From NCBI GenBank assembly GCA_001462225.1, contig LIUH01000148.1:15209-79208 (forward strand): a stretch of 64,000 nt of DNA, given 5' to 3'. How positions within the stretch are numbered: the stretch's first letter is position 1; each line of letters opens with the position of its first letter. Positions 1 through 64,000 of this stretch are shown here, in pieces. Position numbers and translations under genes: made by a program. The notes beneath the pieces were generated by a model. It searched no databases. It was given only the letters and a program-made list of their open reading frames with translations, and had not been told where the DNA came from. The stretch is from Fibrobacteria bacterium GUT31. GTDB taxonomy: Bacteria; Fibrobacterota; Fibrobacteria; Fibrobacterales; Fibrobacteraceae.

Positions 1-55
1 AATGGCGCAACAGGCATTTGTTCGGAAATGAGAAATTCAATCCGGTTCAGCGTTT

Positions 56-1318
56 CTAAGGCGGGAAAAATATATAAGCTATAACTATAGCCGCCGTAAA
101 TCCCGCTAAATCAGACATCAACCCGCAAAAAACAGCATGTCTGGTTTTGCGAATTGCTACGGAACCGAAATAAACCGCTATTATATAAAGCGTGGTATCT
201 GTAGTTCCTTGAAATATAGAACTTAAACGCCCCACAAAGCTGTCTGCGCCATATTGCTGCATGGCATCTATCATCATTCCGCGCGCTCCGCTGCCGTTCA
301 GGGGCTTCATAATTGCGGTCGGCAAACTCGGCACAACATCTGCCGGAATGCCGAAAAAGTTAAAGGCTGTTGTAATTCCATCCATTATAAAATTCATCGC
401 GCCGCTTGCCCTGAAGGCTGCTATTCCTGCCAAAATTGCAACTAAGTACGGTATTAGGGTAACAGCAGTGGAAAAACCTTCTTTTGCTCCTTCAACAAAG
501 GCATCAAAAGGCATAACTTTTTTTACGGCAGCCAAAGCCAAAAAGAACATTACAATAGCGAATAAAATTATGCCCCCCAAAAATGCGCTGGCAATTCCCA
601 TTTCCTCCGCTGTGAGCGAGGAAAAATAAAACAGGGAACCGAATACCGCCGCGCAGAGACCGACAAACCAGGATATAAAAACCACATTTTTTATCTCAAT
701 CTTTTGAAAAAAAGAGGCTATCAAAACTCCGGCTACGGTGCTGAAAAATGTCGCAAACAAAATCGGCAAAAAAATATCAGCGGCGTTTGCCGCTCCGAGC
801 TTTGCCCTATAAGTCATTATGCTAACGGGAATCAGGGTTAAACCGCTTGCATTTAAAACCAAAAATAGGATTTGAGCGTCGCTTGCGGTGTCTTTTTTAG
901 GGTTTATTTCCTGTAATTCCTTCATGGCTTTTAAGCCAATAGGGGTGGCCGCGTTGTCCAGCCCTAGCATATTTGCGCTTATGTTCATCAACATGCTGCC
1001 CATTGCCGGATGATTTGCCGGAACGCTGGGGAAAAGCCTTTTCATCAAAGGGGAAACCAGTTTGGCGAACATTTGAATTGCACCTGCTTTTTCCCCGATT
1101 TTCATTATTCCAAGCCAAAAAGTCAAAATTCCGGTTAAGCCGATGGCTAATTCAAAAGCCGTTCTTGACATATCAAAAACACCTTGCATAACCGTATTGA
1201 AAATTCCGCTATTGCCTGAATAAAGCCATTGGGCGAGGCAAGCTACAAATGCACCCAAAAAAAAGAGAATCCAAATAACATTGAGAAACACGGAAGCTAA
1301 TTTAGTAAAAATTCCCAT
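56..1318 (-). CDS. Nucleoside-recognition (Gate) domain membrane protein, fused SpmA/SpmB-like
   Basis: 420-aa polytopic membrane ORF. The segment HPAMGSMLMNISANMLGLDNAATPIGLKAMKELQEINPKKDTASD matches the conserved SpmA-type core as I remember it. Confidence 0.7.
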   Translation of the reverse strand: MGIFTKLASVFLNVIWILFFLGAFVACLAQWLYSGNSGIFNTVMQGVFDMSRTAFELAIGLTGILTFWLGIMKIGEKAGAIQMFAKLVSPLMKRLFPSVPANHPAMGSMLMNISANMLGLDNAATPIGLKAMKELQEINPKKDTASDAQILFLVLNASGLTLIPVSIMTYRAKLGAANAADIFLPILFATFFSTVAGVLIASFFQKIEIKNVVFISWFVGLCAAVFGSLFYFSSLTAEEMGIASAFLGGIILFAIVMFFLALAAVKKVMPFDAFVEGAKEGFSTAVTLIPYLVAILAGIAAFRASGAMNFIMDGITTAFNFFGIPADVVPSLPTAIMKPLNGSGARGMMIDAMQQYGADSFVGRLSSIFQGTTDTTLYIIAVYFGSVAIRKTRHAVFCGLMSDLAGFTAAIVIAYIFFPP

Positions 1319-1803
1319 TCGCCGGCTTTTAACAGCCCAAGTTCATAATCGCCTATCTTGCTTCTATGCAAAGCTACAATTTTATTGCCAACCGCCGCGA
1401 ACATTCTCTTTACTTGATGGTAAACCCCGCCTTTTATTGTGATTTCGGCGACATTTTCTGCTATAAGTTTTAATTCCAATGCCGTGCTGAGGCGTTTTTC
1501 GCCGTGAAGCTGAACTCCGGCTAAGAGTTTTTTTTGCATTTCCTCGGTTAGAGGTTCGGCAAGCGTGGCTATATAGGTTTTTGCAAAACCTTTTTTCGGA
1601 TGCTCTATTTTATGTATGAATTCACCGTCATTTGAAAGCAGAATTAAGCCGGTGGTGTCAAAGTCCAATCTGCCGGCGCATTGCAGTCCGTTTTTTATGA
1701 GTTCGGCTGGGAACAAGGAAAATACGGCTTCGTGGCTTGTAGGCGCATGGCTGCATTCATAGCCGTACGGTTTGTTTAATTTTATGTAAAATTTGGTTTT
1801 CAC
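1297..1803 (-). CDS. Pseudouridine synthase, RsuA/RluB-family catalytic domain, no N-terminal S4 domain
   Basis: 168-aa ORF with a GTG start. It has the catalytic-Asp motif GRLDFDTTGLILLSNDGE and a C-terminal HQVKRMF motif. It overlaps the downstream gene by 22 nt. Confidence 0.75.
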   Translation of the reverse strand: MKTKFYIKLNKPYGYECSHAPTSHEAVFSLFPAELIKNGLQCAGRLDFDTTGLILLSNDGEFIHKIEHPKKGFAKTYIATLAEPLTEEMQKKLLAGVQLHGEKRLSTALELKLIAENVAEITIKGGVYHQVKRMFAAVGNKIVALHRSKIGDYELGLLKAGEWEFLLN

Positions 1804-1983
1804 TAGCTACTCCCTACTCTACAACATTCCTCTCTTGTTTTCAATCTTGCACATTCATGCTACACAATCGGGTAAATCCTTTTCATCGGGGGATCGGGGT
1901 TCAGACAAAAAAATCCCCATCTACGCCCCAACGCTAAGCCATATATAAACGCTCACAGCCGCGGGTTGCGCCGCTTGCTAACG

Positions 1984-3027
1984 CTAGCGGCGGGCTTCGC
2001 CATAGTCCTGGAGGCAACGAACTGAGAACAGGCCGGACTTATTGCCGTAGTCCCTGCCCACATCGCTGCTGCCGTAGTCCATGTACCGGCTCCAAGCGTA
2101 GTCGCTATCGTACTCCGTGGCACTCCACCAGAAGCCGTAGTTGCCGACATAGTAGAAATAGCCATCCGAGTAGCCGTTGCCGCCCGGGAGAGCCGAAAAG
2201 CCGTAATCGTCCGTGCCGGGAACATAACCGCTACCAGTATTCCAGCCGCTCTTGGCTTTCAATTTTTTACCTGCCACCTCTCCACCGCCAACAGCTTCGG
2301 CCAGCACTTCCCACTCGCCATCGCTCGGCAAATGCCAGCCGGAAGGACAGGCTTTCTTAGCCGTTTCCCAATTATACAATCTTCCGTACTTTTCGCAGTT
2401 AGCCGGATTGTTTCCATAACATTTGCTGCCGCTCGCTGCGTAGTTCAAATTTTCCGCCATCCAAGTCTGATTGCCTATTTTGGCGGTTTTGTATTGCTGG
2501 CCGCCGCGAGGGTCGGTTAAAGTGTTGCCGCCCGCTGTTTTGCCGGCGCTGCCGCTTTGGGCAGGAGTTCCCAGTATAAAACCGGCTATTTCACGCCCTG
2601 CCTCCAAGATTTCTTTCGCATTTCCCAAACCGCTCACAATTACATTAGACTTTCCCGGAACAGCCAATTTGGTTGTCACATCTATTATTCTGATGTTCAG
2701 AAGATGGCTCCCCTTTTTGTCTGATTGTATCTGAACAGCGCACACATAATGAGCCTCGGAATCCTTGCCCATTTCGGCTATTTTTTCCGGACTCACGGAA
2801 CCGCTTGTTTGGCGATTTTGCTCTTTGGCCAAAGCCGCAAGAGTCGCCTTTGAAATTTCTACGATTTCATATTCGGAGTTATTTATGAAAGCATCATTAA
2901 TAACCGTTCGCAGCATAAGGCTCTCTTCGGTTACGTTGCCGGCTATGTAAATAGCCAATTTCTTTCGCTCGTTTTGCGCAAATGCAAATGCGCAAAGAAC
3001 AGATAAAAGTATGGCAAATTTTCTCAT
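1984..3027 (-). CDS. Secreted protein with N-terminal LpoB/CsgG-like domain and C-terminal FISUMP domain
   Basis: Signal peptide MRKFAILLSVLCAFAFA. FISUMP motifs present: GNQTWMAENLNY, YGRLYNWETAKKACPSGWHLPSDGEWEVL, GFSALPGGNGY, FWWSATE, SVRCLQD. Confidence 0.8.
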   Translation of the reverse strand: MRKFAILLSVLCAFAFAQNERKKLAIYIAGNVTEESLMLRTVINDAFINNSEYEIVEISKATLAALAKEQNRQTSGSVSPEKIAEMGKDSEAHYVCAVQIQSDKKGSHLLNIRIIDVTTKLAVPGKSNVIVSGLGNAKEILEAGREIAGFILGTPAQSGSAGKTAGGNTLTDPRGGQQYKTAKIGNQTWMAENLNYAASGSKCYGNNPANCEKYGRLYNWETAKKACPSGWHLPSDGEWEVLAEAVGGGEVAGKKLKAKSGWNTGSGYVPGTDDYGFSALPGGNGYSDGYFYYVGNYGFWWSATEYDSDYAWSRYMDYGSSDVGRDYGNKSGLFSVRCLQDYGEARR

Positions 3028-3938
3028 TTTTCTATCTCCTTTACAAGTTTAGAGGCTATGCTCTCGGTTAATCTCTTAAAAGTCTCTCTTTTTGCCCTTT
3101 CGGTGTTTCCGTTTGTCCAGCCGCCGTTCATTTCAGGGATTTTTACGGGAATATCCTTTTTTGTTATGGCATTTCTAATAGACACATTCGCGCTCGCAAA
3201 ACAAAAAACCTGCTCAAAATTATTCGGTGGGTTGCAGTAATTGAGTTTCGCTTTAACGGTGATGGTGTAATCTGCCGCACCGGAATTTTCCGCTATGGAG
3301 CAGTTGCAACCGTTTTCCTGCAACACCGCACCCAATTCCTCCGCTACGTATTCGCTGCCGCTGACGTCCAGATAGATTGTTATCCCTTTTCCGATTTCAT
3401 CGCACTCCTTTTTTATTTTCTCGTAAAGATCGTCATATTCTTTTTGCTTGGCTTTGTCCATTTGCCCCAGTCTTTCCAAAATTCTCTCCCTTCCCTTTAT
3501 TCTTTTATGATATAAATCGTTTATATTTTCGCATGACTCTTTGGTTGTTTTTCTCGCCTGGTCCTTCAGCACGTCAGTCAAATACCTCAACGAATCCAGG
3601 TAAGGCTTGGCAGCAACGCTTGCCGACATGCAAGCCTTTGACGAGTAGCCGTTCCCGTCTTTGCCGTCTGTGTATTCGGCGTCCTGGGCATTGAGAAGTT
3701 CGGAGCTTATGCGCTGAATTGTGGTGTCTTTTTGAGAGGATTCCACTCCGTCTATGATTTCCTCCGTTTTGGAGAGGGAAGAAATTTTGGAGTTGATTGC
3801 CTCAGCAAGGGAATTGGCCGCTCTTCGCCTCGCCTCGGTCGGATCTTTCGCTCCGAAAATCTGCACACCGCAAATATTTTGAGCATTTGCCTGAATTGCA
3901 AGCAGCAAAATCACGAATTTGACCGAAAACTTGCTCAT
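3024..3938 (-). CDS. Secreted hypothetical protein (coiled-coil N-half, Cys-containing C-half)
   Basis: 304-aa ORF with signal peptide MSKFSVKFVILLLAIQANA. It shares 4-nt overlaps with both neighbouring genes, consistent with an operon. Confidence 0.5.
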   Translation of the reverse strand: MSKFSVKFVILLLAIQANAQNICGVQIFGAKDPTEARRRAANSLAEAINSKISSLSKTEEIIDGVESSQKDTTIQRISSELLNAQDAEYTDGKDGNGYSSKACMSASVAAKPYLDSLRYLTDVLKDQARKTTKESCENINDLYHKRIKGRERILERLGQMDKAKQKEYDDLYEKIKKECDEIGKGITIYLDVSGSEYVAEELGAVLQENGCNCSIAENSGAADYTITVKAKLNYCNPPNNFEQVFCFASANVSIRNAITKKDIPVKIPEMNGGWTNGNTERAKRETFKRLTESIASKLVKEIEK

Positions 3939-4561
3939 AATCCTATCACCTTCCTAGCTATGCCGAGCAAAAACTTGGCGGTTTTGGTGGCTATGTTTTT
4001 AAAATCGATTTTTGGGGCTGCCGGCTTGGCTGCCGGCTGCGGGGAGGGTTGAACAATTTCGCTTGATGAGGATGAACTGCCCGGCTGTTCTATTTCTTTT
4101 TGCGCCTCGTTATACAATTGCGGATTTACAACCATCAGGGTTACAACCCTGTAGAATTTTTTGCCGCTGATTTCGTCCGTTATTATCCCGTATTCGAAAT
4201 TGAGAACGGTGGAATTTACGAGGGCTATTGTATCAATGCTGATTTTGCCGCTGATTTTGCTCAATTCCTGCGCAACGCCATCCTCTATCCACGAAGAATC
4301 GCTGGCGGCATAGTTCACGAATGCCTTTACTGACAGTGCCAGCTTGTAGCGGGCATCCCTCTCGGAACGGCTCATAGCCGCCGGCAGCTTGTCCACATCG
4401 CCTATGCCCACTGCGCAGGGAACGGCTTTGGATATTTGGGCACACTCCGCCTGCAAAGCCTTCTGTTTTGCCAAGAGCTGGATTTCCGTGTTCTGAACAG
4501 GCTCTGCCTGGGCAAAAAGCAGGGCGGGGATTAGCGCGATGAGGTAGAGAATTTGTTTCAT
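3935..4561 (-). CDS. Secreted hypothetical protein, first gene of a three-gene operon
   Basis: I moved the start to ATG 4561 (MKQILYLIALIPALLFAQA signal peptide). An AGGAG SD precedes it, and a TTTCTATATT -10-type motif (rc of 4593-4598) lies 31 nt upstream. The C-terminus has a Ser/Pro/Ala-rich tail. Confidence 0.55.
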   Translation of the reverse strand: MKQILYLIALIPALLFAQAEPVQNTEIQLLAKQKALQAECAQISKAVPCAVGIGDVDKLPAAMSRSERDARYKLALSVKAFVNYAASDSSWIEDGVAQELSKISGKISIDTIALVNSTVLNFEYGIITDEISGKKFYRVVTLMVVNPQLYNEAQKEIEQPGSSSSSSEIVQPSPQPAAKPAAPKIDFKNIATKTAKFLLGIARKVIGL

Positions 4562-4611
4562 TTGAACTCCTAGGAGATGGGGGTAATGTGGCAATATAGA
4601 AATAATAACAT

Positions 4612-4731
4612 AAACGCTGATTTATTCGCTTGGGGAGTGGCTAGTAGGGAGTGGGGAGTGGAAAAAACATGAATTTAAGCGTTTTTCTACTCCCTACTCC
4701 CCATTCCCTACTCCCTAAAATCAGTTAATCA
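4612..4731 (+). repeat. ~120-nt palindromic intergenic element, copy 1 (REP/MITE-like)
   Basis: Near-identical to 12328-12446 in the same orientation. It contains a long imperfect inverted repeat (GGGGAGTGGCTAGTAGGGAGTGGGGAGTGG ... CTACTCCCTACTCCCCATTCCCTACTCCC). It lies between divergent -10-type motifs. Confidence 0.85.
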
Positions 4732-4785
4732 TTACTTACTAAACCAACGTTTACTATATTATTCCAATGTTCATTGAGAGAATTT

Positions 4786-5649
4786 ATGTCCCGAAAGCGT
4801 AGAAGAATACAGGTGCAAATTTATTCAAAAGGTACGGATAAGCCGAAATCTTACAGTATTCCATTAAGAATAGTAGGGTGGTGGTTATTCGGAATAATAA
4901 TAATAGTTTCGGGTTTTGTGTTCTGGTTGCCGGACAATATGGTTAACCTTAGGAATTTTCGCATTTTTGAAATAGCAAAAGAGCAAAGATCTATGCAATC
5001 AACAGCGAACAAGCTGGAAAAACAAATTTCCGAGGCGAATTTGCAAATAGAAAGCGGCAGTAATCTGAGAAATAAAATAAATCAGCTGGCAGGAATTTCA
5101 AATAACCCCGAAGGATCTAAAAAAATCTTTGCAGGAAAAAAAAACAAAAAGGAAAAGCTGCCGGCAGACATTGAACACATAAAAAAATCGCTGGAAGTAT
5201 TGAGAAATATGCGAGATTCTCTTTTGGCAAATGAGCAATACGCAAAGAGCCTGCCTTTGTTGCATCCGATTAAACGGCACCAAAACATAACCAACAGATT
5301 CGGGCTTATACAGGACCAGTTGACAAAAAGAGAATTGCCGCATAGAGGTTTGGATTTTGCAGTTAGCGAAGGTGATACCGTTATAGCCACCGGCGATGGC
5401 ATCATCGAAAATGTCACAAACCAGAAGTATGGTTTTGGAACTTCGCTGGAAATTCAGCACACGCCTCGTATAAAAACCATATATTCTCATTTGCAAGGCG
5501 TTTTGGTTCAAACCGGAAAACCGGTAAAGAAAGGACAGCCTGTGGCAATAGCCGGCAAAAGCGGCAGTGTTTTGTGGCCGGTTTTGCATTACGAGGTTCA
5601 CTACGACAATCAGCCGATAAACCCCGAAGATTATTTTATTACACCGTAA
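4786..5649 (+). CDS. M23 family metallopeptidase (murein endopeptidase-like), membrane anchored
   Basis: Motifs HRGLDFAVSEGDTVIATGDGIIENV and LHYEVHYDNQPINPEDY. N-terminal TM helix followed by a coiled coil. ATG 4786 is preferred over TTG 4774. Confidence 0.85.
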   Translation: MSRKRRRIQVQIYSKGTDKPKSYSIPLRIVGWWLFGIIIIVSGFVFWLPDNMVNLRNFRIFEIAKEQRSMQSTANKLEKQISEANLQIESGSNLRNKINQLAGISNNPEGSKKIFAGKKNKKEKLPADIEHIKKSLEVLRNMRDSLLANEQYAKSLPLLHPIKRHQNITNRFGLIQDQLTKRELPHRGLDFAVSEGDTVIATGDGIIENVTNQKYGFGTSLEIQHTPRIKTIYSHLQGVLVQTGKPVKKGQPVAIAGKSGSVLWPVLHYEVHYDNQPINPEDYFITP

Positions 5650-5668
5650 GGATTATAGTGAATGCAGA

Positions 5669-6073
5669 ATGAATAACATGTCCTTGATAAGAAGCAAAGA
5701 TACTTCCATAGAAGTTATCTTGCGCAAGGCTCTTTGGAGAGCGGGGTTTCGCTATAGGAAGAATTACAAAAAGTTGCCCGGCAAGCCGGACATAGCTATA
5801 ACGAAATATAAAATCGCCATTTTTTGCGATGGCGAATTTTGGCACGGCAAAAACTGGGATGAGGATAGGGGGAGAATAAAAAGCAATCGCTCGTACTGGC
5901 TTCCAAAAATTGACAGGAACATACGGCGAGATTTTGAAACGGATAGAGATTTAAAACTTATGGGCTGGGAAGTTCTGCGTTTTTGGGGCAAAGATATAGA
6001 AAAAACCTTGCAGAGCTGCATTGAGCAGGTCAAGGAAGCGGTTTTTTACAAGGAAATTGGGGTGGAGCCGTGA
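5669..6073 (+). CDS. vsr: Very short patch repair endonuclease (Vsr-like)
   Basis: NMSLIRSKDTSIE, PGKPDIAITKYKIAIFCDGEFWHGKNW and GWEVLRFWGKDI match the Vsr layout. The canonical Cys/His zinc-ligand positions appear substituted. Confidence 0.75.
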   Translation: MNNMSLIRSKDTSIEVILRKALWRAGFRYRKNYKKLPGKPDIAITKYKIAIFCDGEFWHGKNWDEDRGRIKSNRSYWLPKIDRNIRRDFETDRDLKLMGWEVLRFWGKDIEKTLQSCIEQVKEAVFYKEIGVEP

Positions 6074-6112
6074 GGTGTGGATTTCTATATTTTCCACTTG
6101 GAGTAGACGACT

Positions 6113-6208
6113 ATGCTTAAGTTCATAGATTTGTTTTGCGGGATTGGCGGTTTTAGGCTCGCTCTTGAAGAAAGAGGGCTGGAAACTCATAACGAAGGGA
6201 AAATTTAG
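6113..6208 (+). pseudogene. 5' stump of a DNA (cytosine-5) methyltransferase gene (31 codons, then stop)
   Basis: It translates to MLKFIDLFCGIGGFRLALEERGLETHNEGKI*. DLFCGIGGF is C5-MTase motif I (FxGxGG). A -10-type motif (6086-6091) and a GGAG SD lie upstream. No further MTase motifs occur in any frame downstream. Confidence 0.7.
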
Positions 6209-6212
6209 CATA

Positions 6213-6956
6213 ATGGATTTGACTAAAACAGATAAAACCACATTAGCCGGATTATATATTGCTAAATTCGATAAACAAGCGTTGGAAGCTCTTGGTTTTT
6301 CTGGTATGTGGCAAGCATTCAATGTTATTGGATATTCTCTTGGATCAAGTCCAGCATCAATTAAGAATTATCGTGATGAATTTGATAGGCTATTCCCTAA
6401 TCCACGTAAAGGATGGCAACGCGAATTAAAAACACGCTCAAAGAAAATTTTTGATAATTTTAATTATCTTGATTTTGTACCATTTACCGATTTGATGAAA
6501 AGTTTTCTTATTCCAAATTATGAAGAAGAAAAATCAGTTGCTGCTCTTATAAATTCAGATAACAACGAAAGTGTTGCCAAACGGTTAATAACTGGAAAAG
6601 CGGCGGAAGAATACTTTAAGATTACTTATCCTTCAATCGTTGAATTTAAAAATTATGATTTGAAAGATACTACTAATTTAGCTTGTGGTTTTGATTTCAA
6701 GTTATTTTTAGATACAGATTTCTACTGTGTTGAAGTCAAAGGATTAAATGCAAATAAAGGTAACATTATGTTTACTGAAAAAGAATTTTTTGTTGCTAGT
6801 AAACTACAGAGGCAATATTGCTTATTTGTTGTAAAAAATTTTGTAGAAAAACCGTATCATCAAATTTTCTTCGACCCGCTTAATAGCGATCTTTCATTTC
6901 AAAAAAATGAAATAATAGTAACACAGATTAATTATTCAGCGTTAATTAAAGTATAA
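6213..6956 (+). CDS. DUF3883-type PD-(D/E)XK nuclease-like protein (restriction-endonuclease-like)
   Basis: The C-terminal segment GKAAEEYFKITYPSIVEFKNYDLKDTTNLACGFDFKLFLDTDFYCVEVKGLNANKGNIMFTEKEFFVASKLQRQYCLFVVKNF has the D...EVK nuclease core and the DUF3883 layout. The gene is visibly more AT-rich than vsr. I take ATG 6213 as the start. Confidence 0.6.
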   Translation: MDLTKTDKTTLAGLYIAKFDKQALEALGFSGMWQAFNVIGYSLGSSPASIKNYRDEFDRLFPNPRKGWQRELKTRSKKIFDNFNYLDFVPFTDLMKSFLIPNYEEEKSVAALINSDNNESVAKRLITGKAAEEYFKITYPSIVEFKNYDLKDTTNLACGFDFKLFLDTDFYCVEVKGLNANKGNIMFTEKEFFVASKLQRQYCLFVVKNFVEKPYHQIFFDPLNSDLSFQKNEIIVTQINYSALIKV

Positions 6957-7019
6957 TATTATGAAAAAATATATTGATGAATCAATTGATTGCGACAACA
7001 AACAATGGGAGTGCTATTT

Positions 7020-10000
7020 ATGTACCAAAGAAGACGATTGGGAATTTTTCTAGTCCTCCTCACACCCGTGCTAGCTTTCGCCGCATTTTACGGCAATCAG
7101 AGCGGCACGAATTGGAAAAGCGCAGAGACGGAGCATTTTTTGGCGCACTACCCCGCTGAGCATAGGGAGCGGGCGGCACAGGCAACGGAAATTGCCGAGA
7201 GTGTTTATGACACAATAACAAATCGCTATCAAATAAAACTGCCTAGCAAGGTTAATTTGGTGTTTGATAATGCTCTTTACAGCAATGGGGAAGCAAATCC
7301 GGTTTATAATATGATGCGTATTTCGCTCACAAATTGGGACTTTAAAATTCGCGGCTCGCATTCTTGGATAAGCGATGTGCTAACTCACGAATTCAACCAT
7401 TTGGCAAGTATGCAAAACGGGAGCAAAACACCCTTCCCCTGGATTCAAGGTGTGCAAATTTCCAAAACAGATTTTTACAATGAACGGCAACAAGTCCATT
7501 TTGCCGGGTACATTCCTTTTATGATCCAGCCCTTTTGGTTTGCGGAAGGTACTGCCCAATTTGAAAGCTATAGAATGGGCTTTGACCACTGGGATACCCA
7601 TAGAGATATGCTTTTGCGAACTGCATTTTTGGAAAACAAGGTTTTGCCTTTGGAATTCATGGAAGACTTTAGCGAGCAGGCCTTGGAAGCGGAATTAGGG
7701 CCATACACACAGGGTTTTGACATGGTTCGCTATATTGCGGAAACTTACGGAGAAGATGCTATTCCGCAGTTGTGGAAAGATATGGGAAGGATATCCAATT
7801 TAACTTTAAGCGGAGCTTTGAGCGATAGATTTAAAATTACGGAAAAGGAATTGTATCAAAATTGGAAGGAAAACAGAAAAGGGCATTATGAAAAAATTCG
7901 TAATTCGCTCGGAGTACCTATTACAGGAAAAAAAATAACAAAAGACGTTTTTTATAACGAATTTATCTCTTTGGCAAACGGCAATCTTTATGGGCTTTCA
8001 AATTTCGGCGGCGATTTTTTTGATGGCGGCGTTTTTGAATTGAAAGACACAGTTCCTACGCCTTTTAAAAAATTCAAATTGAAAAAACCTTATCTTTCGC
8101 AAGGGATGAGCATAAGGCAAACACAGGAAGGATTGCTTCTCGCTTATGTGACCTACCAGAACAGAGATAAAAAAGGAAGGCCGTATTTTGACATTGCCAT
8201 TGCAGATACCCTTGGCAATAATCGTTTGGTCACAAAATTCGCAGATGCTGTTTATCCCGATATTTCGCCGGATGGGAAACAAGTTGTATTTGCCAGGCGA
8301 GAACAAAACGGAACAAGATTTTATCTGTCTGTAGCAAGCGCAGACACATTGGGTGATTATAAAGATATTGTTGCTCCAAGCGGAGAGGAATTTAATATTT
8401 TCAACCCGAAATTTTCACCGGACGGGAAACAAATTGCATATAATTATTTTGACGGAACAAGCCGAAAAATTGTTTTGTCAAATGATACTATTGCATTTGC
8501 GGGTGATGTCCGCAACCCCAATTGGAGCCTAGACGGGAAATTTATTTATTTTTCCGGCGATGAGACCGGGATTTTTAACATATATAAAATGGATTTGCAA
8601 ACAAAGAAAATAGAACGCATTACAAATGTTTTGGGCGGTGCCTTTTCGCCTGCGGCGGATACGAATGGATTGTATTATGTGGGGTATGATAGGGATGGAT
8701 TTTCCGTTTATAAAATGGATTCGGCGGGTGTTGTTGTTGATACCGTCAATGACGCCGTAGAGACGGATAATTATCCGTCTCTACAACAACGTCGCATACA
8801 ACCACAACAACAATCGCCACCCGAAATATCCTTTGCCAATTCCGAAAGAAATTATTTACCCATTCCCAAAATGCCAATCCTTGTGCCCTTGTTCTCCTTT
8901 GACGACCGACCACCCGATTTTGGTGCGATTAACACAGGAATTACGGTTCCGAAAATCGGGCTTGCGTTTGGTTTGAACGACCCGCTTAACAAAAATTTTT
9001 TCCAAATAGCCGCCTTGCAAGAAATAGACAAATTCGGCGAAGACAGCCAGAGCGATTTATTCGCAAGTTTGGAAAACCGCAGTTTCCCGATTACCCTTAA
9101 CCTCGCTTTTATGCGAATGAATACACCCTCAAAAGATACCGTGCGTTATGAAGACGAACGTAGCTGTAGCAACTGTGATGAAAATGGTTTGGTCTTAAGC
9201 GAATATGCGTCCGAGCTTTACAACGCTTTGTTTGCTGCTTCCTATTCAATTTTCAAAAAAGGAGATTCCCTAACGGTATTTGCCTCTTATGACTGGGAAG
9301 CCTTTAATCTTTACCAAGACGGTTTTGGATGGGATTACCATAAAAGATGGCAAACGGGTTTAATCGCCGGTTTTACCGCTCAAGATAGTTTGTTCGCTTT
9401 GCAAGGTCTTTATTCTTTTTCCGGTTCGGATTTATATAGGCCAGGAACTTTTGCGGAGAGTTTTTCGGTTAGCGATGCCGGTGTTATCTCGCCTCATTAC
9501 AGACATTTTAATTTGCACGAATGGGCTTTTTCCGCAAATTTATCTCTAAACAATCCTTTGCAGAAATACGGCAAACTCTCTCTTTCGCTTTTTAGCGGCG
9601 GTATTTTGAACTGGCGAAGCACGGATTCCGATACCCTTGATAATTTTTATTTGCACCCTCTTGTTATGGAAGGCTATCCCATCTTGGAAAGCAGCGAGAG
9701 TTATTTCCGGCAGGGAACGGGAACCGTTTTGGCGGAAGTCCGCTATAAATTTCCGATTTACAACGACTTCAGAAAAAGATTTTGGATTTTCACCACAAAA
9801 AATTTCAATTTTTCGCCTTTTGCACAAATGGGTTCCGCTTGGGAAACTCACCCATTTCCCGAATTGAAGCATAGGGAGAACTGGCTGCGGAGCTATGGCA
9901 TAGATTGGAATTTGGAAAACCGTATATTCTATTCCGTGCCCTTTAATTTTAATTTCAGGGTAGCGAGGGGTTTGGATAACCCAAAAGATACTAGAATTAA

Positions 10001-10022
10001 AATTGGGGTTGGGGTATTGTAG
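7020..10022 (+). CDS. Large secreted protein: HExxH metallopeptidase-like N-domain, PD40/TolB-type beta-propeller repeats, C-terminal beta-rich (barrel-like) region
   Basis: Signal peptide MYQRRRLGIFLVLLTPVLAFA at ATG 7020. Zinc motif LTHEFNHLASM. PD40-like repeats ISPDGKQVVFARRE, FSPDGKQIAYNY and NWSLDGKFIYFSGDETG. The last ~400 aa are rich in aromatic/Gly residues. Confidence 0.6.
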   Translation: MYQRRRLGIFLVLLTPVLAFAAFYGNQSGTNWKSAETEHFLAHYPAEHRERAAQATEIAESVYDTITNRYQIKLPSKVNLVFDNALYSNGEANPVYNMMRISLTNWDFKIRGSHSWISDVLTHEFNHLASMQNGSKTPFPWIQGVQISKTDFYNERQQVHFAGYIPFMIQPFWFAEGTAQFESYRMGFDHWDTHRDMLLRTAFLENKVLPLEFMEDFSEQALEAELGPYTQGFDMVRYIAETYGEDAIPQLWKDMGRISNLTLSGALSDRFKITEKELYQNWKENRKGHYEKIRNSLGVPITGKKITKDVFYNEFISLANGNLYGLSNFGGDFFDGGVFELKDTVPTPFKKFKLKKPYLSQGMSIRQTQEGLLLAYVTYQNRDKKGRPYFDIAIADTLGNNRLVTKFADAVYPDISPDGKQVVFARREQNGTRFYLSVASADTLGDYKDIVAPSGEEFNIFNPKFSPDGKQIAYNYFDGTSRKIVLSNDTIAFAGDVRNPNWSLDGKFIYFSGDETGIFNIYKMDLQTKKIERITNVLGGAFSPAADTNGLYYVGYDRDGFSVYKMDSAGVVVDTVNDAVETDNYPSLQQRRIQPQQQSPPEISFANSERNYLPIPKMPILVPLFSFDDRPPDFGAINTGITVPKIGLAFGLNDPLNKNFFQIAALQEIDKFGEDSQSDLFASLENRSFPITLNLAFMRMNTPSKDTVRYEDERSCSNCDENGLVLSEYASELYNALFAASYSIFKKGDSLTVFASYDWEAFNLYQDGFGWDYHKRWQTGLIAGFTAQDSLFALQGLYSFSGSDLYRPGTFAESFSVSDAGVISPHYRHFNLHEWAFSANLSLNNPLQKYGKLSLSLFSGGILNWRSTDSDTLDNFYLHPLVMEGYPILESSESYFRQGTGTVLAEVRYKFPIYNDFRKRFWIFTTKNFNFSPFAQMGSAWETHPFPELKHRENWLRSYGIDWNLENRIFYSVPFNFNFRVARGLDNPKDTRIKIGVGVL

Positions 10023-11477
10023 CTATATCAATTCATATGTCTTATAAAAAATTCTCTCGTTTACAATATAACAATCATTCAAATCGGTTTCATTGGCGGT
10101 TAAAAAATCACCGGGTTTGCCGGAGAAATATTTTTCGGTGTCCCAATAGGTGAATACTTTTGTGAGTTTTTCAATTTGCTTGGCTTTTATTATTTTTTGG
10201 TCTTTAGGAAAACATATTTTAGCGAAACGCGAAATGCCCTGTTTTCTTCCGGTAAGCCTATTTATAACAGTTGGCGGATATTCAAAAACTTGCCGGTATT
10301 CGTCTTCCATGGCAATATAATTTTTTTCAAATTTTTCGTGCAAAATGGGATACACCTCACCTTCTATGCCTATCATAAAGTAAATATTTTCCTTGGCAAT
10401 CAAATCCAAATCACCCTCCATAGTGCGAACTGTGATTTTTGTTCCGTCTTGAAATAGGTCTTCGCATTTTGCAAAACCAACCGGTATTTGAAGTTTTTTA
10501 TAGCGTTTCATTGAAGCAAAATCAATGGGAGTTTGCCCTGCGTAAATTTTATCAAAAGCTACTAAATATTCCTTTAATCTGGAAATTAAATATTCTTCCG
10601 AATTTTTCAAAAAACCGCCGGCTTTTTCCAAATTCCCGCCGCCGCTGCCAAAACCTTCGCACAAAAACGCCGCCAATTCATTTGCCATGTATTCTCGGCT
10701 GCAACTGCGAACGGAAAGTTTTAAACCATTGCCTATATTTGAGAATACAATACAAGCATCAAGGGATTCAACCTGCATTGCAATATCACTGGAAAAGCCG
10801 AGAATATTCGGGTCACATGGTTCCGCTTTGAACAAGGCTATATTTTCTACAACTTCAAATATTTTTAAAGCTTCGGAAACTATGGAAAGTTCCGGCATGG
10901 TCAGGTTTGCATTTCTCAATTTTTTTATCAAAGTTTTGTCAAAGTAAACTTCCGATAAATCCCTGTCCAAAGGATGCCGCAATTCCGCGAGTCCGTTTGT
11001 ATCGGTATAAAGCCCGTAATACAAGGCCGTGCTTATTTTTTCATCTTTCAAAAAATCCGCCGAATCTTTTTCCTTTAACAACATGGAATGAACAAGAGTT
11101 GTGCAACTGCCAAGTGCCGGATTGATTTCGCAAAATTCATTTTCGGTTATTTCGCTTATATGATGATCTATAACTGCAAATTTTTTGCAAGGGAATTTCT
11201 GCACGTTCCCTGCGCCGTATTGGCAATCAATTGTTATGAGCAAATCCACATCGGGAATTTCTGAAACCAATTCTACTTCTATGCCAAGAGCTTCAATAAA
11301 TATCGCTAAACTCGGCTTGGTTATTTTTATTTTGCCGCCATAAATTATTTTTGCTTTGCAATTATGCTTCTCAAAATACTTTTGCAAAACATAAGCACAA
11401 GAAACGGTATCCGCATCGGGAATATTGTGCATTTGCAAAACTATGTTTTTATACGCAGTAAGTTCGGATAGTTTCAT
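10023..11477 (-). CDS. DHH/DHHA1 family phosphoesterase with an extra ~170-aa C-terminal domain
   Basis: DHH motifs I-IV are present (IPDADTV, LITIDC, AVIDHH, GLYTDTNGL). The DHHA1 glycine motif is GSGGGNLEKAGG, with Asn in place of the usual His. The start overlaps the upstream TIR gene stop (ATGA). Confidence 0.8.
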   Translation of the reverse strand: MKLSELTAYKNIVLQMHNIPDADTVSCAYVLQKYFEKHNCKAKIIYGGKIKITKPSLAIFIEALGIEVELVSEIPDVDLLITIDCQYGAGNVQKFPCKKFAVIDHHISEITENEFCEINPALGSCTTLVHSMLLKEKDSADFLKDEKISTALYYGLYTDTNGLAELRHPLDRDLSEVYFDKTLIKKLRNANLTMPELSIVSEALKIFEVVENIALFKAEPCDPNILGFSSDIAMQVESLDACIVFSNIGNGLKLSVRSCSREYMANELAAFLCEGFGSGGGNLEKAGGFLKNSEEYLISRLKEYLVAFDKIYAGQTPIDFASMKRYKKLQIPVGFAKCEDLFQDGTKITVRTMEGDLDLIAKENIYFMIGIEGEVYPILHEKFEKNYIAMEDEYRQVFEYPPTVINRLTGRKQGISRFAKICFPKDQKIIKAKQIEKLTKVFTYWDTEKYFSGKPGDFLTANETDLNDCYIVNERIFYKTYELI

Positions 11478-12310
11478 TTTTTGCTCCTTTTTGTTGTTGT
11501 CGGCGTTTTTTTTGCTGCCGGTAGTTTCACCGCATTAACAGTGCCCTGTTTTTTTTTCAAAGAATCCAAATACAAAGCCATGGAATCCATTGCATATTCA
11601 AGTTTTTCTTTTATATCTCTTATCGAATCCGCTTTACGCATCATTTCAACTTCTATTGTGATTTTTAACGAATCTGTTATACGCACAAGCCCAATTTCCC
11701 TTTCAATTCTTATGGAATCGGCTTTTTGCGCCGCCACTTTCCACTCTTTTATCTCCAGGTTCTTTTGTTGAAAAATCATAAATAAAAAGTAAGTCAAACA
11801 AACTATAAATGCCAGAATAAGCGTTGCGATAAACGATGTTATTTTCTTTTTATGCCTGATTTTCCAATGCGGCTTTGAACGCAAAAAAGTCTGTTTGAGT
11901 TTTTCATAAGAAGTTTCAAAGAGTCTAGGATTAATTTCTATGCCGTTCTTTCTGTTTATGTCCTTAATATCAAGCGGCAATTTTTTGGGATAGGCAAAAT
12001 CATCCAGCAGGAGCGGAATTATATTTTTATTCGCCTGAATAGCACAGACTAATTCACGGCGCACCCAATCGTCTTTGCGGTCGTAATCCGTTTCGGAAAA
12101 ACAATCAAAAATACCGGGGCTTAATATGATTAAAAAATCCTTGCATTTCTTAACCCTTTTTTCCAGTTCATTGTCAAAGTTTCCGTTTTCCAAAGTATCT
12201 ATATCAAAAGAAACGGAATAGCCGTCCATCCTTAATCTATCATAAATAAGTTTAGCGACGTCAAAACCGCCTTTGCGTCTGTATGAAATAAAAATATTGA
12301 AATTGGACAT
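11474..12310 (-). CDS. TIR-domain protein with one TM helix and a C-terminal coiled-coil/Lys-rich tail
   Basis: FISYRRKGGFDVAKLIYDRL and DDWVRRELVCAIQ are TIR_2-type motifs. The TM helix is ITSFIATLILAFIVCLTYFLFMIF, preceded by KIRHKKK. A -10-type motif lies 9 nt upstream of the ATG. Confidence 0.8.
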   Translation of the reverse strand: MSNFNIFISYRRKGGFDVAKLIYDRLRMDGYSVSFDIDTLENGNFDNELEKRVKKCKDFLIILSPGIFDCFSETDYDRKDDWVRRELVCAIQANKNIIPLLLDDFAYPKKLPLDIKDINRKNGIEINPRLFETSYEKLKQTFLRSKPHWKIRHKKKITSFIATLILAFIVCLTYFLFMIFQQKNLEIKEWKVAAQKADSIRIEREIGLVRITDSLKITIEVEMMRKADSIRDIKEKLEYAMDSMALYLDSLKKKQGTVNAVKLPAAKKTPTTTKRSKK

Positions 12311-12327
12311 TCTAAGAGTAATATAGT

Positions 12328-12446
12328 AAACGCAGATTTATTCGCTTGGGGAGTGGCTAGTAGGGAGTGGGGAGTGGAAAAAACATGAATTTAAGCGTTT
12401 TTCTACTCCCTACTCCCCATTCCCTACTCCCTAAACCAGTTAATCA
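12328..12446 (+). repeat. ~120-nt palindromic intergenic element, copy 2
   Basis: Near-identical to 4612-4731 in direct orientation. It lies between the leftward (TIR) and rightward (pheS) -10-type motifs. Confidence 0.85.
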
Positions 12447-12447
12447 G

Positions 12448-12460
12448 CGTTTACTATATT
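12448..12460 (+). promoter_or_regulatory. -10-type promoter motif CGTTTACTATATT, 6 nt upstream of the pheS ATG
   Basis: The motif recurs upstream of many genes in this window. No SD fits in the 6-nt gap. Confidence 0.55.
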
Positions 12461-12466
12461 CTTCCT

Positions 12467-13489
12467 ATGCAATCTCAAATTTCAGAGCTTAAAACACAGT
12501 TTCAGAGCGAACTTTCGCTGGCTGATTTAAATGAAGAAGCTTCCGTTGAAAATTTACGCCTGAAATATTTGGGCAAAAAGGGCTTGGTTACAGACTTGTT
12601 AAAAGGAATGGGAGCCCTTAGCGCAGAAGAAAGGCCTGTATTTGGAAAACAGGTGAACGAATTAAAGACGGAAGTCTCGGAAGCCATAGAACAGGCTAAG
12701 GAAAAAGCGAGCGTTTTTGCGATGGGTAAAAAATTATCTGCAGGAAAACTTGACATTTCCTTGCCGGGTGAGGGCTACAAACACGGCAGTACGCACCCGC
12801 TTTACGATATTCGCGAAGAAATTATAGATTTTTTCGCAAACATGGGTTTTCATGTGGATTTGGGTCGCGATGTAGAAACGGACTGGTATAATTTTGAGGC
12901 ATTAAACTTCCCCAAAGATCACCCAAGCCGCGATATGCAAGATACATTTTATCTTTCGCAAAACGCAGTGCTTCGCACACATACCAGCGGTACGCAAATT
13001 CACTATATGGAAACCCACAAACCGCCGATAAAAATGATAGCTCCCGGTCATGTATTCCGTGTGGACGCTGATGCCACCCATGCCCCAATGTTCCAGCAGT
13101 GCGAAGGCTTGGTTGTGGATGAAAACATATCCTTTGCGCAATTAAAGGGAATGCTCGCCCTGTTCGCCCAAAAGCTATTCGGAGAAAATGTAAAAACCAG
13201 ATTTCGCCCCAGTTTTTTCCCCTTCACCGAACCCAGCGCAGAATTGGACGTGAGTTGCGTTTTTTGCTCCGGTACGGGTTGCCGCAGGTGCAAAGGCTCC
13301 GGTTGGATGGAAATAGGCGGTTGCGGTTCGGTTGCCCCAGCCGTATTTGATAATGTTGGGATAGATTCGGAAAAATACACCGGTTTTGCTTTTGGTTTTG
13401 GACTAGACCGCATAGCCATGCTCAGACATCACATACCGGAAATATCGCTGTTAACTTCAAACGACCAAAGGTTTTTGGAACAATTTTGA
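12467..13489 (+). CDS. pheS: Phenylalanine--tRNA ligase alpha subunit
   Basis: 340 aa. Motifs FPKDHPSRDMQDTFY and FRPSFFPFTEPSAE, with typical class II aaRS PheS length and layout. Confidence 0.95.
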   Translation: MQSQISELKTQFQSELSLADLNEEASVENLRLKYLGKKGLVTDLLKGMGALSAEERPVFGKQVNELKTEVSEAIEQAKEKASVFAMGKKLSAGKLDISLPGEGYKHGSTHPLYDIREEIIDFFANMGFHVDLGRDVETDWYNFEALNFPKDHPSRDMQDTFYLSQNAVLRTHTSGTQIHYMETHKPPIKMIAPGHVFRVDADATHAPMFQQCEGLVVDENISFAQLKGMLALFAQKLFGENVKTRFRPSFFPFTEPSAELDVSCVFCSGTGCRRCKGSGWMEIGGCGSVAPAVFDNVGIDSEKYTGFAFGFGLDRIAMLRHHIPEISLLTSNDQRFLEQF

Positions 13490-13490
13490 T

Positions 13491-13550
13491 TTTTTTTAGT
13501 TGAGAGTTATTTTTTTTAGTTGAGAATTGAGAGTTGAGAGTTGAGAGTTG
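13491..13550 (+). repeat. Short tandem repeats (TTTTTTTAGTTGAGAG x2, then TTGAGAG heptamer x4)
   Basis: Read directly from the sequence between the pheS stop and the next ORF. The repeats overlap the candidate TTG starts of that ORF. Confidence 0.7.
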
Positions 13551-14169
13551 TTTGGTTGTCTTTGCTACTGAGATGGAGAGAGACGGAGTTTTTCCGGATG
13601 GGATTCCGCAGGGTTTTGATTGTTTGGTGAGCGGGGTTGGTATTTTGGCGACTGCGCTCAGTTTATCCAAAGCGTTTCGGAATAAAAAATATAAGAATGC
13701 TATTCAAATTGGAATAGCCGGAGCCTATCGCTCTAGCAGTTTAAGCATTGGCGATGTGGTGGAGGTGGAGAGTGATTGCATGCCGGAATTTTTGCCTTGG
13801 GAGCCGAATACGTTTTTTGCTTCCGGTGTTTTGCCTTTTGAAAAGAAATTGAAGAGTGTTAAAGGCGCAACGGTTTTAAGCTGCACGAAAACAGAGGATG
13901 TCGGAAATGTTAGGGGAAAATTTGCCCAAATAGAAACGATGGAAGGTGCGGCGTTTTTTGCTGTTTGCAAGGAATACGAGGTTCAGGCCGTTCAAGTGCG
14001 AGCTATAAGCAACTACGCCGGTTTATATAATAAAGACGAATGGGAAATTGAAAGGGCCTTGCGTACATTAAGCAACCTTATTCACCACCTTCCTAGGCAC
14101 AACAAAATCCACGCAAAGAGCAAGCCACACGGAGACCGTGCAAGAAATCAGCGGGTTCCAGGGCCATGA
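13534..14169 (+). CDS. Futalosine hydrolase (MqnB)-like nucleosidase
   Basis: PNP_UDP-fold motifs IQIGIAGAY and ETMEGAAFFAVCKEYEVQAVQVRAISNYAG. The start is uncertain (TTG 13534 or TTG 13552). The 3' end overlaps the convergent transporter gene by 102 nt. Confidence 0.55.
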   Translation: MRVESCLVVFATEMERDGVFPDGIPQGFDCLVSGVGILATALSLSKAFRNKKYKNAIQIGIAGAYRSSSLSIGDVVEVESDCMPEFLPWEPNTFFASGVLPFEKKLKSVKGATVLSCTKTEDVGNVRGKFAQIETMEGAAFFAVCKEYEVQAVQVRAISNYAGLYNKDEWEIERALRTLSNLIHHLPRHNKIHAKSKPHGDRARNQRVPGP

Positions 14170-15537
14170 AAAAACTTTGCCCAGCGGCGGCGAATATTTG
14201 ATAAAAGGAATGTCGTTAAACAAAAACAAACTGAGCATTCCGCACACAACGCCGATTAAAACGGAAAACGAGCGCAAATAAGGAGCAAAAAAGGAGAGCA
14301 GAAAAAGCGCAAGCAAAGGGCCTGTGAAAAGCCCGGTAAAAAATAGGGCGTTTTTCAAAAGGGAGCCAACTTGAGACGCCGCAACAAAGGCTGCAAATGT
14401 TCCGCACACACCCCAAAGCACAATCCACATTTTTGTTCTTAACATGGATTCTTGCCCCGCAGTTTTGCACAAAATATCTTTCTCGGTCGTGTTTCCCAAA
14501 GCGTGAATCGCACTGGAAATACTGCTCATAGCCGCCGCAAAAATTGCCGCTACCAAAAGTCCCGTTAAACCGCGCGGCAAACCGTTCACAATAAAATACG
14601 GGAACACATCATTGACGCCGATATTTTCAGGAAGCGAACTTGCATTTTTGACCTTGTAATAAACAAACAACGCCGCTCCGAGCCAATAGAACAAAAGCGA
14701 AACAACAAGCCCTAAAACCATGGAAAGCACACTTGATCTGTTTGCCGCCTTAACATCTTTGCAACTCAGATATCTTTGCACAAACTGCTGGTCGCAACCT
14801 CTGATTGCAATTTCCAAAACCGCATACACAATACCGGCAGAGAGCAAGGTTCTCGCATTTGACGGGTCAAGTGCGCCGCTAAACCAATTGCTTTTCCCGC
14901 TCTCATCGGCAAGAGCAACCAATTCCCCAAACCCGCCGATGCCGTTTACCAAAACGAACAAGGCGAAAATTCCGCCGCCAAAGAAAACCAAAAATTGCAT
15001 TACATCGGTCCAAACAACAGCTTTAAAGCCTCCATACCAAGTGTATAAAATTGCGGCAACAGAAGAAATCAAAATAGCCGTCCATATGGGAATTTGCAAA
15101 ATCGGAGCTAGAACCAAAGACGGAGCAAATAACAAAATACCTGTTCTCAAAACCAAGTGCATAGCGTAAAAAACCGCAGCGACTCTGCGCACGGAGCGGG
15201 AAAAACTTTTTTCCAAAATTTCGTAAGCACTTTGCGCTCCGCTCTTTCTAATGCGAGGAATAAATATCCACCCCACAACCAAAACACTTAAAAAACTCCC
15301 TGCATTGGTCATTATCAAAGTCATATCCACATCAAAAACATCTGCCGGAACACCTAAAAGAGTTGTTGCGCTAACGGAAGTCGCTATTAAACTTATGCCA
15401 ACGGGAATCCACGGCATTGAGCCGCCTCCGAGCATATAATCCTTAAAAGAACGATTACTCCTTGCGGCGTACAAGCCTATAAAAATAGAGAGGCACCAAT
15501 ATACCGCAAGCACAGACCAGTCTATGGCACCGAACAT
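14068..15537 (-). CDS. Sodium:solute symporter (SSF) family transporter
   Basis: 489-aa ORF with about 13 hydrophobic helices and the typical SSF length and N-terminal layout. Confidence 0.75.
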   Translation of the reverse strand: MFGAIDWSVLAVYWCLSIFIGLYAARSNRSFKDYMLGGGSMPWIPVGISLIATSVSATTLLGVPADVFDVDMTLIMTNAGSFLSVLVVGWIFIPRIRKSGAQSAYEILEKSFSRSVRRVAAVFYAMHLVLRTGILLFAPSLVLAPILQIPIWTAILISSVAAILYTWYGGFKAVVWTDVMQFLVFFGGGIFALFVLVNGIGGFGELVALADESGKSNWFSGALDPSNARTLLSAGIVYAVLEIAIRGCDQQFVQRYLSCKDVKAANRSSVLSMVLGLVVSLLFYWLGAALFVYYKVKNASSLPENIGVNDVFPYFIVNGLPRGLTGLLVAAIFAAAMSSISSAIHALGNTTEKDILCKTAGQESMLRTKMWIVLWGVCGTFAAFVAASQVGSLLKNALFFTGLFTGPLLALFLLSFFAPYLRSFSVLIGVVCGMLSLFLFNDIPFIKYSPPLGKVFSWPWNPLISCTVSVWLALCVDFVVPRKVVNKVA

Positions 15538-17204
15538 TACTCGTTTGCCTCTGACATTTCCTGAAATTTATTTGCGATACTCACAAGGAATAATGTTTTT
15601 CCGCTCTGTCCGAGTTTATTCCCTATCTCTTTGATTTTATCTTTATTTAGCCATATAGAATGGCTTTTTATGGACAAAGTGTCTCCGTCAAGCAAGTTTT
15701 TCGTATTCGTTATAATTTGAGTTGCTATTATTTCAAAAACATTTTCCTTTAAGTCGCCTTTTACGGATAATACAAATTCACCGCTTCCAAGCATAGCTAA
15801 ATGCTGCCCGTTCCAAGCCTTTTTCACTCTTTTTAGTATTGCCAAAAATTTTTCAAAAACCGCAGCCTTGCCCTCTTTGTTTGAAGGGATGCATTTCAAG
15901 AATAAAATGCCAATGCTATCACTGCTGTTTTCCAGACTCTCTATTTCGTGCTCGTAGTAGTTCAAAATCTCGCCCAAACCGTTCGAATCAACTTCTGCCA
16001 AAGCATTTTCTTTTTCCTGTTTAGAAATATCTTTACTTTCAATATCGGAAAGTTTAAGCGAAGCACAAGCAATTATGCAAGTTAACACAATCTCATCCGT
16101 TATGGAAACCGCTTTGTCGTTTTTGCTTTCAAGCACAATAACCAGCGGATACGAATTATTTTGCATGGGAGGCCCAACGGCAAAAAGAGAACGAAGCTCC
16201 AAATTCTCAGGTTCATTTTCATAGAATCTGCGTTGATACGGATCCGTTGAAATTCTTTTTTCGTTTATCACAGAAATTTTTCCGGCTAAAAGTTCATAGA
16301 GCAGGCATTTCACATGAATACTAAAGGATACTCCTTTGAAAATTTCTTTTTGCTCGCCTACCGCTTCCACAATTTGCCATTTATCTTTATCCTGCTCATG
16401 CGGCATGATGAGCATTAACCTATTAAATCGAAAATTGTCCTGTAAAATTTGAGATAAATTGGCAATTAGGTTTCCCTTTGAAGAAGAATGAAGTAAGTCC
16501 GATATGTCTTTCAGCATACCGTTGAACAGACTGTTCTCCTTATCCAATTTGAAATTCCCGTCCATCGTTCTAAGCACCTCTTCCATCAGAGTTGCAAGTT
16601 CCAGCAATTCCATGCGTATATCATCGTCAAAGGCATTTTGATCTACGCTATCTATGGTTATGTAACCGCGCAACTTTCCACCGCCGGAAATAGCCGCACC
16701 TGCCATGGAGCTTGCCATTAATTCTTCTGTGCTATAAATGTCTATGGGGATTTCATCCATTCCGTTCCAGCTGAACTCTTTTTTTGAAAAGTACCTATTA
16801 TTCTGTGGTATGAGCAAATTCTCGCTTATACGATAAGGAGAGTTGGGAAGTCTCAGGGTAAAGCTCTCCCCGTTGAATGCCCAGTAACAAACAGAGAGAA
16901 TGTTGAGATTTTCTTTTTCCAGGTAGCTGCGGAAAAGAGCGAGCATTTTTTTAATAAAAGCATCTTTATTCACAGTTCCTTTTTCATAACATGTCTTTTC
17001 CTGTTCAAATCTCTTTACGGCGGAACCTTCTTGGTCAACATTAGCAACAAATTCAACAGGAATGCCCATAGTGTCGGTTACCCTTTGCGGGTTGCCTTTA
17101 GGCTCTTTGTGCAAAATTCTGTAATTATAAATCCATGCAAAAATGCAACCTAGAAAGACTGCGAATCCTAAGCAAAAAATAAAAGCAGTAATGGATATAT
17201 GCAC
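15537..17204 (-). CDS. Membrane-anchored signalling protein with GAF-like regions and a degenerate GGDEF-like C-terminal domain
   Basis: I moved the start to GTG 17204 (VHISITAFIFCLGFAVFLGCIF TM helix), 7 nt downstream of a TACATT motif. The C-terminal HLAMLGSGEFVLSV resembles RxGGDEF with GGDEF changed to GSGEF. Confidence 0.45.
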   Translation of the reverse strand: MHISITAFIFCLGFAVFLGCIFAWIYNYRILHKEPKGNPQRVTDTMGIPVEFVANVDQEGSAVKRFEQEKTCYEKGTVNKDAFIKKMLALFRSYLEKENLNILSVCYWAFNGESFTLRLPNSPYRISENLLIPQNNRYFSKKEFSWNGMDEIPIDIYSTEELMASSMAGAAISGGGKLRGYITIDSVDQNAFDDDIRMELLELATLMEEVLRTMDGNFKLDKENSLFNGMLKDISDLLHSSSKGNLIANLSQILQDNFRFNRLMLIMPHEQDKDKWQIVEAVGEQKEIFKGVSFSIHVKCLLYELLAGKISVINEKRISTDPYQRRFYENEPENLELRSLFAVGPPMQNNSYPLVIVLESKNDKAVSITDEIVLTCIIACASLKLSDIESKDISKQEKENALAEVDSNGLGEILNYYEHEIESLENSSDSIGILFLKCIPSNKEGKAAVFEKFLAILKRVKKAWNGQHLAMLGSGEFVLSVKGDLKENVFEIIATQIITNTKNLLDGDTLSIKSHSIWLNKDKIKEIGNKLGQSGKTLFLVSIANKFQEMSEANE

Positions 17205-17254
17205 AAAGGAGAATGTAGAAAAATTCACTATTTCAAAATTTCTATTTTTCCGGT

Positions 17255-18631
17255 ATGTTTTATGATACGGCACAAAAAATTTTGGATTTTTGCCTTGAGG
17301 CAGGGGCAACTTTTGCAGAGATTTATGAAGAAGAAACCAGAAAATCGTATCTGTCACTGAAAGACAACGCTATAGAAGGGGCATCTGCTTCCATAATTTA
17401 CGGAATCGGAATAAGAATGCTATATGGAACGGAGGTTCTTTACGGCTTTACAAGCGACTCTTCGGAAGAAGTTCTGCTGAACATTGCAAAAAATTTATCC
17501 ATAGCGAAAAACATAAAAGGAACCCAAAAAACCGAACTTGGCAAAGAGCAGAATTACATATCCTTTTGCAAAGACAGTTTCAAAGATCCCCGCATTCTGG
17601 GTCAGTCATATAAAAAAGATTTTTTGTTTGCAGCAAATTCTGCCGCTAGAATAAGCCCGAAAATTTTGCAGTTGGAAGCCTCTATTGCGGACTCCGTGCA
17701 AAATATAAATATATGGAACAGCGAAGGTTTGCAAATTTCCGATAGCAGAGCCAGAACGAGATTTTCCGTGAACGCTACCGCAGCAGAAAATTCGGAACGC
17801 ACCTCTGCGCACGAAGCTCCCGGCGCACTAGGCGGCTTTGAATTTTTGGATAATTTGCCCGTTAATAAATTGGCAGCCTCCTGTGCGGAAAGGGCACTCA
17901 GAATGCTCTCTGCACCTTATATAAAAGGCGGGCAAATGCCGGTTGTTATGGGAAATGCTTTTGGCGGGGTAATTTTTCACGAAGCCTGCGGGCATCCTTT
18001 GGAAGCAGAAGCTGTGCGCAAGCAAGCAAGCCCATTTTGCGGAAAATTAGGCGAGCAAGTTGCGCAACCCGTGCTAACCGCCGTGGACGACGGCACTTTA
18101 AGCGGAGTTTGGGGAAGTTTGGCGATAGACGATGAAGGAACCCCAACGCAGAAAACGATTTTGATTGAGAACGGAATTTTGAAAAACTTTTTAAGCGACC
18201 GTGTGGGTTCTAAGGAACTCGGCTTGCCATTGACCGGCAGCGCACGCAGAGAATCCTATAAGTATGCTCCTGTCAGCAGAATGAGAAACACATTCATAGC
18301 TCCCGGCGATTCCACTTTGCAGCAAATGCTCGCCACTGTTGATAATGGGCTTTATGCTGCAAAAATGGCGGGCGGCTCGGTTAATCCCGCAACAGGGGAA
18401 TTTAACTTTGCGGTTGAAGAGGGCTACGAGATTAAAAAAGGTAAATTGGGCGACGCAGTTCGCGGTGCAACTCTTATAGGGCTTGGTCATGAGATTTTAC
18501 CTAAAATAAGCATGGTTGGCAACGATTTTGAGCTTGCGGCGGGAATGTGCGGAGCAAGCTCCGGCCATATTCCGGTGACTGTCGGGCAGCCATCTATAAA
18601 GGTGGATTCTATTTTGGTTGGCGGGCGTTAG
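17255..18631 (+). CDS. tldD: TldD/PmbA family metalloprotease (TldD)
   Basis: 458 aa with the TldD zinc motif HEACGHPLEAE. A TATTTT motif lies 6 nt upstream of the ATG. Confidence 0.85.
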   Translation: MFYDTAQKILDFCLEAGATFAEIYEEETRKSYLSLKDNAIEGASASIIYGIGIRMLYGTEVLYGFTSDSSEEVLLNIAKNLSIAKNIKGTQKTELGKEQNYISFCKDSFKDPRILGQSYKKDFLFAANSAARISPKILQLEASIADSVQNINIWNSEGLQISDSRARTRFSVNATAAENSERTSAHEAPGALGGFEFLDNLPVNKLAASCAERALRMLSAPYIKGGQMPVVMGNAFGGVIFHEACGHPLEAEAVRKQASPFCGKLGEQVAQPVLTAVDDGTLSGVWGSLAIDDEGTPTQKTILIENGILKNFLSDRVGSKELGLPLTGSARRESYKYAPVSRMRNTFIAPGDSTLQQMLATVDNGLYAAKMAGGSVNPATGEFNFAVEEGYEIKKGKLGDAVRGATLIGLGHEILPKISMVGNDFELAAGMCGASSGHIPVTVGQPSIKVDSILVGGR

Positions 18632-19014
18632 CTTTTGTTCATAACTAAAGCATTTTCCCCATCCGCGTAGTATCCCTTTCTTTCGAATATTTTTTCGTAT
18701 CCTAATTTTTTGTAAAGAGAAATTGCGGCGGTGTTGCTTTCTTTCACTTCCAGAAAAAAATTCTTAGCACCTAGCCCGGCAAGCTCCCTATGGCAATGCT
18801 CCATTAACATTTTCGCCAAACCTTTGCCTCGCTCGGCGCATTTAACTGCAATGGATAAAAGCTCGCATTCGTCGCCCGCCATTTGCCAAATAGCAAAAGA
18901 TTTTTGTTCCAAAACCCAAGATGTTGAATTAGGACCCCACTGCGGCAAACCGCACTCGCTTTGAATAGCGGAAATCCATTCCAGGTCATGTTTGGCGGCG
19001 CAGGGAGCAATCAT
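18628..19014 (-). CDS. rimI: GNAT N-acetyltransferase, RimI-like
   Basis: ELLSIAVKCAERGKGLAKMLM and FFLEVKESNTAAISLYKKLGYE fit the RimI acetyl-CoA-binding layout. It is short, at 128 aa. Confidence 0.6.
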   Translation of the reverse strand: MIAPCAAKHDLEWISAIQSECGLPQWGPNSTSWVLEQKSFAIWQMAGDECELLSIAVKCAERGKGLAKMLMEHCHRELAGLGAKNFFLEVKESNTAAISLYKKLGYEKIFERKGYYADGENALVMNKS

Positions 19015-19051
19015 GATTTTGCAATATAGAAAAAATTGTATATTTATAGTC

Positions 19052-20569
19052 GTGGATAAAATATTGATTTACGAACTCATGCTCAAATGTGCTGTATTTG
19101 TTGTTTTGTTTTTCGGTATTTTTATTCTCTTGTCAAAAAACGAAACTATTAGGAATTTCTGTGTTAGAAATCAAAAGACCGCTTTTATATTGTTATGTAT
19201 TTTGACTTTTATTTCAATAATCGTGCGATTTGTTATGTATGCAAAAACTCGTTCGCTTTGGCTTGATGAGGCTATGCTTGCAGAAAGCCTTGTGACAAGA
19301 GATTTTTGGAACTTGCTTGCAACTCCGCTTGAAAATAATCAAACCGCACCGGCTTTTTACCTTCTTGCGGTAAAATTGATTTGTCTTATTTTCGGTTATG
19401 GCGAGGGGGCATTGCGCTCTTTTTCTTTTCTTGCATTTATCGGACTTCTTGTAGCTCAGGCTATTTTGCTAAAAAAACATTTCTGTTTAAACAATATCCG
19501 GACTGCGTTTAGTGTATTTTGCGTTGCAACTATACCGGCGTATATGTACTATTCAAATGAGCTTAAACCCTATATGAGCGATGTATTTTTTGTCGTTCTC
19601 GTTTTGCTTCTATATTACTTATATAGTTGCGGAAAAATAAAACTGCCGATTATCACAATAATTTACAGTATTATTTTGCTTTTTTCAAATCCCGCTTCTT
19701 TCTTTATAGGAGCTATGTATATTGTTGAATTCGTATCTGCCTTTTGCAAAAAAAGAAAGAGAAAAATGTTGCTTGTTGTAATTTTTGGCATGGCAATACT
19801 TGCTGTTTTTGCGGTGTATTATTATTTATGGCTTATGCCGGTTGCGAATAACGATTATATGATAAATTATTGGAAAAACGCTGCTGAAATCGGAAGAACT
19901 AACATTATGTATATATTCACCCCGAGCCGCTTTTCTTCTAACAGCATGATTTGTTGGCTATTCGTACCTTTTTCATTGCTTGGATTATTTGATTCTTGCA
20001 GAAAAAAAGATTTTGTATCTCTTGTGGTTTTGGTTGCCATTATTTTAGCTGCGTTTGCTTCTGTAATCGGAAAATATCCTTTATCAGCCCGGTTGTGGTT
20101 GTTTCTTCCAGCTCTTGTTTTTATTTATGCACCGTTTGGCATGATTTTTATTGCAAAAAAATCACTGCTTATTGCATTTTTATTAGCCTTTACAATAAAT
20201 CAATCCGCTTTCGTGGATTTTTGCGAACAAAGATTATATTATCCTGGTCAAGAAACAAATCCTTTGATAGAATATGTGCAAAAAAATATAAAAGAAGGGG
20301 AATTTTTTTATGTTGATTATCATTCGAATTTTGTGATGCGTTATAAAAACAGCTATGGTAGGAATGTATTGGAAGATAACATTATTTGGGGCAACGAGTT
20401 GGATGAGGAAACTCTAGGTAACGAAGTTCAGAGGATTAAAGGAAATGCTTATTTGTTATTAAATCGCCATGTGAAGTTGGAGAACAGGCTTGATATTTTT
20501 CAAAGATATGGAAAAGTTAGCAAAATTATGGAAGTTTATGAAACTCCGCTTTATTACTTTGAAAGGTAA
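19052..20569 (+). CDS. Polytopic membrane glycosyltransferase, GT39/ArnT-like
   Basis: It has more than 10 TM helices. RSLWLDEAMLAESL resembles the DE loop motif of ArnT/PMT-type enzymes. The start is GTG 19052 (7 nt after TATATT) or ATG 19079. Confidence 0.55.
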   Translation: MDKILIYELMLKCAVFVVLFFGIFILLSKNETIRNFCVRNQKTAFILLCILTFISIIVRFVMYAKTRSLWLDEAMLAESLVTRDFWNLLATPLENNQTAPAFYLLAVKLICLIFGYGEGALRSFSFLAFIGLLVAQAILLKKHFCLNNIRTAFSVFCVATIPAYMYYSNELKPYMSDVFFVVLVLLLYYLYSCGKIKLPIITIIYSIILLFSNPASFFIGAMYIVEFVSAFCKKRKRKMLLVVIFGMAILAVFAVYYYLWLMPVANNDYMINYWKNAAEIGRTNIMYIFTPSRFSSNSMICWLFVPFSLLGLFDSCRKKDFVSLVVLVAIILAAFASVIGKYPLSARLWLFLPALVFIYAPFGMIFIAKKSLLIAFLLAFTINQSAFVDFCEQRLYYPGQETNPLIEYVQKNIKEGEFFYVDYHSNFVMRYKNSYGRNVLEDNIIWGNELDEETLGNEVQRIKGNAYLLLNRHVKLENRLDIFQRYGKVSKIMEVYETPLYYFER

Positions 20570-20589
20570 CTTTTTTATTTGTATATTGT

Positions 20590-21732
20590 TTGCCAATGCC
20601 GGAGTCTATCAATTTTAACGAAGCTCCCTTTTTAGGGAGCGAGTTTGAGCATATAAAGGATGCCATAGATTCCAAACATATAAGCGGAGGCGGCAAATAC
20701 ACAAAATTGTGCAATGGCATTTTGGAAAATATAACCGGAACAAAAAAAGCTCTATTTACGCATTCCTGCACAGCAGCTCTTGAAATGAGTGCCTTGCTAT
20801 TAAACATAGAACCGGGAGATGAGGTAATTTTACCAAGCTATACATTCTCTTCCACAGCGAGTGCATTCGCTTTGCGTGGAGCAAAATTGGTATTTATAGA
20901 TATTAAGAATGACACTTTGAACCTAGATGAAAATTTGCTCGGACAAGCCATCACCAAAAAAACAAAGGCTATAATCCCCGTGCATTACGCCGGAGTTTCC
21001 TGCGAAATGGATGGGATTTTGGATATTGCAAACAAGTATAAAATAGCGGTTATTGAAGATGCGGCACAAGCGGTTGGCAGTTATTATAGGGAAAAAGCGT
21101 GTGGCAGCATCGGAGATTTTGGGTGCTATTCTTTTCACGAAACAAAAAACATATCATGCGGAGAGGGTGGCGCATTGCTCATAAACAATGAACGCTGCAT
21201 TGAGCAAGCGGAAATAATTTTGGAAAAAGGGACTGACCGCAGCAAGTTTTTCAGAGGGCAGGTGGATAAATACACTTGGGTTGATTTAGGCAGTTCCTAT
21301 TTGCCAAGCGATATGCTTGCAGCTTATCTGTATCCGCAGTTGCAAAATGTTGAGCATATAAATAAACAGCGAACTGAGTTATGGAATAACTATCATAAAA
21401 GTTTTGAGGAATTTGAGAATAGAGAAATTGTTAAAAGACCTTTTGTTCCGGCTCATTGCAGGCATAATGCACATCTGTATTATTTGCGTTTTAATTCGTT
21501 GGAAATTCGCTCTAAATTTATAGAGTTTATGAATTCTAAAGGCATTATGTGCATATTTCACTATGTACCTTTGCATTCCTCCATAGCGGGAAAAAAATAT
21601 GGTAAAACGGCAGGTTCTATGAAAAATACAGACCTTGTAAGCGATACATTGGTGAGGCTTCCGCTTTTTTACGGAATGGATAGCCAAAATAAAATTATAG
21701 ATTGCACGGGGAGTTTTTTATCAAGTTTATGA
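20590..21732 (+). CDS. wecE: dTDP-4-amino-4,6-dideoxy-sugar aminotransferase (WecE/DegT family)
   Basis: THSCTAALEMSALLLNIEPGDEVILPSYTFSSTASAFALRGAKLVFIDI closely parallels E. coli WecE as I remember it. Confidence 0.8.
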   Translation: MPMPESINFNEAPFLGSEFEHIKDAIDSKHISGGGKYTKLCNGILENITGTKKALFTHSCTAALEMSALLLNIEPGDEVILPSYTFSSTASAFALRGAKLVFIDIKNDTLNLDENLLGQAITKKTKAIIPVHYAGVSCEMDGILDIANKYKIAVIEDAAQAVGSYYREKACGSIGDFGCYSFHETKNISCGEGGALLINNERCIEQAEIILEKGTDRSKFFRGQVDKYTWVDLGSSYLPSDMLAAYLYPQLQNVEHINKQRTELWNNYHKSFEEFENREIVKRPFVPAHCRHNAHLYYLRFNSLEIRSKFIEFMNSKGIMCIFHYVPLHSSIAGKKYGKTAGSMKNTDLVSDTLVRLPLFYGMDSQNKIIDCTGSFLSSL

Positions 21733-23108
21733 GTTCCATTAAAACTATTCTTAAAAGTGTGTACAGAAGATTATTCTGTGGGAAGCTCTATTATTTTGAA
21801 CAACGTTTTGCAAAAGAACAAAAAAACGATATGCGTTACTTAGATAAAGAAATTGAAAAATATGCCTTTGAAATTACACCACCGAGCTTTGAGGAAAACA
21901 TTGTAAGCAATAGGATTGCATTTTTGGCAACGGAATTATACGATTTCGGCGGGCATACGGAAGTTATTAAGAATATTATAGAAAGCCTTCCTAAGGAATA
22001 CGAGTGCAAATTATTTTTGGCAAAAAAATACAGAACTTTGCGTTGTGCTCCCGTAAAAATGATAGAAATTTTGCAATATTGCAAAATGGACGGAGTTAAT
22101 TTTGGCTATGAGAACGATAAAAGGGCTTTATTGAAAATGTTTGGCAAAATAACGGAATTTGCACCTAAAGCTATTTTTGTTTTTATGCATAATAACGATG
22201 TTTTTAGCACAGCACTTTTGGCATTGCTAAAAAAATGGACTAAAATCAAAATTTTTTATTCGGATATATGCTCTCATCAATTCGGCATAGGAATGAGCTT
22301 TGCGGATTTGATTTTGGAGGGAATGCCCTCAACTGTTTTTATCACGCAAAAATACAGGGGGTTCAAAAATACATCCATGAATTGGATTTGCCATTTGCCC
22401 CGTGAAAAATTACCCGTAATAACGGAAAGCGAAGTTTTGGAAATGCGCAAAAAAATATTGCCTCCGGATGCTCTATGCACTGTTAGCGGCGCGGCAGCTT
22501 ACAAATTCTTTGAAAATGAGGATTCTGCGTATTTAAAAATGATTGAAAGGTTATTGAATAAAAATGAGAATTTATACCATATACTCATTACCGAATTTAC
22601 TCCAAGGCATAAAAATATTTTTGATTCAATTTTTGAAAATTCCGCCGCAAAAAACAGAATAAAACTTATGAATTTCACGCCGAATTTCAGATTGCTTTTT
22701 AAGTGTGCAGATGTATTTATAGACAGTTTCCCGGTTAGCAGCGCATTTACAATGATAGATTTAATGAGTTTAAAAGTTCCTTTTGTCGCAAAAAAAAACA
22801 GAGATAATATAGCCTTTTCCTTTCACGAATACTTAACTCCGGATTATCCTTATATGTTTGACAATGCGCAGGATATGGAAACCGGAATAGAGAATTTGTT
22901 GTTTAACAAAGGACGCAGAGAGCAGATTGCAAAAGAGAATTTTGAGCATTTTTTGATTTTTTTTGAGGGAAAAAAATATGCAAGCCGTTTAATAGACTTA
23001 GCAAATTGCGATGATTTGAGTGAGGTATATGACAAGGAAATAGATGAAACGCAATACAAGGATTTTAAGAAAATGGAATTGCTGCCTTTTCCATATGGGT
23101 TGAGTTGA
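21729..23108 (+). CDS. Putative glycosyltransferase (GT41/SPY-like catalytic domain), function unknown
   Basis: ATGA overlap with wecE. FGGHTEVIKNIIESL and DVFIDSFPVSSAFTMIDLMSLKVPFV resemble GT41 C-terminal motifs. This assignment is weak. Confidence 0.4.
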   Translation: MSSIKTILKSVYRRLFCGKLYYFEQRFAKEQKNDMRYLDKEIEKYAFEITPPSFEENIVSNRIAFLATELYDFGGHTEVIKNIIESLPKEYECKLFLAKKYRTLRCAPVKMIEILQYCKMDGVNFGYENDKRALLKMFGKITEFAPKAIFVFMHNNDVFSTALLALLKKWTKIKIFYSDICSHQFGIGMSFADLILEGMPSTVFITQKYRGFKNTSMNWICHLPREKLPVITESEVLEMRKKILPPDALCTVSGAAAYKFFENEDSAYLKMIERLLNKNENLYHILITEFTPRHKNIFDSIFENSAAKNRIKLMNFTPNFRLLFKCADVFIDSFPVSSAFTMIDLMSLKVPFVAKKNRDNIAFSFHEYLTPDYPYMFDNAQDMETGIENLLFNKGRREQIAKENFEHFLIFFEGKKYASRLIDLANCDDLSEVYDKEIDETQYKDFKKMELLPFPYGLS

Positions 23109-23109
23109 T

Positions 23110-23805
23110 ATGAAAAAGGTTGCCGTTTTGCAATCAAATTACATTCCTTGGAAAGGGTATTTTGATATAATTTCGCAAGTTGATGAATTCATATTTTATG
23201 ATGATGTTCAATATACAAATGGAGATTGGAGAAATAGGAATAAAATCAAAACGGATAATGGTCTTTTATGGTTATCTGTTCCTGTTGGAAAATCGGAAAG
23301 TCGTTTGATATGCGATGTGAATATTACAAGCCATGATTGGCAAAAAAAACATTGGCAAAGTATTATGCAATTTTACAAAAAAGCGCCTTTCTTTGAGGAA
23401 TATAAAAGTTTTTTTGAAGATTTTTATTTGAATAAAGTTCATAATAATTTATCGGATATGAATATCGGTTTGATAAAAAAAATATGTTCGGAAATTTTGA
23501 ATATAAAAACGAATTTCAAAGATTCAAGAGAATTTAATTTGCAAGGAAAAAAGGAAAACAGGTTGCTGGAATTATTGGAAAAAACAGAGGCATCTCTTTG
23601 TTTAGCCGGACCTGCAGCAAAAAGTTATATTGATGAACAGCATTTTGCTGACAAAAATATAGAACTCAAATGGATGGATTATTCCGGCTATCCTGAATAC
23701 AAGCAGTTATTTGGAAAATTTGAACATGCGGTTTCCATTTTGGATTTAATTTTCAATGTCGGGAGCGATTCGCCTTTTTATGTTTATGGGTGGAGAGCCA
23801 CTTGA
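23110..23805 (+). CDS. WbqC family protein
   Basis: VAVLQSNYIPWKGYFDII and WRNRNKIKT are typical WbqC N-terminal motifs. Confidence 0.8.
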   Translation: MKKVAVLQSNYIPWKGYFDIISQVDEFIFYDDVQYTNGDWRNRNKIKTDNGLLWLSVPVGKSESRLICDVNITSHDWQKKHWQSIMQFYKKAPFFEEYKSFFEDFYLNKVHNNLSDMNIGLIKKICSEILNIKTNFKDSREFNLQGKKENRLLELLEKTEASLCLAGPAAKSYIDEQHFADKNIELKWMDYSGYPEYKQLFGKFEHAVSILDLIFNVGSDSPFYVYGWRAT

Positions 23806-24754
23806 AAAAACTTTTTTTATAAAGAAATTTTTCAAATTCTTTGCCGCTCATCGGATAATCGGCAAAAATTTTTTTCCGTTTTTTTAGCATCTTCGGCAGA
23901 TTACGCAAAATATCTATATACGCTTTTAACCTCATAAAAAAATAACCCCGGAACGTACATAATACCATAGATAGAACTTGGAACAGAAAAATCTGCGGAC
24001 TATACTTTAACAAAGTTATCAAAGGATAATGCTTTATTTTCAAATAAAACTTATTTCGTTCCGCAAAATACATTCTTTGAGCGGAATGTTGCACTATGGT
24101 AGCACAGCCCTTATGCCTTATTTTAGCTTTAGGCAGCATCCAAATTTCCACTCCCATTCTTTTTGCCATAAGCGATAAATCTACGTCCTCATAAATCAGA
24201 AAAAAATCTTCGTCAAAACCGCCGATTTTATTAAACAATTCTTTATTGAATACCGCACCGCCACCGCAAGCAGACATGATTTCTCTTTTATCTGCAAATA
24301 TGGCATCATCTGCTTCCAAATCTTCGTATTTGTAACCCAAACACCAGGGGTACAAACAATCTCCGCCGGAATCTACTTTTGTAGGTTCGTCAAAATTGAC
24401 CATTAAAGGGGCAAATACAAGATGATTTGTTTTTCTTTCCGATATGCCTTTTGCAATCTCTGCAAGGCAGTTATTTTCCAGCATTGTATCGTTATTTAAA
24501 AAGAAGACCCATTCACCGAGAGCATAAGGCAAGGCACAATTGTTTCCACCGGCAAATCCTAAATTACTTTTATTTTCGACCGTTTTTACTTTCGGATAAT
24601 TTTCTCTTACCCAAAGAACAGAAGAATCTGTAGAATTGTTATCCACTAAAATAACTTCAAAATCCGTAAAGTTCTGGTTAAATATGGAATCCAAACATTC
24701 TCGCAGATGATGTTTTCCGTTATAGTTCAAGATAATTATGCTTATCAGCGGCAT
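23753..24754 (-). CDS. Glycosyltransferase family 2
   Basis: ISIIILNYNGKHHLRECLDSI and ILVDNNSTDSS (GT-A DxD-type N-terminus). Confidence 0.85.
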   Translation of the reverse strand: MPLISIIILNYNGKHHLRECLDSIFNQNFTDFEVILVDNNSTDSSVLWVRENYPKVKTVENKSNLGFAGGNNCALPYALGEWVFFLNNDTMLENNCLAEIAKGISERKTNHLVFAPLMVNFDEPTKVDSGGDCLYPWCLGYKYEDLEADDAIFADKREIMSACGGGAVFNKELFNKIGGFDEDFFLIYEDVDLSLMAKRMGVEIWMLPKAKIRHKGCATIVQHSAQRMYFAERNKFYLKIKHYPLITLLKYSPQIFLFQVLSMVLCTFRGYFFMRLKAYIDILRNLPKMLKKRKKIFADYPMSGKEFEKFLYKKSFFKWLSTHKHKKANRSRH

Positions 24755-25518
24755 TTACTCCTCAAAAAATATCTTTTCAATGCTTCAAACAATAAAAGGA
24801 ATCTGTATTTAAAGATAAAAAAAATGGAGTTTGAACTGCTTTGGTTGCGGGGATCAATATTGCTTGCTACATCTGCATGCCGCCTATATAAAACCAGGGG
24901 TTCTGAAATGTATATAGAAGAAAATTTTAATTCCGACATTGAACCCAACCAAAAATCGTGTGATAGAATATTTCTTGGAATTGGCAAAACAAAATTTTTA
25001 ATATTTTTTGTAAATGCAAACAGACAGCCGCGATAAGACGATTTTCTGGTAATATTCCTCCAAAATCCTTTTTTATAACACACGTATTCGCTCAGCATAT
25101 ACAATTTTTCCATATTATCGCCCACAACCCAAGCATTGCAGATTACTAATCTATCTTTATCTAAAAATTTAAGCATTGTTTTTATCTTCTCGGGGTACCA
25201 AAAGTCATCTTGATCGGAAAGAAAAATATAATCACCGTTAGCATTTTTCAGAGCGTTTTCGAAATTTCGAGTGATAAAATAAAATTTGTCCGTAATATTA
25301 GACTGCAAATAAAAAGGAATCTTAACGTTTTGTCTATGATGTTTAAAAATTTTTATCCTTTTATCATTAAAATTCTCCAAAATTTCCAATGTTTTATCGG
25401 TAGAACCGTCGTCGGAAACAATAAGTTCATCATTTTCCGCAAGCTGCGGTAAAATAGACTTTACCTGCTCTTCAATGTATTTTTCTCCATTGTATGTAGC
25501 CATGCAAACTGAAATCAT
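24745..25518 (-). CDS. Glycosyltransferase family 2
   Basis: ISVCMATYNGEKYIEEQVKSIL and LIVSDDGSTDKT. Confidence 0.85.
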   Translation of the reverse strand: MISVCMATYNGEKYIEEQVKSILPQLAENDELIVSDDGSTDKTLEILENFNDKRIKIFKHHRQNVKIPFYLQSNITDKFYFITRNFENALKNANGDYIFLSDQDDFWYPEKIKTMLKFLDKDRLVICNAWVVGDNMEKLYMLSEYVCYKKGFWRNITRKSSYRGCLFAFTKNIKNFVLPIPRNILSHDFWLGSMSELKFSSIYISEPLVLYRRHADVASNIDPRNQSSSNSIFFIFKYRFLLLFEALKRYFLRSKCR

Positions 25519-25523
25519 TTTCC

Positions 25524-27314
25524 CTACTTCTTCCTCATATATTTACGGTTTTTGTTTCCACCAACAGCGTTCAAAATATTTTCGCAAACAAGATTTTTCA
25601 GGATTCTTCTTGTTGTTGCTTGAGAGCGGCCTATTATCTTTATTGCAATAGCAGTATTTATTTCTCCGTTTTTATCTACGTATGCCAGTATCTTTTCTGT
25701 ATATTTTTTATCATTCGTATATTTTCGGTTTTTCTTTCCGCCTACAATATTTAAATTTTTTTCATAAACAAGTTTTTTTAATATTCTTCTTACGGTCGTT
25801 TCAGGGCGATCTGTTATTTTTGCTGCAATTGCAACATTTATTTCATCATTTTTTTCTACGTATGCTAGTATCATTTCTGCGCATTTTTTATCGCTCAAAA
25901 TATCGCTCATTTTGGATTTATCGCTCATTTTATCGTTCAAAATATCGCTCATTTGGGGGTTGTCAATTAAAACATCATTTATTTCGGATTTATCGCTCAT
26001 TTTATCGCTCATTTGAGGTTTATTGCTCATTTTATCGCTCAAAATATCGCTCATTTTAGATTTATCGCTCATTTTATCATTCAAAATATCGCTCATTTGG
26101 GGGTTGTCAATTAAAACATCATTTATTTCGGATTTATCACTGAAAACAATCGGTATAAAAGTCTTAAAAATATCGTCTTCAACGAGCGTAGGTTCTTTAC
26201 CGGAGTATATTTTTGTAAAATTGTACAGGTTTCTTACACCGGAACCAAGTGAATCAGCTCTTCCTATATTTACGAAAAAATTTGCAAGAATAGGATTTTT
26301 AGGATATGGGGTAAAATTTTTAGGATTTATAGCTCCATAATATTTAGGCAAATTCCAATTTTCCGTTATTATTTTATCTTTTTCAATTATAATTTTTGCC
26401 GGAAATGCGCTTGAATATTCTCTATGTACAAGGCTATTGCTAACTATTTCCCTAGCTATTTTTGAACGAATGCTCACAGATTGCCCGTCCATTAGGTAAA
26501 AACGGTCAAGCGTGTGCTTAGCTATAAAATCAATAAGCTGCTCGTATGCGTCAATGAGATTTGTATTTACAATGAGTCGGTCATCGTATCTATCTAAATT
26601 TTCTTTGCGGCATATAGCATCTGTCAAATAGTTTGCCGTACAGGAACGAATAACTTCTTCTTTTCCAAACAATAAAACAGCAGCCAAATTAAAACCAAAT
26701 TTACCGGTTTCCCTGTCTTTTTGATAAAGGCCTGCGCTTTTCAATATATCCATATCAGACATAGCTTTCCATGGATGGTCCGGCATTCGGCTTTGAACTA
26801 AAAGACGAACCTTAGGCATAAGCCTCTTAAATTCAAAATCTTCTTCCTTTGCATAAGGAAAAAGCTTTCGCTCCGAATATTCATGAGATTTTCTCAAGTG
26901 CAGTTGCGAGATGCTATCTGAATTTTTACTTACATCAATATCTCCACCTTCTGCACGGTCATATATTTTCCCAGCAAACATAACAACCTGTGAATTTACC
27001 GGAATATAAACCCATAAAAGCAATTTACCGTTTATTTCAATTTCTTCTAGAGAAGAAAACTGCGTCGGGCTGAATCTCTGAGGGTTATTTAATGTGTGGA
27101 TAAAATTATTTTTTATATCGGTTACCGAATTTTTATTTACGCCAATAATTTTTCTGTTATCGTCAATTCCAAGTACTATATGCCCACCATAGCGATTTGA
27201 AAAAGATGACACTGTTTCAAAGACGCTATTCGTCAAACCGGTTCTGCAAAGTTTAAACTCTACAGTTAAACCCTCTCCTTTTGAAATGATTCGCTCTAAT
27301 TCTTCCTTGGTCAT
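25524..27314 (-). CDS. AlbA_2 (Schlafen-like) DNA-binding + HATPase_c_4-type ATPase-like protein with a repetitive linker and two C-terminal wHTH repeats
   Basis: N-terminal EGLTVEFKLCR and central REIVSNSLVHREYS. Two ~58-aa wHTH-like repeats (AEMILAYVEKNDEINVAIAAKITDRPETTVRRILKKLV / TEKILAYVDKNGEINTAIAIKIIGRSQATTRRILKNLV). Confidence 0.65.
   Translation of the reverse strand: MTKEELERIISKGEGLTVEFKLCRTGLTNSVFETVSSFSNRYGGHIVLGIDDNRKIIGVNKNSVTDIKNNFIHTLNNPQRFSPTQFSSLEEIEINGKLLLWVYIPVNSQVVMFAGKIYDRAEGGDIDVSKNSDSISQLHLRKSHEYSERKLFPYAKEEDFEFKRLMPKVRLLVQSRMPDHPWKAMSDMDILKSAGLYQKDRETGKFGFNLAAVLLFGKEEVIRSCTANYLTDAICRKENLDRYDDRLIVNTNLIDAYEQLIDFIAKHTLDRFYLMDGQSVSIRSKIAREIVSNSLVHREYSSAFPAKIIIEKDKIITENWNLPKYYGAINPKNFTPYPKNPILANFFVNIGRADSLGSGVRNLYNFTKIYSGKEPTLVEDDIFKTFIPIVFSDKSEINDVLIDNPQMSDILNDKMSDKSKMSDILSDKMSNKPQMSDKMSDKSEINDVLIDNPQMSDILNDKMSDKSKMSDILSDKKCAEMILAYVEKNDEINVAIAAKITDRPETTVRRILKKLVYEKNLNIVGGKKNRKYTNDKKYTEKILAYVDKNGEINTAIAIKIIGRSQATTRRILKNLVCENILNAVGGNKNRKYMRKK
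25888..26140 (-). repeat. In-frame tandem duplication (~144-bp period) built from ATCGCTCATTTT-type 12-mers
   Basis: It encodes SDKSEINDVLIDNPQMSDILNDKMSDKSKMSDILSDK twice, separated by MSNKPQMSDKM. The DNA copies at 25888-25992 and 26031-26138 are nearly identical. Confidence 0.8.
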
Positions 27315-27419
27315 AACTTGTTCAAGTTCCTAAATGCAAAAAGACATGGCAAATATAGTAAATTTCACTGTTGTCCCACAAAAAAACATGAAAATCGTAT
27401 CGCACCGCATATTTCACGG

Positions 27420-28748
27420 CTATTTATTCACAATCAGGTTAGAAATTGCATACAAAGGATAAATATCAATATTTTCGTATTTTCCAAAATTTTCCAAAGA
27501 GGTTCTAATTCCTGATTTGCTGTTTTTCTCCTGCATGAACAAACGCAAACTAGGCATTGAGCCTTTTAAACCGGATTTTACTTCAATGGGAATTATTGAA
27601 TCGTTTTTTTGAATCACAAAATCAACTTGAGCATTGCTCTGTTTTTTTTCTCTGTGCCAATAATATAACTGATAAGGTATATAATAGGAAGATGATTTTA
27701 ATATCTCTAAACCTACAAACATTTCTGCCAAAGAACCCATATTTATTGTTTTAAAATCATCGGCTATTGCTATTTGCGAAGCATCAAAATTCAACATTCG
27801 CAAAAACATTCCGGTATCCAAAAGTAACATTCTTCTGCGTTTAAAATTTGCACCTGCCCCCAAAGGAATGCCATTTGCAGAAGTATGAGTAACAGGAATC
27901 ACCAAGCCTGCCATTATTAGCAATTCCAAAGATTGTTTAACTTGCGAGTTATTGAGCTCGGCTACTCGTTCATAGACAAATTTTCCGTCAATTTGATTGG
28001 CAACCGATTCAAATACATTTTCAATATGGGTAGAAGGTAGCCTTTTTTTATATTTTGCAAAATCGCTTTTAAATGAAATCATTAAATCATCTATTGCCAT
28101 TTGACTCTGCAAAAAACTTTTTGTTTCGGTATATTTAACAATGGCTTCCGGCATCCCGCCTATTATAAGGAAGGTTTTCAGTAATTTATTCAATTCCTTA
28201 TGTATAGGTTCGGATAATGGATTTTTTGAATTTGCCTGTCTATAAGACTTGATTAAAAGAGCATTTTTTTGCGAAAGCAGAAATTCTTCAAATGAAAATG
28301 GATATAGATATAAAGACCGGATTCTTCCGACAGCAAAAGAAGCCATTTCTTCTATGGCAAATTCCAATAATGAGCCGGCTGCAATTAAATGCAGTTCCTG
28401 ATATTTTTCGTAAAAATATCTGAGTTTAGCCAATGCGGATGGGCAACTTTGAATTTCGTCAAAGAATACAAGTGTTTTGCCGGCTATGATTTCCGTTTTA
28501 TAAAAAAGCGAAAGCTGCCTGCATATCTCCTGCGGGGAGTGAAATTTTTCAAAAAAAACATGGACATCCTTGTCGTCTTCAAAATTTATTTCCACATAGC
28601 TTTTGAAAGATTTTCCTAAATTGCGAACAGCAGAGGATTTTCCTACTTGTCTGGCTCCTCGCAAAAGCAAAGGTTTTCTGTTGCTTTCCTTTGCCCAAGA
28701 AAGCAAAACAGAATCTATTTTTCGTTCAAAATAAGCGTTTTTTTCCAT
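27420..28748 (-). CDS. AAA+ ATPase with C-terminal DUF4143-type domain
   Basis: Walker A LLLRGARQVGKSS and Walker B LVFFDEIQ. At 442 aa, the layout is typical for the AAA_14/DUF4143 family. Confidence 0.8.
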   Translation of the reverse strand: MEKNAYFERKIDSVLLSWAKESNRKPLLLRGARQVGKSSAVRNLGKSFKSYVEINFEDDKDVHVFFEKFHSPQEICRQLSLFYKTEIIAGKTLVFFDEIQSCPSALAKLRYFYEKYQELHLIAAGSLLEFAIEEMASFAVGRIRSLYLYPFSFEEFLLSQKNALLIKSYRQANSKNPLSEPIHKELNKLLKTFLIIGGMPEAIVKYTETKSFLQSQMAIDDLMISFKSDFAKYKKRLPSTHIENVFESVANQIDGKFVYERVAELNNSQVKQSLELLIMAGLVIPVTHTSANGIPLGAGANFKRRRMLLLDTGMFLRMLNFDASQIAIADDFKTINMGSLAEMFVGLEILKSSSYYIPYQLYYWHREKKQSNAQVDFVIQKNDSIIPIEVKSGLKGSMPSLRLFMQEKNSKSGIRTSLENFGKYENIDIYPLYAISNLIVNK

Positions 28749-28822
28749 AAAAACTATACTAAATGCAAAAAGTCAAGGTAAATATAGTAAATTTAATGCA
28801 AAAAGTCAGGGTGATTTTTTGT

Positions 28823-30394
28823 TTAACACCCAAAAACAACTATTTTTCTACCAGCCTCATCTACTTCCTTTACATACAATTTCTCATCCCAGCTTCTATC
28901 GGTATCCCTGTCAAAAACTACAAGCCAACCCTCTTTTGTCCCGCACTTATCCATATATTTAGAAAGCTGAACCAAGCCGTCTGGAACGCTATTTTTGTCC
29001 TTCAATATTTTTAACTCAATCGGATATTTTTGATTTTCCCAAACAATGCAAATATCCGCACGCTTTGCACCGAGTGCCATCTCTCTGATTATCTGGCCAC
29101 CGCCGTTGATTACTCGTTGCAAAAAAGCCTGAAAAACCAAATGAGGCGCAGCTTCTTTGTATTCATAGAAGCCTTCCTCGTACAAATCCACCCATATTTC
29201 GCTGTTTTCACGCCAAAAACTTTGGAAATCTTTTAGCAAATAATTTATATCTATTTTGTTATTCGCAACATATTTTGGAAGATTAAAATCCGGCTTGCTG
29301 TTTTTGATTGCCTCCTGCGCTGTTTGATTTATGGCTCTTATTATCACCTCCGCATAAATCGGATTGGAGGGTTCAATCTTTCCATCAAAATCTTTTATCA
29401 AACCTAAATCTTTGGCATATAGGTAATTGTCGGTTGTTCTGTCAACTTCTTCACCCAAAATCAATGGCTGTATCACTTTGCGAACTCTTTCCTCTTTTAA
29501 CCGCTCCATAAGCGAATCGAAATGTGTTCCCCTGGTGATAATTATATTGTTTATCGCAATTTCTACCATCTCTTGTGTTATGGGAATGGAATAATCTTCT
29601 TTGCATATTTTTTCTACACATTCCCTTGCAACCGCATTCACAAGCCAAGGCTGTCCCTGTGTTTGTTCAAAAATATAATCCACTGCATGAGGCTCGAAAA
29701 TTTGATTGGTCTCTGTTGTATGCTGGCTGTAAAGTTTCACCACATCTTCTTTTGTGAAATTTTTCAAAGTCATGGATTCCGATACTATGTTAAATGGGCT
29801 TGCACTTCCTAGTGTTGCGGAATCATCTCTTGTGTGAGACTTGTAATCCCGAATGTTTCTCATTCCGACTAGAGCTATGCAACGAACAAAGGGGATTCTT
29901 TCTCTAGAAACATAGCCGTCTCGCAGTTGTCTTAAAAAAGAGACTAGGGTTCCGTTATTAAGGCAGTCTGCTTCATCGAAAAAAACTATAAGCGGTTTGT
30001 CTAGGTTTCTGCAGTATTCAACAAATGAATTTTTCAAAACATTTGAATAATCACCATAATCCGCATTTTTTGCAAAATCAGCTGGCAAGCCGATGTTTGT
30101 TATGGCTGATTTTATAGTTTTTACAATAGCTGGAATACCTTCTTTTGGTTCTGCTATTCCCTGCACTCCTTCCAAGGAACAATATAAAGCATAGTATTTG
30201 CCTTCTGCTTCTATTTTATCCACCAGATTCCATAAAAGCGTGGTTTTCCCGCTCTGCCTAGCGGCATGGATAATAAAATAATACTCTCTATCTATTAATC
30301 TCACCAAATCTTTGCCTATATCGCGCAAAGGGTCAAGCATATAATGCTTGCTTTGATGGCAAGGTCCGGCAATGTTGAAATCCTTTTGAGGCAT
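28823..30394 (-). CDS. AAA-like ATPase with C-terminal PD-(D/E)XK nuclease-like domain
   Basis: FNIAGPCHQSKHYMLDP N-terminus, Walker A HAARQSGKTTLL and Walker B VFFDEADCL. The C-terminal KRADICIVWENQKYPIELKILKD is a D...ExK core. I moved the start to ATG 30394, 6 nt after the TATATT motif. Confidence 0.65.
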   Translation of the reverse strand: MPQKDFNIAGPCHQSKHYMLDPLRDIGKDLVRLIDREYYFIIHAARQSGKTTLLWNLVDKIEAEGKYYALYCSLEGVQGIAEPKEGIPAIVKTIKSAITNIGLPADFAKNADYGDYSNVLKNSFVEYCRNLDKPLIVFFDEADCLNNGTLVSFLRQLRDGYVSRERIPFVRCIALVGMRNIRDYKSHTRDDSATLGSASPFNIVSESMTLKNFTKEDVVKLYSQHTTETNQIFEPHAVDYIFEQTQGQPWLVNAVARECVEKICKEDYSIPITQEMVEIAINNIIITRGTHFDSLMERLKEERVRKVIQPLILGEEVDRTTDNYLYAKDLGLIKDFDGKIEPSNPIYAEVIIRAINQTAQEAIKNSKPDFNLPKYVANNKIDINYLLKDFQSFWRENSEIWVDLYEEGFYEYKEAAPHLVFQAFLQRVINGGGQIIREMALGAKRADICIVWENQKYPIELKILKDKNSVPDGLVQLSKYMDKCGTKEGWLVVFDRDTDRSWDEKLYVKEVDEAGRKIVVFGC

Positions 30395-30522
30395 TGGGTA
30401 AATATAGAAATTCAAAGTTTTTTTTCTATATTTAATTCCTAAATGTCGTTTTATACGGAAAAGTTATACAAGAGAGCCTCTAGGCCATCTCTGCAAGGCT
30501 TTGGTAAAAGCAAGGAGGTGGA

Positions 30523-31617
30523 ATGAAATCGTATGATTATTTGATTGTAGGAACAGGTTTTTTTGGAGCTGTTTTTGCAAGGTCGGCAAAAGATAAAGGC
30601 AAAGAGGTATTGGTTATAGATAAAAGAAATCATATAGGCGGCAATTGCTACACCGAGAATATAAATGAAATTAATGTTCACAAATACGGAGCGCACATAT
30701 TCCACACAAGCAACAAAAATGTTTGGGAATTTGTAAATCGCTTTGCGGAATTCAATAGATACACACACCAAATAACGGCGAATTATCGCGGGGAATTTTA
30801 CAGCCTCCCGTTTAATATGAATACATTTTATCAACTATGGAAAATAAAAACTCCAGCCGAAGCAATGGATAAGATAAATGAACAAAAATTTAACGATGAG
30901 CCGAAAAATTTGGAAGAGCAGGCCTTAAACCTTGTGGGTAAAGATATTTACGAAAAATTGATAAAGGATTATACGGAAAAGCAATGGGGCAAAAAAGCGA
31001 CCGAATTGCCGGCATTTATTATAAAACGCATTCCGCTTCGCTTTACTTTTGATAATTGCTATTACAATGATTCATACCAAGGCATTCCCATTGGTGGCTA
31101 TACCGCTCTTTTTGAAAATATGCTGAAAGGCATAGAAGTTCGTTTGAATGTTGATTACTTAAAGAACCGCGAAGAATTTAATTCATTGGCAAATAATATA
31201 ATTTTTACAGGTTCCATAGATGAATTTTTTGACTATCGTTTCGGTGCTTTGGAATACAGGAATTTGCGATTTGAGACGGAAATTTTGGAATGCGAGAATT
31301 TTCAAGGTTGTGCCGTTATGAATTATACCGATTCGGAAACAGCATTCACAAGAATAATAGAGCATAAGCATTTTGAGCAAACGCAGTCCTCAAAAACCGC
31401 AATCACCAGGGAATATCCGACAGATTGGGAAATTGGCGATGAAGCGTATTACCCTGTGAATGATTTAAAGAATAACGATTTATATCAAAAATATTCGGAG
31501 CTTGCGAAAACTTTGGGCAATATTGCATTCGGCGGCCGTTTGGGCATGTATAAATACTATGATATGGACGATACCGTAGAACAAGCACTTGGATTGGCAA
31601 AGAAGGAATTGAGATGA
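30523..31617 (+). CDS. glf: UDP-galactopyranose mutase
   Basis: FAD fingerprint YDYLIVGTGFFGAVFA. At 364 aa, the length and layout are typical of Glf. Confidence 0.9.
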   Translation: MKSYDYLIVGTGFFGAVFARSAKDKGKEVLVIDKRNHIGGNCYTENINEINVHKYGAHIFHTSNKNVWEFVNRFAEFNRYTHQITANYRGEFYSLPFNMNTFYQLWKIKTPAEAMDKINEQKFNDEPKNLEEQALNLVGKDIYEKLIKDYTEKQWGKKATELPAFIIKRIPLRFTFDNCYYNDSYQGIPIGGYTALFENMLKGIEVRLNVDYLKNREEFNSLANNIIFTGSIDEFFDYRFGALEYRNLRFETEILECENFQGCAVMNYTDSETAFTRIIEHKHFEQTQSSKTAITREYPTDWEIGDEAYYPVNDLKNNDLYQKYSELAKTLGNIAFGGRLGMYKYYDMDDTVEQALGLAKKELR

Positions 31618-31623
31618 ATTAAA

Positions 31624-33120
31624 TCATTTCCTCACCATTTTTCTGAAAAGTTCAACAAAATACTTGAATTCCTCTGTTCTGAAGAAAAATATAAAATAAA
31701 CCGTCATAGCAACAGAAATAGACACTACCGCTTTACCCGCAAACAATTCAACAAAACTGTTTATATACAAACTCAAAGCACAAGATGTCAGCATAGCAAA
31801 AATTTGAATAGCATACATTTTTAAATACCTAGCAATGCTAGTCACAAAAATATGTTTATGGGCTATATATGCCTCAACCCAAATGTTAATAAAAAAGGTA
31901 TTCGCCAAAGTTCCTATAAGTACTCCTAAAACTCCGTATTCGTGTACCAAAAATATGGATAAACTTAAATTAAATATAATCTCAATAATCGGTTTATACA
32001 TATCCGGGCGAAAAATTCCGGCATCGTTTTTGAATATAATCACGAGCCAGCGATTTTGCATAAAAAAGAAATTAGCGACAATTACATAAACTATGGAATT
32101 TGACAAAAGATAATTTTGCCCAACCCAAAGCTCAATAAAAGGATTCATTAAATTTACAAGGCAAACCGTGCTTATGCCACCAATGCAGAAAATTAAAAAT
32201 GCCATTTTGCGAAATACAACGTAAACTTCTTTTTTTTCTAAAGTTGCAATAGCATTGCCAATGCTGGCGTCTGCCCCAATTATGAATAGATTGCAAAACG
32301 TTGTTACAGTGCCAACTATTAACGTATAGTTTGAATAAATACCCACAGCTTCAATACCGACGAATGCGGAAATTATCAAAAAATCCGTGCCTAATATTAC
32401 AACACCGCCCAATTTATGGAAAAATAAAATGAAAACATTGCTCCAAATTTTTTTTCTTGCGGAAGAAGATAAATCAGCAGCTTTTTCTTTAATGTAGATA
32501 AATTTTCTGTTTGCAAGCATAAATATAATAATGGAAATAGCAACAGTTCCTAAAATCCTTGCAAGCAAAAAAAGCATATAATCTTTTAATTGCCAAAGAA
32601 TGATAATTTGCACAATAGCAACTATTGTATTAACAGCAAAATCTATTGATGTCGTTAAATATTTATTTTGCGTTTCATCTATAATTGTTCTTTTATGCGC
32701 AAAAAAATAACCTATAGCGGAATTTGCCAAAAAACACAAAAAAACATGGTAAATATTCACAGAAATTGTGACTTCTCCTTTCATTAAATACGGCAAAAAA
32801 GGAAGCATTAAACAGCCAACGAAAATTACAAAAATTCCGATAAAAAAATAACATCTGCGATAAAACGCAAGAATTGATTTAATTTGTTCAGTATCGTTTT
32901 GTGCTATAGGTTTGTAGAGTGCATAAGCTATTGCCATGCCAATGCCCATTTCGGCAAGCGAAAGAGTATTCAAAATATTCAGAAATAATCCATTGAGTCC
33001 CAAATATTCCGCACCGAGAGTTTTTATAAATATAGTACGGCTTACAAAAGCAAGTGCTAAAGTAATGAACTGCGTTAAAAGCATTATACTTACGTTACGT
33101 ATGGACTTGCGAGTGCGCAT
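31624..33120 (-). CDS. wzx: Polysaccharide flippase (Wzx/MOP superfamily)
   Basis: 498 aa with about 12-14 TM helices, located in a glycosyltransferase cluster. Confidence 0.7.
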   Translation of the reverse strand: MRTRKSIRNVSIMLLTQFITLALAFVSRTIFIKTLGAEYLGLNGLFLNILNTLSLAEMGIGMAIAYALYKPIAQNDTEQIKSILAFYRRCYFFIGIFVIFVGCLMLPFLPYLMKGEVTISVNIYHVFLCFLANSAIGYFFAHKRTIIDETQNKYLTTSIDFAVNTIVAIVQIIILWQLKDYMLFLLARILGTVAISIIIFMLANRKFIYIKEKAADLSSSARKKIWSNVFILFFHKLGGVVILGTDFLIISAFVGIEAVGIYSNYTLIVGTVTTFCNLFIIGADASIGNAIATLEKKEVYVVFRKMAFLIFCIGGISTVCLVNLMNPFIELWVGQNYLLSNSIVYVIVANFFFMQNRWLVIIFKNDAGIFRPDMYKPIIEIIFNLSLSIFLVHEYGVLGVLIGTLANTFFINIWVEAYIAHKHIFVTSIARYLKMYAIQIFAMLTSCALSLYINSFVELFAGKAVVSISVAMTVYFIFFFRTEEFKYFVELFRKMVRK

Positions 33121-33131
33121 TATTCTTATAT

Positions 33132-34196
33132 TTAATTTCCTATTTTATAAAACTTACACTTCAATTTATACAACAAAATCAATAATAAATGTAGCCTAAA
33201 TTTCACAAAATAAAATAAAATTCTTCTTTTCAAAGGAATATTCGATGGATTTATTTTTTTTCCCAAACAATTAAAATAATCCATATTTAAAATATCTCTG
33301 ACTTTTTCACGTAAAACGAAAATCGGTTCTTTGCTACCGGCTAAATTCATAATGGAATGCAATAAGAAACCGTAGGTCAAATTCGGATGTTTGCGGTATT
33401 GTTGCGGTACATACTCAAAAATCCTTATTTTATCTAATCCTCGCAATACCTCTACATAATCCAAAACAAGTTTAGGATTATAATTCTCCGTTAGTCCCTG
33501 TGCATTATGTACATAATGATAATAAGCGTTGTGCTCAATTGCAACGTTTTTTGCCTTTAACAAGACCTCTAAAAAAAACAACCAGTCTTCGGAATAAGTT
33601 ATTTTTTCATTGCTAAAAATATTTTGTTCGTCCAAAAATATTCTTTTGAATAAAGCTATTTCAAGGGATGCCAATAATATATCCTCTCTAATGCCTTTCC
33701 CATACACTAAAAATAATGGCAGAATAAATTTGCGGATATCGGAATTTTCATAAAGATTGTTCAGATTTTGCGGCATTGTCTGCACTCTTTTTTTCTTTCC
33801 GAATTCGTGTATTAAACCACTCAAAACAATATCCGCATTATTGGAACATTTAAGCATTTGTTCATAAGTATTTGACTCTATGAAGTCGTCCGGGTCAACA
33901 AAAGCTATATAATCTCCATTTGCAAATTTTCTTCCATAGTTTCTCGTAGCCATCGATCCTTGATTTTCTTTCCTTTTGAATAAAATCCGAGAATCCTTTT
34001 CTGCGAATTCTCGGCAAATTTCCGAGCTGTTGTCTGTAGAACCGTCATCTACAAGGATAATTTCAATATTTTTTTCAGTTTGTCGTAAAATAGAGGTTAT
34101 GCTTTTTTTCAAAAAAGACGCTTTATTGTATATCGGCACTATAACGCTGACTTTAGGTTTATTTTCGTAATTCATTAAATAATCTCTCCCATTCAT
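33132..34196 (-). CDS. Glycosyltransferase family 2
   Basis: VSVIVPIYNKASFLKKSI and ILVDDGSTDNS. Confidence 0.8.
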   Translation of the reverse strand: MNGRDYLMNYENKPKVSVIVPIYNKASFLKKSITSILRQTEKNIEIILVDDGSTDNSSEICREFAEKDSRILFKRKENQGSMATRNYGRKFANGDYIAFVDPDDFIESNTYEQMLKCSNNADIVLSGLIHEFGKKKRVQTMPQNLNNLYENSDIRKFILPLFLVYGKGIREDILLASLEIALFKRIFLDEQNIFSNEKITYSEDWLFFLEVLLKAKNVAIEHNAYYHYVHNAQGLTENYNPKLVLDYVEVLRGLDKIRIFEYVPQQYRKHPNLTYGFLLHSIMNLAGSKEPIFVLREKVRDILNMDYFNCLGKKINPSNIPLKRRILFYFVKFRLHLLLILLYKLKCKFYKIGN

Positions 34197-35298
34197 TTGC
34201 TATAATTTTAACATCGAATTTTTTTACGCTTTCAATTCCGCATAATGCCATTTGGTTTCGTAAATTTACATTTTCAATCAACATTTGTACCTTTTCTGCC
34301 ATCGCATTTAAGTTTCCATATTCCGTTATGAAACCGTTTTTTTCATTATCTATAATATCGCTAAGAGATAAATACGAATCCATTGCCACCGGAACACAAC
34401 CAAAACTCTGAGCCTCTGCAAGTGTCATTCCAAATCCTTCGAAACTTCTTATGCTTGTTTGCAGCAAAATAGAAGCTTCTTCATAATACGGCTTTGGATT
34501 GCGAAAACCTTCAAAGCTAATTCTGGGTAAATACTTGGCTTTATCTTTCAATTTTTGCAAGTCCGGTCCATCTCCTAAGAAAATCATATTCCAATCTTTA
34601 TATTTTTCACAGAGAATTTCCCATACTAATAATGCCAAAGAAGGTTGTTTTTGATTTTCTTCCATTCTGGCAACAAACAAAATCTTCTTTTGTTTATTTT
34701 TTAAGCAAATTGAATTTTCCAAAATCAAAGGATTGGCTATTGCTCTTAATTTGTTTAAATTTTTTTGCGGCATCAATTTTTTATATTGTTCAACAAATTT
34801 TTGCGAAAGCAAGACTACAATATCTGATTTTCCGTATGCGATATTTCTCTTTCGCAATTCTGCGATTCTTTTGAAAAAACATACAAAAATTTCGGGAAAC
34901 ATTCTGTTTTTCAAACTAGTTTTGTAATAATTTAGCATTAATAATGAAAAATGATGGCATTGAATTAATTTTGTTTTTGTGCTTTGCTTTGCGGAATAAC
35001 ACAATTTAGAATATTCAAGTATTTGAAATTGCTGATTTATGAGAATATGTATAGTTTTGCTTAATAGCAAATTTCGCAAAAATTCAATGTTGGATTTATT
35101 TTCAATGTTTTGTTTATTTGGAAATTCATTGGATTCTAAATTAGTTTTAGAATTGAAATTGAAATCAAAATCATTTTTTTCAAAATATGCTACAAAAATT
35201 TTATGCCCTTTACGACTAAATTCATCTATAAGAATGCCAGTTACGGTTTCTACCCCACCTCCGAACGGAAATCTTTCCAGCACAAATAATATATTCAT
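34159..35298 (-). CDS. Glycosyltransferase family 4 (GT-B, group 1)
   Basis: C-terminal EGFGMTLAEAQSFGCVPVA (EX7E-type motif). Confidence 0.8.
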   Translation of the reverse strand: MNILFVLERFPFGGGVETVTGILIDEFSRKGHKIFVAYFEKNDFDFNFNSKTNLESNEFPNKQNIENKSNIEFLRNLLLSKTIHILINQQFQILEYSKLCYSAKQSTKTKLIQCHHFSLLMLNYYKTSLKNRMFPEIFVCFFKRIAELRKRNIAYGKSDIVVLLSQKFVEQYKKLMPQKNLNKLRAIANPLILENSICLKNKQKKILFVARMEENQKQPSLALLVWEILCEKYKDWNMIFLGDGPDLQKLKDKAKYLPRISFEGFRNPKPYYEEASILLQTSIRSFEGFGMTLAEAQSFGCVPVAMDSYLSLSDIIDNEKNGFITEYGNLNAMAEKVQMLIENVNLRNQMALCGIESVKKFDVKIIANEWERLFNELRK

Positions 35299-36632
35299 AA
35301 TTTTGTCTCTTCTCTTTTAAAACTGAGACTAAGCATGACCCCCATTAACCATGGATCAAAACCTCTAGATGGCGATGCATCAAACATCATAAGGGAAAAC
35401 ATAACAATAAATCCTCCCAATAATCCGTAAACGAAGCTCTCTTTCGGAAATTTTGCCAAATAACGAACAGCAGAAATTAAACAAATTGCAACAATAACGG
35501 TAACATGCAACAAACCGATTATACCGCTCTCTGCGAGTATATTTAAGATTTCATTATGAGCAACCGGCAAATACGGTAGTTTTTCTATCCCGGGAATTTG
35601 GGGCATGGAATTTAAATATTTTGTATGTATCTCCAGAAATGTCCCCGGGCCATGCCCCCATATTTTATTAGCAGAAAAACAATCCAAAGCGGCAGCCCAA
35701 GCCGTTAAGCGACCTAAATTACTGGAATCTAATTTGCCGGAGATAATAAAATTCATATTATTTACTATAATAAGATTTTGAGGCAACAAGTGCCATATTC
35801 CGACTAATAGAATAAATAAAATTAAAACACCGGTTATGCTTAGCATAGTTTTTTTCAATATGGAAATTTTTTCTGATTTTAAAAATATATTCATGCATAA
35901 ACCCAACGAACCCCCTAAAATCATTCCTATGATTCCAAGCCTTGTCCCACTTATTAAGATTGCGCAAAAAACACAAAGTGTACAAATTAACATGAGCCAT
36001 AGCTTGCATTTTTTTTGTACACAAAAATCAACAAATCCGATTGTCCACAAAACAGCAAGCAAAATTGCGTAATTTGTTGCAAAACCAGTAGGTCCGCTTA
36101 TACGAGTCGGATTATATAACAATTTTTCAAAAAATCCCCATACGATTAAATAGCCTCCATAAGAGCAAATTATGAAAAGAATTTTTTTTCTATTCCATTT
36201 TACAAGTGATGTCCATAAAAAAACGGAAATTAAAAGACTCGTAAGAATTAACCATGAATATATACTGTCTTTATATGGTCTAACAATCAACAAAATTGCG
36301 TAATACGACAAAAACCAGAATATAATAAGCCAAAATTGCCAAGCCATGTTTTTACTGCGAATTGCATAAAAAAAACACAGCAATGGGGCAGCTATATAAA
36401 CGAGATAAAACGAGATATACATCTCCGGTTGATACGTAACCATAAATGCACTGGAAAAAAGAACGGCTAATATGCCAACTTCCGGTTTGTCAAAAAGCAA
36501 AAATAAAAAAACACCGAATAAAAGTACAGCGCAGATTAATATTCCGAGAATATGTCCGTTGCCTCCGAGCAGGAATATTACTGTAACAAAAAATACGAGC
36601 AGTAATAAAGCAAACGTTTGAAAAAAACTCAT
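35295..36632 (-). CDS. O-antigen polymerase/ligase family membrane protein (Wzy-like)
   Basis: About 11 TM helices. VAHNEILNILAESGIIGLL is typical of the Wzy_C domain. Confidence 0.7.
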   Translation of the reverse strand: MSFFQTFALLLLVFFVTVIFLLGGNGHILGILICAVLLFGVFLFLLFDKPEVGILAVLFSSAFMVTYQPEMYISFYLVYIAAPLLCFFYAIRSKNMAWQFWLIIFWFLSYYAILLIVRPYKDSIYSWLILTSLLISVFLWTSLVKWNRKKILFIICSYGGYLIVWGFFEKLLYNPTRISGPTGFATNYAILLAVLWTIGFVDFCVQKKCKLWLMLICTLCVFCAILISGTRLGIIGMILGGSLGLCMNIFLKSEKISILKKTMLSITGVLILFILLVGIWHLLPQNLIIVNNMNFIISGKLDSSNLGRLTAWAAALDCFSANKIWGHGPGTFLEIHTKYLNSMPQIPGIEKLPYLPVAHNEILNILAESGIIGLLHVTVIVAICLISAVRYLAKFPKESFVYGLLGGFIVMFSLMMFDASPSRGFDPWLMGVMLSLSFKREETKL

Positions 36633-37804
36633 TTAATCAGGCCCAATATTTTTCTCACATTGTCTCTAGTTTTTGCATCACATTCTAATTCCCCGTAATA
36701 TATATTCTTAAGAAGCAGAAATATATTTACAAAAACAAAGGCTAACATCGCCGCTCCCACCGCCCACGTCACCCTCTTAGGCTTGCTCTTATAGTCTGCC
36801 AAATAAGCATCCTGCACAACTTGTATTACCGGCAAATTTTTTGCGGCGTTGCCTTCTTCCATAACAATATTGCCTTCAACCATCTCAAGCATTGTAAAAA
36901 GTCTTCTCAAACCAGTCTCCAGCTTCTCACGTTCTATCATTTTTTCCACAGCCCAATCGGAATTTATATAAACGGATTTCTTGCTTGGCAAATAATCTTC
37001 TGAAAATTCGCCGCGCAGTTTTTGCGCCTCCCTTTCCAAAATTTCCCTCCTTTTGCGAAGTTCAGCCGCAGTGGAATTATCCGACCCGACTCTGCTCTCG
37101 TTGATTCGCAAATTCTTTATCTGCTCTTCATAACTCGCAAGCGCAGTTATTGTTAATTTTAATTGTGATTCCAAATCGAGCAGATTGTTGTCCCTGTAAA
37201 ACTTAATCAGAACATCGCTTAGGGAATCGGCAGAAGCTACAATGCTCTGTTTAAAGGAATTTAACTGCTCTATCGTTTGCAAAGCCCGTTCTCTTCGGAG
37301 TTTTATGTATTTTGCGTTTGCCTCTTGAACTACAAAGCGAACTAGGTCGCGAGCCAATTCATTGTTTTTTGCTTCATATACGCAAAAAACAATTCCCGTT
37401 AATTCATCAACATCTATTTTTATGTCTTTGCTAAATTGTTTTAGCAATGTTTCTTTATATTTTGCGCCTTTATATATTGTGTCTAATCTGAACTTTTCTA
37501 TGGTGGCTAACTGAACATCGCGACCGTGAATTATATCCAAGTATAAATCTTCATTCTCCTGACCGGCCATAGGTATAAGGGAAGAGCCGAGAGAACCAAG
37601 CACATTAAACGCTGAAACGTTTTTTAACAGAGAATTGATGCTTGTTGTTTGGGAGCCTGTGTCTAAAAGTATCCTGATTTCGCTTTTATAATAAGGCGGT
37701 AAAAGCCATGCTATGACAAAACCGAGAACACCGGCAAGAAAAGGAATTCCGATGGAATATTTTTTTCTTTTTAACAAAAAAATCAGAATTTCGGTAAGAG
37801 ACAT
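36629..37804 (-). CDS. Polysaccharide chain-length determinant (Wzz/GumC-like, no kinase domain)
   Basis: N-terminal TM with the PPYYKSE motif, a long coiled-coil periplasmic region and a C-terminal TM helix. Confidence 0.6.
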   Translation of the reverse strand: MSLTEILIFLLKRKKYSIGIPFLAGVLGFVIAWLLPPYYKSEIRILLDTGSQTTSINSLLKNVSAFNVLGSLGSSLIPMAGQENEDLYLDIIHGRDVQLATIEKFRLDTIYKGAKYKETLLKQFSKDIKIDVDELTGIVFCVYEAKNNELARDLVRFVVQEANAKYIKLRRERALQTIEQLNSFKQSIVASADSLSDVLIKFYRDNNLLDLESQLKLTITALASYEEQIKNLRINESRVGSDNSTAAELRKRREILEREAQKLRGEFSEDYLPSKKSVYINSDWAVEKMIEREKLETGLRRLFTMLEMVEGNIVMEEGNAAKNLPVIQVVQDAYLADYKSKPKRVTWAVGAAMLAFVFVNIFLLLKNIYYGELECDAKTRDNVRKILGLIK

Positions 37805-37811
37805 AACACCT

Positions 37812-38423
37812 CTAAGGCCACCTGAAAACCACCGGTATGGTATCCAAAGCCGGAAGTGCGTGCAAAAATGACCTGAATGCGGATTCGGTTGCTGCCCTTG
37901 CCTGATCTCTTATCTCCCGATTCCTTCTTACGTCAAGACCTGTTTCAAACTTTTGTTTTGCCTCCAATGCAAATTGATCACTCGCGTCGTATTTATTGAA
38001 AAAACCGTTCTTGTGGTCATACACCTCTGCGGTTTCAGGATATATCTCATGGGAGATAATTTTTATCGGCGGAAATTTTATGAACAAGGTATCGGAACGG
38101 GTAGTATCAATTTGAATTTCATTGCAGTGAATGCCCAGCTTTATCGAGCCGTCTATTACAGCAAGCATTTTCTTTTCGGTTCCGGGTATCGGAATGCCGA
38201 ACACCTCCTTGCTGCTCACATCCTTCATCACAGAAGTGTATCTGTAATGAAGGGAAACGAACTCCGCTACAGGGAAAACCTGGCGTACGGTGGTATGGAT
38301 GCTTATCTCTCGCTGCGACGCTGCGGCATCACCGCTACCGCCTGACGGCCGCCCAAGCAGAAAACCTATACAACCCACAGCTAAGGCGAGCAGTATAACT
38401 AAAATGGTCGTGAATCTAAACAT
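37812..38423 (-). CDS. Membrane-anchored hypothetical protein (DUF4230-like)
   Basis: 203 aa with an N-terminal TM helix. The family call rests only on size and layout. Confidence 0.35.
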   Translation of the reverse strand: MFRFTTILVILLALAVGCIGFLLGRPSGGSGDAAASQREISIHTTVRQVFPVAEFVSLHYRYTSVMKDVSSKEVFGIPIPGTEKKMLAVIDGSIKLGIHCNEIQIDTTRSDTLFIKFPPIKIISHEIYPETAEVYDHKNGFFNKYDASDQFALEAKQKFETGLDVRRNREIRDQARAATESAFRSFLHALPALDTIPVVFRWP

Positions 38424-38424
38424 A

Positions 38425-39576
38425 TCAATAACTCGCTATTATGAGAACCGTTGCTACAATGCTTAAAATAGAAGTTACAAATAGCGTAACATCTTTTACT
38501 TGCTCATATACGGATCTCGGTATTTCAATAAAATCTCCGGGCAAAATTTCGCCTGCCGCCCAATCAACGGAAATTTTCTTTCCGTCTCTCATAACAGAAA
38601 CCCTACTTAAACTGCCCGTTATTAAGGTTACCCCGCTTGCCGCCACATAATCTGCGGCGTACATTGATGAATTATAAGGTACCTTTCCGACTGCAGCCAC
38701 GGCTCCGCCGACGTATACGTATGGAGCTTGCATGTGAAACCCGATTTCATTTAAAGGTTCGGGCGAAAAACCGTCTATTTTGTCAATGCCAATCCACCTT
38801 GTAAAACCGTCTTCCGAATTTTTTATGCTTATCTCCGTAAAACCATTATCCGTATTTATGCCGGCTTCTCTTGCGTATTCCTTTAGTGTGCGGTTGGGAA
38901 TGTACGGAAGTGTCATGGTTTTCCCCGCATGCGTTAAATAGACGGTTTGCCGCCACTCCTTGTGCGGAACTTCTACAATGTCTCCGACTTCCAAAAGGAT
39001 ATTTTCCGCCGTAGCTATGGTATCGCCTTTGCGATATACATAAATGCTGTCTCTGTTTGCATAAGGTTTAAAATTCCCTGTTAAATAAATTGCATTCCTT
39101 GCCCTTGCTTGTCCGCTCACTACAACCTGCCCGGGGTTCCATACCGCTCCTTGAACACTAACAACAAAACGGCGCAACTGAACCAAATGCACTTCCGTAA
39201 ATCTTTTGTCGTAGCGGATTTTCAACTTTTCCAAAATTTTTTGCTTTGCCTCAAATAATTTTAATCCGCTCACTTCAACAAGCCCGCAGCCTTGAATGGC
39301 AACGGTTCCTTCCGGCGAAACTTGCACTCCCTCGTTGCCCGTCGGCAAAAGGATTTCGAAAAAATCCCCAGGTCCAACCACATAATTGGAATCTATAGGA
39401 CCTTCTAAATTCAGAGGATTTTGCGAGGCTAGTTCACGCGGTCTAACAACCTGATCTTCGTAAAAAGTCGGTGCAAAATACATAGTGCTGCTTTGTCTTG
39501 TAATTACATCATCTGCCGCATTCGCCAGGAAAAGCGCTGCCGCAACAGATAGTAAAATTTTCTTGCAAAAATTCAT
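38425..39576 (-). CDS. Polysaccharide export protein (Wza/Poly_export + SLBB)
   Basis: YVVGPGDFFEILL Poly_export motif, with a signal peptide and a C-terminal helix. Confidence 0.75.
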   Translation of the reverse strand: MNFCKKILLSVAAALFLANAADDVITRQSSTMYFAPTFYEDQVVRPRELASQNPLNLEGPIDSNYVVGPGDFFEILLPTGNEGVQVSPEGTVAIQGCGLVEVSGLKLFEAKQKILEKLKIRYDKRFTEVHLVQLRRFVVSVQGAVWNPGQVVVSGQARARNAIYLTGNFKPYANRDSIYVYRKGDTIATAENILLEVGDIVEVPHKEWRQTVYLTHAGKTMTLPYIPNRTLKEYAREAGINTDNGFTEISIKNSEDGFTRWIGIDKIDGFSPEPLNEIGFHMQAPYVYVGGAVAAVGKVPYNSSMYAADYVAASGVTLITGSLSRVSVMRDGKKISVDWAAGEILPGDFIEIPRSVYEQVKDVTLFVTSILSIVATVLIIASY

Positions 39577-40688
39577 TTTAGCGATTCATAATATACAAAT
39601 TTGTGCTGCGGTAAAATTTCAGGGTGGAATATAAAAATCAAGTCTGCCAAAACCAAATCGGGATATGCCGCTGCGGATTCGTAAAAATCCCTGCTTCCGT
39701 TTTTCCCGATACGTTTTGAACTCTGGTAAATTTTGCCGTTTTGCCATAGCGGGAGCATATTCATTCTGGGTTCGTTTTGCAAGATTTCCGCTTTGCTTGT
39801 CCAAAGGCTGGGGTGCAGCCAAAATTCCGCTTGCGAGCCGCTTTGCAAGGCATCCTCTATATTCAAGGTTAAAAGCCCGGTTTTAGCCGTGTTTTCCCAT
39901 ATATATTGCGCACCTGCATCTCGCAGGAATTTTGCAAAATAACTGTTGCCCCCGCCGGCAAACCATTCCGAGCCTTGAGGATAGCCTGTTAGCACCGGAG
40001 GCTTTTTTTCTGCGTTATGAGCCAAACCTGCAAGCAAATTGTATTTCTCCGAAATTTCGGTGAAAATTGAATCCGCATCCTTTTCCTTTCCAAATAAAAT
40101 TCCAAAAAATTTGAGCCATTCAAAGCGGGCAAGAGGGTGGCTCTCCATCCATTCCGCAATGAGGATAGCCGGAATTCCTGCGGTTTTTAGGCGAGGATAA
40201 TCATCGTAAACGGAAGAGCCTGTACCGAAAGTAAAAACGACGTCCGGCTGCAAAACCATGATGGTTTCCAAATCCAGCGAGTTTCCGCTACCGACTTCTT
40301 TCACGGAAAGGGAATCAATTAAATGTTGCATTTTTTCGCTGTAAATCAGATTTCGGTTTTCAACGGCAGCCACTCGTCCCAATACACTGAGCCTTTCCAT
40401 AAAGGCTATGGCTGTTGTAGAGAGAACAACCGCCTTTTTAACCGGAATTTTAATTTGCGGCAAATTTCTCAGACTGTCCGGCAACTCAGCAGTACCGAAG
40501 GCGGAATCCAAAAGCAGCCATCTGTGCTTTTCCGTGTCTCCATTCCACGCTTCCTTTATGCTCAAAACCCTATAGCCGTTAAAGGAATCCACGCTAAAAT
40601 GCTCGGCTCGGCCGCCTTTTGCTTCGGTAACAGGCTCTTTTGAGCAGGAAACGAGGAATAACAGGAAAGAAAGGTATAGTAGCGGCAT
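39573..40688 (-). CDS. Lipoprotein, ABC-type periplasmic binding protein (BtuF/FhuD class)
   Basis: I moved the start to ATG 40688 (MPLLYLSFLLFLVSC lipobox), 7 nt after a TATATT motif. VVLSTTAIAFMERLSVLGRVAAVE is typical of Peripla_BP_2. It has an ATGA overlap with the wza-like gene. Confidence 0.65.
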   Translation of the reverse strand: MPLLYLSFLLFLVSCSKEPVTEAKGGRAEHFSVDSFNGYRVLSIKEAWNGDTEKHRWLLLDSAFGTAELPDSLRNLPQIKIPVKKAVVLSTTAIAFMERLSVLGRVAAVENRNLIYSEKMQHLIDSLSVKEVGSGNSLDLETIMVLQPDVVFTFGTGSSVYDDYPRLKTAGIPAILIAEWMESHPLARFEWLKFFGILFGKEKDADSIFTEISEKYNLLAGLAHNAEKKPPVLTGYPQGSEWFAGGGNSYFAKFLRDAGAQYIWENTAKTGLLTLNIEDALQSGSQAEFWLHPSLWTSKAEILQNEPRMNMLPLWQNGKIYQSSKRIGKNGSRDFYESAAAYPDLVLADLIFIFHPEILPQHKFVYYESLK

Positions 40689-40813
40689 ATTTGATAATAT
40701 ATTAATGTTTGGGTCTTGGAAGCGCAAGTTTCCTCAAACCCGTTTGAGGCATTCAACGGTGAAAACATTTTTTACAATTTAGGCGGCTTTATCTATTTCT
40801 AAGGAGGTTTATC

Positions 40814-41063
40814 ATGGACAGAAAAATTTTCGTTCTCGCTTTTATTTCTGTGGCATTTTTCTTTGGCTGCTCCGCAGACGATATGTTTCACAGTGGCGTT
40901 AAGCCGCCGGAGGAGGAAGCTCCCCTATCGGCACCTGGTGGCGGTACAAAGTTTTGCAAGATTGAAGAAGATGATGATACCCATATACCCCGGACAAAAT
41001 ATAGAACTTACGGAAGATTTTTGCACTATTGGCGGTGGCACTGTTGTTCCATCTTGCAATTAG
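40814..41063 (+). pseudogene. Small lipoprotein gene that appears to need a +1 frameshift
   Basis: It has an AGGAGG SD and the signal/lipobox MDRKIFVLAFISVAFFFGC. After about codon 52 the starting frame becomes W/R/C-rich and runs into the next gene. The +1 frame gives IPIYPGQNIELTEDFCTIGGGTVVPSCN* ending at 41063. Confidence 0.35.
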
Positions 41064-41093
41064 CTGTAATAATTATTAGTATATTAGTGGCCT

Positions 41094-41741
41094 ATGCGAA
41101 AGTCAGTCCGCGCCTTTACCGGCGAAATAGTTCCGATAGATGTTGTGCAGTCCATTGTGCTTGGTGCAAACCGGGCGCCTAGCAGCAAAAACACTCAGCC
41201 CTGGAAGCTCATTTTGGTTCAGGGTGCGGCTTTGGAAAATTTGCGTTCGGATTATCAATCAGCTTTCAACGGCGGTGTTAAACCCGCCGATTTTGAATAC
41301 GTGTATAGCCCGGACCCTTTGCCTGATGCTTATAAAAAAAGAGCGGTTGAACTCGGAAAAACCTTTTTAGCCCACAAAGGAATAGATAGGCAAAACAAGG
41401 AAAAGCGCCGTGAACACGATGGTGAAAACTATAAGTTCTTTGGCGCAAAACAAGTTTTCTTTTTAGCTCTGAATAAAGGCGAATACGCTTTAGGCACATT
41501 TTTGGACTGTGGCATTTTTTTCCAAACCCTCATAATCGAATTGCATAACAGGGGTCTGGGTTGCTGCCCCCAGTATAGCGTTATGGCTTACCCCGATTTG
41601 TTGCGCAAACATATTCCAAATTCAGAAGACCAAATGTTTTTGCTGGCATTGCCCTTTGGATATCCGCAGAAAGGGCATATAGCAAATACCTTTGTCTCTC
41701 AAAGAGAGCCTTTGGAAACTTTCTTTAGAGTAGTGGAATAA
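41094..41741 (+). CDS. Nitroreductase family protein
   Basis: RKSVRAFTGEIVPIDVVQSIVLGANRAPSSKNTQPWKLILV. Confidence 0.85.
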   Translation: MRKSVRAFTGEIVPIDVVQSIVLGANRAPSSKNTQPWKLILVQGAALENLRSDYQSAFNGGVKPADFEYVYSPDPLPDAYKKRAVELGKTFLAHKGIDRQNKEKRREHDGENYKFFGAKQVFFLALNKGEYALGTFLDCGIFFQTLIIELHNRGLGCCPQYSVMAYPDLLRKHIPNSEDQMFLLALPFGYPQKGHIANTFVSQREPLETFFRVVE

Positions 41742-42634
41742 AACGCAATGCCTATGGCAAATAAAAACGTAAGTACACTCCCGACAATGCCTGAGACGGT
41801 TGTTCCCATTCCTGAGCCGCCTCCCCCGGCGTAAAACTTTGTTCCGGCTGTCTTTTCCATAGCCCATTCAAGGCCATCAGGATATGCGGATGCAAATAAG
41901 GATAGAACGCCGCCGACAAATAACGTAATAACAGCAAGCACAATAAGAACATTTCTCATCGAAACACCGCTTTTTATAGCCGTCCTGTCAAAAGCACTCT
42001 CCATAATTTCCGGGCGCATTTTATAAACATAGCAGAGAATAGCTGCGGTTATAATACCCTCCATTGCACCAATCGCCAGATGAATGGGTTGCATTAAAGG
42101 CGCGAAAGTTGAGAAAGGAAGCGCGGTAATGCCGGAAAGCTGAGTTTGCAGCACCACGCTAAACGCACCGAGCTGTAAAGCGGAAACAACTGCGGCTATA
42201 GATGCTATTGTTATTCCGGCAGGTGTCATGCCTTTTTTTATAAGCGGTTTATAGACGAGCGGATAAACAATCAGGCATGGAATAACGCCCATATTAAAAA
42301 TATTGCAACCCAGAGCGAGCAGGCCGCCGTCTGCGAAGAACAAGCATTGAATAATCAATACCGCCGATATGGAAAGAAGCGCGGGAAAACAGCCGATTAT
42401 GGCGGCAAGCAGAATACCGCCGGCAATATGCCCGCTTGAACCGGTAGCAGGAATTGTAAAGTTAATCATTTGAGCGGCGAAAACAAATGCGCTCATAAGA
42501 CCTATGAGGGGAATCTTCTTCTCGCATAGGTCGTCTTTTTTTATTTTTTTCATCGAATAAACAATAGCGGCTGTACTGACGGCATACATAGCCACCCCAA
42601 CAACCGGTGATATTAATGTGTCTGCCATGTGCAT
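41699..42634 (-). CDS. cbiM: ECF-type cobalt/nickel transporter CbiM fused to a PDGLE domain
   Basis: MHMADTLISP N-terminus, GSSGHIAGGILLAAIIG, and C-terminal AYPDGLEWAMEK. The gene has its own -10-type motif and an AAGGAGG SD. Confidence 0.8.
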   Translation of the reverse strand: MHMADTLISPVVGVAMYAVSTAAIVYSMKKIKKDDLCEKKIPLIGLMSAFVFAAQMINFTIPATGSSGHIAGGILLAAIIGCFPALLSISAVLIIQCLFFADGGLLALGCNIFNMGVIPCLIVYPLVYKPLIKKGMTPAGITIASIAAVVSALQLGAFSVVLQTQLSGITALPFSTFAPLMQPIHLAIGAMEGIITAAILCYVYKMRPEIMESAFDRTAIKSGVSMRNVLIVLAVITLFVGGVLSLFASAYPDGLEWAMEKTAGTKFYAGGGGSGMGTTVSGIVGSVLTFLFAIGIAFYSTTLKKVSKGSL

Positions 42635-42694
42635 AACAATTCCTCCTTATGTTACTGCATAATATAGCAAACAAATTAATCAGCGTTTACAATA

Positions 42695-42970
42695 TTACTT
42701 GCAAAAACAATTCCCTGTTGAAGGGGAATATTCATAAGTGGAGCAACCTACGCTTCCGGCCAAATAGGAACAAGCGTCTTGAGACGGTGTATTTCCGACA
42801 AATCTGTTTCCGCGAGAGCCGGCGTCATAGCCCTCCATAAAACCGGTACTAAAATCATTTAGAAATTGACCGCCGCCGCCGCTACCGGCACAACCTAATA
42901 AAGCTAGGGAGCTTAATCCCAAAAGCAATATTTTCCATTTTCCTCGTGACAGGGAATTGATAACAGGCAT
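42695..42970 (-). CDS. Small lipoprotein (Gly/Cys-rich)
   Basis: Signal peptide with lipobox LALLGC. A -10-type motif (rc, around 43004-43009) and an SD lie upstream. Confidence 0.5.
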   Translation of the reverse strand: MPVINSLSRGKWKILLLGLSSLALLGCAGSGGGGQFLNDFSTGFMEGYDAGSRGNRFVGNTPSQDACSYLAGSVGCSTYEYSPSTGNCFCK

Positions 42971-43050
42971 TTTACACCTCTTTGGTTAAATTATTTGCGG
43001 CAAATATAGAATTTTTCAAAGAAAATGTCAAGAGGACGTCAAAAAATTGT

Positions 43051-43599
43051 TTATTTCCCTTGCCGACCAAGCGTCCCCGCGTGATGGCTAATGCAAAGAA
43101 TGCTCCTAGTCTCGCTCTCCTTTTCCAGCAACCTTTCAATCGCCTCAACATTAACCTCATCCAACCCCGCAAAAGGCTCATCCAAAATCCAAATAGGCCG
43201 GTTCAGCAAAATTATCCTAGCAAGAGCAAGCCTCCTTTTCTCACCCCCACTAAAATTATTAGCATATTCCAAAACCCGTTCATCCAACCTTTGCACAAAA
43301 TGCCCTAAATTAACTTTCTCCAATGCATCTTTAATTTCCTCAAAACTCCGTTGCTCAACCGGGCAAAGGTTTTCCAAAAGCGTTCCCTTAAACCACACGG
43401 GATTTTGCGGCATCCAAGCAATATCATTCTTATCACCGGCAAAAACCAATTTCATGTTATCATTATTCTGCGGTTCAATATGCCCCAGCATTTCCAAAAC
43501 CATCCGTGTTTTTCCGCACCCGGACGGACCGACAACATAAATCAGGGATTTCCGTAGGGGCAAATCTATGTGTTTACTCTCACTCATACATCCCCCCAC
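43051..43599 (-). CDS. ABC transporter ATP-binding domain (short, stand-alone)
   Basis: Walker A GPSGCGKT, signature FSGGEKRRLALARI, Walker B WILDEPFAGLD and H-loop ISH. Only about 20 aa precede Walker A. Confidence 0.7.
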   Translation of the reverse strand: MGGCMSESKHIDLPLRKSLIYVVGPSGCGKTRMVLEMLGHIEPQNNDNMKLVFAGDKNDIAWMPQNPVWFKGTLLENLCPVEQRSFEEIKDALEKVNLGHFVQRLDERVLEYANNFSGGEKRRLALARIILLNRPIWILDEPFAGLDEVNVEAIERLLEKESETRSILCISHHAGTLGRQGK

Positions 43600-44474
43600 G
43601 CCGTCCTAGCATTTATCGCCGCATGAAACGCCATCCCAAATACCCTAATCGGGCGGTAAAATTCAGGCACAATCAACAATGCCAAAAACGCCGTGCCAAA
43701 TTCTGCGCTGCCATTCATCAAACGCAGTGCCAAGCCAACCGCAACCAGAGCGATGCTCAAAGACCCAGCCAACTCCTGCACCAAAGCGGAAAGAAACGCT
43801 GTTTTCAAAACCGCAAAAGTCTTTTCGCCGAATTCGCTTTCCGCAATTTCCAAATCTCGTTCCCGTTCCTTAATCTTCTTGAAAATTTTTATCGTTTTAT
43901 AACCCTGCAAGCTCTCCAAAAAAAATGCCCTCAATTTTGAAAAACTCTGCCATTGCTCCTGTGATTTTTTCCTTGCGACTTTTCCTATCAAAAATAAAAA
44001 TACGGGAAGCAAAAGCCCGGTAAAAAACAGAATTGCAAAAGTCAATTTGTCTATAAAAAACATTACAGACAAAATTATGCAGGGAATAATCACCGCTAAA
44101 AAGGCGCTCGGCAAAAAACGGCTATACCAAGGCTCCATTAAATCTGCGGTTTTCATGTAATGCAAAGAGAGTTCCTGCAAAGGCATTCCCTTTTGCGCTC
44201 GGTCTTGAATCGGCATTGTGCTTAGAAATTTATTTTGAAAGTATGCTCGCAAATTCTCTTTTGCCCTGCCGCCGAGTTTTAGAGATAGTTTTTGCGAAAA
44301 AAAGCGGAGCAGCGCAAAAAGGAAAATCGCAACGAGAAAAAAACAGATTGAGGTATTTGAAAATTTTTCCGCCAAGGCGGGGATTTGGAAAAGCGCACAA
44401 ATCAAGGATATGCGAGAGATGCACTCGCAGATAATTGTAAAAGCCAATAATTTTTTAGGAGTGAAGCGGTGCAT
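43584..44474 (-). CDS. ABC exporter transmembrane domain (CydC/CydD-like), separate ORF
   Basis: 296 aa with about 6 TM helices. It overlaps the NBD ORF by 16 nt in a different frame. Confidence 0.6.
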   Translation of the reverse strand: MHRFTPKKLLAFTIICECISRISLICALFQIPALAEKFSNTSICFFLVAIFLFALLRFFSQKLSLKLGGRAKENLRAYFQNKFLSTMPIQDRAQKGMPLQELSLHYMKTADLMEPWYSRFLPSAFLAVIIPCIILSVMFFIDKLTFAILFFTGLLLPVFLFLIGKVARKKSQEQWQSFSKLRAFFLESLQGYKTIKIFKKIKERERDLEIAESEFGEKTFAVLKTAFLSALVQELAGSLSIALVAVGLALRLMNGSAEFGTAFLALLIVPEFYRPIRVFGMAFHAAINARTAWGDV

Positions 44475-45756
44475 CTGAAATTCGGCTTATTTTAACTTTG
44501 CCCACTCTTTGCTTATCCATGCCCAAAATTTCAAAGCGATAATTTTCCCATTCAAAAACATCGCCCTGCTGCGGAACCTTGTTCAAAACATCCATCGCCA
44601 TTCCGCTGAGAGTGTGGTAGGAATCGGGGTCTTCACCCGGCAGTTCGGAAAGAGAAAATATTTCCTTTATGGTGTGAACATCCGTTAAACCTTCCGCTGT
44701 CCAAACATTGCCTTGTATTTTTAAACCGCTCTCCGAAAGCTGCGAAAGCTCGGATTCCGAAACAAGAACGGAAGTTATGTCTTCCAAAGTTGCTATGCCG
44801 CTGCAAACACCGTATTGATCTATAACCAGAGCCATCGGGTCTTTTAATTTCTGCATCTGATGAAGAGCATCCATAGCGTTGATGGATTCGGGGAGAAACA
44901 GGGGGGGTCTGAGCATAGCTTGCATATTCAACTCGCCGCCCGCAGCAAGCTGGCAGAGCAGGTCTCGTGCATCCACGGTGCCCAAAGGGCTTTCCAAGCT
45001 ATCTTTGGCAACCGGAAATTGCGAATATTCGCTGAGCATAATAACTCCGCGCAGTTCTTCTCTGTTGATGTCTAGTTTGAGCCATTCAACCAAAACTCTT
45101 GGTGTCATAACGGAGACAAGCGTTCTGTCGGATAGATTAAAAACCCGGTTTACCATGGTGAGTTCGTTTTTCTCTATGCTGCCCTCTTGGTGGCCCTGCT
45201 TTGCCATCTGTTGAAGTTCCGCTGCTGTCACCGGGCGTTTTATGCTCCTGTGCAGGTTAAAAGGGCGAAGAATTATATCGCCGGAAAAATCAAAAAACCA
45301 AACGAGAGGTTTCAAAATAATTGAAAGCACATGCATGGGCGGCGCAGAAATGCAGGAAATTTTTTCCGCAAATTGCAATGCCAGTCTTTTTGGGACAAGC
45401 TCGCCCACCACCAACGAAATGTAGGTTACGCTAATCACTATGGCCGGCAAAGCCACCATCTCCGCATATTTTTCCAAAGAGGGAAAGGTTTTCAAAAAAT
45501 CTTCCAAAGGTTCCCTAAGCGTTGCTCCGCCATAGGCTCCGGACAATATCCCAACCAAAGTTATGCCTATTTGCGCAGTTGACAAAAATACATTCGGGTT
45601 TTCCAAAATTGCTATTGCCCTTGTTGCTCCCCACTTGCCCTCTTGCTCCATTTGCCGCAAAAGAGACGGCCTTGCGGAAACCACGGCAATTTCTATAAGC
45701 ACAAGCACTGCATTTGCAAGTACCATAAGAAGCAGAGCTATTATATGAAAAGTCAC
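44455..45756 (-). CDS. CNNM/TlyC-family protein (DUF21-CBS pair-CorC_HlyC)
   Basis: GTG start. It has the N-terminal DUF21 helices (LIEIAVVSARPSLLRQMEQEG) and, at 433 aa, a typical layout. Confidence 0.8.
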   Translation of the reverse strand: MTFHIIALLLMVLANAVLVLIEIAVVSARPSLLRQMEQEGKWGATRAIAILENPNVFLSTAQIGITLVGILSGAYGGATLREPLEDFLKTFPSLEKYAEMVALPAIVISVTYISLVVGELVPKRLALQFAEKISCISAPPMHVLSIILKPLVWFFDFSGDIILRPFNLHRSIKRPVTAAELQQMAKQGHQEGSIEKNELTMVNRVFNLSDRTLVSVMTPRVLVEWLKLDINREELRGVIMLSEYSQFPVAKDSLESPLGTVDARDLLCQLAAGGELNMQAMLRPPLFLPESINAMDALHQMQKLKDPMALVIDQYGVCSGIATLEDITSVLVSESELSQLSESGLKIQGNVWTAEGLTDVHTIKEIFSLSELPGEDPDSYHTLSGMAMDVLNKVPQQGDVFEWENYRFEILGMDKQRVGKVKISRISDAPLHS

Positions 45757-45813
45757 TAGGCTGGAAAATACAATTTTTTCTACATTCTCCCTACCACTTC
45801 ACGGAGAGTTAAC

Positions 45814-46857
45814 ATGACAAATGGGAAAAAAATAGCTATGATTTCCGGAATTACCGGGCAAGATGGCGGTTATTTGGCAAAATTCTTGCTGGAAAAGGAT
45901 TATAGAGTTCTGGGCTTGTACCGCAGGGGCGCTACAGATACTTTTGCAAAACTCAAGGAGCATGGAATTCTTGAAAAAATTGAATTGCTGGATTTTGAAT
46001 TGCTGGAATTTTCAAATATTTGCAGATTATTGAGAAAACATCAACCCGATGAATTTTACAATCTTGCGGCGCAGAGTTTTGTTGCCGCTTCGTGGGAAGA
46101 ACCGGTTTACACCGCGCAAGCCGATGGAATGGGCGTGTTATACATACTTGAAGCCATTCGCGAATTTTCTCCGAAAACCCGTTTTTATCAGGCTTCCACC
46201 TCCGAGATGTTCGGCAAGGTTCAGGAAGTTCCGCAAACGGAAAAAACCCCTTTTTACCCACGCTCCCCTTATGGTGTTTCAAAATTGATGGCGCACTGGA
46301 TGTGCGTAAATTACAGCGAAAGTTTTAACGTCTTTGCCTGTTCGGGAATTTTGTTCAACCACGAAAGCCCTATGCGGGGCAAGGAATTTGTGACCAGAAA
46401 AATAACCGCTCATTTTGCGGAAATTTATACCGGAAAAACAAACGAGCCGCTGGAACTCGGCAATCTGAACGCAAAACGCGACTGGGGATTTTCCGGCGAC
46501 TACGTGGAGATGATGTGGAAAATGCTCCAGCACGATAAACCCGATACATACGTAATTTCTACAGGGGAAACGCACAGCATTCGCGAATTTGTTGAAGAAG
46601 CCGGCAAGCACTGCGATTTTGATTTGCAATGGGAAGGCAGCGAAGAAAATGAAATTGGCATTGACAAGAAAACAGGAAAAACCGTAGTTAGAGTTAATCC
46701 CAAGTTCTACAGACCCGCCGAGGTTGAAATGCTCATAGGCAATCCGGAAAAAGCGAGAAAGATACTCAACTGGAACGCCAAGGTGGATTTTAAATCCTTG
46801 TGCCGCATGATGATACTCGCCGATATTGAACGAGCCAAGAAGGGAATTTTGGTTTAA
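45814..46857 (+). CDS. gmd: GDP-mannose 4,6-dehydratase
   Basis: ISGITGQDGGYLAKFLLEKDYRV and QASTSEMFGK; 347 aa. Confidence 0.95.
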   Translation: MTNGKKIAMISGITGQDGGYLAKFLLEKDYRVLGLYRRGATDTFAKLKEHGILEKIELLDFELLEFSNICRLLRKHQPDEFYNLAAQSFVAASWEEPVYTAQADGMGVLYILEAIREFSPKTRFYQASTSEMFGKVQEVPQTEKTPFYPRSPYGVSKLMAHWMCVNYSESFNVFACSGILFNHESPMRGKEFVTRKITAHFAEIYTGKTNEPLELGNLNAKRDWGFSGDYVEMMWKMLQHDKPDTYVISTGETHSIREFVEEAGKHCDFDLQWEGSEENEIGIDKKTGKTVVRVNPKFYRPAEVEMLIGNPEKARKILNWNAKVDFKSLCRMMILADIERAKKGILV

Positions 46858-48222
46858 TCAGTGTTTCTTCTTTTTCTTTTTGTCCTTGGGCGGTGTGTAA
46901 TTTGAGCCTGTGGGGGCTTTTATTCCCATTCGCTTGGACATATTTCCCATGTTTTTGAACATGGATTTCATGTCTTCGTAATGTTTTAAAACCTGGTTCA
47001 CTTTTTGCACGGTTGTGCCGGAGCCTTTTGCTATGCGTATCCTGCGGCTGCCGTTTATTATGTCGGGTTTTTTGCGCTCCTTTGCGGTCATTGAGCTTAA
47101 AGCTGCTTCCACATAAACCAATTCTTTTTCGTTTATCTGGTCAAGCGGCAATTTGTTCAATCCGGGCACAAGCGATATTATATCTTTGAATTTCCCGATC
47201 TTTTTTATGATTCTTAACTGTTTCAAAAAGTCGTTTAAGTCAAAGGCGTTGTTGAGTATTTTTTTGCGGAAATCGTTTGCTTCTTTTTCGTCTATGGCGG
47301 CTTGGGCTTTTTCCACCAAAGAAACGACATCGCCCATTCCCAAAATACGCCCCGCCATTCTATCGGGGTGGAAGATGTCAATATCGGAAATCTTCTCGCC
47401 AACGCCCACAAAACAAACCGGAACGCCGGTTATTTTGCGAATTGAAAGAGCCGCTCCCCCACGGGTGTCACCGTCCATTTTGGAAAGGCACACGCCTGTG
47501 AAGTTGAGCCGCTTGAAAAATTCCTCCGCTACATTCACCGCCTCTTGGCCAATCATCGCATCTGCCACAAAGAATATCTCTTCGGGATTTACAGCCGCTC
47601 TTGCTTTCTCCAGCTCCTGCATTAAGGTCTCGTCTATTTGCAAGCGACCGGCGGTATCGTAAATTACAAGGTCAAAGCCGTTTTGCTCGGCATATTTATA
47701 ACCGTTTCTTATTATTTCAACAGGGTTTCCTTGCCCTTCTTCATAAACAGGAACCCCGATGGATTTTCCAAGCACTTGAAGTTGCTTAATAGCGGCGGGT
47801 CTATATACATCGGCAGCTACCAGTAAAGGCTTTCTTTTCTTTTTAGAGCGAAAATAAAGGGCGAGCTTGCCGGCGAAGGTTGTTTTTCCGGAGCCTTGCA
47901 AACCGGTCATCATTATGCCGATGGGCGGTTTTCCGGTTAAGGAAACCTCTTTGGCTTCTCCGCCCATAATTTGCACAAGCTCATCGTGGATGATTTTCAC
48001 AATCATCTGCCCGGGGCTAACGGCGGTTAGAACATTTTGCCCGAGAGCCTTTTCTTTCACCGCTTGCACAAAATCTCTGGTCACATTGAAATTAACGTCT
48101 GCGGCGAGGAATGCGCGGCGCACCTCTCTTAACGAGGCTGCCACGTTCTCTTCCGTAAGCCTGCCTTGCCCGCGCAGGCTTTTCAACGTTGATTCTAGGG
48201 CATCCGTTAAAGCTTCAAACAT
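46858..48222 (-). CDS. ffh: Signal recognition particle protein Ffh
   Basis: GLQGSGKTTFAGKLA, DTAGRLQIDE and a Met-rich M domain. Confidence 0.95.
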   Translation of the reverse strand: MFEALTDALESTLKSLRGQGRLTEENVAASLREVRRAFLAADVNFNVTRDFVQAVKEKALGQNVLTAVSPGQMIVKIIHDELVQIMGGEAKEVSLTGKPPIGIMMTGLQGSGKTTFAGKLALYFRSKKKRKPLLVAADVYRPAAIKQLQVLGKSIGVPVYEEGQGNPVEIIRNGYKYAEQNGFDLVIYDTAGRLQIDETLMQELEKARAAVNPEEIFFVADAMIGQEAVNVAEEFFKRLNFTGVCLSKMDGDTRGGAALSIRKITGVPVCFVGVGEKISDIDIFHPDRMAGRILGMGDVVSLVEKAQAAIDEKEANDFRKKILNNAFDLNDFLKQLRIIKKIGKFKDIISLVPGLNKLPLDQINEKELVYVEAALSSMTAKERKKPDIINGSRRIRIAKGSGTTVQKVNQVLKHYEDMKSMFKNMGNMSKRMGIKAPTGSNYTPPKDKKKKKKH

Positions 48223-48715
48223 TATTGCATATGATGTGAATAGGGGTTATCGTTTCAAAAAAGTATATGCTGCCGCCTTGTGCAATTGCGGTAGCAAAAT
48301 GCCCTTTGTTATGCTCTATGTAAAAATTGCGGTAATTGTTGTTATCATAAATCAGTTCACCGGCTTCTCTTTCCAATCGTATAACAAATTCATTGGGAAA
48401 TTTGTCCGGGTTATCCAGAGACAAGCGGAATAAACCCAAATTTTCCGCCGTGCTTACCAACTCCATTTCATATTCCAGATCCCAGTTGCTGAATCTGGCT
48501 CCGTGCAGAAAAACTTTGTCCTCTTTTTCGTAAAAGCTAACCGCAGCCCACGCATTAAAATAGTCTTTTTCACCGCCGACCCTGTTTTTGCCTGTCCAGT
48601 TGCAGTCAAGCGCAGCCAAAGACAAAGTGCCGGCTATGCGTTGCCTCGCTATTTTTAAAACGGCCTCATCATCCAAAAACGGGCCTAAAGCATCTTTTTT
48701 TAAAGGAGTTTTCAT
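48215..48715 (-). CDS. Hypothetical cytoplasmic protein with a CBM21-like segment
   Basis: 166 aa with no signal peptide. AWAAVSFYEKEDKVFLHGARFSNW ... FPNEFVIRLEREAGELIYDNNNYRNFYI resembles the CBM21 pattern. It overlaps the ffh start by 8 nt. A TATATT motif lies 6 nt upstream of the ATG. Confidence 0.4.
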   Translation of the reverse strand: MKTPLKKDALGPFLDDEAVLKIARQRIAGTLSLAALDCNWTGKNRVGGEKDYFNAWAAVSFYEKEDKVFLHGARFSNWDLEYEMELVSTAENLGLFRLSLDNPDKFPNEFVIRLEREAGELIYDNNNYRNFYIEHNKGHFATAIAQGGSIYFFETITPIHIICNNV

Positions 48716-48738
48716 GGGGGTAATATAGTAAACGCCAC

Positions 48739-48749
48739 TTTTCTATATT
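48739..48749 (+). promoter_or_regulatory. -10-type motif TTTTCTATATT, 12 nt upstream of the mature tmRNA 5' end
   Basis: It is the same motif class seen at protein-gene promoters in this window. Confidence 0.5.
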
Positions 48750-48761
48750 TACTTCAAGCAC

Positions 48762-49112
48762 GGGGGTGCTTTGGTTTCGACAGGATTCCAGGCGCGCTAG
48801 TTGCATGCCGAGGTGGGCTGGCCTCGTAAAAAGCCTAAAAAACACAAGTGCCAACGAAGAGTACGCACTCGCTGCTTAGTCAATAGCAGTGCCGAACCTT
48901 TTCCCGCTCCTGCCGGGGAAGCAATTCGGACGTAATGCGGGATAGGGTTTTGCGCCTGCCTGAACGCAAAGCTTGAACCTCACAGGCTAGCTCTTGTTCT
49001 GCGCCAACCTTTACGGGCGTTTTCAAAAGCGAAACCTTAAATGCAAAGGGAACGCATGTATGAGCGAACGCAGAAGGAATCTTGGACAGGGGTTCGACTC
49101 CCCTCACCTCCA
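48762..49112 (+). ncRNA. ssrA: tmRNA (SsrA)
   Basis: The 5' GGGGGTGCTTTGGTTTCGACAGG pairs with the 3' GGACAGGGGTTCGACTCCCCTCACCTCCA, giving a tRNA-Ala-like acceptor with G3:U70. The internal tag ORF is GCCAACGAAGAGTACGCACTCGCTGCTTAG (…ANEEYALAA*). CCA is not encoded. Confidence 0.9.
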
Positions 49113-49120
49113 TTGTGCAT

Positions 49121-49132
49121 TTTTTCTATATT
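49121..49132 (+). promoter_or_regulatory. -10-type motif TTTTTCTATATT, immediately upstream of the riboswitch
   Basis: It lies 9 nt after the tmRNA 3' end. The predicted TSS is around 49139. Confidence 0.5.
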
Positions 49133-49140
49133 TACCTCAT

Positions 49141-49240
49141 CCTTTCAGGGTAATCTTGTGAAAATCAAGGGCAGTCCCGCTACCGTAATGGCAAAAAGCC
49201 AAAGCCGGAAAACCTGATAGGCTGCGGAGCATCATAAGAT
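49141..49240 (+). promoter_or_regulatory. Cobalamin (B12) riboswitch
   Basis: AGGGTAATCTTGTGAAAATCAAGGGCAGTCCCGCTACCGTAATGG ... AAGCCGGAAAACCTGATAGG matches the conserved GGTGAAAATCC / GCNGNCCCGCNACNGTAA core and the B12 box (AGYCMGGWNACCTG) as I remember them. It sits upstream of a lipoprotein + TonB-receptor operon. Confidence 0.75.
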
Positions 49241-49269
49241 GCTTTGCAACAATGTTCCGAGGTAGAACC

Positions 49270-50361
49270 ATGACCCAAAGAACCACTTTGGCTGCGCTCA
49301 GGCGCTCCACCGCATTACTCGCAATATCACTCGCCTTCTTTGCTTGCTCAGACAGCAACGGAGACCCTGATCACGGAGTAATAAAAGGCAATTCCCTATT
49401 GCTTAATTTCACAACCAACTACGAAACAGGCGTGCTTCGCCGGATGAACCCGGACGCTACAAGCCTGCAAGCCGGCGAAATAGAATTTTACCAAGATTCA
49501 AAAGTGTTCGCAGACGGCAAAAATATTTTTGTTTTGGAACGCATGGGTGCCGATAATCTTAGCTGCATTCAGGCAGACAAAATAGGAGATTTGGCGTCAA
49601 TCGTGCAAAGAGCCCTAGCTCCAAACTCTAATCCTTACGAAGTCACTGTTGTAGGCAACACAGGATATATAGCTTTGAACGGTTTGGATTATGTGCAAAT
49701 ATTCGATGTAAACACCTGCGCACTTGGCACACAAATAAATTTGCCAATAGAAGAAGCCTATGCTTCTTCCATTAAAGCATACGGAAATGAACTGCTTGTT
49801 GTTGCGCAAAGACTGGAAATAGTGGAAGGTTCTCCGTATCCGACCGCAACAAAACCCGGTCTTTTGATTCGCATAAATGCAACTACAAAAGCCATTATAG
49901 ACATGATTCCGTTAAATTTCTACAATCCGAGTTCCGCTGTTTTGAGCAATGGAAAACTTTATGTTTCCTCGGTTGATGATTATTATTTATTTGAAAATGC
50001 CGGTGTTGAGGTTGTGGATTTGGCAACGGGAATCTCGGAAGTTTTGGTTACAAGCGCACAGCTTGGCGGCGGAGTCAGTAACATTGCCTTGGACGAAAGC
50101 AATAAAATTCTCTATGCAAGCGTTTATATAAGCTGGGGCAATGCTCCCGTTAAGCCTATAAACCTAAACAACAATGCAGCAATAGGTTCTGCATTGCTAA
50201 ACATAACAGATGCCGGTGAAATCGTTTTTGACAGTGAAAACAACAGGCTCTTTATAGCAGACGCCGGAGGCCTAAAAGCCTATGACACCGGTACAAAAAC
50301 AACCACACCCATAGGCGGAGATGCCTTAGCACCTTATTCCTTAGCAATAGCCAGGTGGTAA
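49270..50361 (+). CDS. Surface/periplasmic lipoprotein, beta-rich (propeller-like), first gene of the B12-riboswitch operon
   Basis: ATG 49270, signal and lipobox LAISLAFFAC. Short beta-strand/Gly-Asn turn segments repeat through the protein. Its stop overlaps the TonB receptor start. Confidence 0.55.
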   Translation: MTQRTTLAALRRSTALLAISLAFFACSDSNGDPDHGVIKGNSLLLNFTTNYETGVLRRMNPDATSLQAGEIEFYQDSKVFADGKNIFVLERMGADNLSCIQADKIGDLASIVQRALAPNSNPYEVTVVGNTGYIALNGLDYVQIFDVNTCALGTQINLPIEEAYASSIKAYGNELLVVAQRLEIVEGSPYPTATKPGLLIRINATTKAIIDMIPLNFYNPSSAVLSNGKLYVSSVDDYYLFENAGVEVVDLATGISEVLVTSAQLGGGVSNIALDESNKILYASVYISWGNAPVKPINLNNNAAIGSALLNITDAGEIVFDSENNRLFIADAGGLKAYDTGTKTTTPIGGDALAPYSLAIARW

Positions 50362-52286
50362 AAGTCATATTTCTTCTCTTGCTTCTTTTCTGTTCGCTTT
50401 CGGGAGCCGCAGATGATGCGGTTTCCGTTTTGCCGGCCAGCGAGATTTTTGGCGGTGAAATAGAGAATAGCGATAGGAAGGTTGAAATAAAAAGTTCCGA
50501 ATGGGAAGGCAAGAATTTATCTCTCGCCGATATACTGGCTGCATACGCCGGAATTCAAACTCGGCAAAGAGGAGGGATGGGCAGTTTTCAAAGCATATCG
50601 ATTAGAGGAATGCAAGGTAATCAAATTGCCATCGCAATAGACGGCGTGATTTTGCAAAGCATTGGCGTAGCGGATTTAGGCGGCATAGACTTAAACCAAT
50701 ATGAAAAAATTGAGGTTTACAAAGGCTACATCCCTGCAAAATTCGCTGCAAACGGAATGGGAGGGGTTATAAATCTGGTTTCAAAAGATGCGGCGGCAAA
50801 GAGCGGCAAATTTTATGCCTCTTACGGAAGCTATAACAGCAGGCACCTTTCAATGCAAGCAAGCTCCTCGCTAACGGACTCCATATTTTGGACAAGCAAC
50901 ATAAGTTACCGAGCCTCTAGCAACGATTTCCCCTACCTAAACCGCAATGGCACCATGTACAACACCGAAGACGATTTTTGGACAAAAAGAAAAAATGCAC
51001 AGTATTCACAAATTTCCGGCAACCACTCATTCACTTTTGTGAACAAAAAAAACAGCGTTTTGAGAATAGAACACAACTCCGAAGCAGGCGGAATTCCGGG
51101 AAGCGAAAGTCAGGAAACCAAAATAGCAAACTCCGCAACGGATAAAGTTCTTGCAAGTTTTGAAATAGAACCAAAAAATGAAATCTTTGATTTTGGGCTT
51201 CTCGGTTTTGCCGGAATAGAAAAAGACATCAGCAAATGGCACCGTACACTTGACTTGATAAATTACGGAGAACGCAACCAAATAACAGAAATGGGATTGC
51301 TTACAAAAAACGGCGGCGGCCAAGGTTCCTTTTATTTGGGAAATTCCTTTGCAAAAACAGAGTTTCACGCCTATATGAACTATCAGTATTTGGAGTCCAG
51401 AAATCACTCCGCTATGTATTCAAATTATGAACTTTCAAACTCGGTTTTCCAAATTTCTTCTGCATCCACTTTGGCTCCTCTCGATTTCTTCAGCATTACC
51501 GCAAATGCAGCGTCTAGGTTCAGCAAGCAAAAACAGGAAAGCGGCTGGTTTTCAGATGTCTCTTCGTTGGTGGATAGCGTGTTCAAAGAAAAATCACGGA
51601 ATTTAAACTCCGGCAGAATATCGGCGAATTTTGGGAGCGTTAATTCTGCGTGGAGCAGTTTCCTCGCTGTGGGGCATTATTTTAGAGACCCCTCTGTTTT
51701 TGAACTGTTCAGCACGACTTTTGGAATTTTGCCTAATCCGGATTTGCAAGCCGAGCAAGGTGAACAAGCAGAGCTTGGGCTTGGCTATAAAACAAAAAAA
51801 ACAAGGGTTTCTGCCACGCTTTTTGCAAACCGCATCAGAGACCGCATATTCTACTACACAAGCGGCCCCTTTTCAAAGCCTATAAATGACAGCCAAGAGG
51901 GCAAGGTTTACGGAATTGAGAGCGAACTTTTTGCCGAACTTTTCAAATGGCTAAAAATAAACGCAAACGCCACGTTCCAAAATCCGGGTGCGTTGCCCAA
52001 CGAACCAAGAGAACAATATTACAGTTCCATGCTTTTCATTCTACCATATTCTTTTGAGATTTCCTTAGACGGCGAGGCTCATTCCGTAATTTACCGCGAC
52101 AGGGCACAAAAAAAGGAAATCCCCGAAAAAGCGTTTTACCACGCCATGTTGAGCTATAAACCAACCGACAAAACAAAAATCTCATTCTTCGCAAGAAACC
52201 TAACCGGCGGCGAATACCAGCACATCTACGACGCCTTCCCAACCCCGGGCAGAATGTTCAGCGTGAGCTATTCGCATTTTTTTTGA
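50355..52286 (+). CDS. TonB-dependent receptor (small, BtuB-size)
   Basis: Plug motif FQSISIRGMQGNQIAIAIDGV and terminal ...SVSYSHFF. It is 643 aa and under riboswitch control. Confidence 0.8.
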   Translation: MVKVIFLLLLLFCSLSGAADDAVSVLPASEIFGGEIENSDRKVEIKSSEWEGKNLSLADILAAYAGIQTRQRGGMGSFQSISIRGMQGNQIAIAIDGVILQSIGVADLGGIDLNQYEKIEVYKGYIPAKFAANGMGGVINLVSKDAAAKSGKFYASYGSYNSRHLSMQASSSLTDSIFWTSNISYRASSNDFPYLNRNGTMYNTEDDFWTKRKNAQYSQISGNHSFTFVNKKNSVLRIEHNSEAGGIPGSESQETKIANSATDKVLASFEIEPKNEIFDFGLLGFAGIEKDISKWHRTLDLINYGERNQITEMGLLTKNGGGQGSFYLGNSFAKTEFHAYMNYQYLESRNHSAMYSNYELSNSVFQISSASTLAPLDFFSITANAASRFSKQKQESGWFSDVSSLVDSVFKEKSRNLNSGRISANFGSVNSAWSSFLAVGHYFRDPSVFELFSTTFGILPNPDLQAEQGEQAELGLGYKTKKTRVSATLFANRIRDRIFYYTSGPFSKPINDSQEGKVYGIESELFAELFKWLKINANATFQNPGALPNEPREQYYSSMLFILPYSFEISLDGEAHSVIYRDRAQKKEIPEKAFYHAMLSYKPTDKTKISFFARNLTGGEYQHIYDAFPTPGRMFSVSYSHFF

Positions 52287-52306
52287 AATCTTCTATATTC
52301 TCCAAT

Positions 52307-53254
52307 ATGAAAACAGGCATAGCGTACTTTGGAGTGCGAAACCCTGAATGGGTTCGCAAGGATATGCAAACAATTAGGGAAGCGGGTTTCAATTACGTGC
52401 TGCATACATTCTCGGAAGAGGATTTGCAGTACTACCCGCAAACCATGAAAGAGATAATAGCGCTTTCAAAAAAAGAAGGCCTAGGGGTTTATGTAAATCC
52501 TTGGGGTGTAGGTCGAGTTTTTGGGGGTGAGGCTTATACGGAGTTAGCTGCTAGAGACCCGGAAATGGCGCAAGTGAGTTCTGACGGCAAAAAATTGATC
52601 GCTGCCTGCCCCAACAGCCCTGCTTTCCGCGACTATATGAAAAAATGGATAAAATTTGTTTGCGAGTGTGATATAGAAACGGTGTTCTGGGATGAACCTC
52701 ATTTTTATTTTGAAAAAAATAATCCCGAACTGCGTACCTGCTTCTGTAAGCATTGTTCAGAGCAAAATTCCAAGCAACAGAGTTTGATTTCATCTTTATC
52801 ATTCCTAACGGAAGAGGTTCACAAACTCGGCAAAAGAAATTCCGTTTGCTTGTTGCCACCCTGGTTCCCAGCCGGTTTGGAAAACTGGGAAGAGGTGGCA
52901 AAACTGCCCTTTGTTGACGAAATAGGGAGCGACCCTTATTGGGAAAAAGGTGATTCCATTGAAAAAGTTCAAAAATCATACGGTGAAGTCAGCGAAAAAA
53001 TTGCAAATTTGGCTCAAATCCACAATAAAGAAGCCCAAATGTGGATAAAAAACTACCATATTGAAGCCGGAACCGAGCATTTTGCAGAAGAAGCAACCGA
53101 AATTGCGGTAAATAAGGGCATAAGGAATATTTTCGCTTGGTCTTACCTAGGCTCTAAGTATATGGACTGCCTAAGCTCCGATAACCCCGAACTGGTTTGG
53201 AAAACTCAAATAAAGGCATTCAGTTTGGCAAAAGCTTATGAGTTGGGGTATTGA
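52307..53254 (+). CDS. Hypothetical TIM-barrel glycoside-hydrolase-like protein
   Basis: I moved the start to ATG 52307, 7 nt after TATATT (52294-52299). ACPNSPAFRDYMKKWI resembles a GH42-type motif. This assignment is weak. Confidence 0.4.
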   Translation: MKTGIAYFGVRNPEWVRKDMQTIREAGFNYVLHTFSEEDLQYYPQTMKEIIALSKKEGLGVYVNPWGVGRVFGGEAYTELAARDPEMAQVSSDGKKLIAACPNSPAFRDYMKKWIKFVCECDIETVFWDEPHFYFEKNNPELRTCFCKHCSEQNSKQQSLISSLSFLTEEVHKLGKRNSVCLLPPWFPAGLENWEEVAKLPFVDEIGSDPYWEKGDSIEKVQKSYGEVSEKIANLAQIHNKEAQMWIKNYHIEAGTEHFAEEATEIAVNKGIRNIFAWSYLGSKYMDCLSSDNPELVWKTQIKAFSLAKAYELGY

Positions 53255-53262
53255 GCTATAGG

Positions 53263-53301
53263 AAACGCTGATAAACTCGCTTGGGGAGTGGAAAAAACAT
53301 G
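53263..53301 (+). repeat. Partial third copy of the palindromic element (left end only)
   Basis: AAACGCTGATAAACTCGCTTGGGGAGTGGAAAAAACATG matches the left terminus, part of the left arm and the loop start of the 4612/12328 element. The right arm is absent. Confidence 0.6.
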
Positions 53302-53417
53302 GATTTTTTTAAAAAATTCAGAAAATTTCAGAAAAACCTTGCCAACGGCTTAAAAAAAAGCTATATTTATATACATGATGATGTATAATACCCAAAATAA
53401 GGCGAAAGGAGCTTACG

Positions 53418-53443
53418 GTGCAGGCAAAGCCTAGCACTTTTTT
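53418..53443 (+). terminator. Hairpin + T6 (intrinsic-terminator-like) in the leader of the FISUMP gene
   Basis: GTGCAGGC-AAA-GCCTAGCAC followed by TTTTTT, about 30 nt downstream of an extended -10 (TGTATAAT, 53382-53389). Confidence 0.4.
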
Positions 53444-53560
53444 ACAAAACAATGACATAAAAGTTAACATCCGGCAAAAAAAATATATATACTTTCCCAG
53501 TTCTTTTTCATTTTTTCCATACATAAATTCGGATTTTTTCCTTAAAAAAAGAGGTTCATT

Positions 53561-55321
53561 ATGAACAAAATGAGCCTTTTTGCCCTTTCAGTTATGGCTA
53601 TGGTTCTTTCATGTTCCGAGAAGGGGCCTTTTGACTACCCCAGCCAGAGAGACTTGGAGGATATGGCCGCCATGTCTTCAAGCAGCGAGGGAGTTCAGGT
53701 GTCATCGTCAAGTGGGGAAGAGGGAAGTTCTTCTTCCATAGGGGAGCAGAGTTCTTCCAGCGAGGAGGTGTCATCGTCAAGTAGCGAAGGGGGGAGTTCC
53801 TCTTCCACAGGGGAGCAAAGTTCTTCCAGCGAGGAGGCATCTTCATCAAGCAGTGAGGAGGGAAGTTCTTCTTCCCTTAGCAGTTGTGGCAATTATAATG
53901 AGGAAAATGAATTTTGCCGCAACAATTATGTTTATGAGAAGTGCGGTGACAAGGACGGCATCGGCAAATCTGAGTACGATCCTGCTTATTATTTCTGCCG
54001 CAACAATTATCTCTTTGCCAAGTGCGGGGGCAAGGAATACAATCCTCCGGATGAGGTGTGCAATGGTGGCATTGTAGGAAAGCTGTGCGGTAGCACTTGG
54101 TTCAATCCTGAGACTCATTTCTGTCTTAGCGGCACCACGCCGACTCCACTCTGCGGGGAAGAAGAATATACGGGTTCCCAATTTTGCAGGAGTGGCGTAG
54201 TTTACAATAAATGCAACGGCAATGAATATGAGCCTACGCATTTTTGCTCCGGGAACACGATTCTTGTCAAATGCGGCGGTGCTGTGGAGTATAATCCCGT
54301 GACGGAACAATGCTGCGGTAGCGGTAAATACACTTTGGCGAGCCAATTCTGTTCTGGCGGTGCGATTTACGACAAATGCGGCAGTATTGACTATAATCTC
54401 TCTGCGCAATTCTGTCTAGATGATGCTGTTACCTCTCTCTGCGGAGGTTTGACACACACGAATTCCCAATTTTGTTCTGCTGGTACGGTTTATGAGAAAT
54501 GCGGGGGCACTGTGCTATTCACACCCGAGACGGAGGCTTGTTGCGGAAATAACGAATATACTTTGTCAACACACTATTGTCGCACAGCCGACAACACAAC
54601 ACATTCCTGCGGCGGTAAGCCACTCAACCCGGATACTCAATTTTGCTACGACAACAGCAAGGTCGGAAATTATTGCGGCACAAGAAGTGAGACTTTTGAC
54701 CCGGATTTGTATGAATGCTTTACTGATAATATAGGAGGTGTCAACATGATATTCTTGAAGATGTATGTGGATTATGGAGGGGAAGCTTATGATGCGGTAT
54801 TGATAGGCAGCCAAACATGGCTTGCAAGGAATTTGAATTACAATGCAAACGGTAGCAAGTGCTATGGCGATAGCCAGGACATATGCTACATTTATGGCCG
54901 GCTCTATAATTGGGAAACTGCAATGGCTGGTTCGTCAAGTTCAACTACTGTTCCCAGCGGTCTTCGTGGCGTTTGCCCTTCTGGTTGGCATTTGCCCAGT
55001 ACCGCGGAGTGGGATATGTTAAGGGCTGCTGTTGGTGGTGACAATACAGCGGGAACTAAGTTGAAGGCAGGGGCTGGTTGGAACAACAACGGTAATGGCA
55101 CGAATGATTACGGATTTTCCGCCCTGCCGGGCGGCAACGGCTATGGTGACAGTTTCGAGCGTGTCGGCAACTACGGCTTCTGGTGGAGTTCCACGAAGTC
55201 CGAGAATGAGAACTACTTAAACGAAGCTTACGACCAGATAATGAGCCACAATAGCGAGCGAGCATACCAAAGCAGTGCCGATAGATCTGCCCTGCTTTCT
55301 GTTCGTTGCGTCAAAGACTAG
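53561..55321 (+). CDS. Lipoprotein with Ser-rich tandem repeats, ~14 Cys-repeat modules and a C-terminal FISUMP domain
   Basis: Lipobox MAMVLSC. FISUMP motifs GSQTWLARNLNY, YGRLYNWETAM, CPSGWHLPSTAEWDML, GFSALPGGNGY, FWWSSTK and SVRCVKD. Confidence 0.85.
   Translation: MNKMSLFALSVMAMVLSCSEKGPFDYPSQRDLEDMAAMSSSSEGVQVSSSSGEEGSSSSIGEQSSSSEEVSSSSSEGGSSSSTGEQSSSSEEASSSSSEEGSSSSLSSCGNYNEENEFCRNNYVYEKCGDKDGIGKSEYDPAYYFCRNNYLFAKCGGKEYNPPDEVCNGGIVGKLCGSTWFNPETHFCLSGTTPTPLCGEEEYTGSQFCRSGVVYNKCNGNEYEPTHFCSGNTILVKCGGAVEYNPVTEQCCGSGKYTLASQFCSGGAIYDKCGSIDYNLSAQFCLDDAVTSLCGGLTHTNSQFCSAGTVYEKCGGTVLFTPETEACCGNNEYTLSTHYCRTADNTTHSCGGKPLNPDTQFCYDNSKVGNYCGTRSETFDPDLYECFTDNIGGVNMIFLKMYVDYGGEAYDAVLIGSQTWLARNLNYNANGSKCYGDSQDICYIYGRLYNWETAMAGSSSSTTVPSGLRGVCPSGWHLPSTAEWDMLRAAVGGDNTAGTKLKAGAGWNNNGNGTNDYGFSALPGGNGYGDSFERVGNYGFWWSSTKSENENYLNEAYDQIMSHNSERAYQSSADRSALLSVRCVKD
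53699..53876 (+). repeat. 69-bp in-frame tandem repeat, ~2.5 copies (Ser/Glu/Gly-rich linker)
   Basis: Units begin at 53699, 53768 and 53837 and encode SSSSGEEGSSSSIGEQSSSSEEV-type 23-mers. Confidence 0.8.
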
Positions 55322-55459
55322 TGCGAAGTGCTACCGCTAGCGTAAGCAAGCGGTGAATACAAAAAATTGTGCCATGGTGGCACGAACCTGCCAAACCCTA
55401 ACTTCTCCCAAGTTTGGCAGGATAAACAAGACCAGGGGGAAAAGGAAAGGTGTTGAAAA

Positions 55460-56959
55460 ATGGTGAATGCTCTTTATGAAATAGCTCGGGAAAAAAAGGA
55501 TGAGTCTTTACTTCAAAAATTAGATTCTTTGTTTAAAGAGACCATAGAGGAATATGGCAAGGATAAGTCTTTAAAAACAGAAATTGCAGATGCTTTTAAT
55601 TCTTGGGGAGATACGCTTTATAACTTAGCTCTAAAGAAGCAAGAAGAATCTTCGCTCCAAGAGGCCGAGAAATATTTTAAAGAAGCTATCGGAAAATATG
55701 ATATAGTTATAGATCAAAATTGGGAACGCAAAAATATTTCTTATTATAATCGAGGGGCAGCTTATTACAGACGCTCATTAATTAACAACAACGATAAAAA
55801 ATTAGCTGAAGAATTAGCCGAAAAAGCGAGGGAAAGTTTTAAGAAAGAGAAAAAAAGCATCCTGAATATACTTGTTTATATGAATGATGATGTTAGAGAA
55901 GGAATGACGGAAAATGATTTTCTTTTGCCTTTATTGGATGACCTGAAAACGAGCGACGGACGTTTTTTCAAAGAAGCTACAAAAAATATGCCACAAAAAG
56001 AATTGAATAAATTAGATAAATATAAAAAAGTTTATATTAATTCTATGTATATTATCAGTAAATTACATGTAGATAATGATAACGAAGAATTTGTAGCAAG
56101 TTATAGAGAAAAAACCATCTCGCAGAAAATGCTATTCGAAGACACAAAATTCAGGCTTAATGCTATAGACCATTCCAATGACCCTACGGAGGGAAAAACT
56201 TTACTTGATTATTTGTATGAAGACAAACCAAGAATAAAAAAACTAAAAGAGAAAGAAAAACTAAAAGAAAATTTCCATAGAAAATATGGAGCTTTTGCGG
56301 GTTGTTTTACTTTTAGTTACGACAGCTTGAATCAATTTAGACTATATGGCAAAGAAGACGATAAAGAAGGCACAGGATTATCACTTATTTTTGATGAAAC
56401 TTTTTTTAGCGAAAGAGTAGATACAGCGATAGATCAAAACGGAAATAAAAAACATACGCTTTTCCGTTGTATTTATATTGACCCCATGAAACGACGAGTA
56501 GAAACAGTAGGACAGAAAGAAAAATATCTTTTTTTCCGGGAAAATATATCGGAAGCGTATGATGATTATCATAAATATATAGATGATATTATTGAAAAAG
56601 TAAACAAAAAAATGGAAGAATTAAAGGATTTAGTAAACGATAAAAAAGGAGAATTAGAAAAATTAGATAGAAATATAGTAGGGCAATTACTTATCAATTT
56701 ACGCTATCTCACAAAACACATTGCTTTTAAAGAAGAACAAGAATGTAGAATCGTAGAAATACACCCTCTGGATTACGATAGAATCAAGTTAAGCCCTGAC
56801 TACAAACAAATGTATATAGAATATGAACCTAAAGTTTCAGAACACATAAAAGAAATCTATTTTGGCCCCAAAGCCACAGAAATAGAAATGTTCCAAAATC
56901 TTTTGGTGCATAAATGCTTAGACATTACTTGTGAAAAATCAGAAAATCCTTTGGCATGA
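55460..56959 (+). CDS. Hypothetical protein: helical (TPR-like) N-half + DUF2971-like C-half
   Basis: RLNAIDHSNDPTEGKTLL and FAGCFTFSYDSLNQFRLYGK fit the DUF2971 pattern (NDPxE ... aromatic/Cys-Phe-Ser core) as I remember it. The coding sequence is very AT-rich and Lys/Glu-rich. Confidence 0.5.
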   Translation: MVNALYEIAREKKDESLLQKLDSLFKETIEEYGKDKSLKTEIADAFNSWGDTLYNLALKKQEESSLQEAEKYFKEAIGKYDIVIDQNWERKNISYYNRGAAYYRRSLINNNDKKLAEELAEKARESFKKEKKSILNILVYMNDDVREGMTENDFLLPLLDDLKTSDGRFFKEATKNMPQKELNKLDKYKKVYINSMYIISKLHVDNDNEEFVASYREKTISQKMLFEDTKFRLNAIDHSNDPTEGKTLLDYLYEDKPRIKKLKEKEKLKENFHRKYGAFAGCFTFSYDSLNQFRLYGKEDDKEGTGLSLIFDETFFSERVDTAIDQNGNKKHTLFRCIYIDPMKRRVETVGQKEKYLFFRENISEAYDDYHKYIDDIIEKVNKKMEELKDLVNDKKGELEKLDRNIVGQLLINLRYLTKHIAFKEEQECRIVEIHPLDYDRIKLSPDYKQMYIEYEPKVSEHIKEIYFGPKATEIEMFQNLLVHKCLDITCEKSENPLA

Positions 56960-56996
56960 AGCTAATAGTAAATCATCTACGGCGGGATATTGATTT

Positions 56997-57049
56997 TTGT
57001 GATGTGTAGGAAATAATGGTTAACTTAATGTTGGGGTATGGGGTATAGG
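56997..57049 (+). repeat. Direct repeat A flanking the TA remnant
   Basis: TTGTGATGTGTAGGAAATAATGGTTAACTTAATGTTGGGGTATGGGGTATAGG. Compare 57541-57613. Confidence 0.7.
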
Positions 57050-57083
57050 CTAAATTATTCCTTCATTACTAGCCAATAAAATT

Positions 57084-57209
57084 TTATTTAACAACTCTAC
57101 AGAATAATACCTTTTTCTGCCTAGCATTTCTACAAATAACGGTTTCAATTCTTTTATTATCTATAACAGCAAGGGAAACAATTGGTCCGGTATCGGCAAC
57201 GACAATCAT
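57084..57209 (-). pseudogene. Truncated PIN-like (DUF3368-type) toxin gene, 41 codons
   Basis: MIVVADTGPIVSLAVIDNKRIE... matches the N-terminus of DUF3368 PIN proteins, followed by an early stop. It has an ATGA overlap with the antitoxin stop. Confidence 0.5.
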
Positions 57210-57469
57210 ACTTTTAGTTTTTCTAAATCGCCGGACACATCCGAATAATTCAGATTAGATACGGGAATTTTATTTTCTGACAAGTATATTTCAAAATTCA
57301 CCCTGCTCATTCCTGCAAGTTCAGCGGCTTTGCCTATTGAAAGCAGGGAACGCTGATAGCACTTCACAGCCAAAAAAAGCAACATTTCGGTTTGCAATTC
57401 TTTTACCGAATTGCGAATATGCGGAAAAACCGCAGATGGTATGTTGACCGTTAGGCAGGTTTTGTTCAT
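57206..57469 (-). CDS. UPF0175-family HTH antitoxin-like protein
   Basis: LLSIGKAAELAGMSRVNFEIYLSENKIPV. I moved the start to ATG 57469 (87 aa), 6 nt after a TATTTT motif. Confidence 0.6.
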   Translation of the reverse strand: MNKTCLTVNIPSAVFPHIRNSVKELQTEMLLFLAVKCYQRSLLSIGKAAELAGMSRVNFEIYLSENKIPVSNLNYSDVSGDLEKLKV

Positions 57470-57540
57470 AAACGCAAAATAGAAAAAACTACAAACTTCA
57501 TCGTATGGATTGCCTTGGCAGGGGGGCTTCCTCAGGTGGC

Positions 57541-57613
57541 TTGTGATGTTCAAGTGTAAAAAGTAATGGCTAACTTAATGCTTGGGTATGGGGTATGGGG
57601 TTTGGGGTATGGG
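57541..57613 (+). repeat. Direct repeat B flanking the TA remnant, extended by GGGGTAT/GGGGTTT runs
   Basis: TTGTGATGTTCAAGTGTAAAAAGTAATGGCTAACTTAATGCTTGGGTATGGGGTATGGGGTTTGGGGTATGGG. Confidence 0.7.
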
Positions 57614-57844
57614 TTCTGATTTTGTGGCGAAATATGGCAAATTAATCGGGGTTCTGACAAAATGAAAACACTGTTTTTGTAGCTGCGGTTTGTTTTGATC
57701 TCAGTAATAACCGTGCCAGTGGAAAAACGGCTAAATTGGCTCAAAAACGCCGTTTACGTAAACCCTTAGGGTGTAGGTCAAGCCTTTGGGGTAAGCTAGG
57801 ACGGCAAAATTTGGCCAAAATCAGCATTTACCATAGTTCCCCCC

Positions 57845-57873
57845 TTGACTTTTGTTTAATTTTTTTCTATATT
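57845..57873 (+). promoter_or_regulatory. Canonical sigma70-type promoter for cheA (TTGACT-17 nt-TATATT)
   Basis: Read directly from the sequence. It is followed by a 28-nt leader with a GGAGG SD and a GTG start at 57902. Confidence 0.6.
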
Positions 57874-57901
57874 CGCATTCATAAGCATAACGGAGGTTTT
57901 T

Positions 57902-60271
57902 GTGGAAACAGATAACGACATCCTTGCTGAGTATGTTGAGGAGTCTCGAGAACATCTCTCTCATGTAGAGGAGATCTTTGAGAGTATCCAAAAAACAGGC
58001 GAAGTTAAACTCAGCTCTATAAACGATTTGTTTCGTGCCATACATACCATAAAAGGCTCAGCGGGCTTTTTAGGCTTAACAAGTATAGGCACGTTAACTC
58101 ATGCAATGGAAAGCCTTTTAGACTCCCTGCGAGAAGGCAGGCTTTCCGTAACCCAGCCTATTTCAGACGCTCTTATGGAGGGCACGGATATGTTAAGCGA
58201 AATGTTTGACGATGTTGATAAAAGCAATAATGTGGATGTTGGCGAACTCGTGACCACATTAAAGGGCTTGAACAGCGGGGTAGATGCTCCTGCTGCGCCA
58301 GCCCCGGCACCGCAAGCCCCCCCTGCTGCAACGGCAGAACCGGAAAAACGCTCTGTTGCAGATGTGTTGAGCCAGTTTCCGGAGCTTGCCCAATATGTTC
58401 CGCCGGAGCAAGCACCGGCAGCAAAAGCCGCACCGGTAGCTCCAGCCCCCGCAGAGAAGGCTCCAAAGCCGGCAGCTCCGGCTGCAAACGCACCAGCCGA
58501 ACCTCCTGCCTCTTCGCAAGAAAAGCACGAAGAATTCCTGCGCATAAAGGTTGACCTCCTTGACCGCCTTATGATGCTGGCCGGCGAGTTGGTTCTTGTT
58601 CGCAACCAGCAGCTTATGCACCTAGAGCAGGCAGATGCCACACTCCGCAGCATTACCCAAAGCCTTGACTCTGTGACCACGGAACTCCAAGAAACAATCA
58701 TGCGTACCAGAATGCAGCCCATTGGCACCGTATTCTCACGCTTTTCAAGAATGGTGCGCGACCTCTCCCGCAAGCTCGGCAAAAAAATCGACTTTGTGAC
58801 CGAAGGTGATGAGGTTGAATTGGATAAAAACATTTTAGAAGCCATTGGTGACCCCTTAACCCATTTGGTTCGCAATGCTTGCGACCACGGCGTTGAAAAA
58901 CCCGAAGAAAGGCTTGCCGCCGGCAAATCCGATACCGGCAGGGTGACTCTCTGCGCGTATCACGAAAGCGGCCAAATACATGTGGATATTAAAGACAACG
59001 GAAAAGGCATGAACCGCGAGGTTATTCGGCGCAAAGTTTTGGAGAAAAAACTAAAAACCGAAGATGAACTCGCAAGAATGAACGATCAGGATTTGATAAA
59101 CCTGGTGTGTTTGCCGGGTTTCTCAACAGCCACAACGCTTACCGATGTTTCCGGGCGTGGCGTGGGAATGGATGTTGTGAAAACGGGCGTTGAAAAATTC
59201 GGCGGATCGGTTTCCTTGACATCCATTGAAGGCGAAGGCTCTGTGGTGAAACTGCGCTTGCCTTTGACACTTGCGATTATACCTTCTCTCATTGTTCAAA
59301 GCGGTGATGAACGCTTTGCAATTCCGCAGGTAAACTTGGAAGAGCTTGTTTGCCTTTATGATAAAGACGCCTTTACCAGAATTGAATGTGCCGGAGCAAG
59401 AGAAGTGTTTCGCTTGCGCGATACCTTGCTCCCCATGGTTCGTCTGCGTGAGGCGCTTGCCCGCGAAAGAATGTTTGACGAAGAAGCGCTTTCCGAGGTC
59501 ACGGAGCAAAATTCCGAAGCTCGCAAAGAAATGGATGCAAAATACAAGGAAGCGGAAGATAGCGGCCACTCAATTCATTACTCTTTGAACTTCGCCGTTT
59601 TACGCTCCGGAAATCTGCGTTTTGGCCTTATCATAGACCGCATTCACGGCAGCGAAGAAATTGTGGTCAAACCGATGCACAGAGCCGTAAAAGGCATTCC
59701 GCTTTACTCCGGAGCAACGGTGCTTGGGGATGGCAAAGTAGCTATGATTCTGGATGCCACAGGCCTTGCAAGGCACTATAACGTGCGCGATGTTGGCGGC
59801 GGAAAAGACAGCAAAAAGCAAAAAGCCACAGCCGAAGACGGTACCGAACTCCGTTCCCTGCTCCTGTTCTCCAACGGCGGCAGCGAGCAGTTCGGCGTTT
59901 CTATGCAAGATGTCAAGCGCGTAGAAGCTATAGAAACCGCCGCCATAGAACGGGTAGGTTCTCAAGAGTATATCACTCTGGATGGCGTTTCCACCCGTGT
60001 TGTGCGTTTGGAAGACGGTTTGCGCGTTCAAAGCAGCAGCCAGCCGGAAAATATGTTCTTCTTAATTCCGCAAAATGCCCGCAAGCCTTACGGTCTGCTG
60101 GTTGAAAAACTGATAGACAGCGGTCATTATGAAGTTAAACTCAACAAAGAGAGCTATCAAGCAGAGGGCGTTGAAGGCACAGCTTTAATTAAAAAGAAAA
60201 TGACTGTTCTTGTAAACTTGGAGCAATTGATGCACCTTGTTGATGGAATGTGGTACGGAGGTCAAGCATGA
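57902..60271 (+). CDS. cheA: Chemotaxis histidine kinase CheA (two C-terminal CheW-like domains)
   Basis: Hpt HTIKGSAGFLGL, N-box GDPLTHLVRNACDHGVE and G-box DVSGRGVGMDVVK. A Pro/Ala-rich linker follows P1. Confidence 0.95.
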   Translation: METDNDILAEYVEESREHLSHVEEIFESIQKTGEVKLSSINDLFRAIHTIKGSAGFLGLTSIGTLTHAMESLLDSLREGRLSVTQPISDALMEGTDMLSEMFDDVDKSNNVDVGELVTTLKGLNSGVDAPAAPAPAPQAPPAATAEPEKRSVADVLSQFPELAQYVPPEQAPAAKAAPVAPAPAEKAPKPAAPAANAPAEPPASSQEKHEEFLRIKVDLLDRLMMLAGELVLVRNQQLMHLEQADATLRSITQSLDSVTTELQETIMRTRMQPIGTVFSRFSRMVRDLSRKLGKKIDFVTEGDEVELDKNILEAIGDPLTHLVRNACDHGVEKPEERLAAGKSDTGRVTLCAYHESGQIHVDIKDNGKGMNREVIRRKVLEKKLKTEDELARMNDQDLINLVCLPGFSTATTLTDVSGRGVGMDVVKTGVEKFGGSVSLTSIEGEGSVVKLRLPLTLAIIPSLIVQSGDERFAIPQVNLEELVCLYDKDAFTRIECAGAREVFRLRDTLLPMVRLREALARERMFDEEALSEVTEQNSEARKEMDAKYKEAEDSGHSIHYSLNFAVLRSGNLRFGLIIDRIHGSEEIVVKPMHRAVKGIPLYSGATVLGDGKVAMILDATGLARHYNVRDVGGGKDSKKQKATAEDGTELRSLLLFSNGGSEQFGVSMQDVKRVEAIETAAIERVGSQEYITLDGVSTRVVRLEDGLRVQSSSQPENMFFLIPQNARKPYGLLVEKLIDSGHYEVKLNKESYQAEGVEGTALIKKKMTVLVNLEQLMHLVDGMWYGGQA

Positions 60272-60786
60272 GCGTAGAAGAAACAGAAACAATGCTAAAT
60301 TCAACCATGCAAATGTGCACATTTCGCATGGCAAATCGCCTGTTCGGCGTTGATATCCTAGATGTAAAGGAGGTTAACGAGAACACAAATATAACACCAA
60401 TTTACCACGCGCCTCCGGATATTTGCGGTTATATAAATATCCGTGGACAAATTCTCCTTGTGGTTAATTTGCGCGAGACTTTTGGTTTTGACCAAAGGCA
60501 TAAAACCGAAGCTGTCTCCGGCAAGGTGGTGGTGTTCAAACCGAGTGTTGACGAACCCTTTGGCATTATGGTGGACGAGGTTTGCGATGTGGTTTCTATT
60601 GAGCAAAGCCGCATTGTGGATAGGCGCGCCAACGAAACCAATACCTCCGATGCAGCCAGAGAGCTTCGCCGGGCAAAAGACGGCATTGTGGTTGGTGTTT
60701 GCCCTCTTGATAGAGAATTGCTTTTGGTTTTGAATGCCCGGCACATTTTGGGCAGGCAAAGCGTAAAATCATTAGACGGCAAGTAG
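60268..60786 (+). CDS. cheW: Chemotaxis coupling protein CheW
   Basis: FRMANRLFGVDILDVKEV. It has an ATGA overlap with the cheA stop. Confidence 0.9.
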   Translation: MSVEETETMLNSTMQMCTFRMANRLFGVDILDVKEVNENTNITPIYHAPPDICGYINIRGQILLVVNLRETFGFDQRHKTEAVSGKVVVFKPSVDEPFGIMVDEVCDVVSIEQSRIVDRRANETNTSDAARELRRAKDGIVVGVCPLDRELLLVLNARHILGRQSVKSLDGK

Positions 60787-61176
60787 GGACTTGAGAAACC
60801 GCTGCAGTATAACCGCTGCAGCGGCTTTGTCTATCCTTTCCTTGTCTTTCCCACCCACTATTGCCGTTGCCTCCTGAGTGCTGTAAGATTCGTCTTGCAA
60901 GTGCAATTCTATTTGCGGAAATTTTTCACGCAATTCTTTTGCAAAAATTTCAACCGTTTTTTGCTTGCTATCGGGATGGTCATTAGGATGAATCGGCATT
61001 CCAAGCACAAAATCCGTTATTTTATTTTCCTTAGCCAGCCTCTCAAGCTCCACCCACAGGCTTTTTTCTTTTAGATCTATTGTTTCTCTTGGGAAGGCTA
61101 TGCCCACAGAGTCACTTGCAAAGGCAATGCCTGTGCGGCGTTCTCCGTAATCTATTGCCAAATAATTTTTGGACAT
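60772..61176 (-). CDS. ruvX: Holliday junction resolvase-like protein RuvX/YqgF
   Basis: YLAIDYGERRTGIAF. I moved the start to ATG 61176, 6 nt after TACATT (rc of 61183-61188). Confidence 0.85.
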   Translation of the reverse strand: MSKNYLAIDYGERRTGIAFASDSVGIAFPRETIDLKEKSLWVELERLAKENKITDFVLGMPIHPNDHPDSKQKTVEIFAKELREKFPQIELHLQDESYSTQEATAIVGGKDKERIDKAAAAVILQRFLKSLLAV

Positions 61177-61182
61177 TGGCTG

Positions 61183-61206
61183 AATGTAGATAAATTTTTC
61201 TACATT
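61183..61206. promoter_or_regulatory. Palindromic divergent -10 pair AATGTAGATAAATTTTTCTACATT
   Basis: The left half (rc TACATT) is 6 nt from the ruvX ATG. The right half (TACATT) is 14 nt from the tRNA 5' end. Confidence 0.5.
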
Positions 61207-61220
61207 CACATTCCACTTTT

Positions 61221-61293
61221 GGCATGTTCGTCTAGTGGCCTAGGACGCTGGCCTCTCACGCCGGTAACACGAGTTCAAATCTCGTACATGCTA
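61221..61293 (+). tRNA. tRNA-Glu (anticodon CUC)
   Basis: It folds by hand into a cloverleaf. The acceptor is GGCATGT/ACATGCT, the D arm TCGTCTAGTGGCCTAGGAC is typical of tRNA-Glu, the anticodon loop is CTCTCAC, and the T arm is ACGAGTTCAAATCTCGT. CCA is not encoded. Confidence 0.85.
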
Positions 61294-61303
61294 TACTCCC
61301 GCT

Positions 61304-63073
61304 ATGCCCTTTTACTCGGACGAAACAATAAGGCAATTAAAAGAGGCCGCAGATATAAGCCTTGTGATAGAGCAGTTCATTCCCTTAAAGCGAACAGGCG
61401 GCGGAAAATTTTTAGGGCTGTGCCCCTTTCACAACGATAGCAACCCGAGCATGAACGTGAATCCGAATATGGGGATTTACAAGTGCTTTGCCTGCGGCGC
61501 GGGCGGCGATGTGATCAAATTCGTTATGGAGCACGAAAAATTGGATTTCCGCTCTGCGATGGAATTTGTGGCGAATACGGTAGGCTTTATTTTGCCCAAG
61601 CTCTCTCAGGTGCAAGACGAAAATTACGAAGAAAAGGATTTGGTAAGAAAAATAAACGAGCTTGGAAGTTCATGGTTCAAAGAGCAACTGGCAAAATCGG
61701 ACTTTGCAAAGTCTTATTTGGACAAAAGGGAAATAGCGGCAAAGACAAGGGATTTATTCGGGCTTGGGTATGCGCCCCAGGGCGGATTTTTGGAAGTCGC
61801 CGGCAAAAGCGGGTTTAAGCCGGAGCTAGTGGTAAAGGCTGGGCTGGCATCTGAGAAAGAGGGGCGGGCTGTGGACAAATTCAGGGATAGGCTGATGGTT
61901 CCCATATGCAGTTTATCGGGGGCGGTTCTCGGTTTTGGCGGGCGCGATTTAAGCGGAAACAGCCCGGCTAAGTATATGAATTCCCCGGAAACTTTGATTT
62001 ACAACAAGAGCGAAATCCTTTTTGGATTGCACAACAGCCGCAAGGCAATATCAAAGGAAAATTCCGTAATTCTGGTTGAGGGTTATTTTGATGTTATATC
62101 CATGTTCCAAAGCGGGGTGGAAAATGTTGTTGCAATTTCCGGCATTGCGCTTTCGGAAGTTCAGGCGAAGTTGTTAGCTAGGTACACAAAATCCGCATAT
62201 GTGTGTTTAGACGGAGATGCCGCAGGGCAAGCCGCAACGGAGCGGTGCATAGAGGTTCTGCTTACGCAGAGTTTTTCCGTTAATGTTGTGGATTTAACTA
62301 ACGAAAGCGGAGAAAAAACAGATCCCGACTCGCTTGTTAGGCAGGGTGGTGCGGAGGCTTTTAGAAGATGCCAAGTCAGAGCCAAAAGCTGGCTGAACTA
62401 CTTAGCGGATAAAAGCCCGCTTGCAAGCCCGGAAGAAAAAGCCGCTTTTGTTTCAAGGGCAAAAAAATTAATCGCTTCGATGAACAATGCCGAACTCAAA
62501 AACCAATATCTGAATTTATTGAACGAAAGATTCGGAGCGTCTAAAAACCTGCCTGTTTTTCAAGCAAAAAAAACTTTTGCGCAGCAAACTCCTGCAACTC
62601 AAAAAGAAGAAGTCCCGGAAATTCCCTGGAACTCCTTGCCTAGCAATGAAATTTGGCTTGTAAGCGTGATTTTTAGAAATCCCGATCTTCAGAGCACAGC
62701 AATTCAAATCTGCGACCCAAGCCTTTTAACTTCCCGCTGGCTGGCGGAGCTTTTAGATTACGGCTACGCTCTTTACGAAGAAACCGGCAAAATGGATTTG
62801 AAAATACTCTACGACAAATTGCCTCCGACTCACAGAGAACTTCTAACTCGTTTGCCGGAAAAACCCTGGACAGATAAATCTGCGGTGATGGACTTTTCAA
62901 ATGCCGTTTTAAAACTCCAAATTTCGCTCTTAAAAATCAAATTAAGGGAAACGAGGGACAATTTTGAACAGTACAAGGAAATTCAGGGTAAAATAAAACA
63001 TTGCGAAAATTTAACAAAGCGAGCCATGGAAGGAGAGAATGTTTTGAATTTTCTATCTTTTTCATATGGATAA
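61304..63073 (+). CDS. dnaG: DNA primase
   Basis: Zinc ribbon CPFHNDSNPSMNVNPNMGIYKCFACGAGGDVIKF and TOPRIM ILVEGYFDVISM. Confidence 0.95.
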   Translation: MPFYSDETIRQLKEAADISLVIEQFIPLKRTGGGKFLGLCPFHNDSNPSMNVNPNMGIYKCFACGAGGDVIKFVMEHEKLDFRSAMEFVANTVGFILPKLSQVQDENYEEKDLVRKINELGSSWFKEQLAKSDFAKSYLDKREIAAKTRDLFGLGYAPQGGFLEVAGKSGFKPELVVKAGLASEKEGRAVDKFRDRLMVPICSLSGAVLGFGGRDLSGNSPAKYMNSPETLIYNKSEILFGLHNSRKAISKENSVILVEGYFDVISMFQSGVENVVAISGIALSEVQAKLLARYTKSAYVCLDGDAAGQAATERCIEVLLTQSFSVNVVDLTNESGEKTDPDSLVRQGGAEAFRRCQVRAKSWLNYLADKSPLASPEEKAAFVSRAKKLIASMNNAELKNQYLNLLNERFGASKNLPVFQAKKTFAQQTPATQKEEVPEIPWNSLPSNEIWLVSVIFRNPDLQSTAIQICDPSLLTSRWLAELLDYGYALYEETGKMDLKILYDKLPPTHRELLTRLPEKPWTDKSAVMDFSNAVLKLQISLLKIKLRETRDNFEQYKEIQGKIKHCENLTKRAMEGENVLNFLSFSYG

Positions 63074-63205
63074 CAAATTCCTCTCTCTGCCCAAAAAGCC
63101 AATTAGTTCGCAGGCCGGGTACAAAAAATTAAGTGACCAAGCTGCAAAAAACGTAGCAAAAGTTTTGCACATAATGTTAAATGATAAAAAATAGGGAATT
63201 TAAAA

Positions 63206-64000
63206 ATGTTCCGTTTTCTTTTTTTCGCTCTATTTTCCCTAGCCTTTGCAAACACGGCAGAGGGGGGTAAAACCGCCGCATGGATAACCCTTAACGGTGA
63301 TGTTGACCCCGGCATGAGCGATTATGCCAACCGAGCTATAGCGGAGGCTGTTGCGAAAAATCCGGATGTGATTGTTTTTGAGGTAAACACCTTTGGGGGT
63401 CGCCTGGATGCGGCTTTTGACATTGTTGACACCATAACGGCTCTCAAAATTCCAACTATCGCTCTGGTGCAAAAAAAAGCCATAAGCGCGGGGGCTTTAA
63501 TAGCCCTCTCCAGCGATAAACTCTACATGCTCCCCAGCACCACCATCGGGGACTGCGCCCCTATAGTGCAAAGCTCGGACGGGCAACCGCAGATTGTCGG
63601 TGAAAAAATACAGTCTCCATTGAGAGCGAAATTCCGCAATTTGGCGGAGCGAAACGGCCATCCCCGTTTGCTTTCCGAAGCGTTCGTAAGCCCGGATTTA
63701 GGTGTTGTTGAGCTTTCAAACAAAGATACCGTAATTTATGTGAATGTGGCCGAGTATAGCGATATGCCGGAAGAGGAACAGAAAAAATGGACCGGCAAAA
63801 AAACTCTGGTTAGGGCCGGCGAACTTTTAACCATGACTAATGAAGAAGCTTTGCTCTATAAGTTTTCAAAGGGAACCCCGGAAAGCGTAGAAGATTTTAA
63901 AAAGGAACTGGGCATAACGAAAACCATAATTATCAATATATCCTGGGCGGAAAAATTGACTAGGTTTATAGGCGCAATATCCGGAGTGCTTTTGATTTTA
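63206..64000 (+). CDS. NfeD/ClpP-class membrane-bound serine protease-like protein (3' partial, runs off the window)
   Basis: My own translation from ATG 63206 gives MFRFLFFALFSLAFA signal, then ITLNGDVDPGMSDYANRAIAEA ... TFGGRLDAAFDIVD ... AISAGALIALSSDKLYM. The frame stays open to position 64000. Confidence 0.65.
   Translation, partial: MFRFLFFALFSLAFANTAEGGKTAAWITLNGDVDPGMSDYANRAIAEAVAKNPDVIVFEVNTFGGRLDAAFDIVDTITALKIPTIALVQKKAISAGALIALSSDKLYMLPSTTIGDCAPIVQSSDGQPQIVGEKIQSPLRAKFRNLAERNGHPRLLSEAFVSPDLGVVELSNKDTVIYVNVAEYSDMPEEEQKKWTGKKTLVRAGELLTMTNEEALLYKFSKGTPESVEDFKKELGITKTIIINISWAEKLTRFIGAISGVLLIL

What the first reader, a model, noticed from the sequence alone, without database searches (positions are those of the whole stretch)
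10023..12310. TIR-TM-coiled-coil protein translationally coupled to an atypical DHH/DHHA1 phosphoesterase: candidate undescribed nucleotide-signalling or defence pair
Seen in the sequence: the 278-aa ORF has a TIR_2-type N-domain (FISYRRKGG ... DDWVRRELVCAI). That segment includes the W-x-x-E position that carries the NAD-cleaving Glu in enzymatic TIRs. It also has a TM helix preceded by KIRHKKK, which places the TIR in the cytoplasm by the positive-inside rule, and a ~100-aa coiled-coil/Lys-rich tail predicted to lie outside. Its stop overlaps (ATGA, 11474-11477) the start of a 484-aa protein with all four DHH motifs. In that protein the DHHA1 glycine motif is changed from GGGH to GGGN, and there is an extra ~170-aa C-terminal domain I cannot assign. 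The pair has its own leaderless-type promoter next to a repeat element and sits in a segment with other defence-like genes. Established knowledge: bacterial TIR domains cleave NAD or make NAD-derived signals (Thoeris; TIR effectors of CBASS and Pycsar). DHH/DHHA1 enzymes (NrnA, GdpP, Pde2) hydrolyse short or cyclic nucleotides. Inference: the TIR is a membrane-tethered sensor or signal generator, and the DHH enzyme is either the effector (activated through its extra domain) or the signal off-switch. I know of no named defence system with this composition.
Basis: partly seen in the sequence, partly recalled or inferred. Interest (0 to 1): 0.8.

Follow-up and report, generated by a model that had tools for sequence, protein, structure and literature searches.

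The report
Membrane TIR protein plus DHH phosphoesterase
A membrane-anchored TIR enzyme and a DHH-type nucleotide phosphoesterase with a previously undescribed extra domain form a gene pair that many bacterial phyla keep together, and once fuse into one protein, which points to an undescribed TIR-based nucleotide signalling or defence pathway.

Summary
Window 11474-12310 (-) encodes a 278-aa TIR_2 protein with the catalytic-position Glu (E86), one TM helix and a Lys-rich tail. Its stop overlaps (ATGA) the start of a 484-aa DHH/DHHA1 protein (10023-11477) that has intact DHH motifs, GGGN in place of GGGH, and a 180-aa all-beta C-terminal domain. That domain has no Pfam hit and no PDB fold match.

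The pairing is not chance. At least 53 of the best 80 species-level loci, from seven or more phyla, carry a TIR gene beside the DHH gene. Nearly all of these TIR proteins are TIR, single TM, then a variable C-terminal region.

The DHHA1-like + C module also occurs fused or adjacent to class III cyclases, and fused to a GGDEF domain. Every such locus I examined (6 of 6) also has a TIR gene. One protein is a direct TIR-DHH fusion.

Best reading: the TIR makes an NAD-derived nucleotide, the C-domain module reads it, and nucleotide-messenger enzymes are the output (here the DHH esterase).

The defence-island context is not supported: neighbours are mostly housekeeping and no PADLOC system is present. 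Whether the pair serves defence or physiology is unresolved.

No description was found in PADLOC, Pfam, NCBIfam or the searchable literature. Novelty: a new variant of TIR signalling.

The parts
11474..12310 (-). Gene for the 278-aa TIR-TM-tail protein
   Evidence: ORF; Pfam TIR_2 E 2.5e-13; weak ThsB-like PADLOC and NCBIfam hits
11963..12295 (-). TIR domain (residues 6-116)
   Evidence: Pfam TIR_2 envelope; aligned to 54 partner TIR domains
12053..12055 (-). Codon of Glu86, at the catalytic-position Glu of the W-x-x-x-E motif (WVRRE)
   Evidence: Position computed; invariant in all TIR partners. The catalytic role is inferred from plant and bacterial TIR NADases (established knowledge)
11774..11830 (-). 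Single predicted transmembrane helix (residues 161-179), preceded by KIRHKKK
   Evidence: Kyte-Doolittle window score 2.69. A TM helix lies at the same relative place in 50 of 54 partners
11477..11773 (-). C-terminal tail (residues 180-278), charged, 17% Lys, predicted extracytoplasmic
   Evidence: Composition. Topology is inferred from the positive-inside rule. The equivalent region in other phyla is a beta-propeller
11484..11489 (-). AAGGAG Shine-Dalgarno for the DHH gene, inside the TIR gene's 3' end
   Evidence: Sequence read
11474..11477 (-). ATGA stop/start overlap (translational coupling)
   Evidence: The same 4-nt overlap is seen in Fibrimonadales, Helicobacteraceae and Zoogloeaceae loci
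10023..11477 (-). Gene for the 484-aa DHH-DHHA1-C protein
   Evidence: ORF; 2972 homologues; AF2 model pLDDT 85.5
11013..11447 (-). DHH catalytic domain (residues 11-155), motifs I-IV intact
   Evidence: Pfam DHH E 7.8e-10; invariant D21, D23, D84, D104, H105, H106, D159; Foldseek match to TM1595, Rv2837c, GdpP and NrnA at E 1e-17 to 1e-12
10566..10910 (-). DHHA1-like domain (residues ~190-304), with GSGGGNLEKAGG at residues 277-288 (nt 10614-10649)
   Evidence: Pfam DHHA1 sub-threshold, E 0.21; covered by the PDB fold matches; motif position
10026..10565 (-). New all-beta C-terminal domain (residues 305-484), the TIR-linked module
   Evidence: AF2 pLDDT 91.4; no PDB match; no Pfam hit; 515 clusters in 1.84 billion representatives; found with cyclase, GGDEF and TIR fusions
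12313..12467 (.). Palindromic intergenic element between the TIR gene and pheS, with outward-facing TACTATATT boxes; probable bidirectional promoter region
   Evidence: Inverted repeat of 70-nt arms; hairpin z -9.1; second copy at ~4615-4760

Best explanation
The two genes encode the two halves of a TIR-based nucleotide signalling module.

The TIR protein is a type-II-like membrane protein: cytoplasmic N-terminal TIR, one TM helix, and a variable extracytoplasmic C-terminal region. In this window that region is a charged coiled-coil-like tail; in Clostridia it is a beta-propeller. An envelope or extracellular cue is proposed to cluster the protein. Clustering would switch on the TIR active site (Glu86), which turns NAD+ into an ADP-ribose-derived nucleotide.

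The cytosolic partner reads that nucleotide through its conserved DHHA1-like + new beta-rich C-terminal module. I favour the C domain as the sensor. Binding would control the attached DHH phosphoesterase, whose fold is closest to pApA, c-di-AMP and nanoRNA phosphodiesterases. In sister systems the same receiver module controls a class III nucleotide cyclase or a GGDEF cyclase instead.

Shown here: gene coupling, domain content, conservation of catalytic residues, cross-phylum linkage, the fusion protein, and the modular swap of outputs.

Inferred: enzymatic activity of the TIR, the identity of the signal, binding by the C domain, the direction of information flow, the DHH substrate, and whether the purpose is anti-phage defence or physiological envelope signalling. 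I rate those last two about equally likely.
For: - Operon with ATGA overlap and an internal SD.
- A TIR gene lies next to the DHH-C gene, upstream or downstream, in at least 53 of the best 80 species loci. These span Fibrobacterota, Bacillota, Synergistota, Campylobacterota, Pseudomonadota, Acidobacteriota, Desulfobacterota and one spirochaete. Evidence: 45 co-directional and adjacent, plus 6 more loci with a TIR gene, by HMM; T. primitia by Pfam; one gene truncated by a contig end.
- The catalytic-position Glu is invariant in all 54 partner TIRs.
- 50 of 54 partners have one TM helix ~50-70 residues after the TIR domain, and their C-terminal regions vary.
- A Rosetta-stone protein, P0348, is TIR_2 + DHH-DHHA1-C in one chain.
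- The DHHA1-like + C module is fused or adjacent to class III cyclases and fused to a GGDEF domain. All 6 such loci examined also carry a TIR gene, one of them inferred from a homologous partial gene.
- The C domain stays conserved across all architectures, while the DHHA1 glycine motif degenerates in the cyclase types. This places the constant, TIR-linked function in the C domain.
- Helicobacteraceae loci have two tandem TIR paralogs per DHH-C gene, as Thoeris has several ThsB per ThsA.
- The DHH-C protein is far better conserved (42-53% identity between groups) than the TIR (19-25%). Pairs move together across phyla.
- The DHH fold and motifs are intact.
Against: - No biochemical data of any kind.
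- About 27 of 80 DHH-C loci show no TIR within 6 kb, although some are cut by contig ends.
- Tandem TIR-TM arrays occur without a DHH gene.
- A GGDEF fusion keeps a full but catalytically dead DHH-DHHA1 (P0245). This is equally well explained if the DHH cleft itself binds the TIR product.
- No known NAD-product sensor domain (SLOG, Macro, STALD) is detectable.
- The C domain has no characterised structural relative, so ligand binding is pure inference.
Confidence: 0.4

Rival explanations
1. Synthase plus dedicated phosphodiesterase. The TIR makes an NAD-derived messenger, and the DHH-DHHA1-C enzyme is its specific hydrolase, either for turnover or to mature it into the active form. This is the logic of GGDEF/EAL or DAC/GdpP pairs. 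Catalytically dead or truncated versions of the same protein, fused to GGDEF or to a cyclase, would be receptors of the messenger. Other receptors would be encoded elsewhere.
For: - DHH/DHHA1 enzymes are the classic degraders of nucleotide messengers; the best fold matches are GdpP, DhhP, Rv2837c and TM1595.
- The family-wide change of the substrate-phosphate motif GGGH to GGG(N/G/S) suggests an unusual substrate.
- The TIR-DHH single-chain fusion resembles GGDEF-EAL fusions.
- P0245 keeps the whole DHH-DHHA1-C but with dead catalytic motifs next to an added GGDEF, as pseudo-enzyme receptors do.
- This reading explains DHH-C genes that stand alone and TIR arrays elsewhere in the genome.
- The housekeeping-like genomic context fits a physiological messenger network.
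Against: - In the cyclase-linked forms the DHHA1 glycine motif is lost while the C domain is kept, so the conserved TIR-linked function does not map to the DHH/DHHA1 substrate cleft.
- A two-gene operon with only a maker and a breaker has no output of its own.
- No enzyme data.
Confidence: 0.25
2. Reverse flow, Pycsar/CBASS-like. The DHH-C protein (or the cyclase or GGDEF in sister systems) senses infection and produces or releases a nucleotide. That nucleotide activates the TIR protein as an NAD+-depleting, membrane-located abortive-infection effector.
For: - TIR proteins are effectors in Pycsar, Pucsar and CBASS (paper 10.64898/2026.08.12.744502).
- The cyclases of the sister operons match PADLOC PycC models at E 3.5e-25.
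- The T. primitia partner carries a CAP12/Pycsar-effector-type TIR.
Against: - The TIR partners have no nucleotide-binding domain. Only ~50 residues separate the TIR domain from the TM helix.
- Their large, variable extracytoplasmic domains make sense for sensors, not effectors.
- A hydrolase (DHH) is an odd signal generator.
- Several TIR paralogs per DHH-C gene fit many sensors feeding one receiver.
Confidence: 0.12
3. Protein-protein scaffold. The TIR domain is a non-enzymatic adaptor, as in animal TLR signalling. It recruits the DHH-C protein to the membrane through the C domain and so localises or activates a nanoRNA or c-di-AMP phosphodiesterase.
For: Translational coupling and the single-chain fusion are compatible with a physical complex. 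The C domain has no recognisable ligand-binding relative.
Against: The catalytic-position Glu is invariant in all 54 partners across TIR subfamilies that are only 19-25% identical. This argues for retained enzyme activity.
Confidence: 0.08
4. Coincidence. The DHH protein is the housekeeping NrnA/nanoRNase of this bacterium and merely happens to lie next to one of many TIR-TM paralogs.
For: Fibrimonadales carry many TIR-TM paralogs (509 hits; tandem array). Flanking genes are housekeeping. Some DHH-C genes lack a TIR neighbour.
Against: - Adjacency recurs in seven or more phyla with three different TIR subfamilies and in both gene orders.
- A fusion protein exists.
- The family was detected in only 431 of 185,579 species genomes, although the pattern scan gives a lower bound.
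- It is only 13-21% identical to solved NrnA, GdpP and related enzymes and carries an extra domain.
- A sister locus has a canonical GdpP of its own nearby.
Confidence: 0.03

Closest known systems
Thoeris (ThsB TIR sensor + ThsA effector)
   Same: A TIR protein with the catalytic Glu is paired with a second protein that combines a putative signal-reading module with an enzymatic output. There can be several TIR paralogs per partner. The TIR gives weak ThsB-like hits (PADLOC E 6e-8; NCBIfam Thoeris type III ThcB4, 29 bits).
   Different: The partner has no SLOG, Macro, SIR2 or TM effector domain. It is a DHH/DHHA1 esterase with a new beta domain. The TIR is membrane-anchored with an external domain. 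There is no PADLOC system call and no defence-island context.
Stand-alone DHH/DHHA1 phosphodiesterases (NrnA, Rv2837c/CnpB, TM1595, DhhP, GdpP catalytic domain)
   Same: Same two-domain fold over residues 1-~305 (Foldseek E 1e-17 to 1e-12), and all four DHH motifs are present.
   Different: 13-21% identity. GGGH is replaced by GGG(N/G/S), and Pfam DHHA1 is below threshold. A 180-aa C-terminal domain is added. The family is linked to TIR genes. No NCBIfam equivalog is reached.
Pycsar / Pucsar / CBASS systems with TIR effectors
   Same: A nucleotide-messenger enzyme is encoded next to a TIR protein. The cyclases in sister operons resemble PycC.
   Different: The window pair has no cyclase or CD-NTase. 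The TIR proteins lack CNBD, SAVED or STING sensor domains and instead have a TM helix plus an ectodomain.
Animal Toll-like receptors (analogy only)
   Same: A single-pass membrane protein with a variable external domain and a cytoplasmic TIR domain.
   Different: The polarity is opposite (TIR at the N-terminus). The ectodomains are unrelated. The TIR is probably enzymatic rather than an adaptor. No homology beyond the TIR fold is implied.
GGDEF/EAL and DAC/GdpP logic of bacterial second-messenger networks (analogy)
   Same: A constant receiver module is combined with interchangeable nucleotide-messenger enzymes. Dead-enzyme versions are fused to other outputs. A maker and an esterase are fused in one chain.
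   Different: The presumed messenger would be TIR/NAD-derived. No such physiological network is known in bacteria (my knowledge, supported by empty literature searches).

Membership tests
TIR domain (Pfam TIR_2), enzymatic class | TIR_2 profile match above the gathering score | tested here: met
   51 bits against a cutoff of 28, E 2.5e-13, residues 6-116
TIR domain (Pfam TIR_2), enzymatic class | Glu at the catalytic position (the W-x-x-x-E motif of NADase TIRs) | tested here: met
   WVRRE with E86; invariant in 54 partner TIRs. Its equivalence to the catalytic Glu of plant and bacterial TIRs rests on motif alignment recalled from the literature
TIR domain (Pfam TIR_2), enzymatic class | NAD+ cleavage or cyclisation activity | not testable with these tools
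   Needs an enzyme assay
Thoeris | ThsB-type TIR protein recognised by curated models | tested here: inconclusive
   PADLOC ThsB1 E 6.2e-8 (30 bits). NCBIfam Thoeris type III ThcB4 gives 29 bits against a cutoff of 220
Thoeris | ThsA-type effector (SLOG or Macro sensor with SIR2, TM or another known effector) | tested here: not met
   The DHH protein has no PADLOC hit and only DHH in Pfam. The C domain has no Pfam hit
Thoeris | Protection against phage | not testable with these tools
   Needs a phage challenge
DHH/DHHA1 phosphoesterases (NrnA/GdpP type) | DHH motifs I-IV (DXD, D, DHH, D) | tested here: met
   D21/D23, D84, D104-H105-H106 and D159 are invariant in 22 homologues. Pfam DHH 39.5 bits against a cutoff of 28.1
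DHH/DHHA1 phosphoesterases (NrnA/GdpP type) | DHHA1 domain with a GGGH motif | tested here: not met
   The motif is GGGN. Pfam DHHA1 gives 12.5 bits against a cutoff of 25.9. The fold is nevertheless DHHA1-like
DHH/DHHA1 phosphoesterases (NrnA/GdpP type) | Overall two-domain fold | tested here: met
   Foldseek against 5o7f, 4ls9, 5xt3, 9r7o and 8iu7: E 1e-17 to 1e-14, TM-score 0.6-0.7 on the target
DHH/DHHA1 phosphoesterases (NrnA/GdpP type) | Orthology to a named enzyme (NrnA, RecJ, family II PPase) | tested here: not met
   Best NCBIfam hits are 19 bits against cutoffs of 283-397
Pycsar/CBASS with TIR effector | Cyclase or CD-NTase in the operon | tested here: not met
   The window operon holds two genes only. 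Cyclases occur only in sister operons
Pycsar/CBASS with TIR effector | TIR fused to a nucleotide-sensing domain (CNBD, SAVED, STING) | tested here: not met
   Pfam finds only TIR. A ~50-residue linker is followed by the TM helix

The most novel reading that the evidence does not exclude
Bacteria have a Toll-like-receptor-style transmembrane pathway that is not primarily immune. External sensor domains (beta-propellers, coiled coils) would drive a cytoplasmic enzymatic TIR. The NAD-derived product of that TIR would be a physiological second messenger, read by a dedicated new receiver domain that switches c-di-AMP/pApA-type esterases, cNMP cyclases or c-di-GMP cyclases. TIR signalling would then be wired into the classical second-messenger network of gut anaerobes.
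Probability: 0.3. Interest if true: 0.9.

Novelty: new variant of a known kind. Interest (0 to 1): 0.78.

Why it matters
Bacterial TIR signalling is known from a handful of defence systems whose receivers are SLOG, Macro or related domains. Four things would be new here:
- a receiver module, conserved at 42-53% identity across phyla, with no solved structural relative;
- a first link between TIR enzymes and DHH esterases, class III cyclases and GGDEF cyclases;
- a membrane-receptor form of the TIR, with external sensor domains;
- a family found in at least 431 species, mostly gut anaerobes of termites, ruminants, mice and humans.

If the pair is a defence system, it adds an undescribed Thoeris-like type with a new effector logic. 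If it is physiological, it would be the first TIR-derived second-messenger pathway in bacteria outside immunity. Either way it yields a directly testable pair of proteins, with clear point mutants: TIR E86A, and D104/H105/H106 in the DHH protein.

Tried and rejected
- Housekeeping NrnA reading: rejected on the census, the fusion protein and the extra domain.
- Defence-island reading: PADLOC and Pfam on about 15 window neighbours found only Vsr and NOV_C, and no system. The Lachnospiraceae context is purO-purH / tRNA synthetase.
- Mobile-element carriage. Plasmids gave no tblastn match. IMG/VR gave only two 45-residue partial matches. INPHARED gave two full-length hits, but in UNVERIFIED faecal 'Bacteriophage sp.' contigs, so these are not counted as viral.
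- Assigning the C domain. Pfam at E<=10 gave nothing. A PDB sequence profile gave only E 0.01 noise to the pRN1 primase. PDB Foldseek was non-significant. An internal-repeat test by BLAST found nothing. It does not match the Pfam AGS_C model, since a cyclase fusion showed only Guanylate_cyc.
- The ~330-aa 'short forms'. Some are split or frameshifted DHH genes (L085). Others are genuine DHHA1-like + C proteins in cyclase operons.
- Synteny of the window flanks. Only the closest relative, L002, shares the 1010-aa neighbour.
- Rfam on the palindromic intergenic element gave only sub-threshold miRNA-hairpin noise.
- Literature. Seven full-text searches found no paper linking TIR with DHH/DHHA1. 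The 2015 NAR survey of nucleotide-centric conflict systems is not held, so I could not check it.
Full report
**1. The observation**

A 278-aa ORF lies at 11474-12310 (-) and a 484-aa ORF at 10023-11477 (-). On the coding strand the junction reads AAAAAATGAAACT, so the TGA stop of the first gene overlaps the ATG of the second. An AAGGAG lies 6 nt upstream of that ATG.

Pfam gives TIR_2 for residues 6-116 (E 2.5e-13) and DHH for residues 11-155 of the second protein (E 7.8e-10). DHHA1 scores only 12.5 bits, below its threshold. PADLOC gives weak ThsB-like hits for the TIR and nothing for the DHH protein. NCBIfam reaches no curated cutoff.

The TIR protein carries WVRRE with Glu86, one hydrophobic helix at 161-179 preceded by KIRHKKK, and a 99-residue tail that is 17% Lys. 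The DHH protein has no hydrophobic helix. DHH motifs I-IV are invariant across 22 homologues, and the glycine motif reads GSGGGNLEKAGG. The descriptive part of the finding is confirmed.

**2. The DHH protein**

An AlphaFold2 model built on a 22-sequence alignment has mean pLDDT 85.5. Residues 1 to about 305 match solved DHH/DHHA1 phosphodiesterases: T. maritima TM1595 (a pApA phosphodiesterase), mycobacterial NrnA/Rv2837c, the GdpP catalytic domain, Borrelia DhhP and S. aureus and Bacillus NrnA. E-values are 1e-17 to 1e-12 and sequence identity is 13-21%.

The last 180 residues were modelled alone at pLDDT 91.4 and are all-beta. They have no significant match in the PDB (best E 0.056, TM-scores below 0.2). 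They have no Pfam hit even at E<=10, and only noise in a PDB sequence-profile search. In the viral predicted-structure library, five uncharacterised viral proteins match. One is a 163-aa protein with TM 0.71. There are also weak partial similarities to 'PGDYG' proteins.

**3. Is the pairing real?**

The DHH-C family is large: 2972 proteins at E<=0.001 among the 8000 candidates scored. Full-length identity is 47-50% between Fibrimonadales, Clostridia, Synergistaceae, Treponema and Adiutrix. A scan of one genome per GTDB species found relatives in 431 genomes, and I kept the best 80 loci.

I built an iterated TIR HMM from the window protein. It finds a co-directional adjacent TIR gene in 45 of those 80 loci, and a TIR gene within the locus in six more. 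Two further loci bring the total to at least 53 of 80:
- T. primitia has a CAP12/Pycsar-type TIR protein directly upstream.
- One partner gene is cut by a contig end but still shows the linker and TM helix.

The TIR gene lies upstream in Fibrimonadales, termite-gut Clostridia, Synergistaceae, Helicobacteraceae, Zoogloeaceae, Acidobacteriota and a deltaproteobacterium. It lies downstream in Lachnospiraceae. The 4-nt overlap recurs in several phyla.

The partners fall into at least three TIR subfamilies that are only 19-25% identical to one another. The DHH-C proteins stay 42-53% identical across the same groups. One group spanning four or five phyla shares 65% (TIR) and 60% (DHH) identity, which indicates transfer of the pair as a unit. 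All 54 partner TIR domains keep the Glu at the catalytic position.

**4. Architecture of the TIR partners**

In 50 of 54 partners there is one strongly hydrophobic helix about 50-70 residues after the TIR domain. What follows varies:
- a 100-200-residue charged tail in Fibrimonadales;
- PQQ/WD40-type beta-propellers in proteins of 830-1060 aa in Clostridia and Lachnospiraceae;
- unassigned regions elsewhere.

With no signal peptide and basic residues before the helix, the TIR domain should be cytoplasmic and the variable region outside. This rests on the positive-inside rule and is an inference. Helicobacteraceae loci have two tandem TIR-TM paralogs in front of one DHH-C gene.

**5. The decisive comparative result**

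I searched a profile of the C domain against 1.84 billion representative proteins and found 515 clusters. Most are ~500-aa DHH-C proteins, but other architectures exist:
- REC-like + class III cyclase + DHHA1-like + C (~750-850 aa);
- stand-alone DHHA1-like + C (~320-340 aa);
- catalytically degenerate DHH-DHHA1-C + GGDEF (P0245);
- DHH-C with additional C-terminal parts.

I looked up six of these loci, and every one carries a TIR_2 gene:
- directly upstream of the cyclase fusions P0338 and P0344, and by homology of a partial gene upstream of P0366;
- in the operon GAF-GGDEF / TIR / cyclase / DHHA1-C for P0372 and P0359, on human-gut contigs of 100-150 kb;
- divergently next to the GGDEF fusion, as a 932-aa TIR-TM protein.

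In addition, P0348 is a single 689-aa chain with TIR_2 followed by DHH-DHHA1-C.

In the cyclase-linked forms the DHHA1 glycine motif is degenerate (KGD or DGD in place of GGG), while the C domain keeps its invariant residues. The element that tracks with TIR is therefore the C domain together with its DHHA1-like scaffold, not DHH catalysis. The attached enzymes are interchangeable nucleotide-messenger enzymes.

**6. Context: defence or physiology?**

The window flanks are an M23 peptidase, Vsr, a NOV_C protein and a 1010-aa PD40 protein on one side. On the other side are pheS, a PNP_UDP-like protein, a sodium:solute symporter, an unknown 606-aa protein and PmbA. There is no PADLOC system. Only the closest relative shares even one flank.

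In Lachnospiraceae the DHH-C gene sits in a stable block: GAF-GGDEF-EAL, IMP-cyclohydrolase-like, purH, DHH-C, then a class I tRNA synthetase and DUF2225. The TIR-TM-propeller gene is present or absent between DHH-C and the synthetase.

Plasmids gave no match, and IMG/VR gave only two short partial matches. The two full-length 'phage' hits are UNVERIFIED faecal contigs, one of which has a TIR gene upstream. Fibrimonadaceae also carry tandem arrays of TIR-TM paralogs with no DHH gene nearby.

Features that fit defence:
- ThsB-like TIR domains;
- several sensors per receiver;
- cross-phylum operon transfer;
- presence/absence variation of the TIR gene;
- viral structural relatives of the C domain.

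Features that fit physiological signalling:
- housekeeping synteny;
- ectodomain sensors;
- REC, GAF, GGDEF and cyclase partners;
- strong conservation of the receiver.

I cannot decide between the two with these tools.

**7. Mechanism**

The best-supported reading is that the TIR is the signal generator and the DHHA1-like + C module is the receiver. The DHH esterase (here), a cyclase or a GGDEF domain is the output (confidence 0.4).

The main rival (0.25) is that the DHH enzyme hydrolyses or matures the TIR product itself, with dead versions serving as receptors. The points in its favour are the GGGH-to-GGGN change, the single-chain fusion and the dead-DHH GGDEF fusion.

Reverse flow, with the TIR as a Pycsar-like effector (0.12), is disfavoured. 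The TIR partners have no cytoplasmic sensor domain, and they have large variable external domains. A pure scaffold role (0.08) is disfavoured by the invariant Glu. Coincidence (0.03) is contradicted by the census and the fusion.

**8. Comparison with what is known**

The pair works most like Thoeris but fails its membership test on the ThsA side. The N-terminal 305 residues belong to the DHH/DHHA1 fold class, but the protein is not an orthologue of NrnA, GdpP, RecJ or a family II pyrophosphatase. It is not a Pycsar or CBASS system.

PADLOC 2.0, Pfam 2025 and NCBIfam 20 do not describe it. Full-text searches for TIR together with DHH/DHHA1 returned only papers that mention the two separately. 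The recent survey of immune cNMP cyclases describes no such module. One older survey could not be read.

I rate this a new variant of a known kind, TIR-based nucleotide signalling. It carries a new receiver domain and a new membrane-receptor format.

Noticed in passing
window ~4615-4760 and ~12325-12465: A ~140-nt palindromic element is present twice, each time filling a divergent intergenic region. The core is 100% identical between copies. It folds as a hairpin with dG -71.6 and z -9.1. Each outer end carries CGTTTACTATATT 9-10 nt before a start codon (TIR gene, pheS, and the genes at 4594/4774). It looks like a duplicated bidirectional promoter cassette or a MITE-like element. Rfam gives only sub-threshold hairpin noise.
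   Followed up: partly
window 5669-6073 and 6144-6956: A Vsr very-short-patch endonuclease gene and a NOV_C (DUF3883-like) gene lie 3-5 kb from the pair. NOV_C gives a weak PADLOC TmtA hit. No methyltransferase or complete defence system was seen among the neighbours scanned.
   Followed up: partly
window 20000-37000: G+C drops to 0.32-0.37, against 0.43-0.46 in most of the window. This may be an acquired island.
   Followed up: no
L093 6934-9766 (Fibrimonadaceae contig): Three tandem TIR-TM paralogs (355, 271 and 315 aa) with no DHH-C gene within 8 kb. The TIR-TM family is much expanded in Fibrimonadales, with 509 database hits.
   Followed up: partly
L098 367-2436 (protein P0348): A natural single-chain fusion of TIR_2 with DHH-DHHA1-C (689 aa). 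It has no TM helix, the Glu is retained (FVRLEIE), and the DHHA1 glycine motif is degenerate.
   Followed up: partly
L086-L092 (human-gut and other Firmicutes contigs): A conserved operon of AP_endonuc_2 / GAF-GGDEF / soluble TIR with a Zn-ribbon C-terminus / REC-like class III cyclase / DHHA1-like + C protein. In L089 it lies beside rpsF-ssb-rpsR-gdpP-rplI-dnaB. The cyclases match PADLOC PycC models.
   Followed up: partly
BFVD entries A0A345MMK3, A0A7D0KZ20, A0A2I2L347, A0A6J5T1L1, A0A6J5R0H2: Uncharacterised viral proteins from Caudovirales and Orpheovirus share the fold of the new C domain (Foldseek E 3e-8 to 4e-4). They could be viral decoys or sponges for the same ligand. The sequences were not retrievable here.
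   Followed up: no
window 15537-17357: A 606-aa ORF with no Pfam or PADLOC hit.
   Followed up: no
database annotation of P0003-P0120: JGI labels this DHH-C family 'phosphoglycolate phosphatase'. Nothing in the domain content supports that label, so it is probably a propagated mis-annotation.
   Followed up: no
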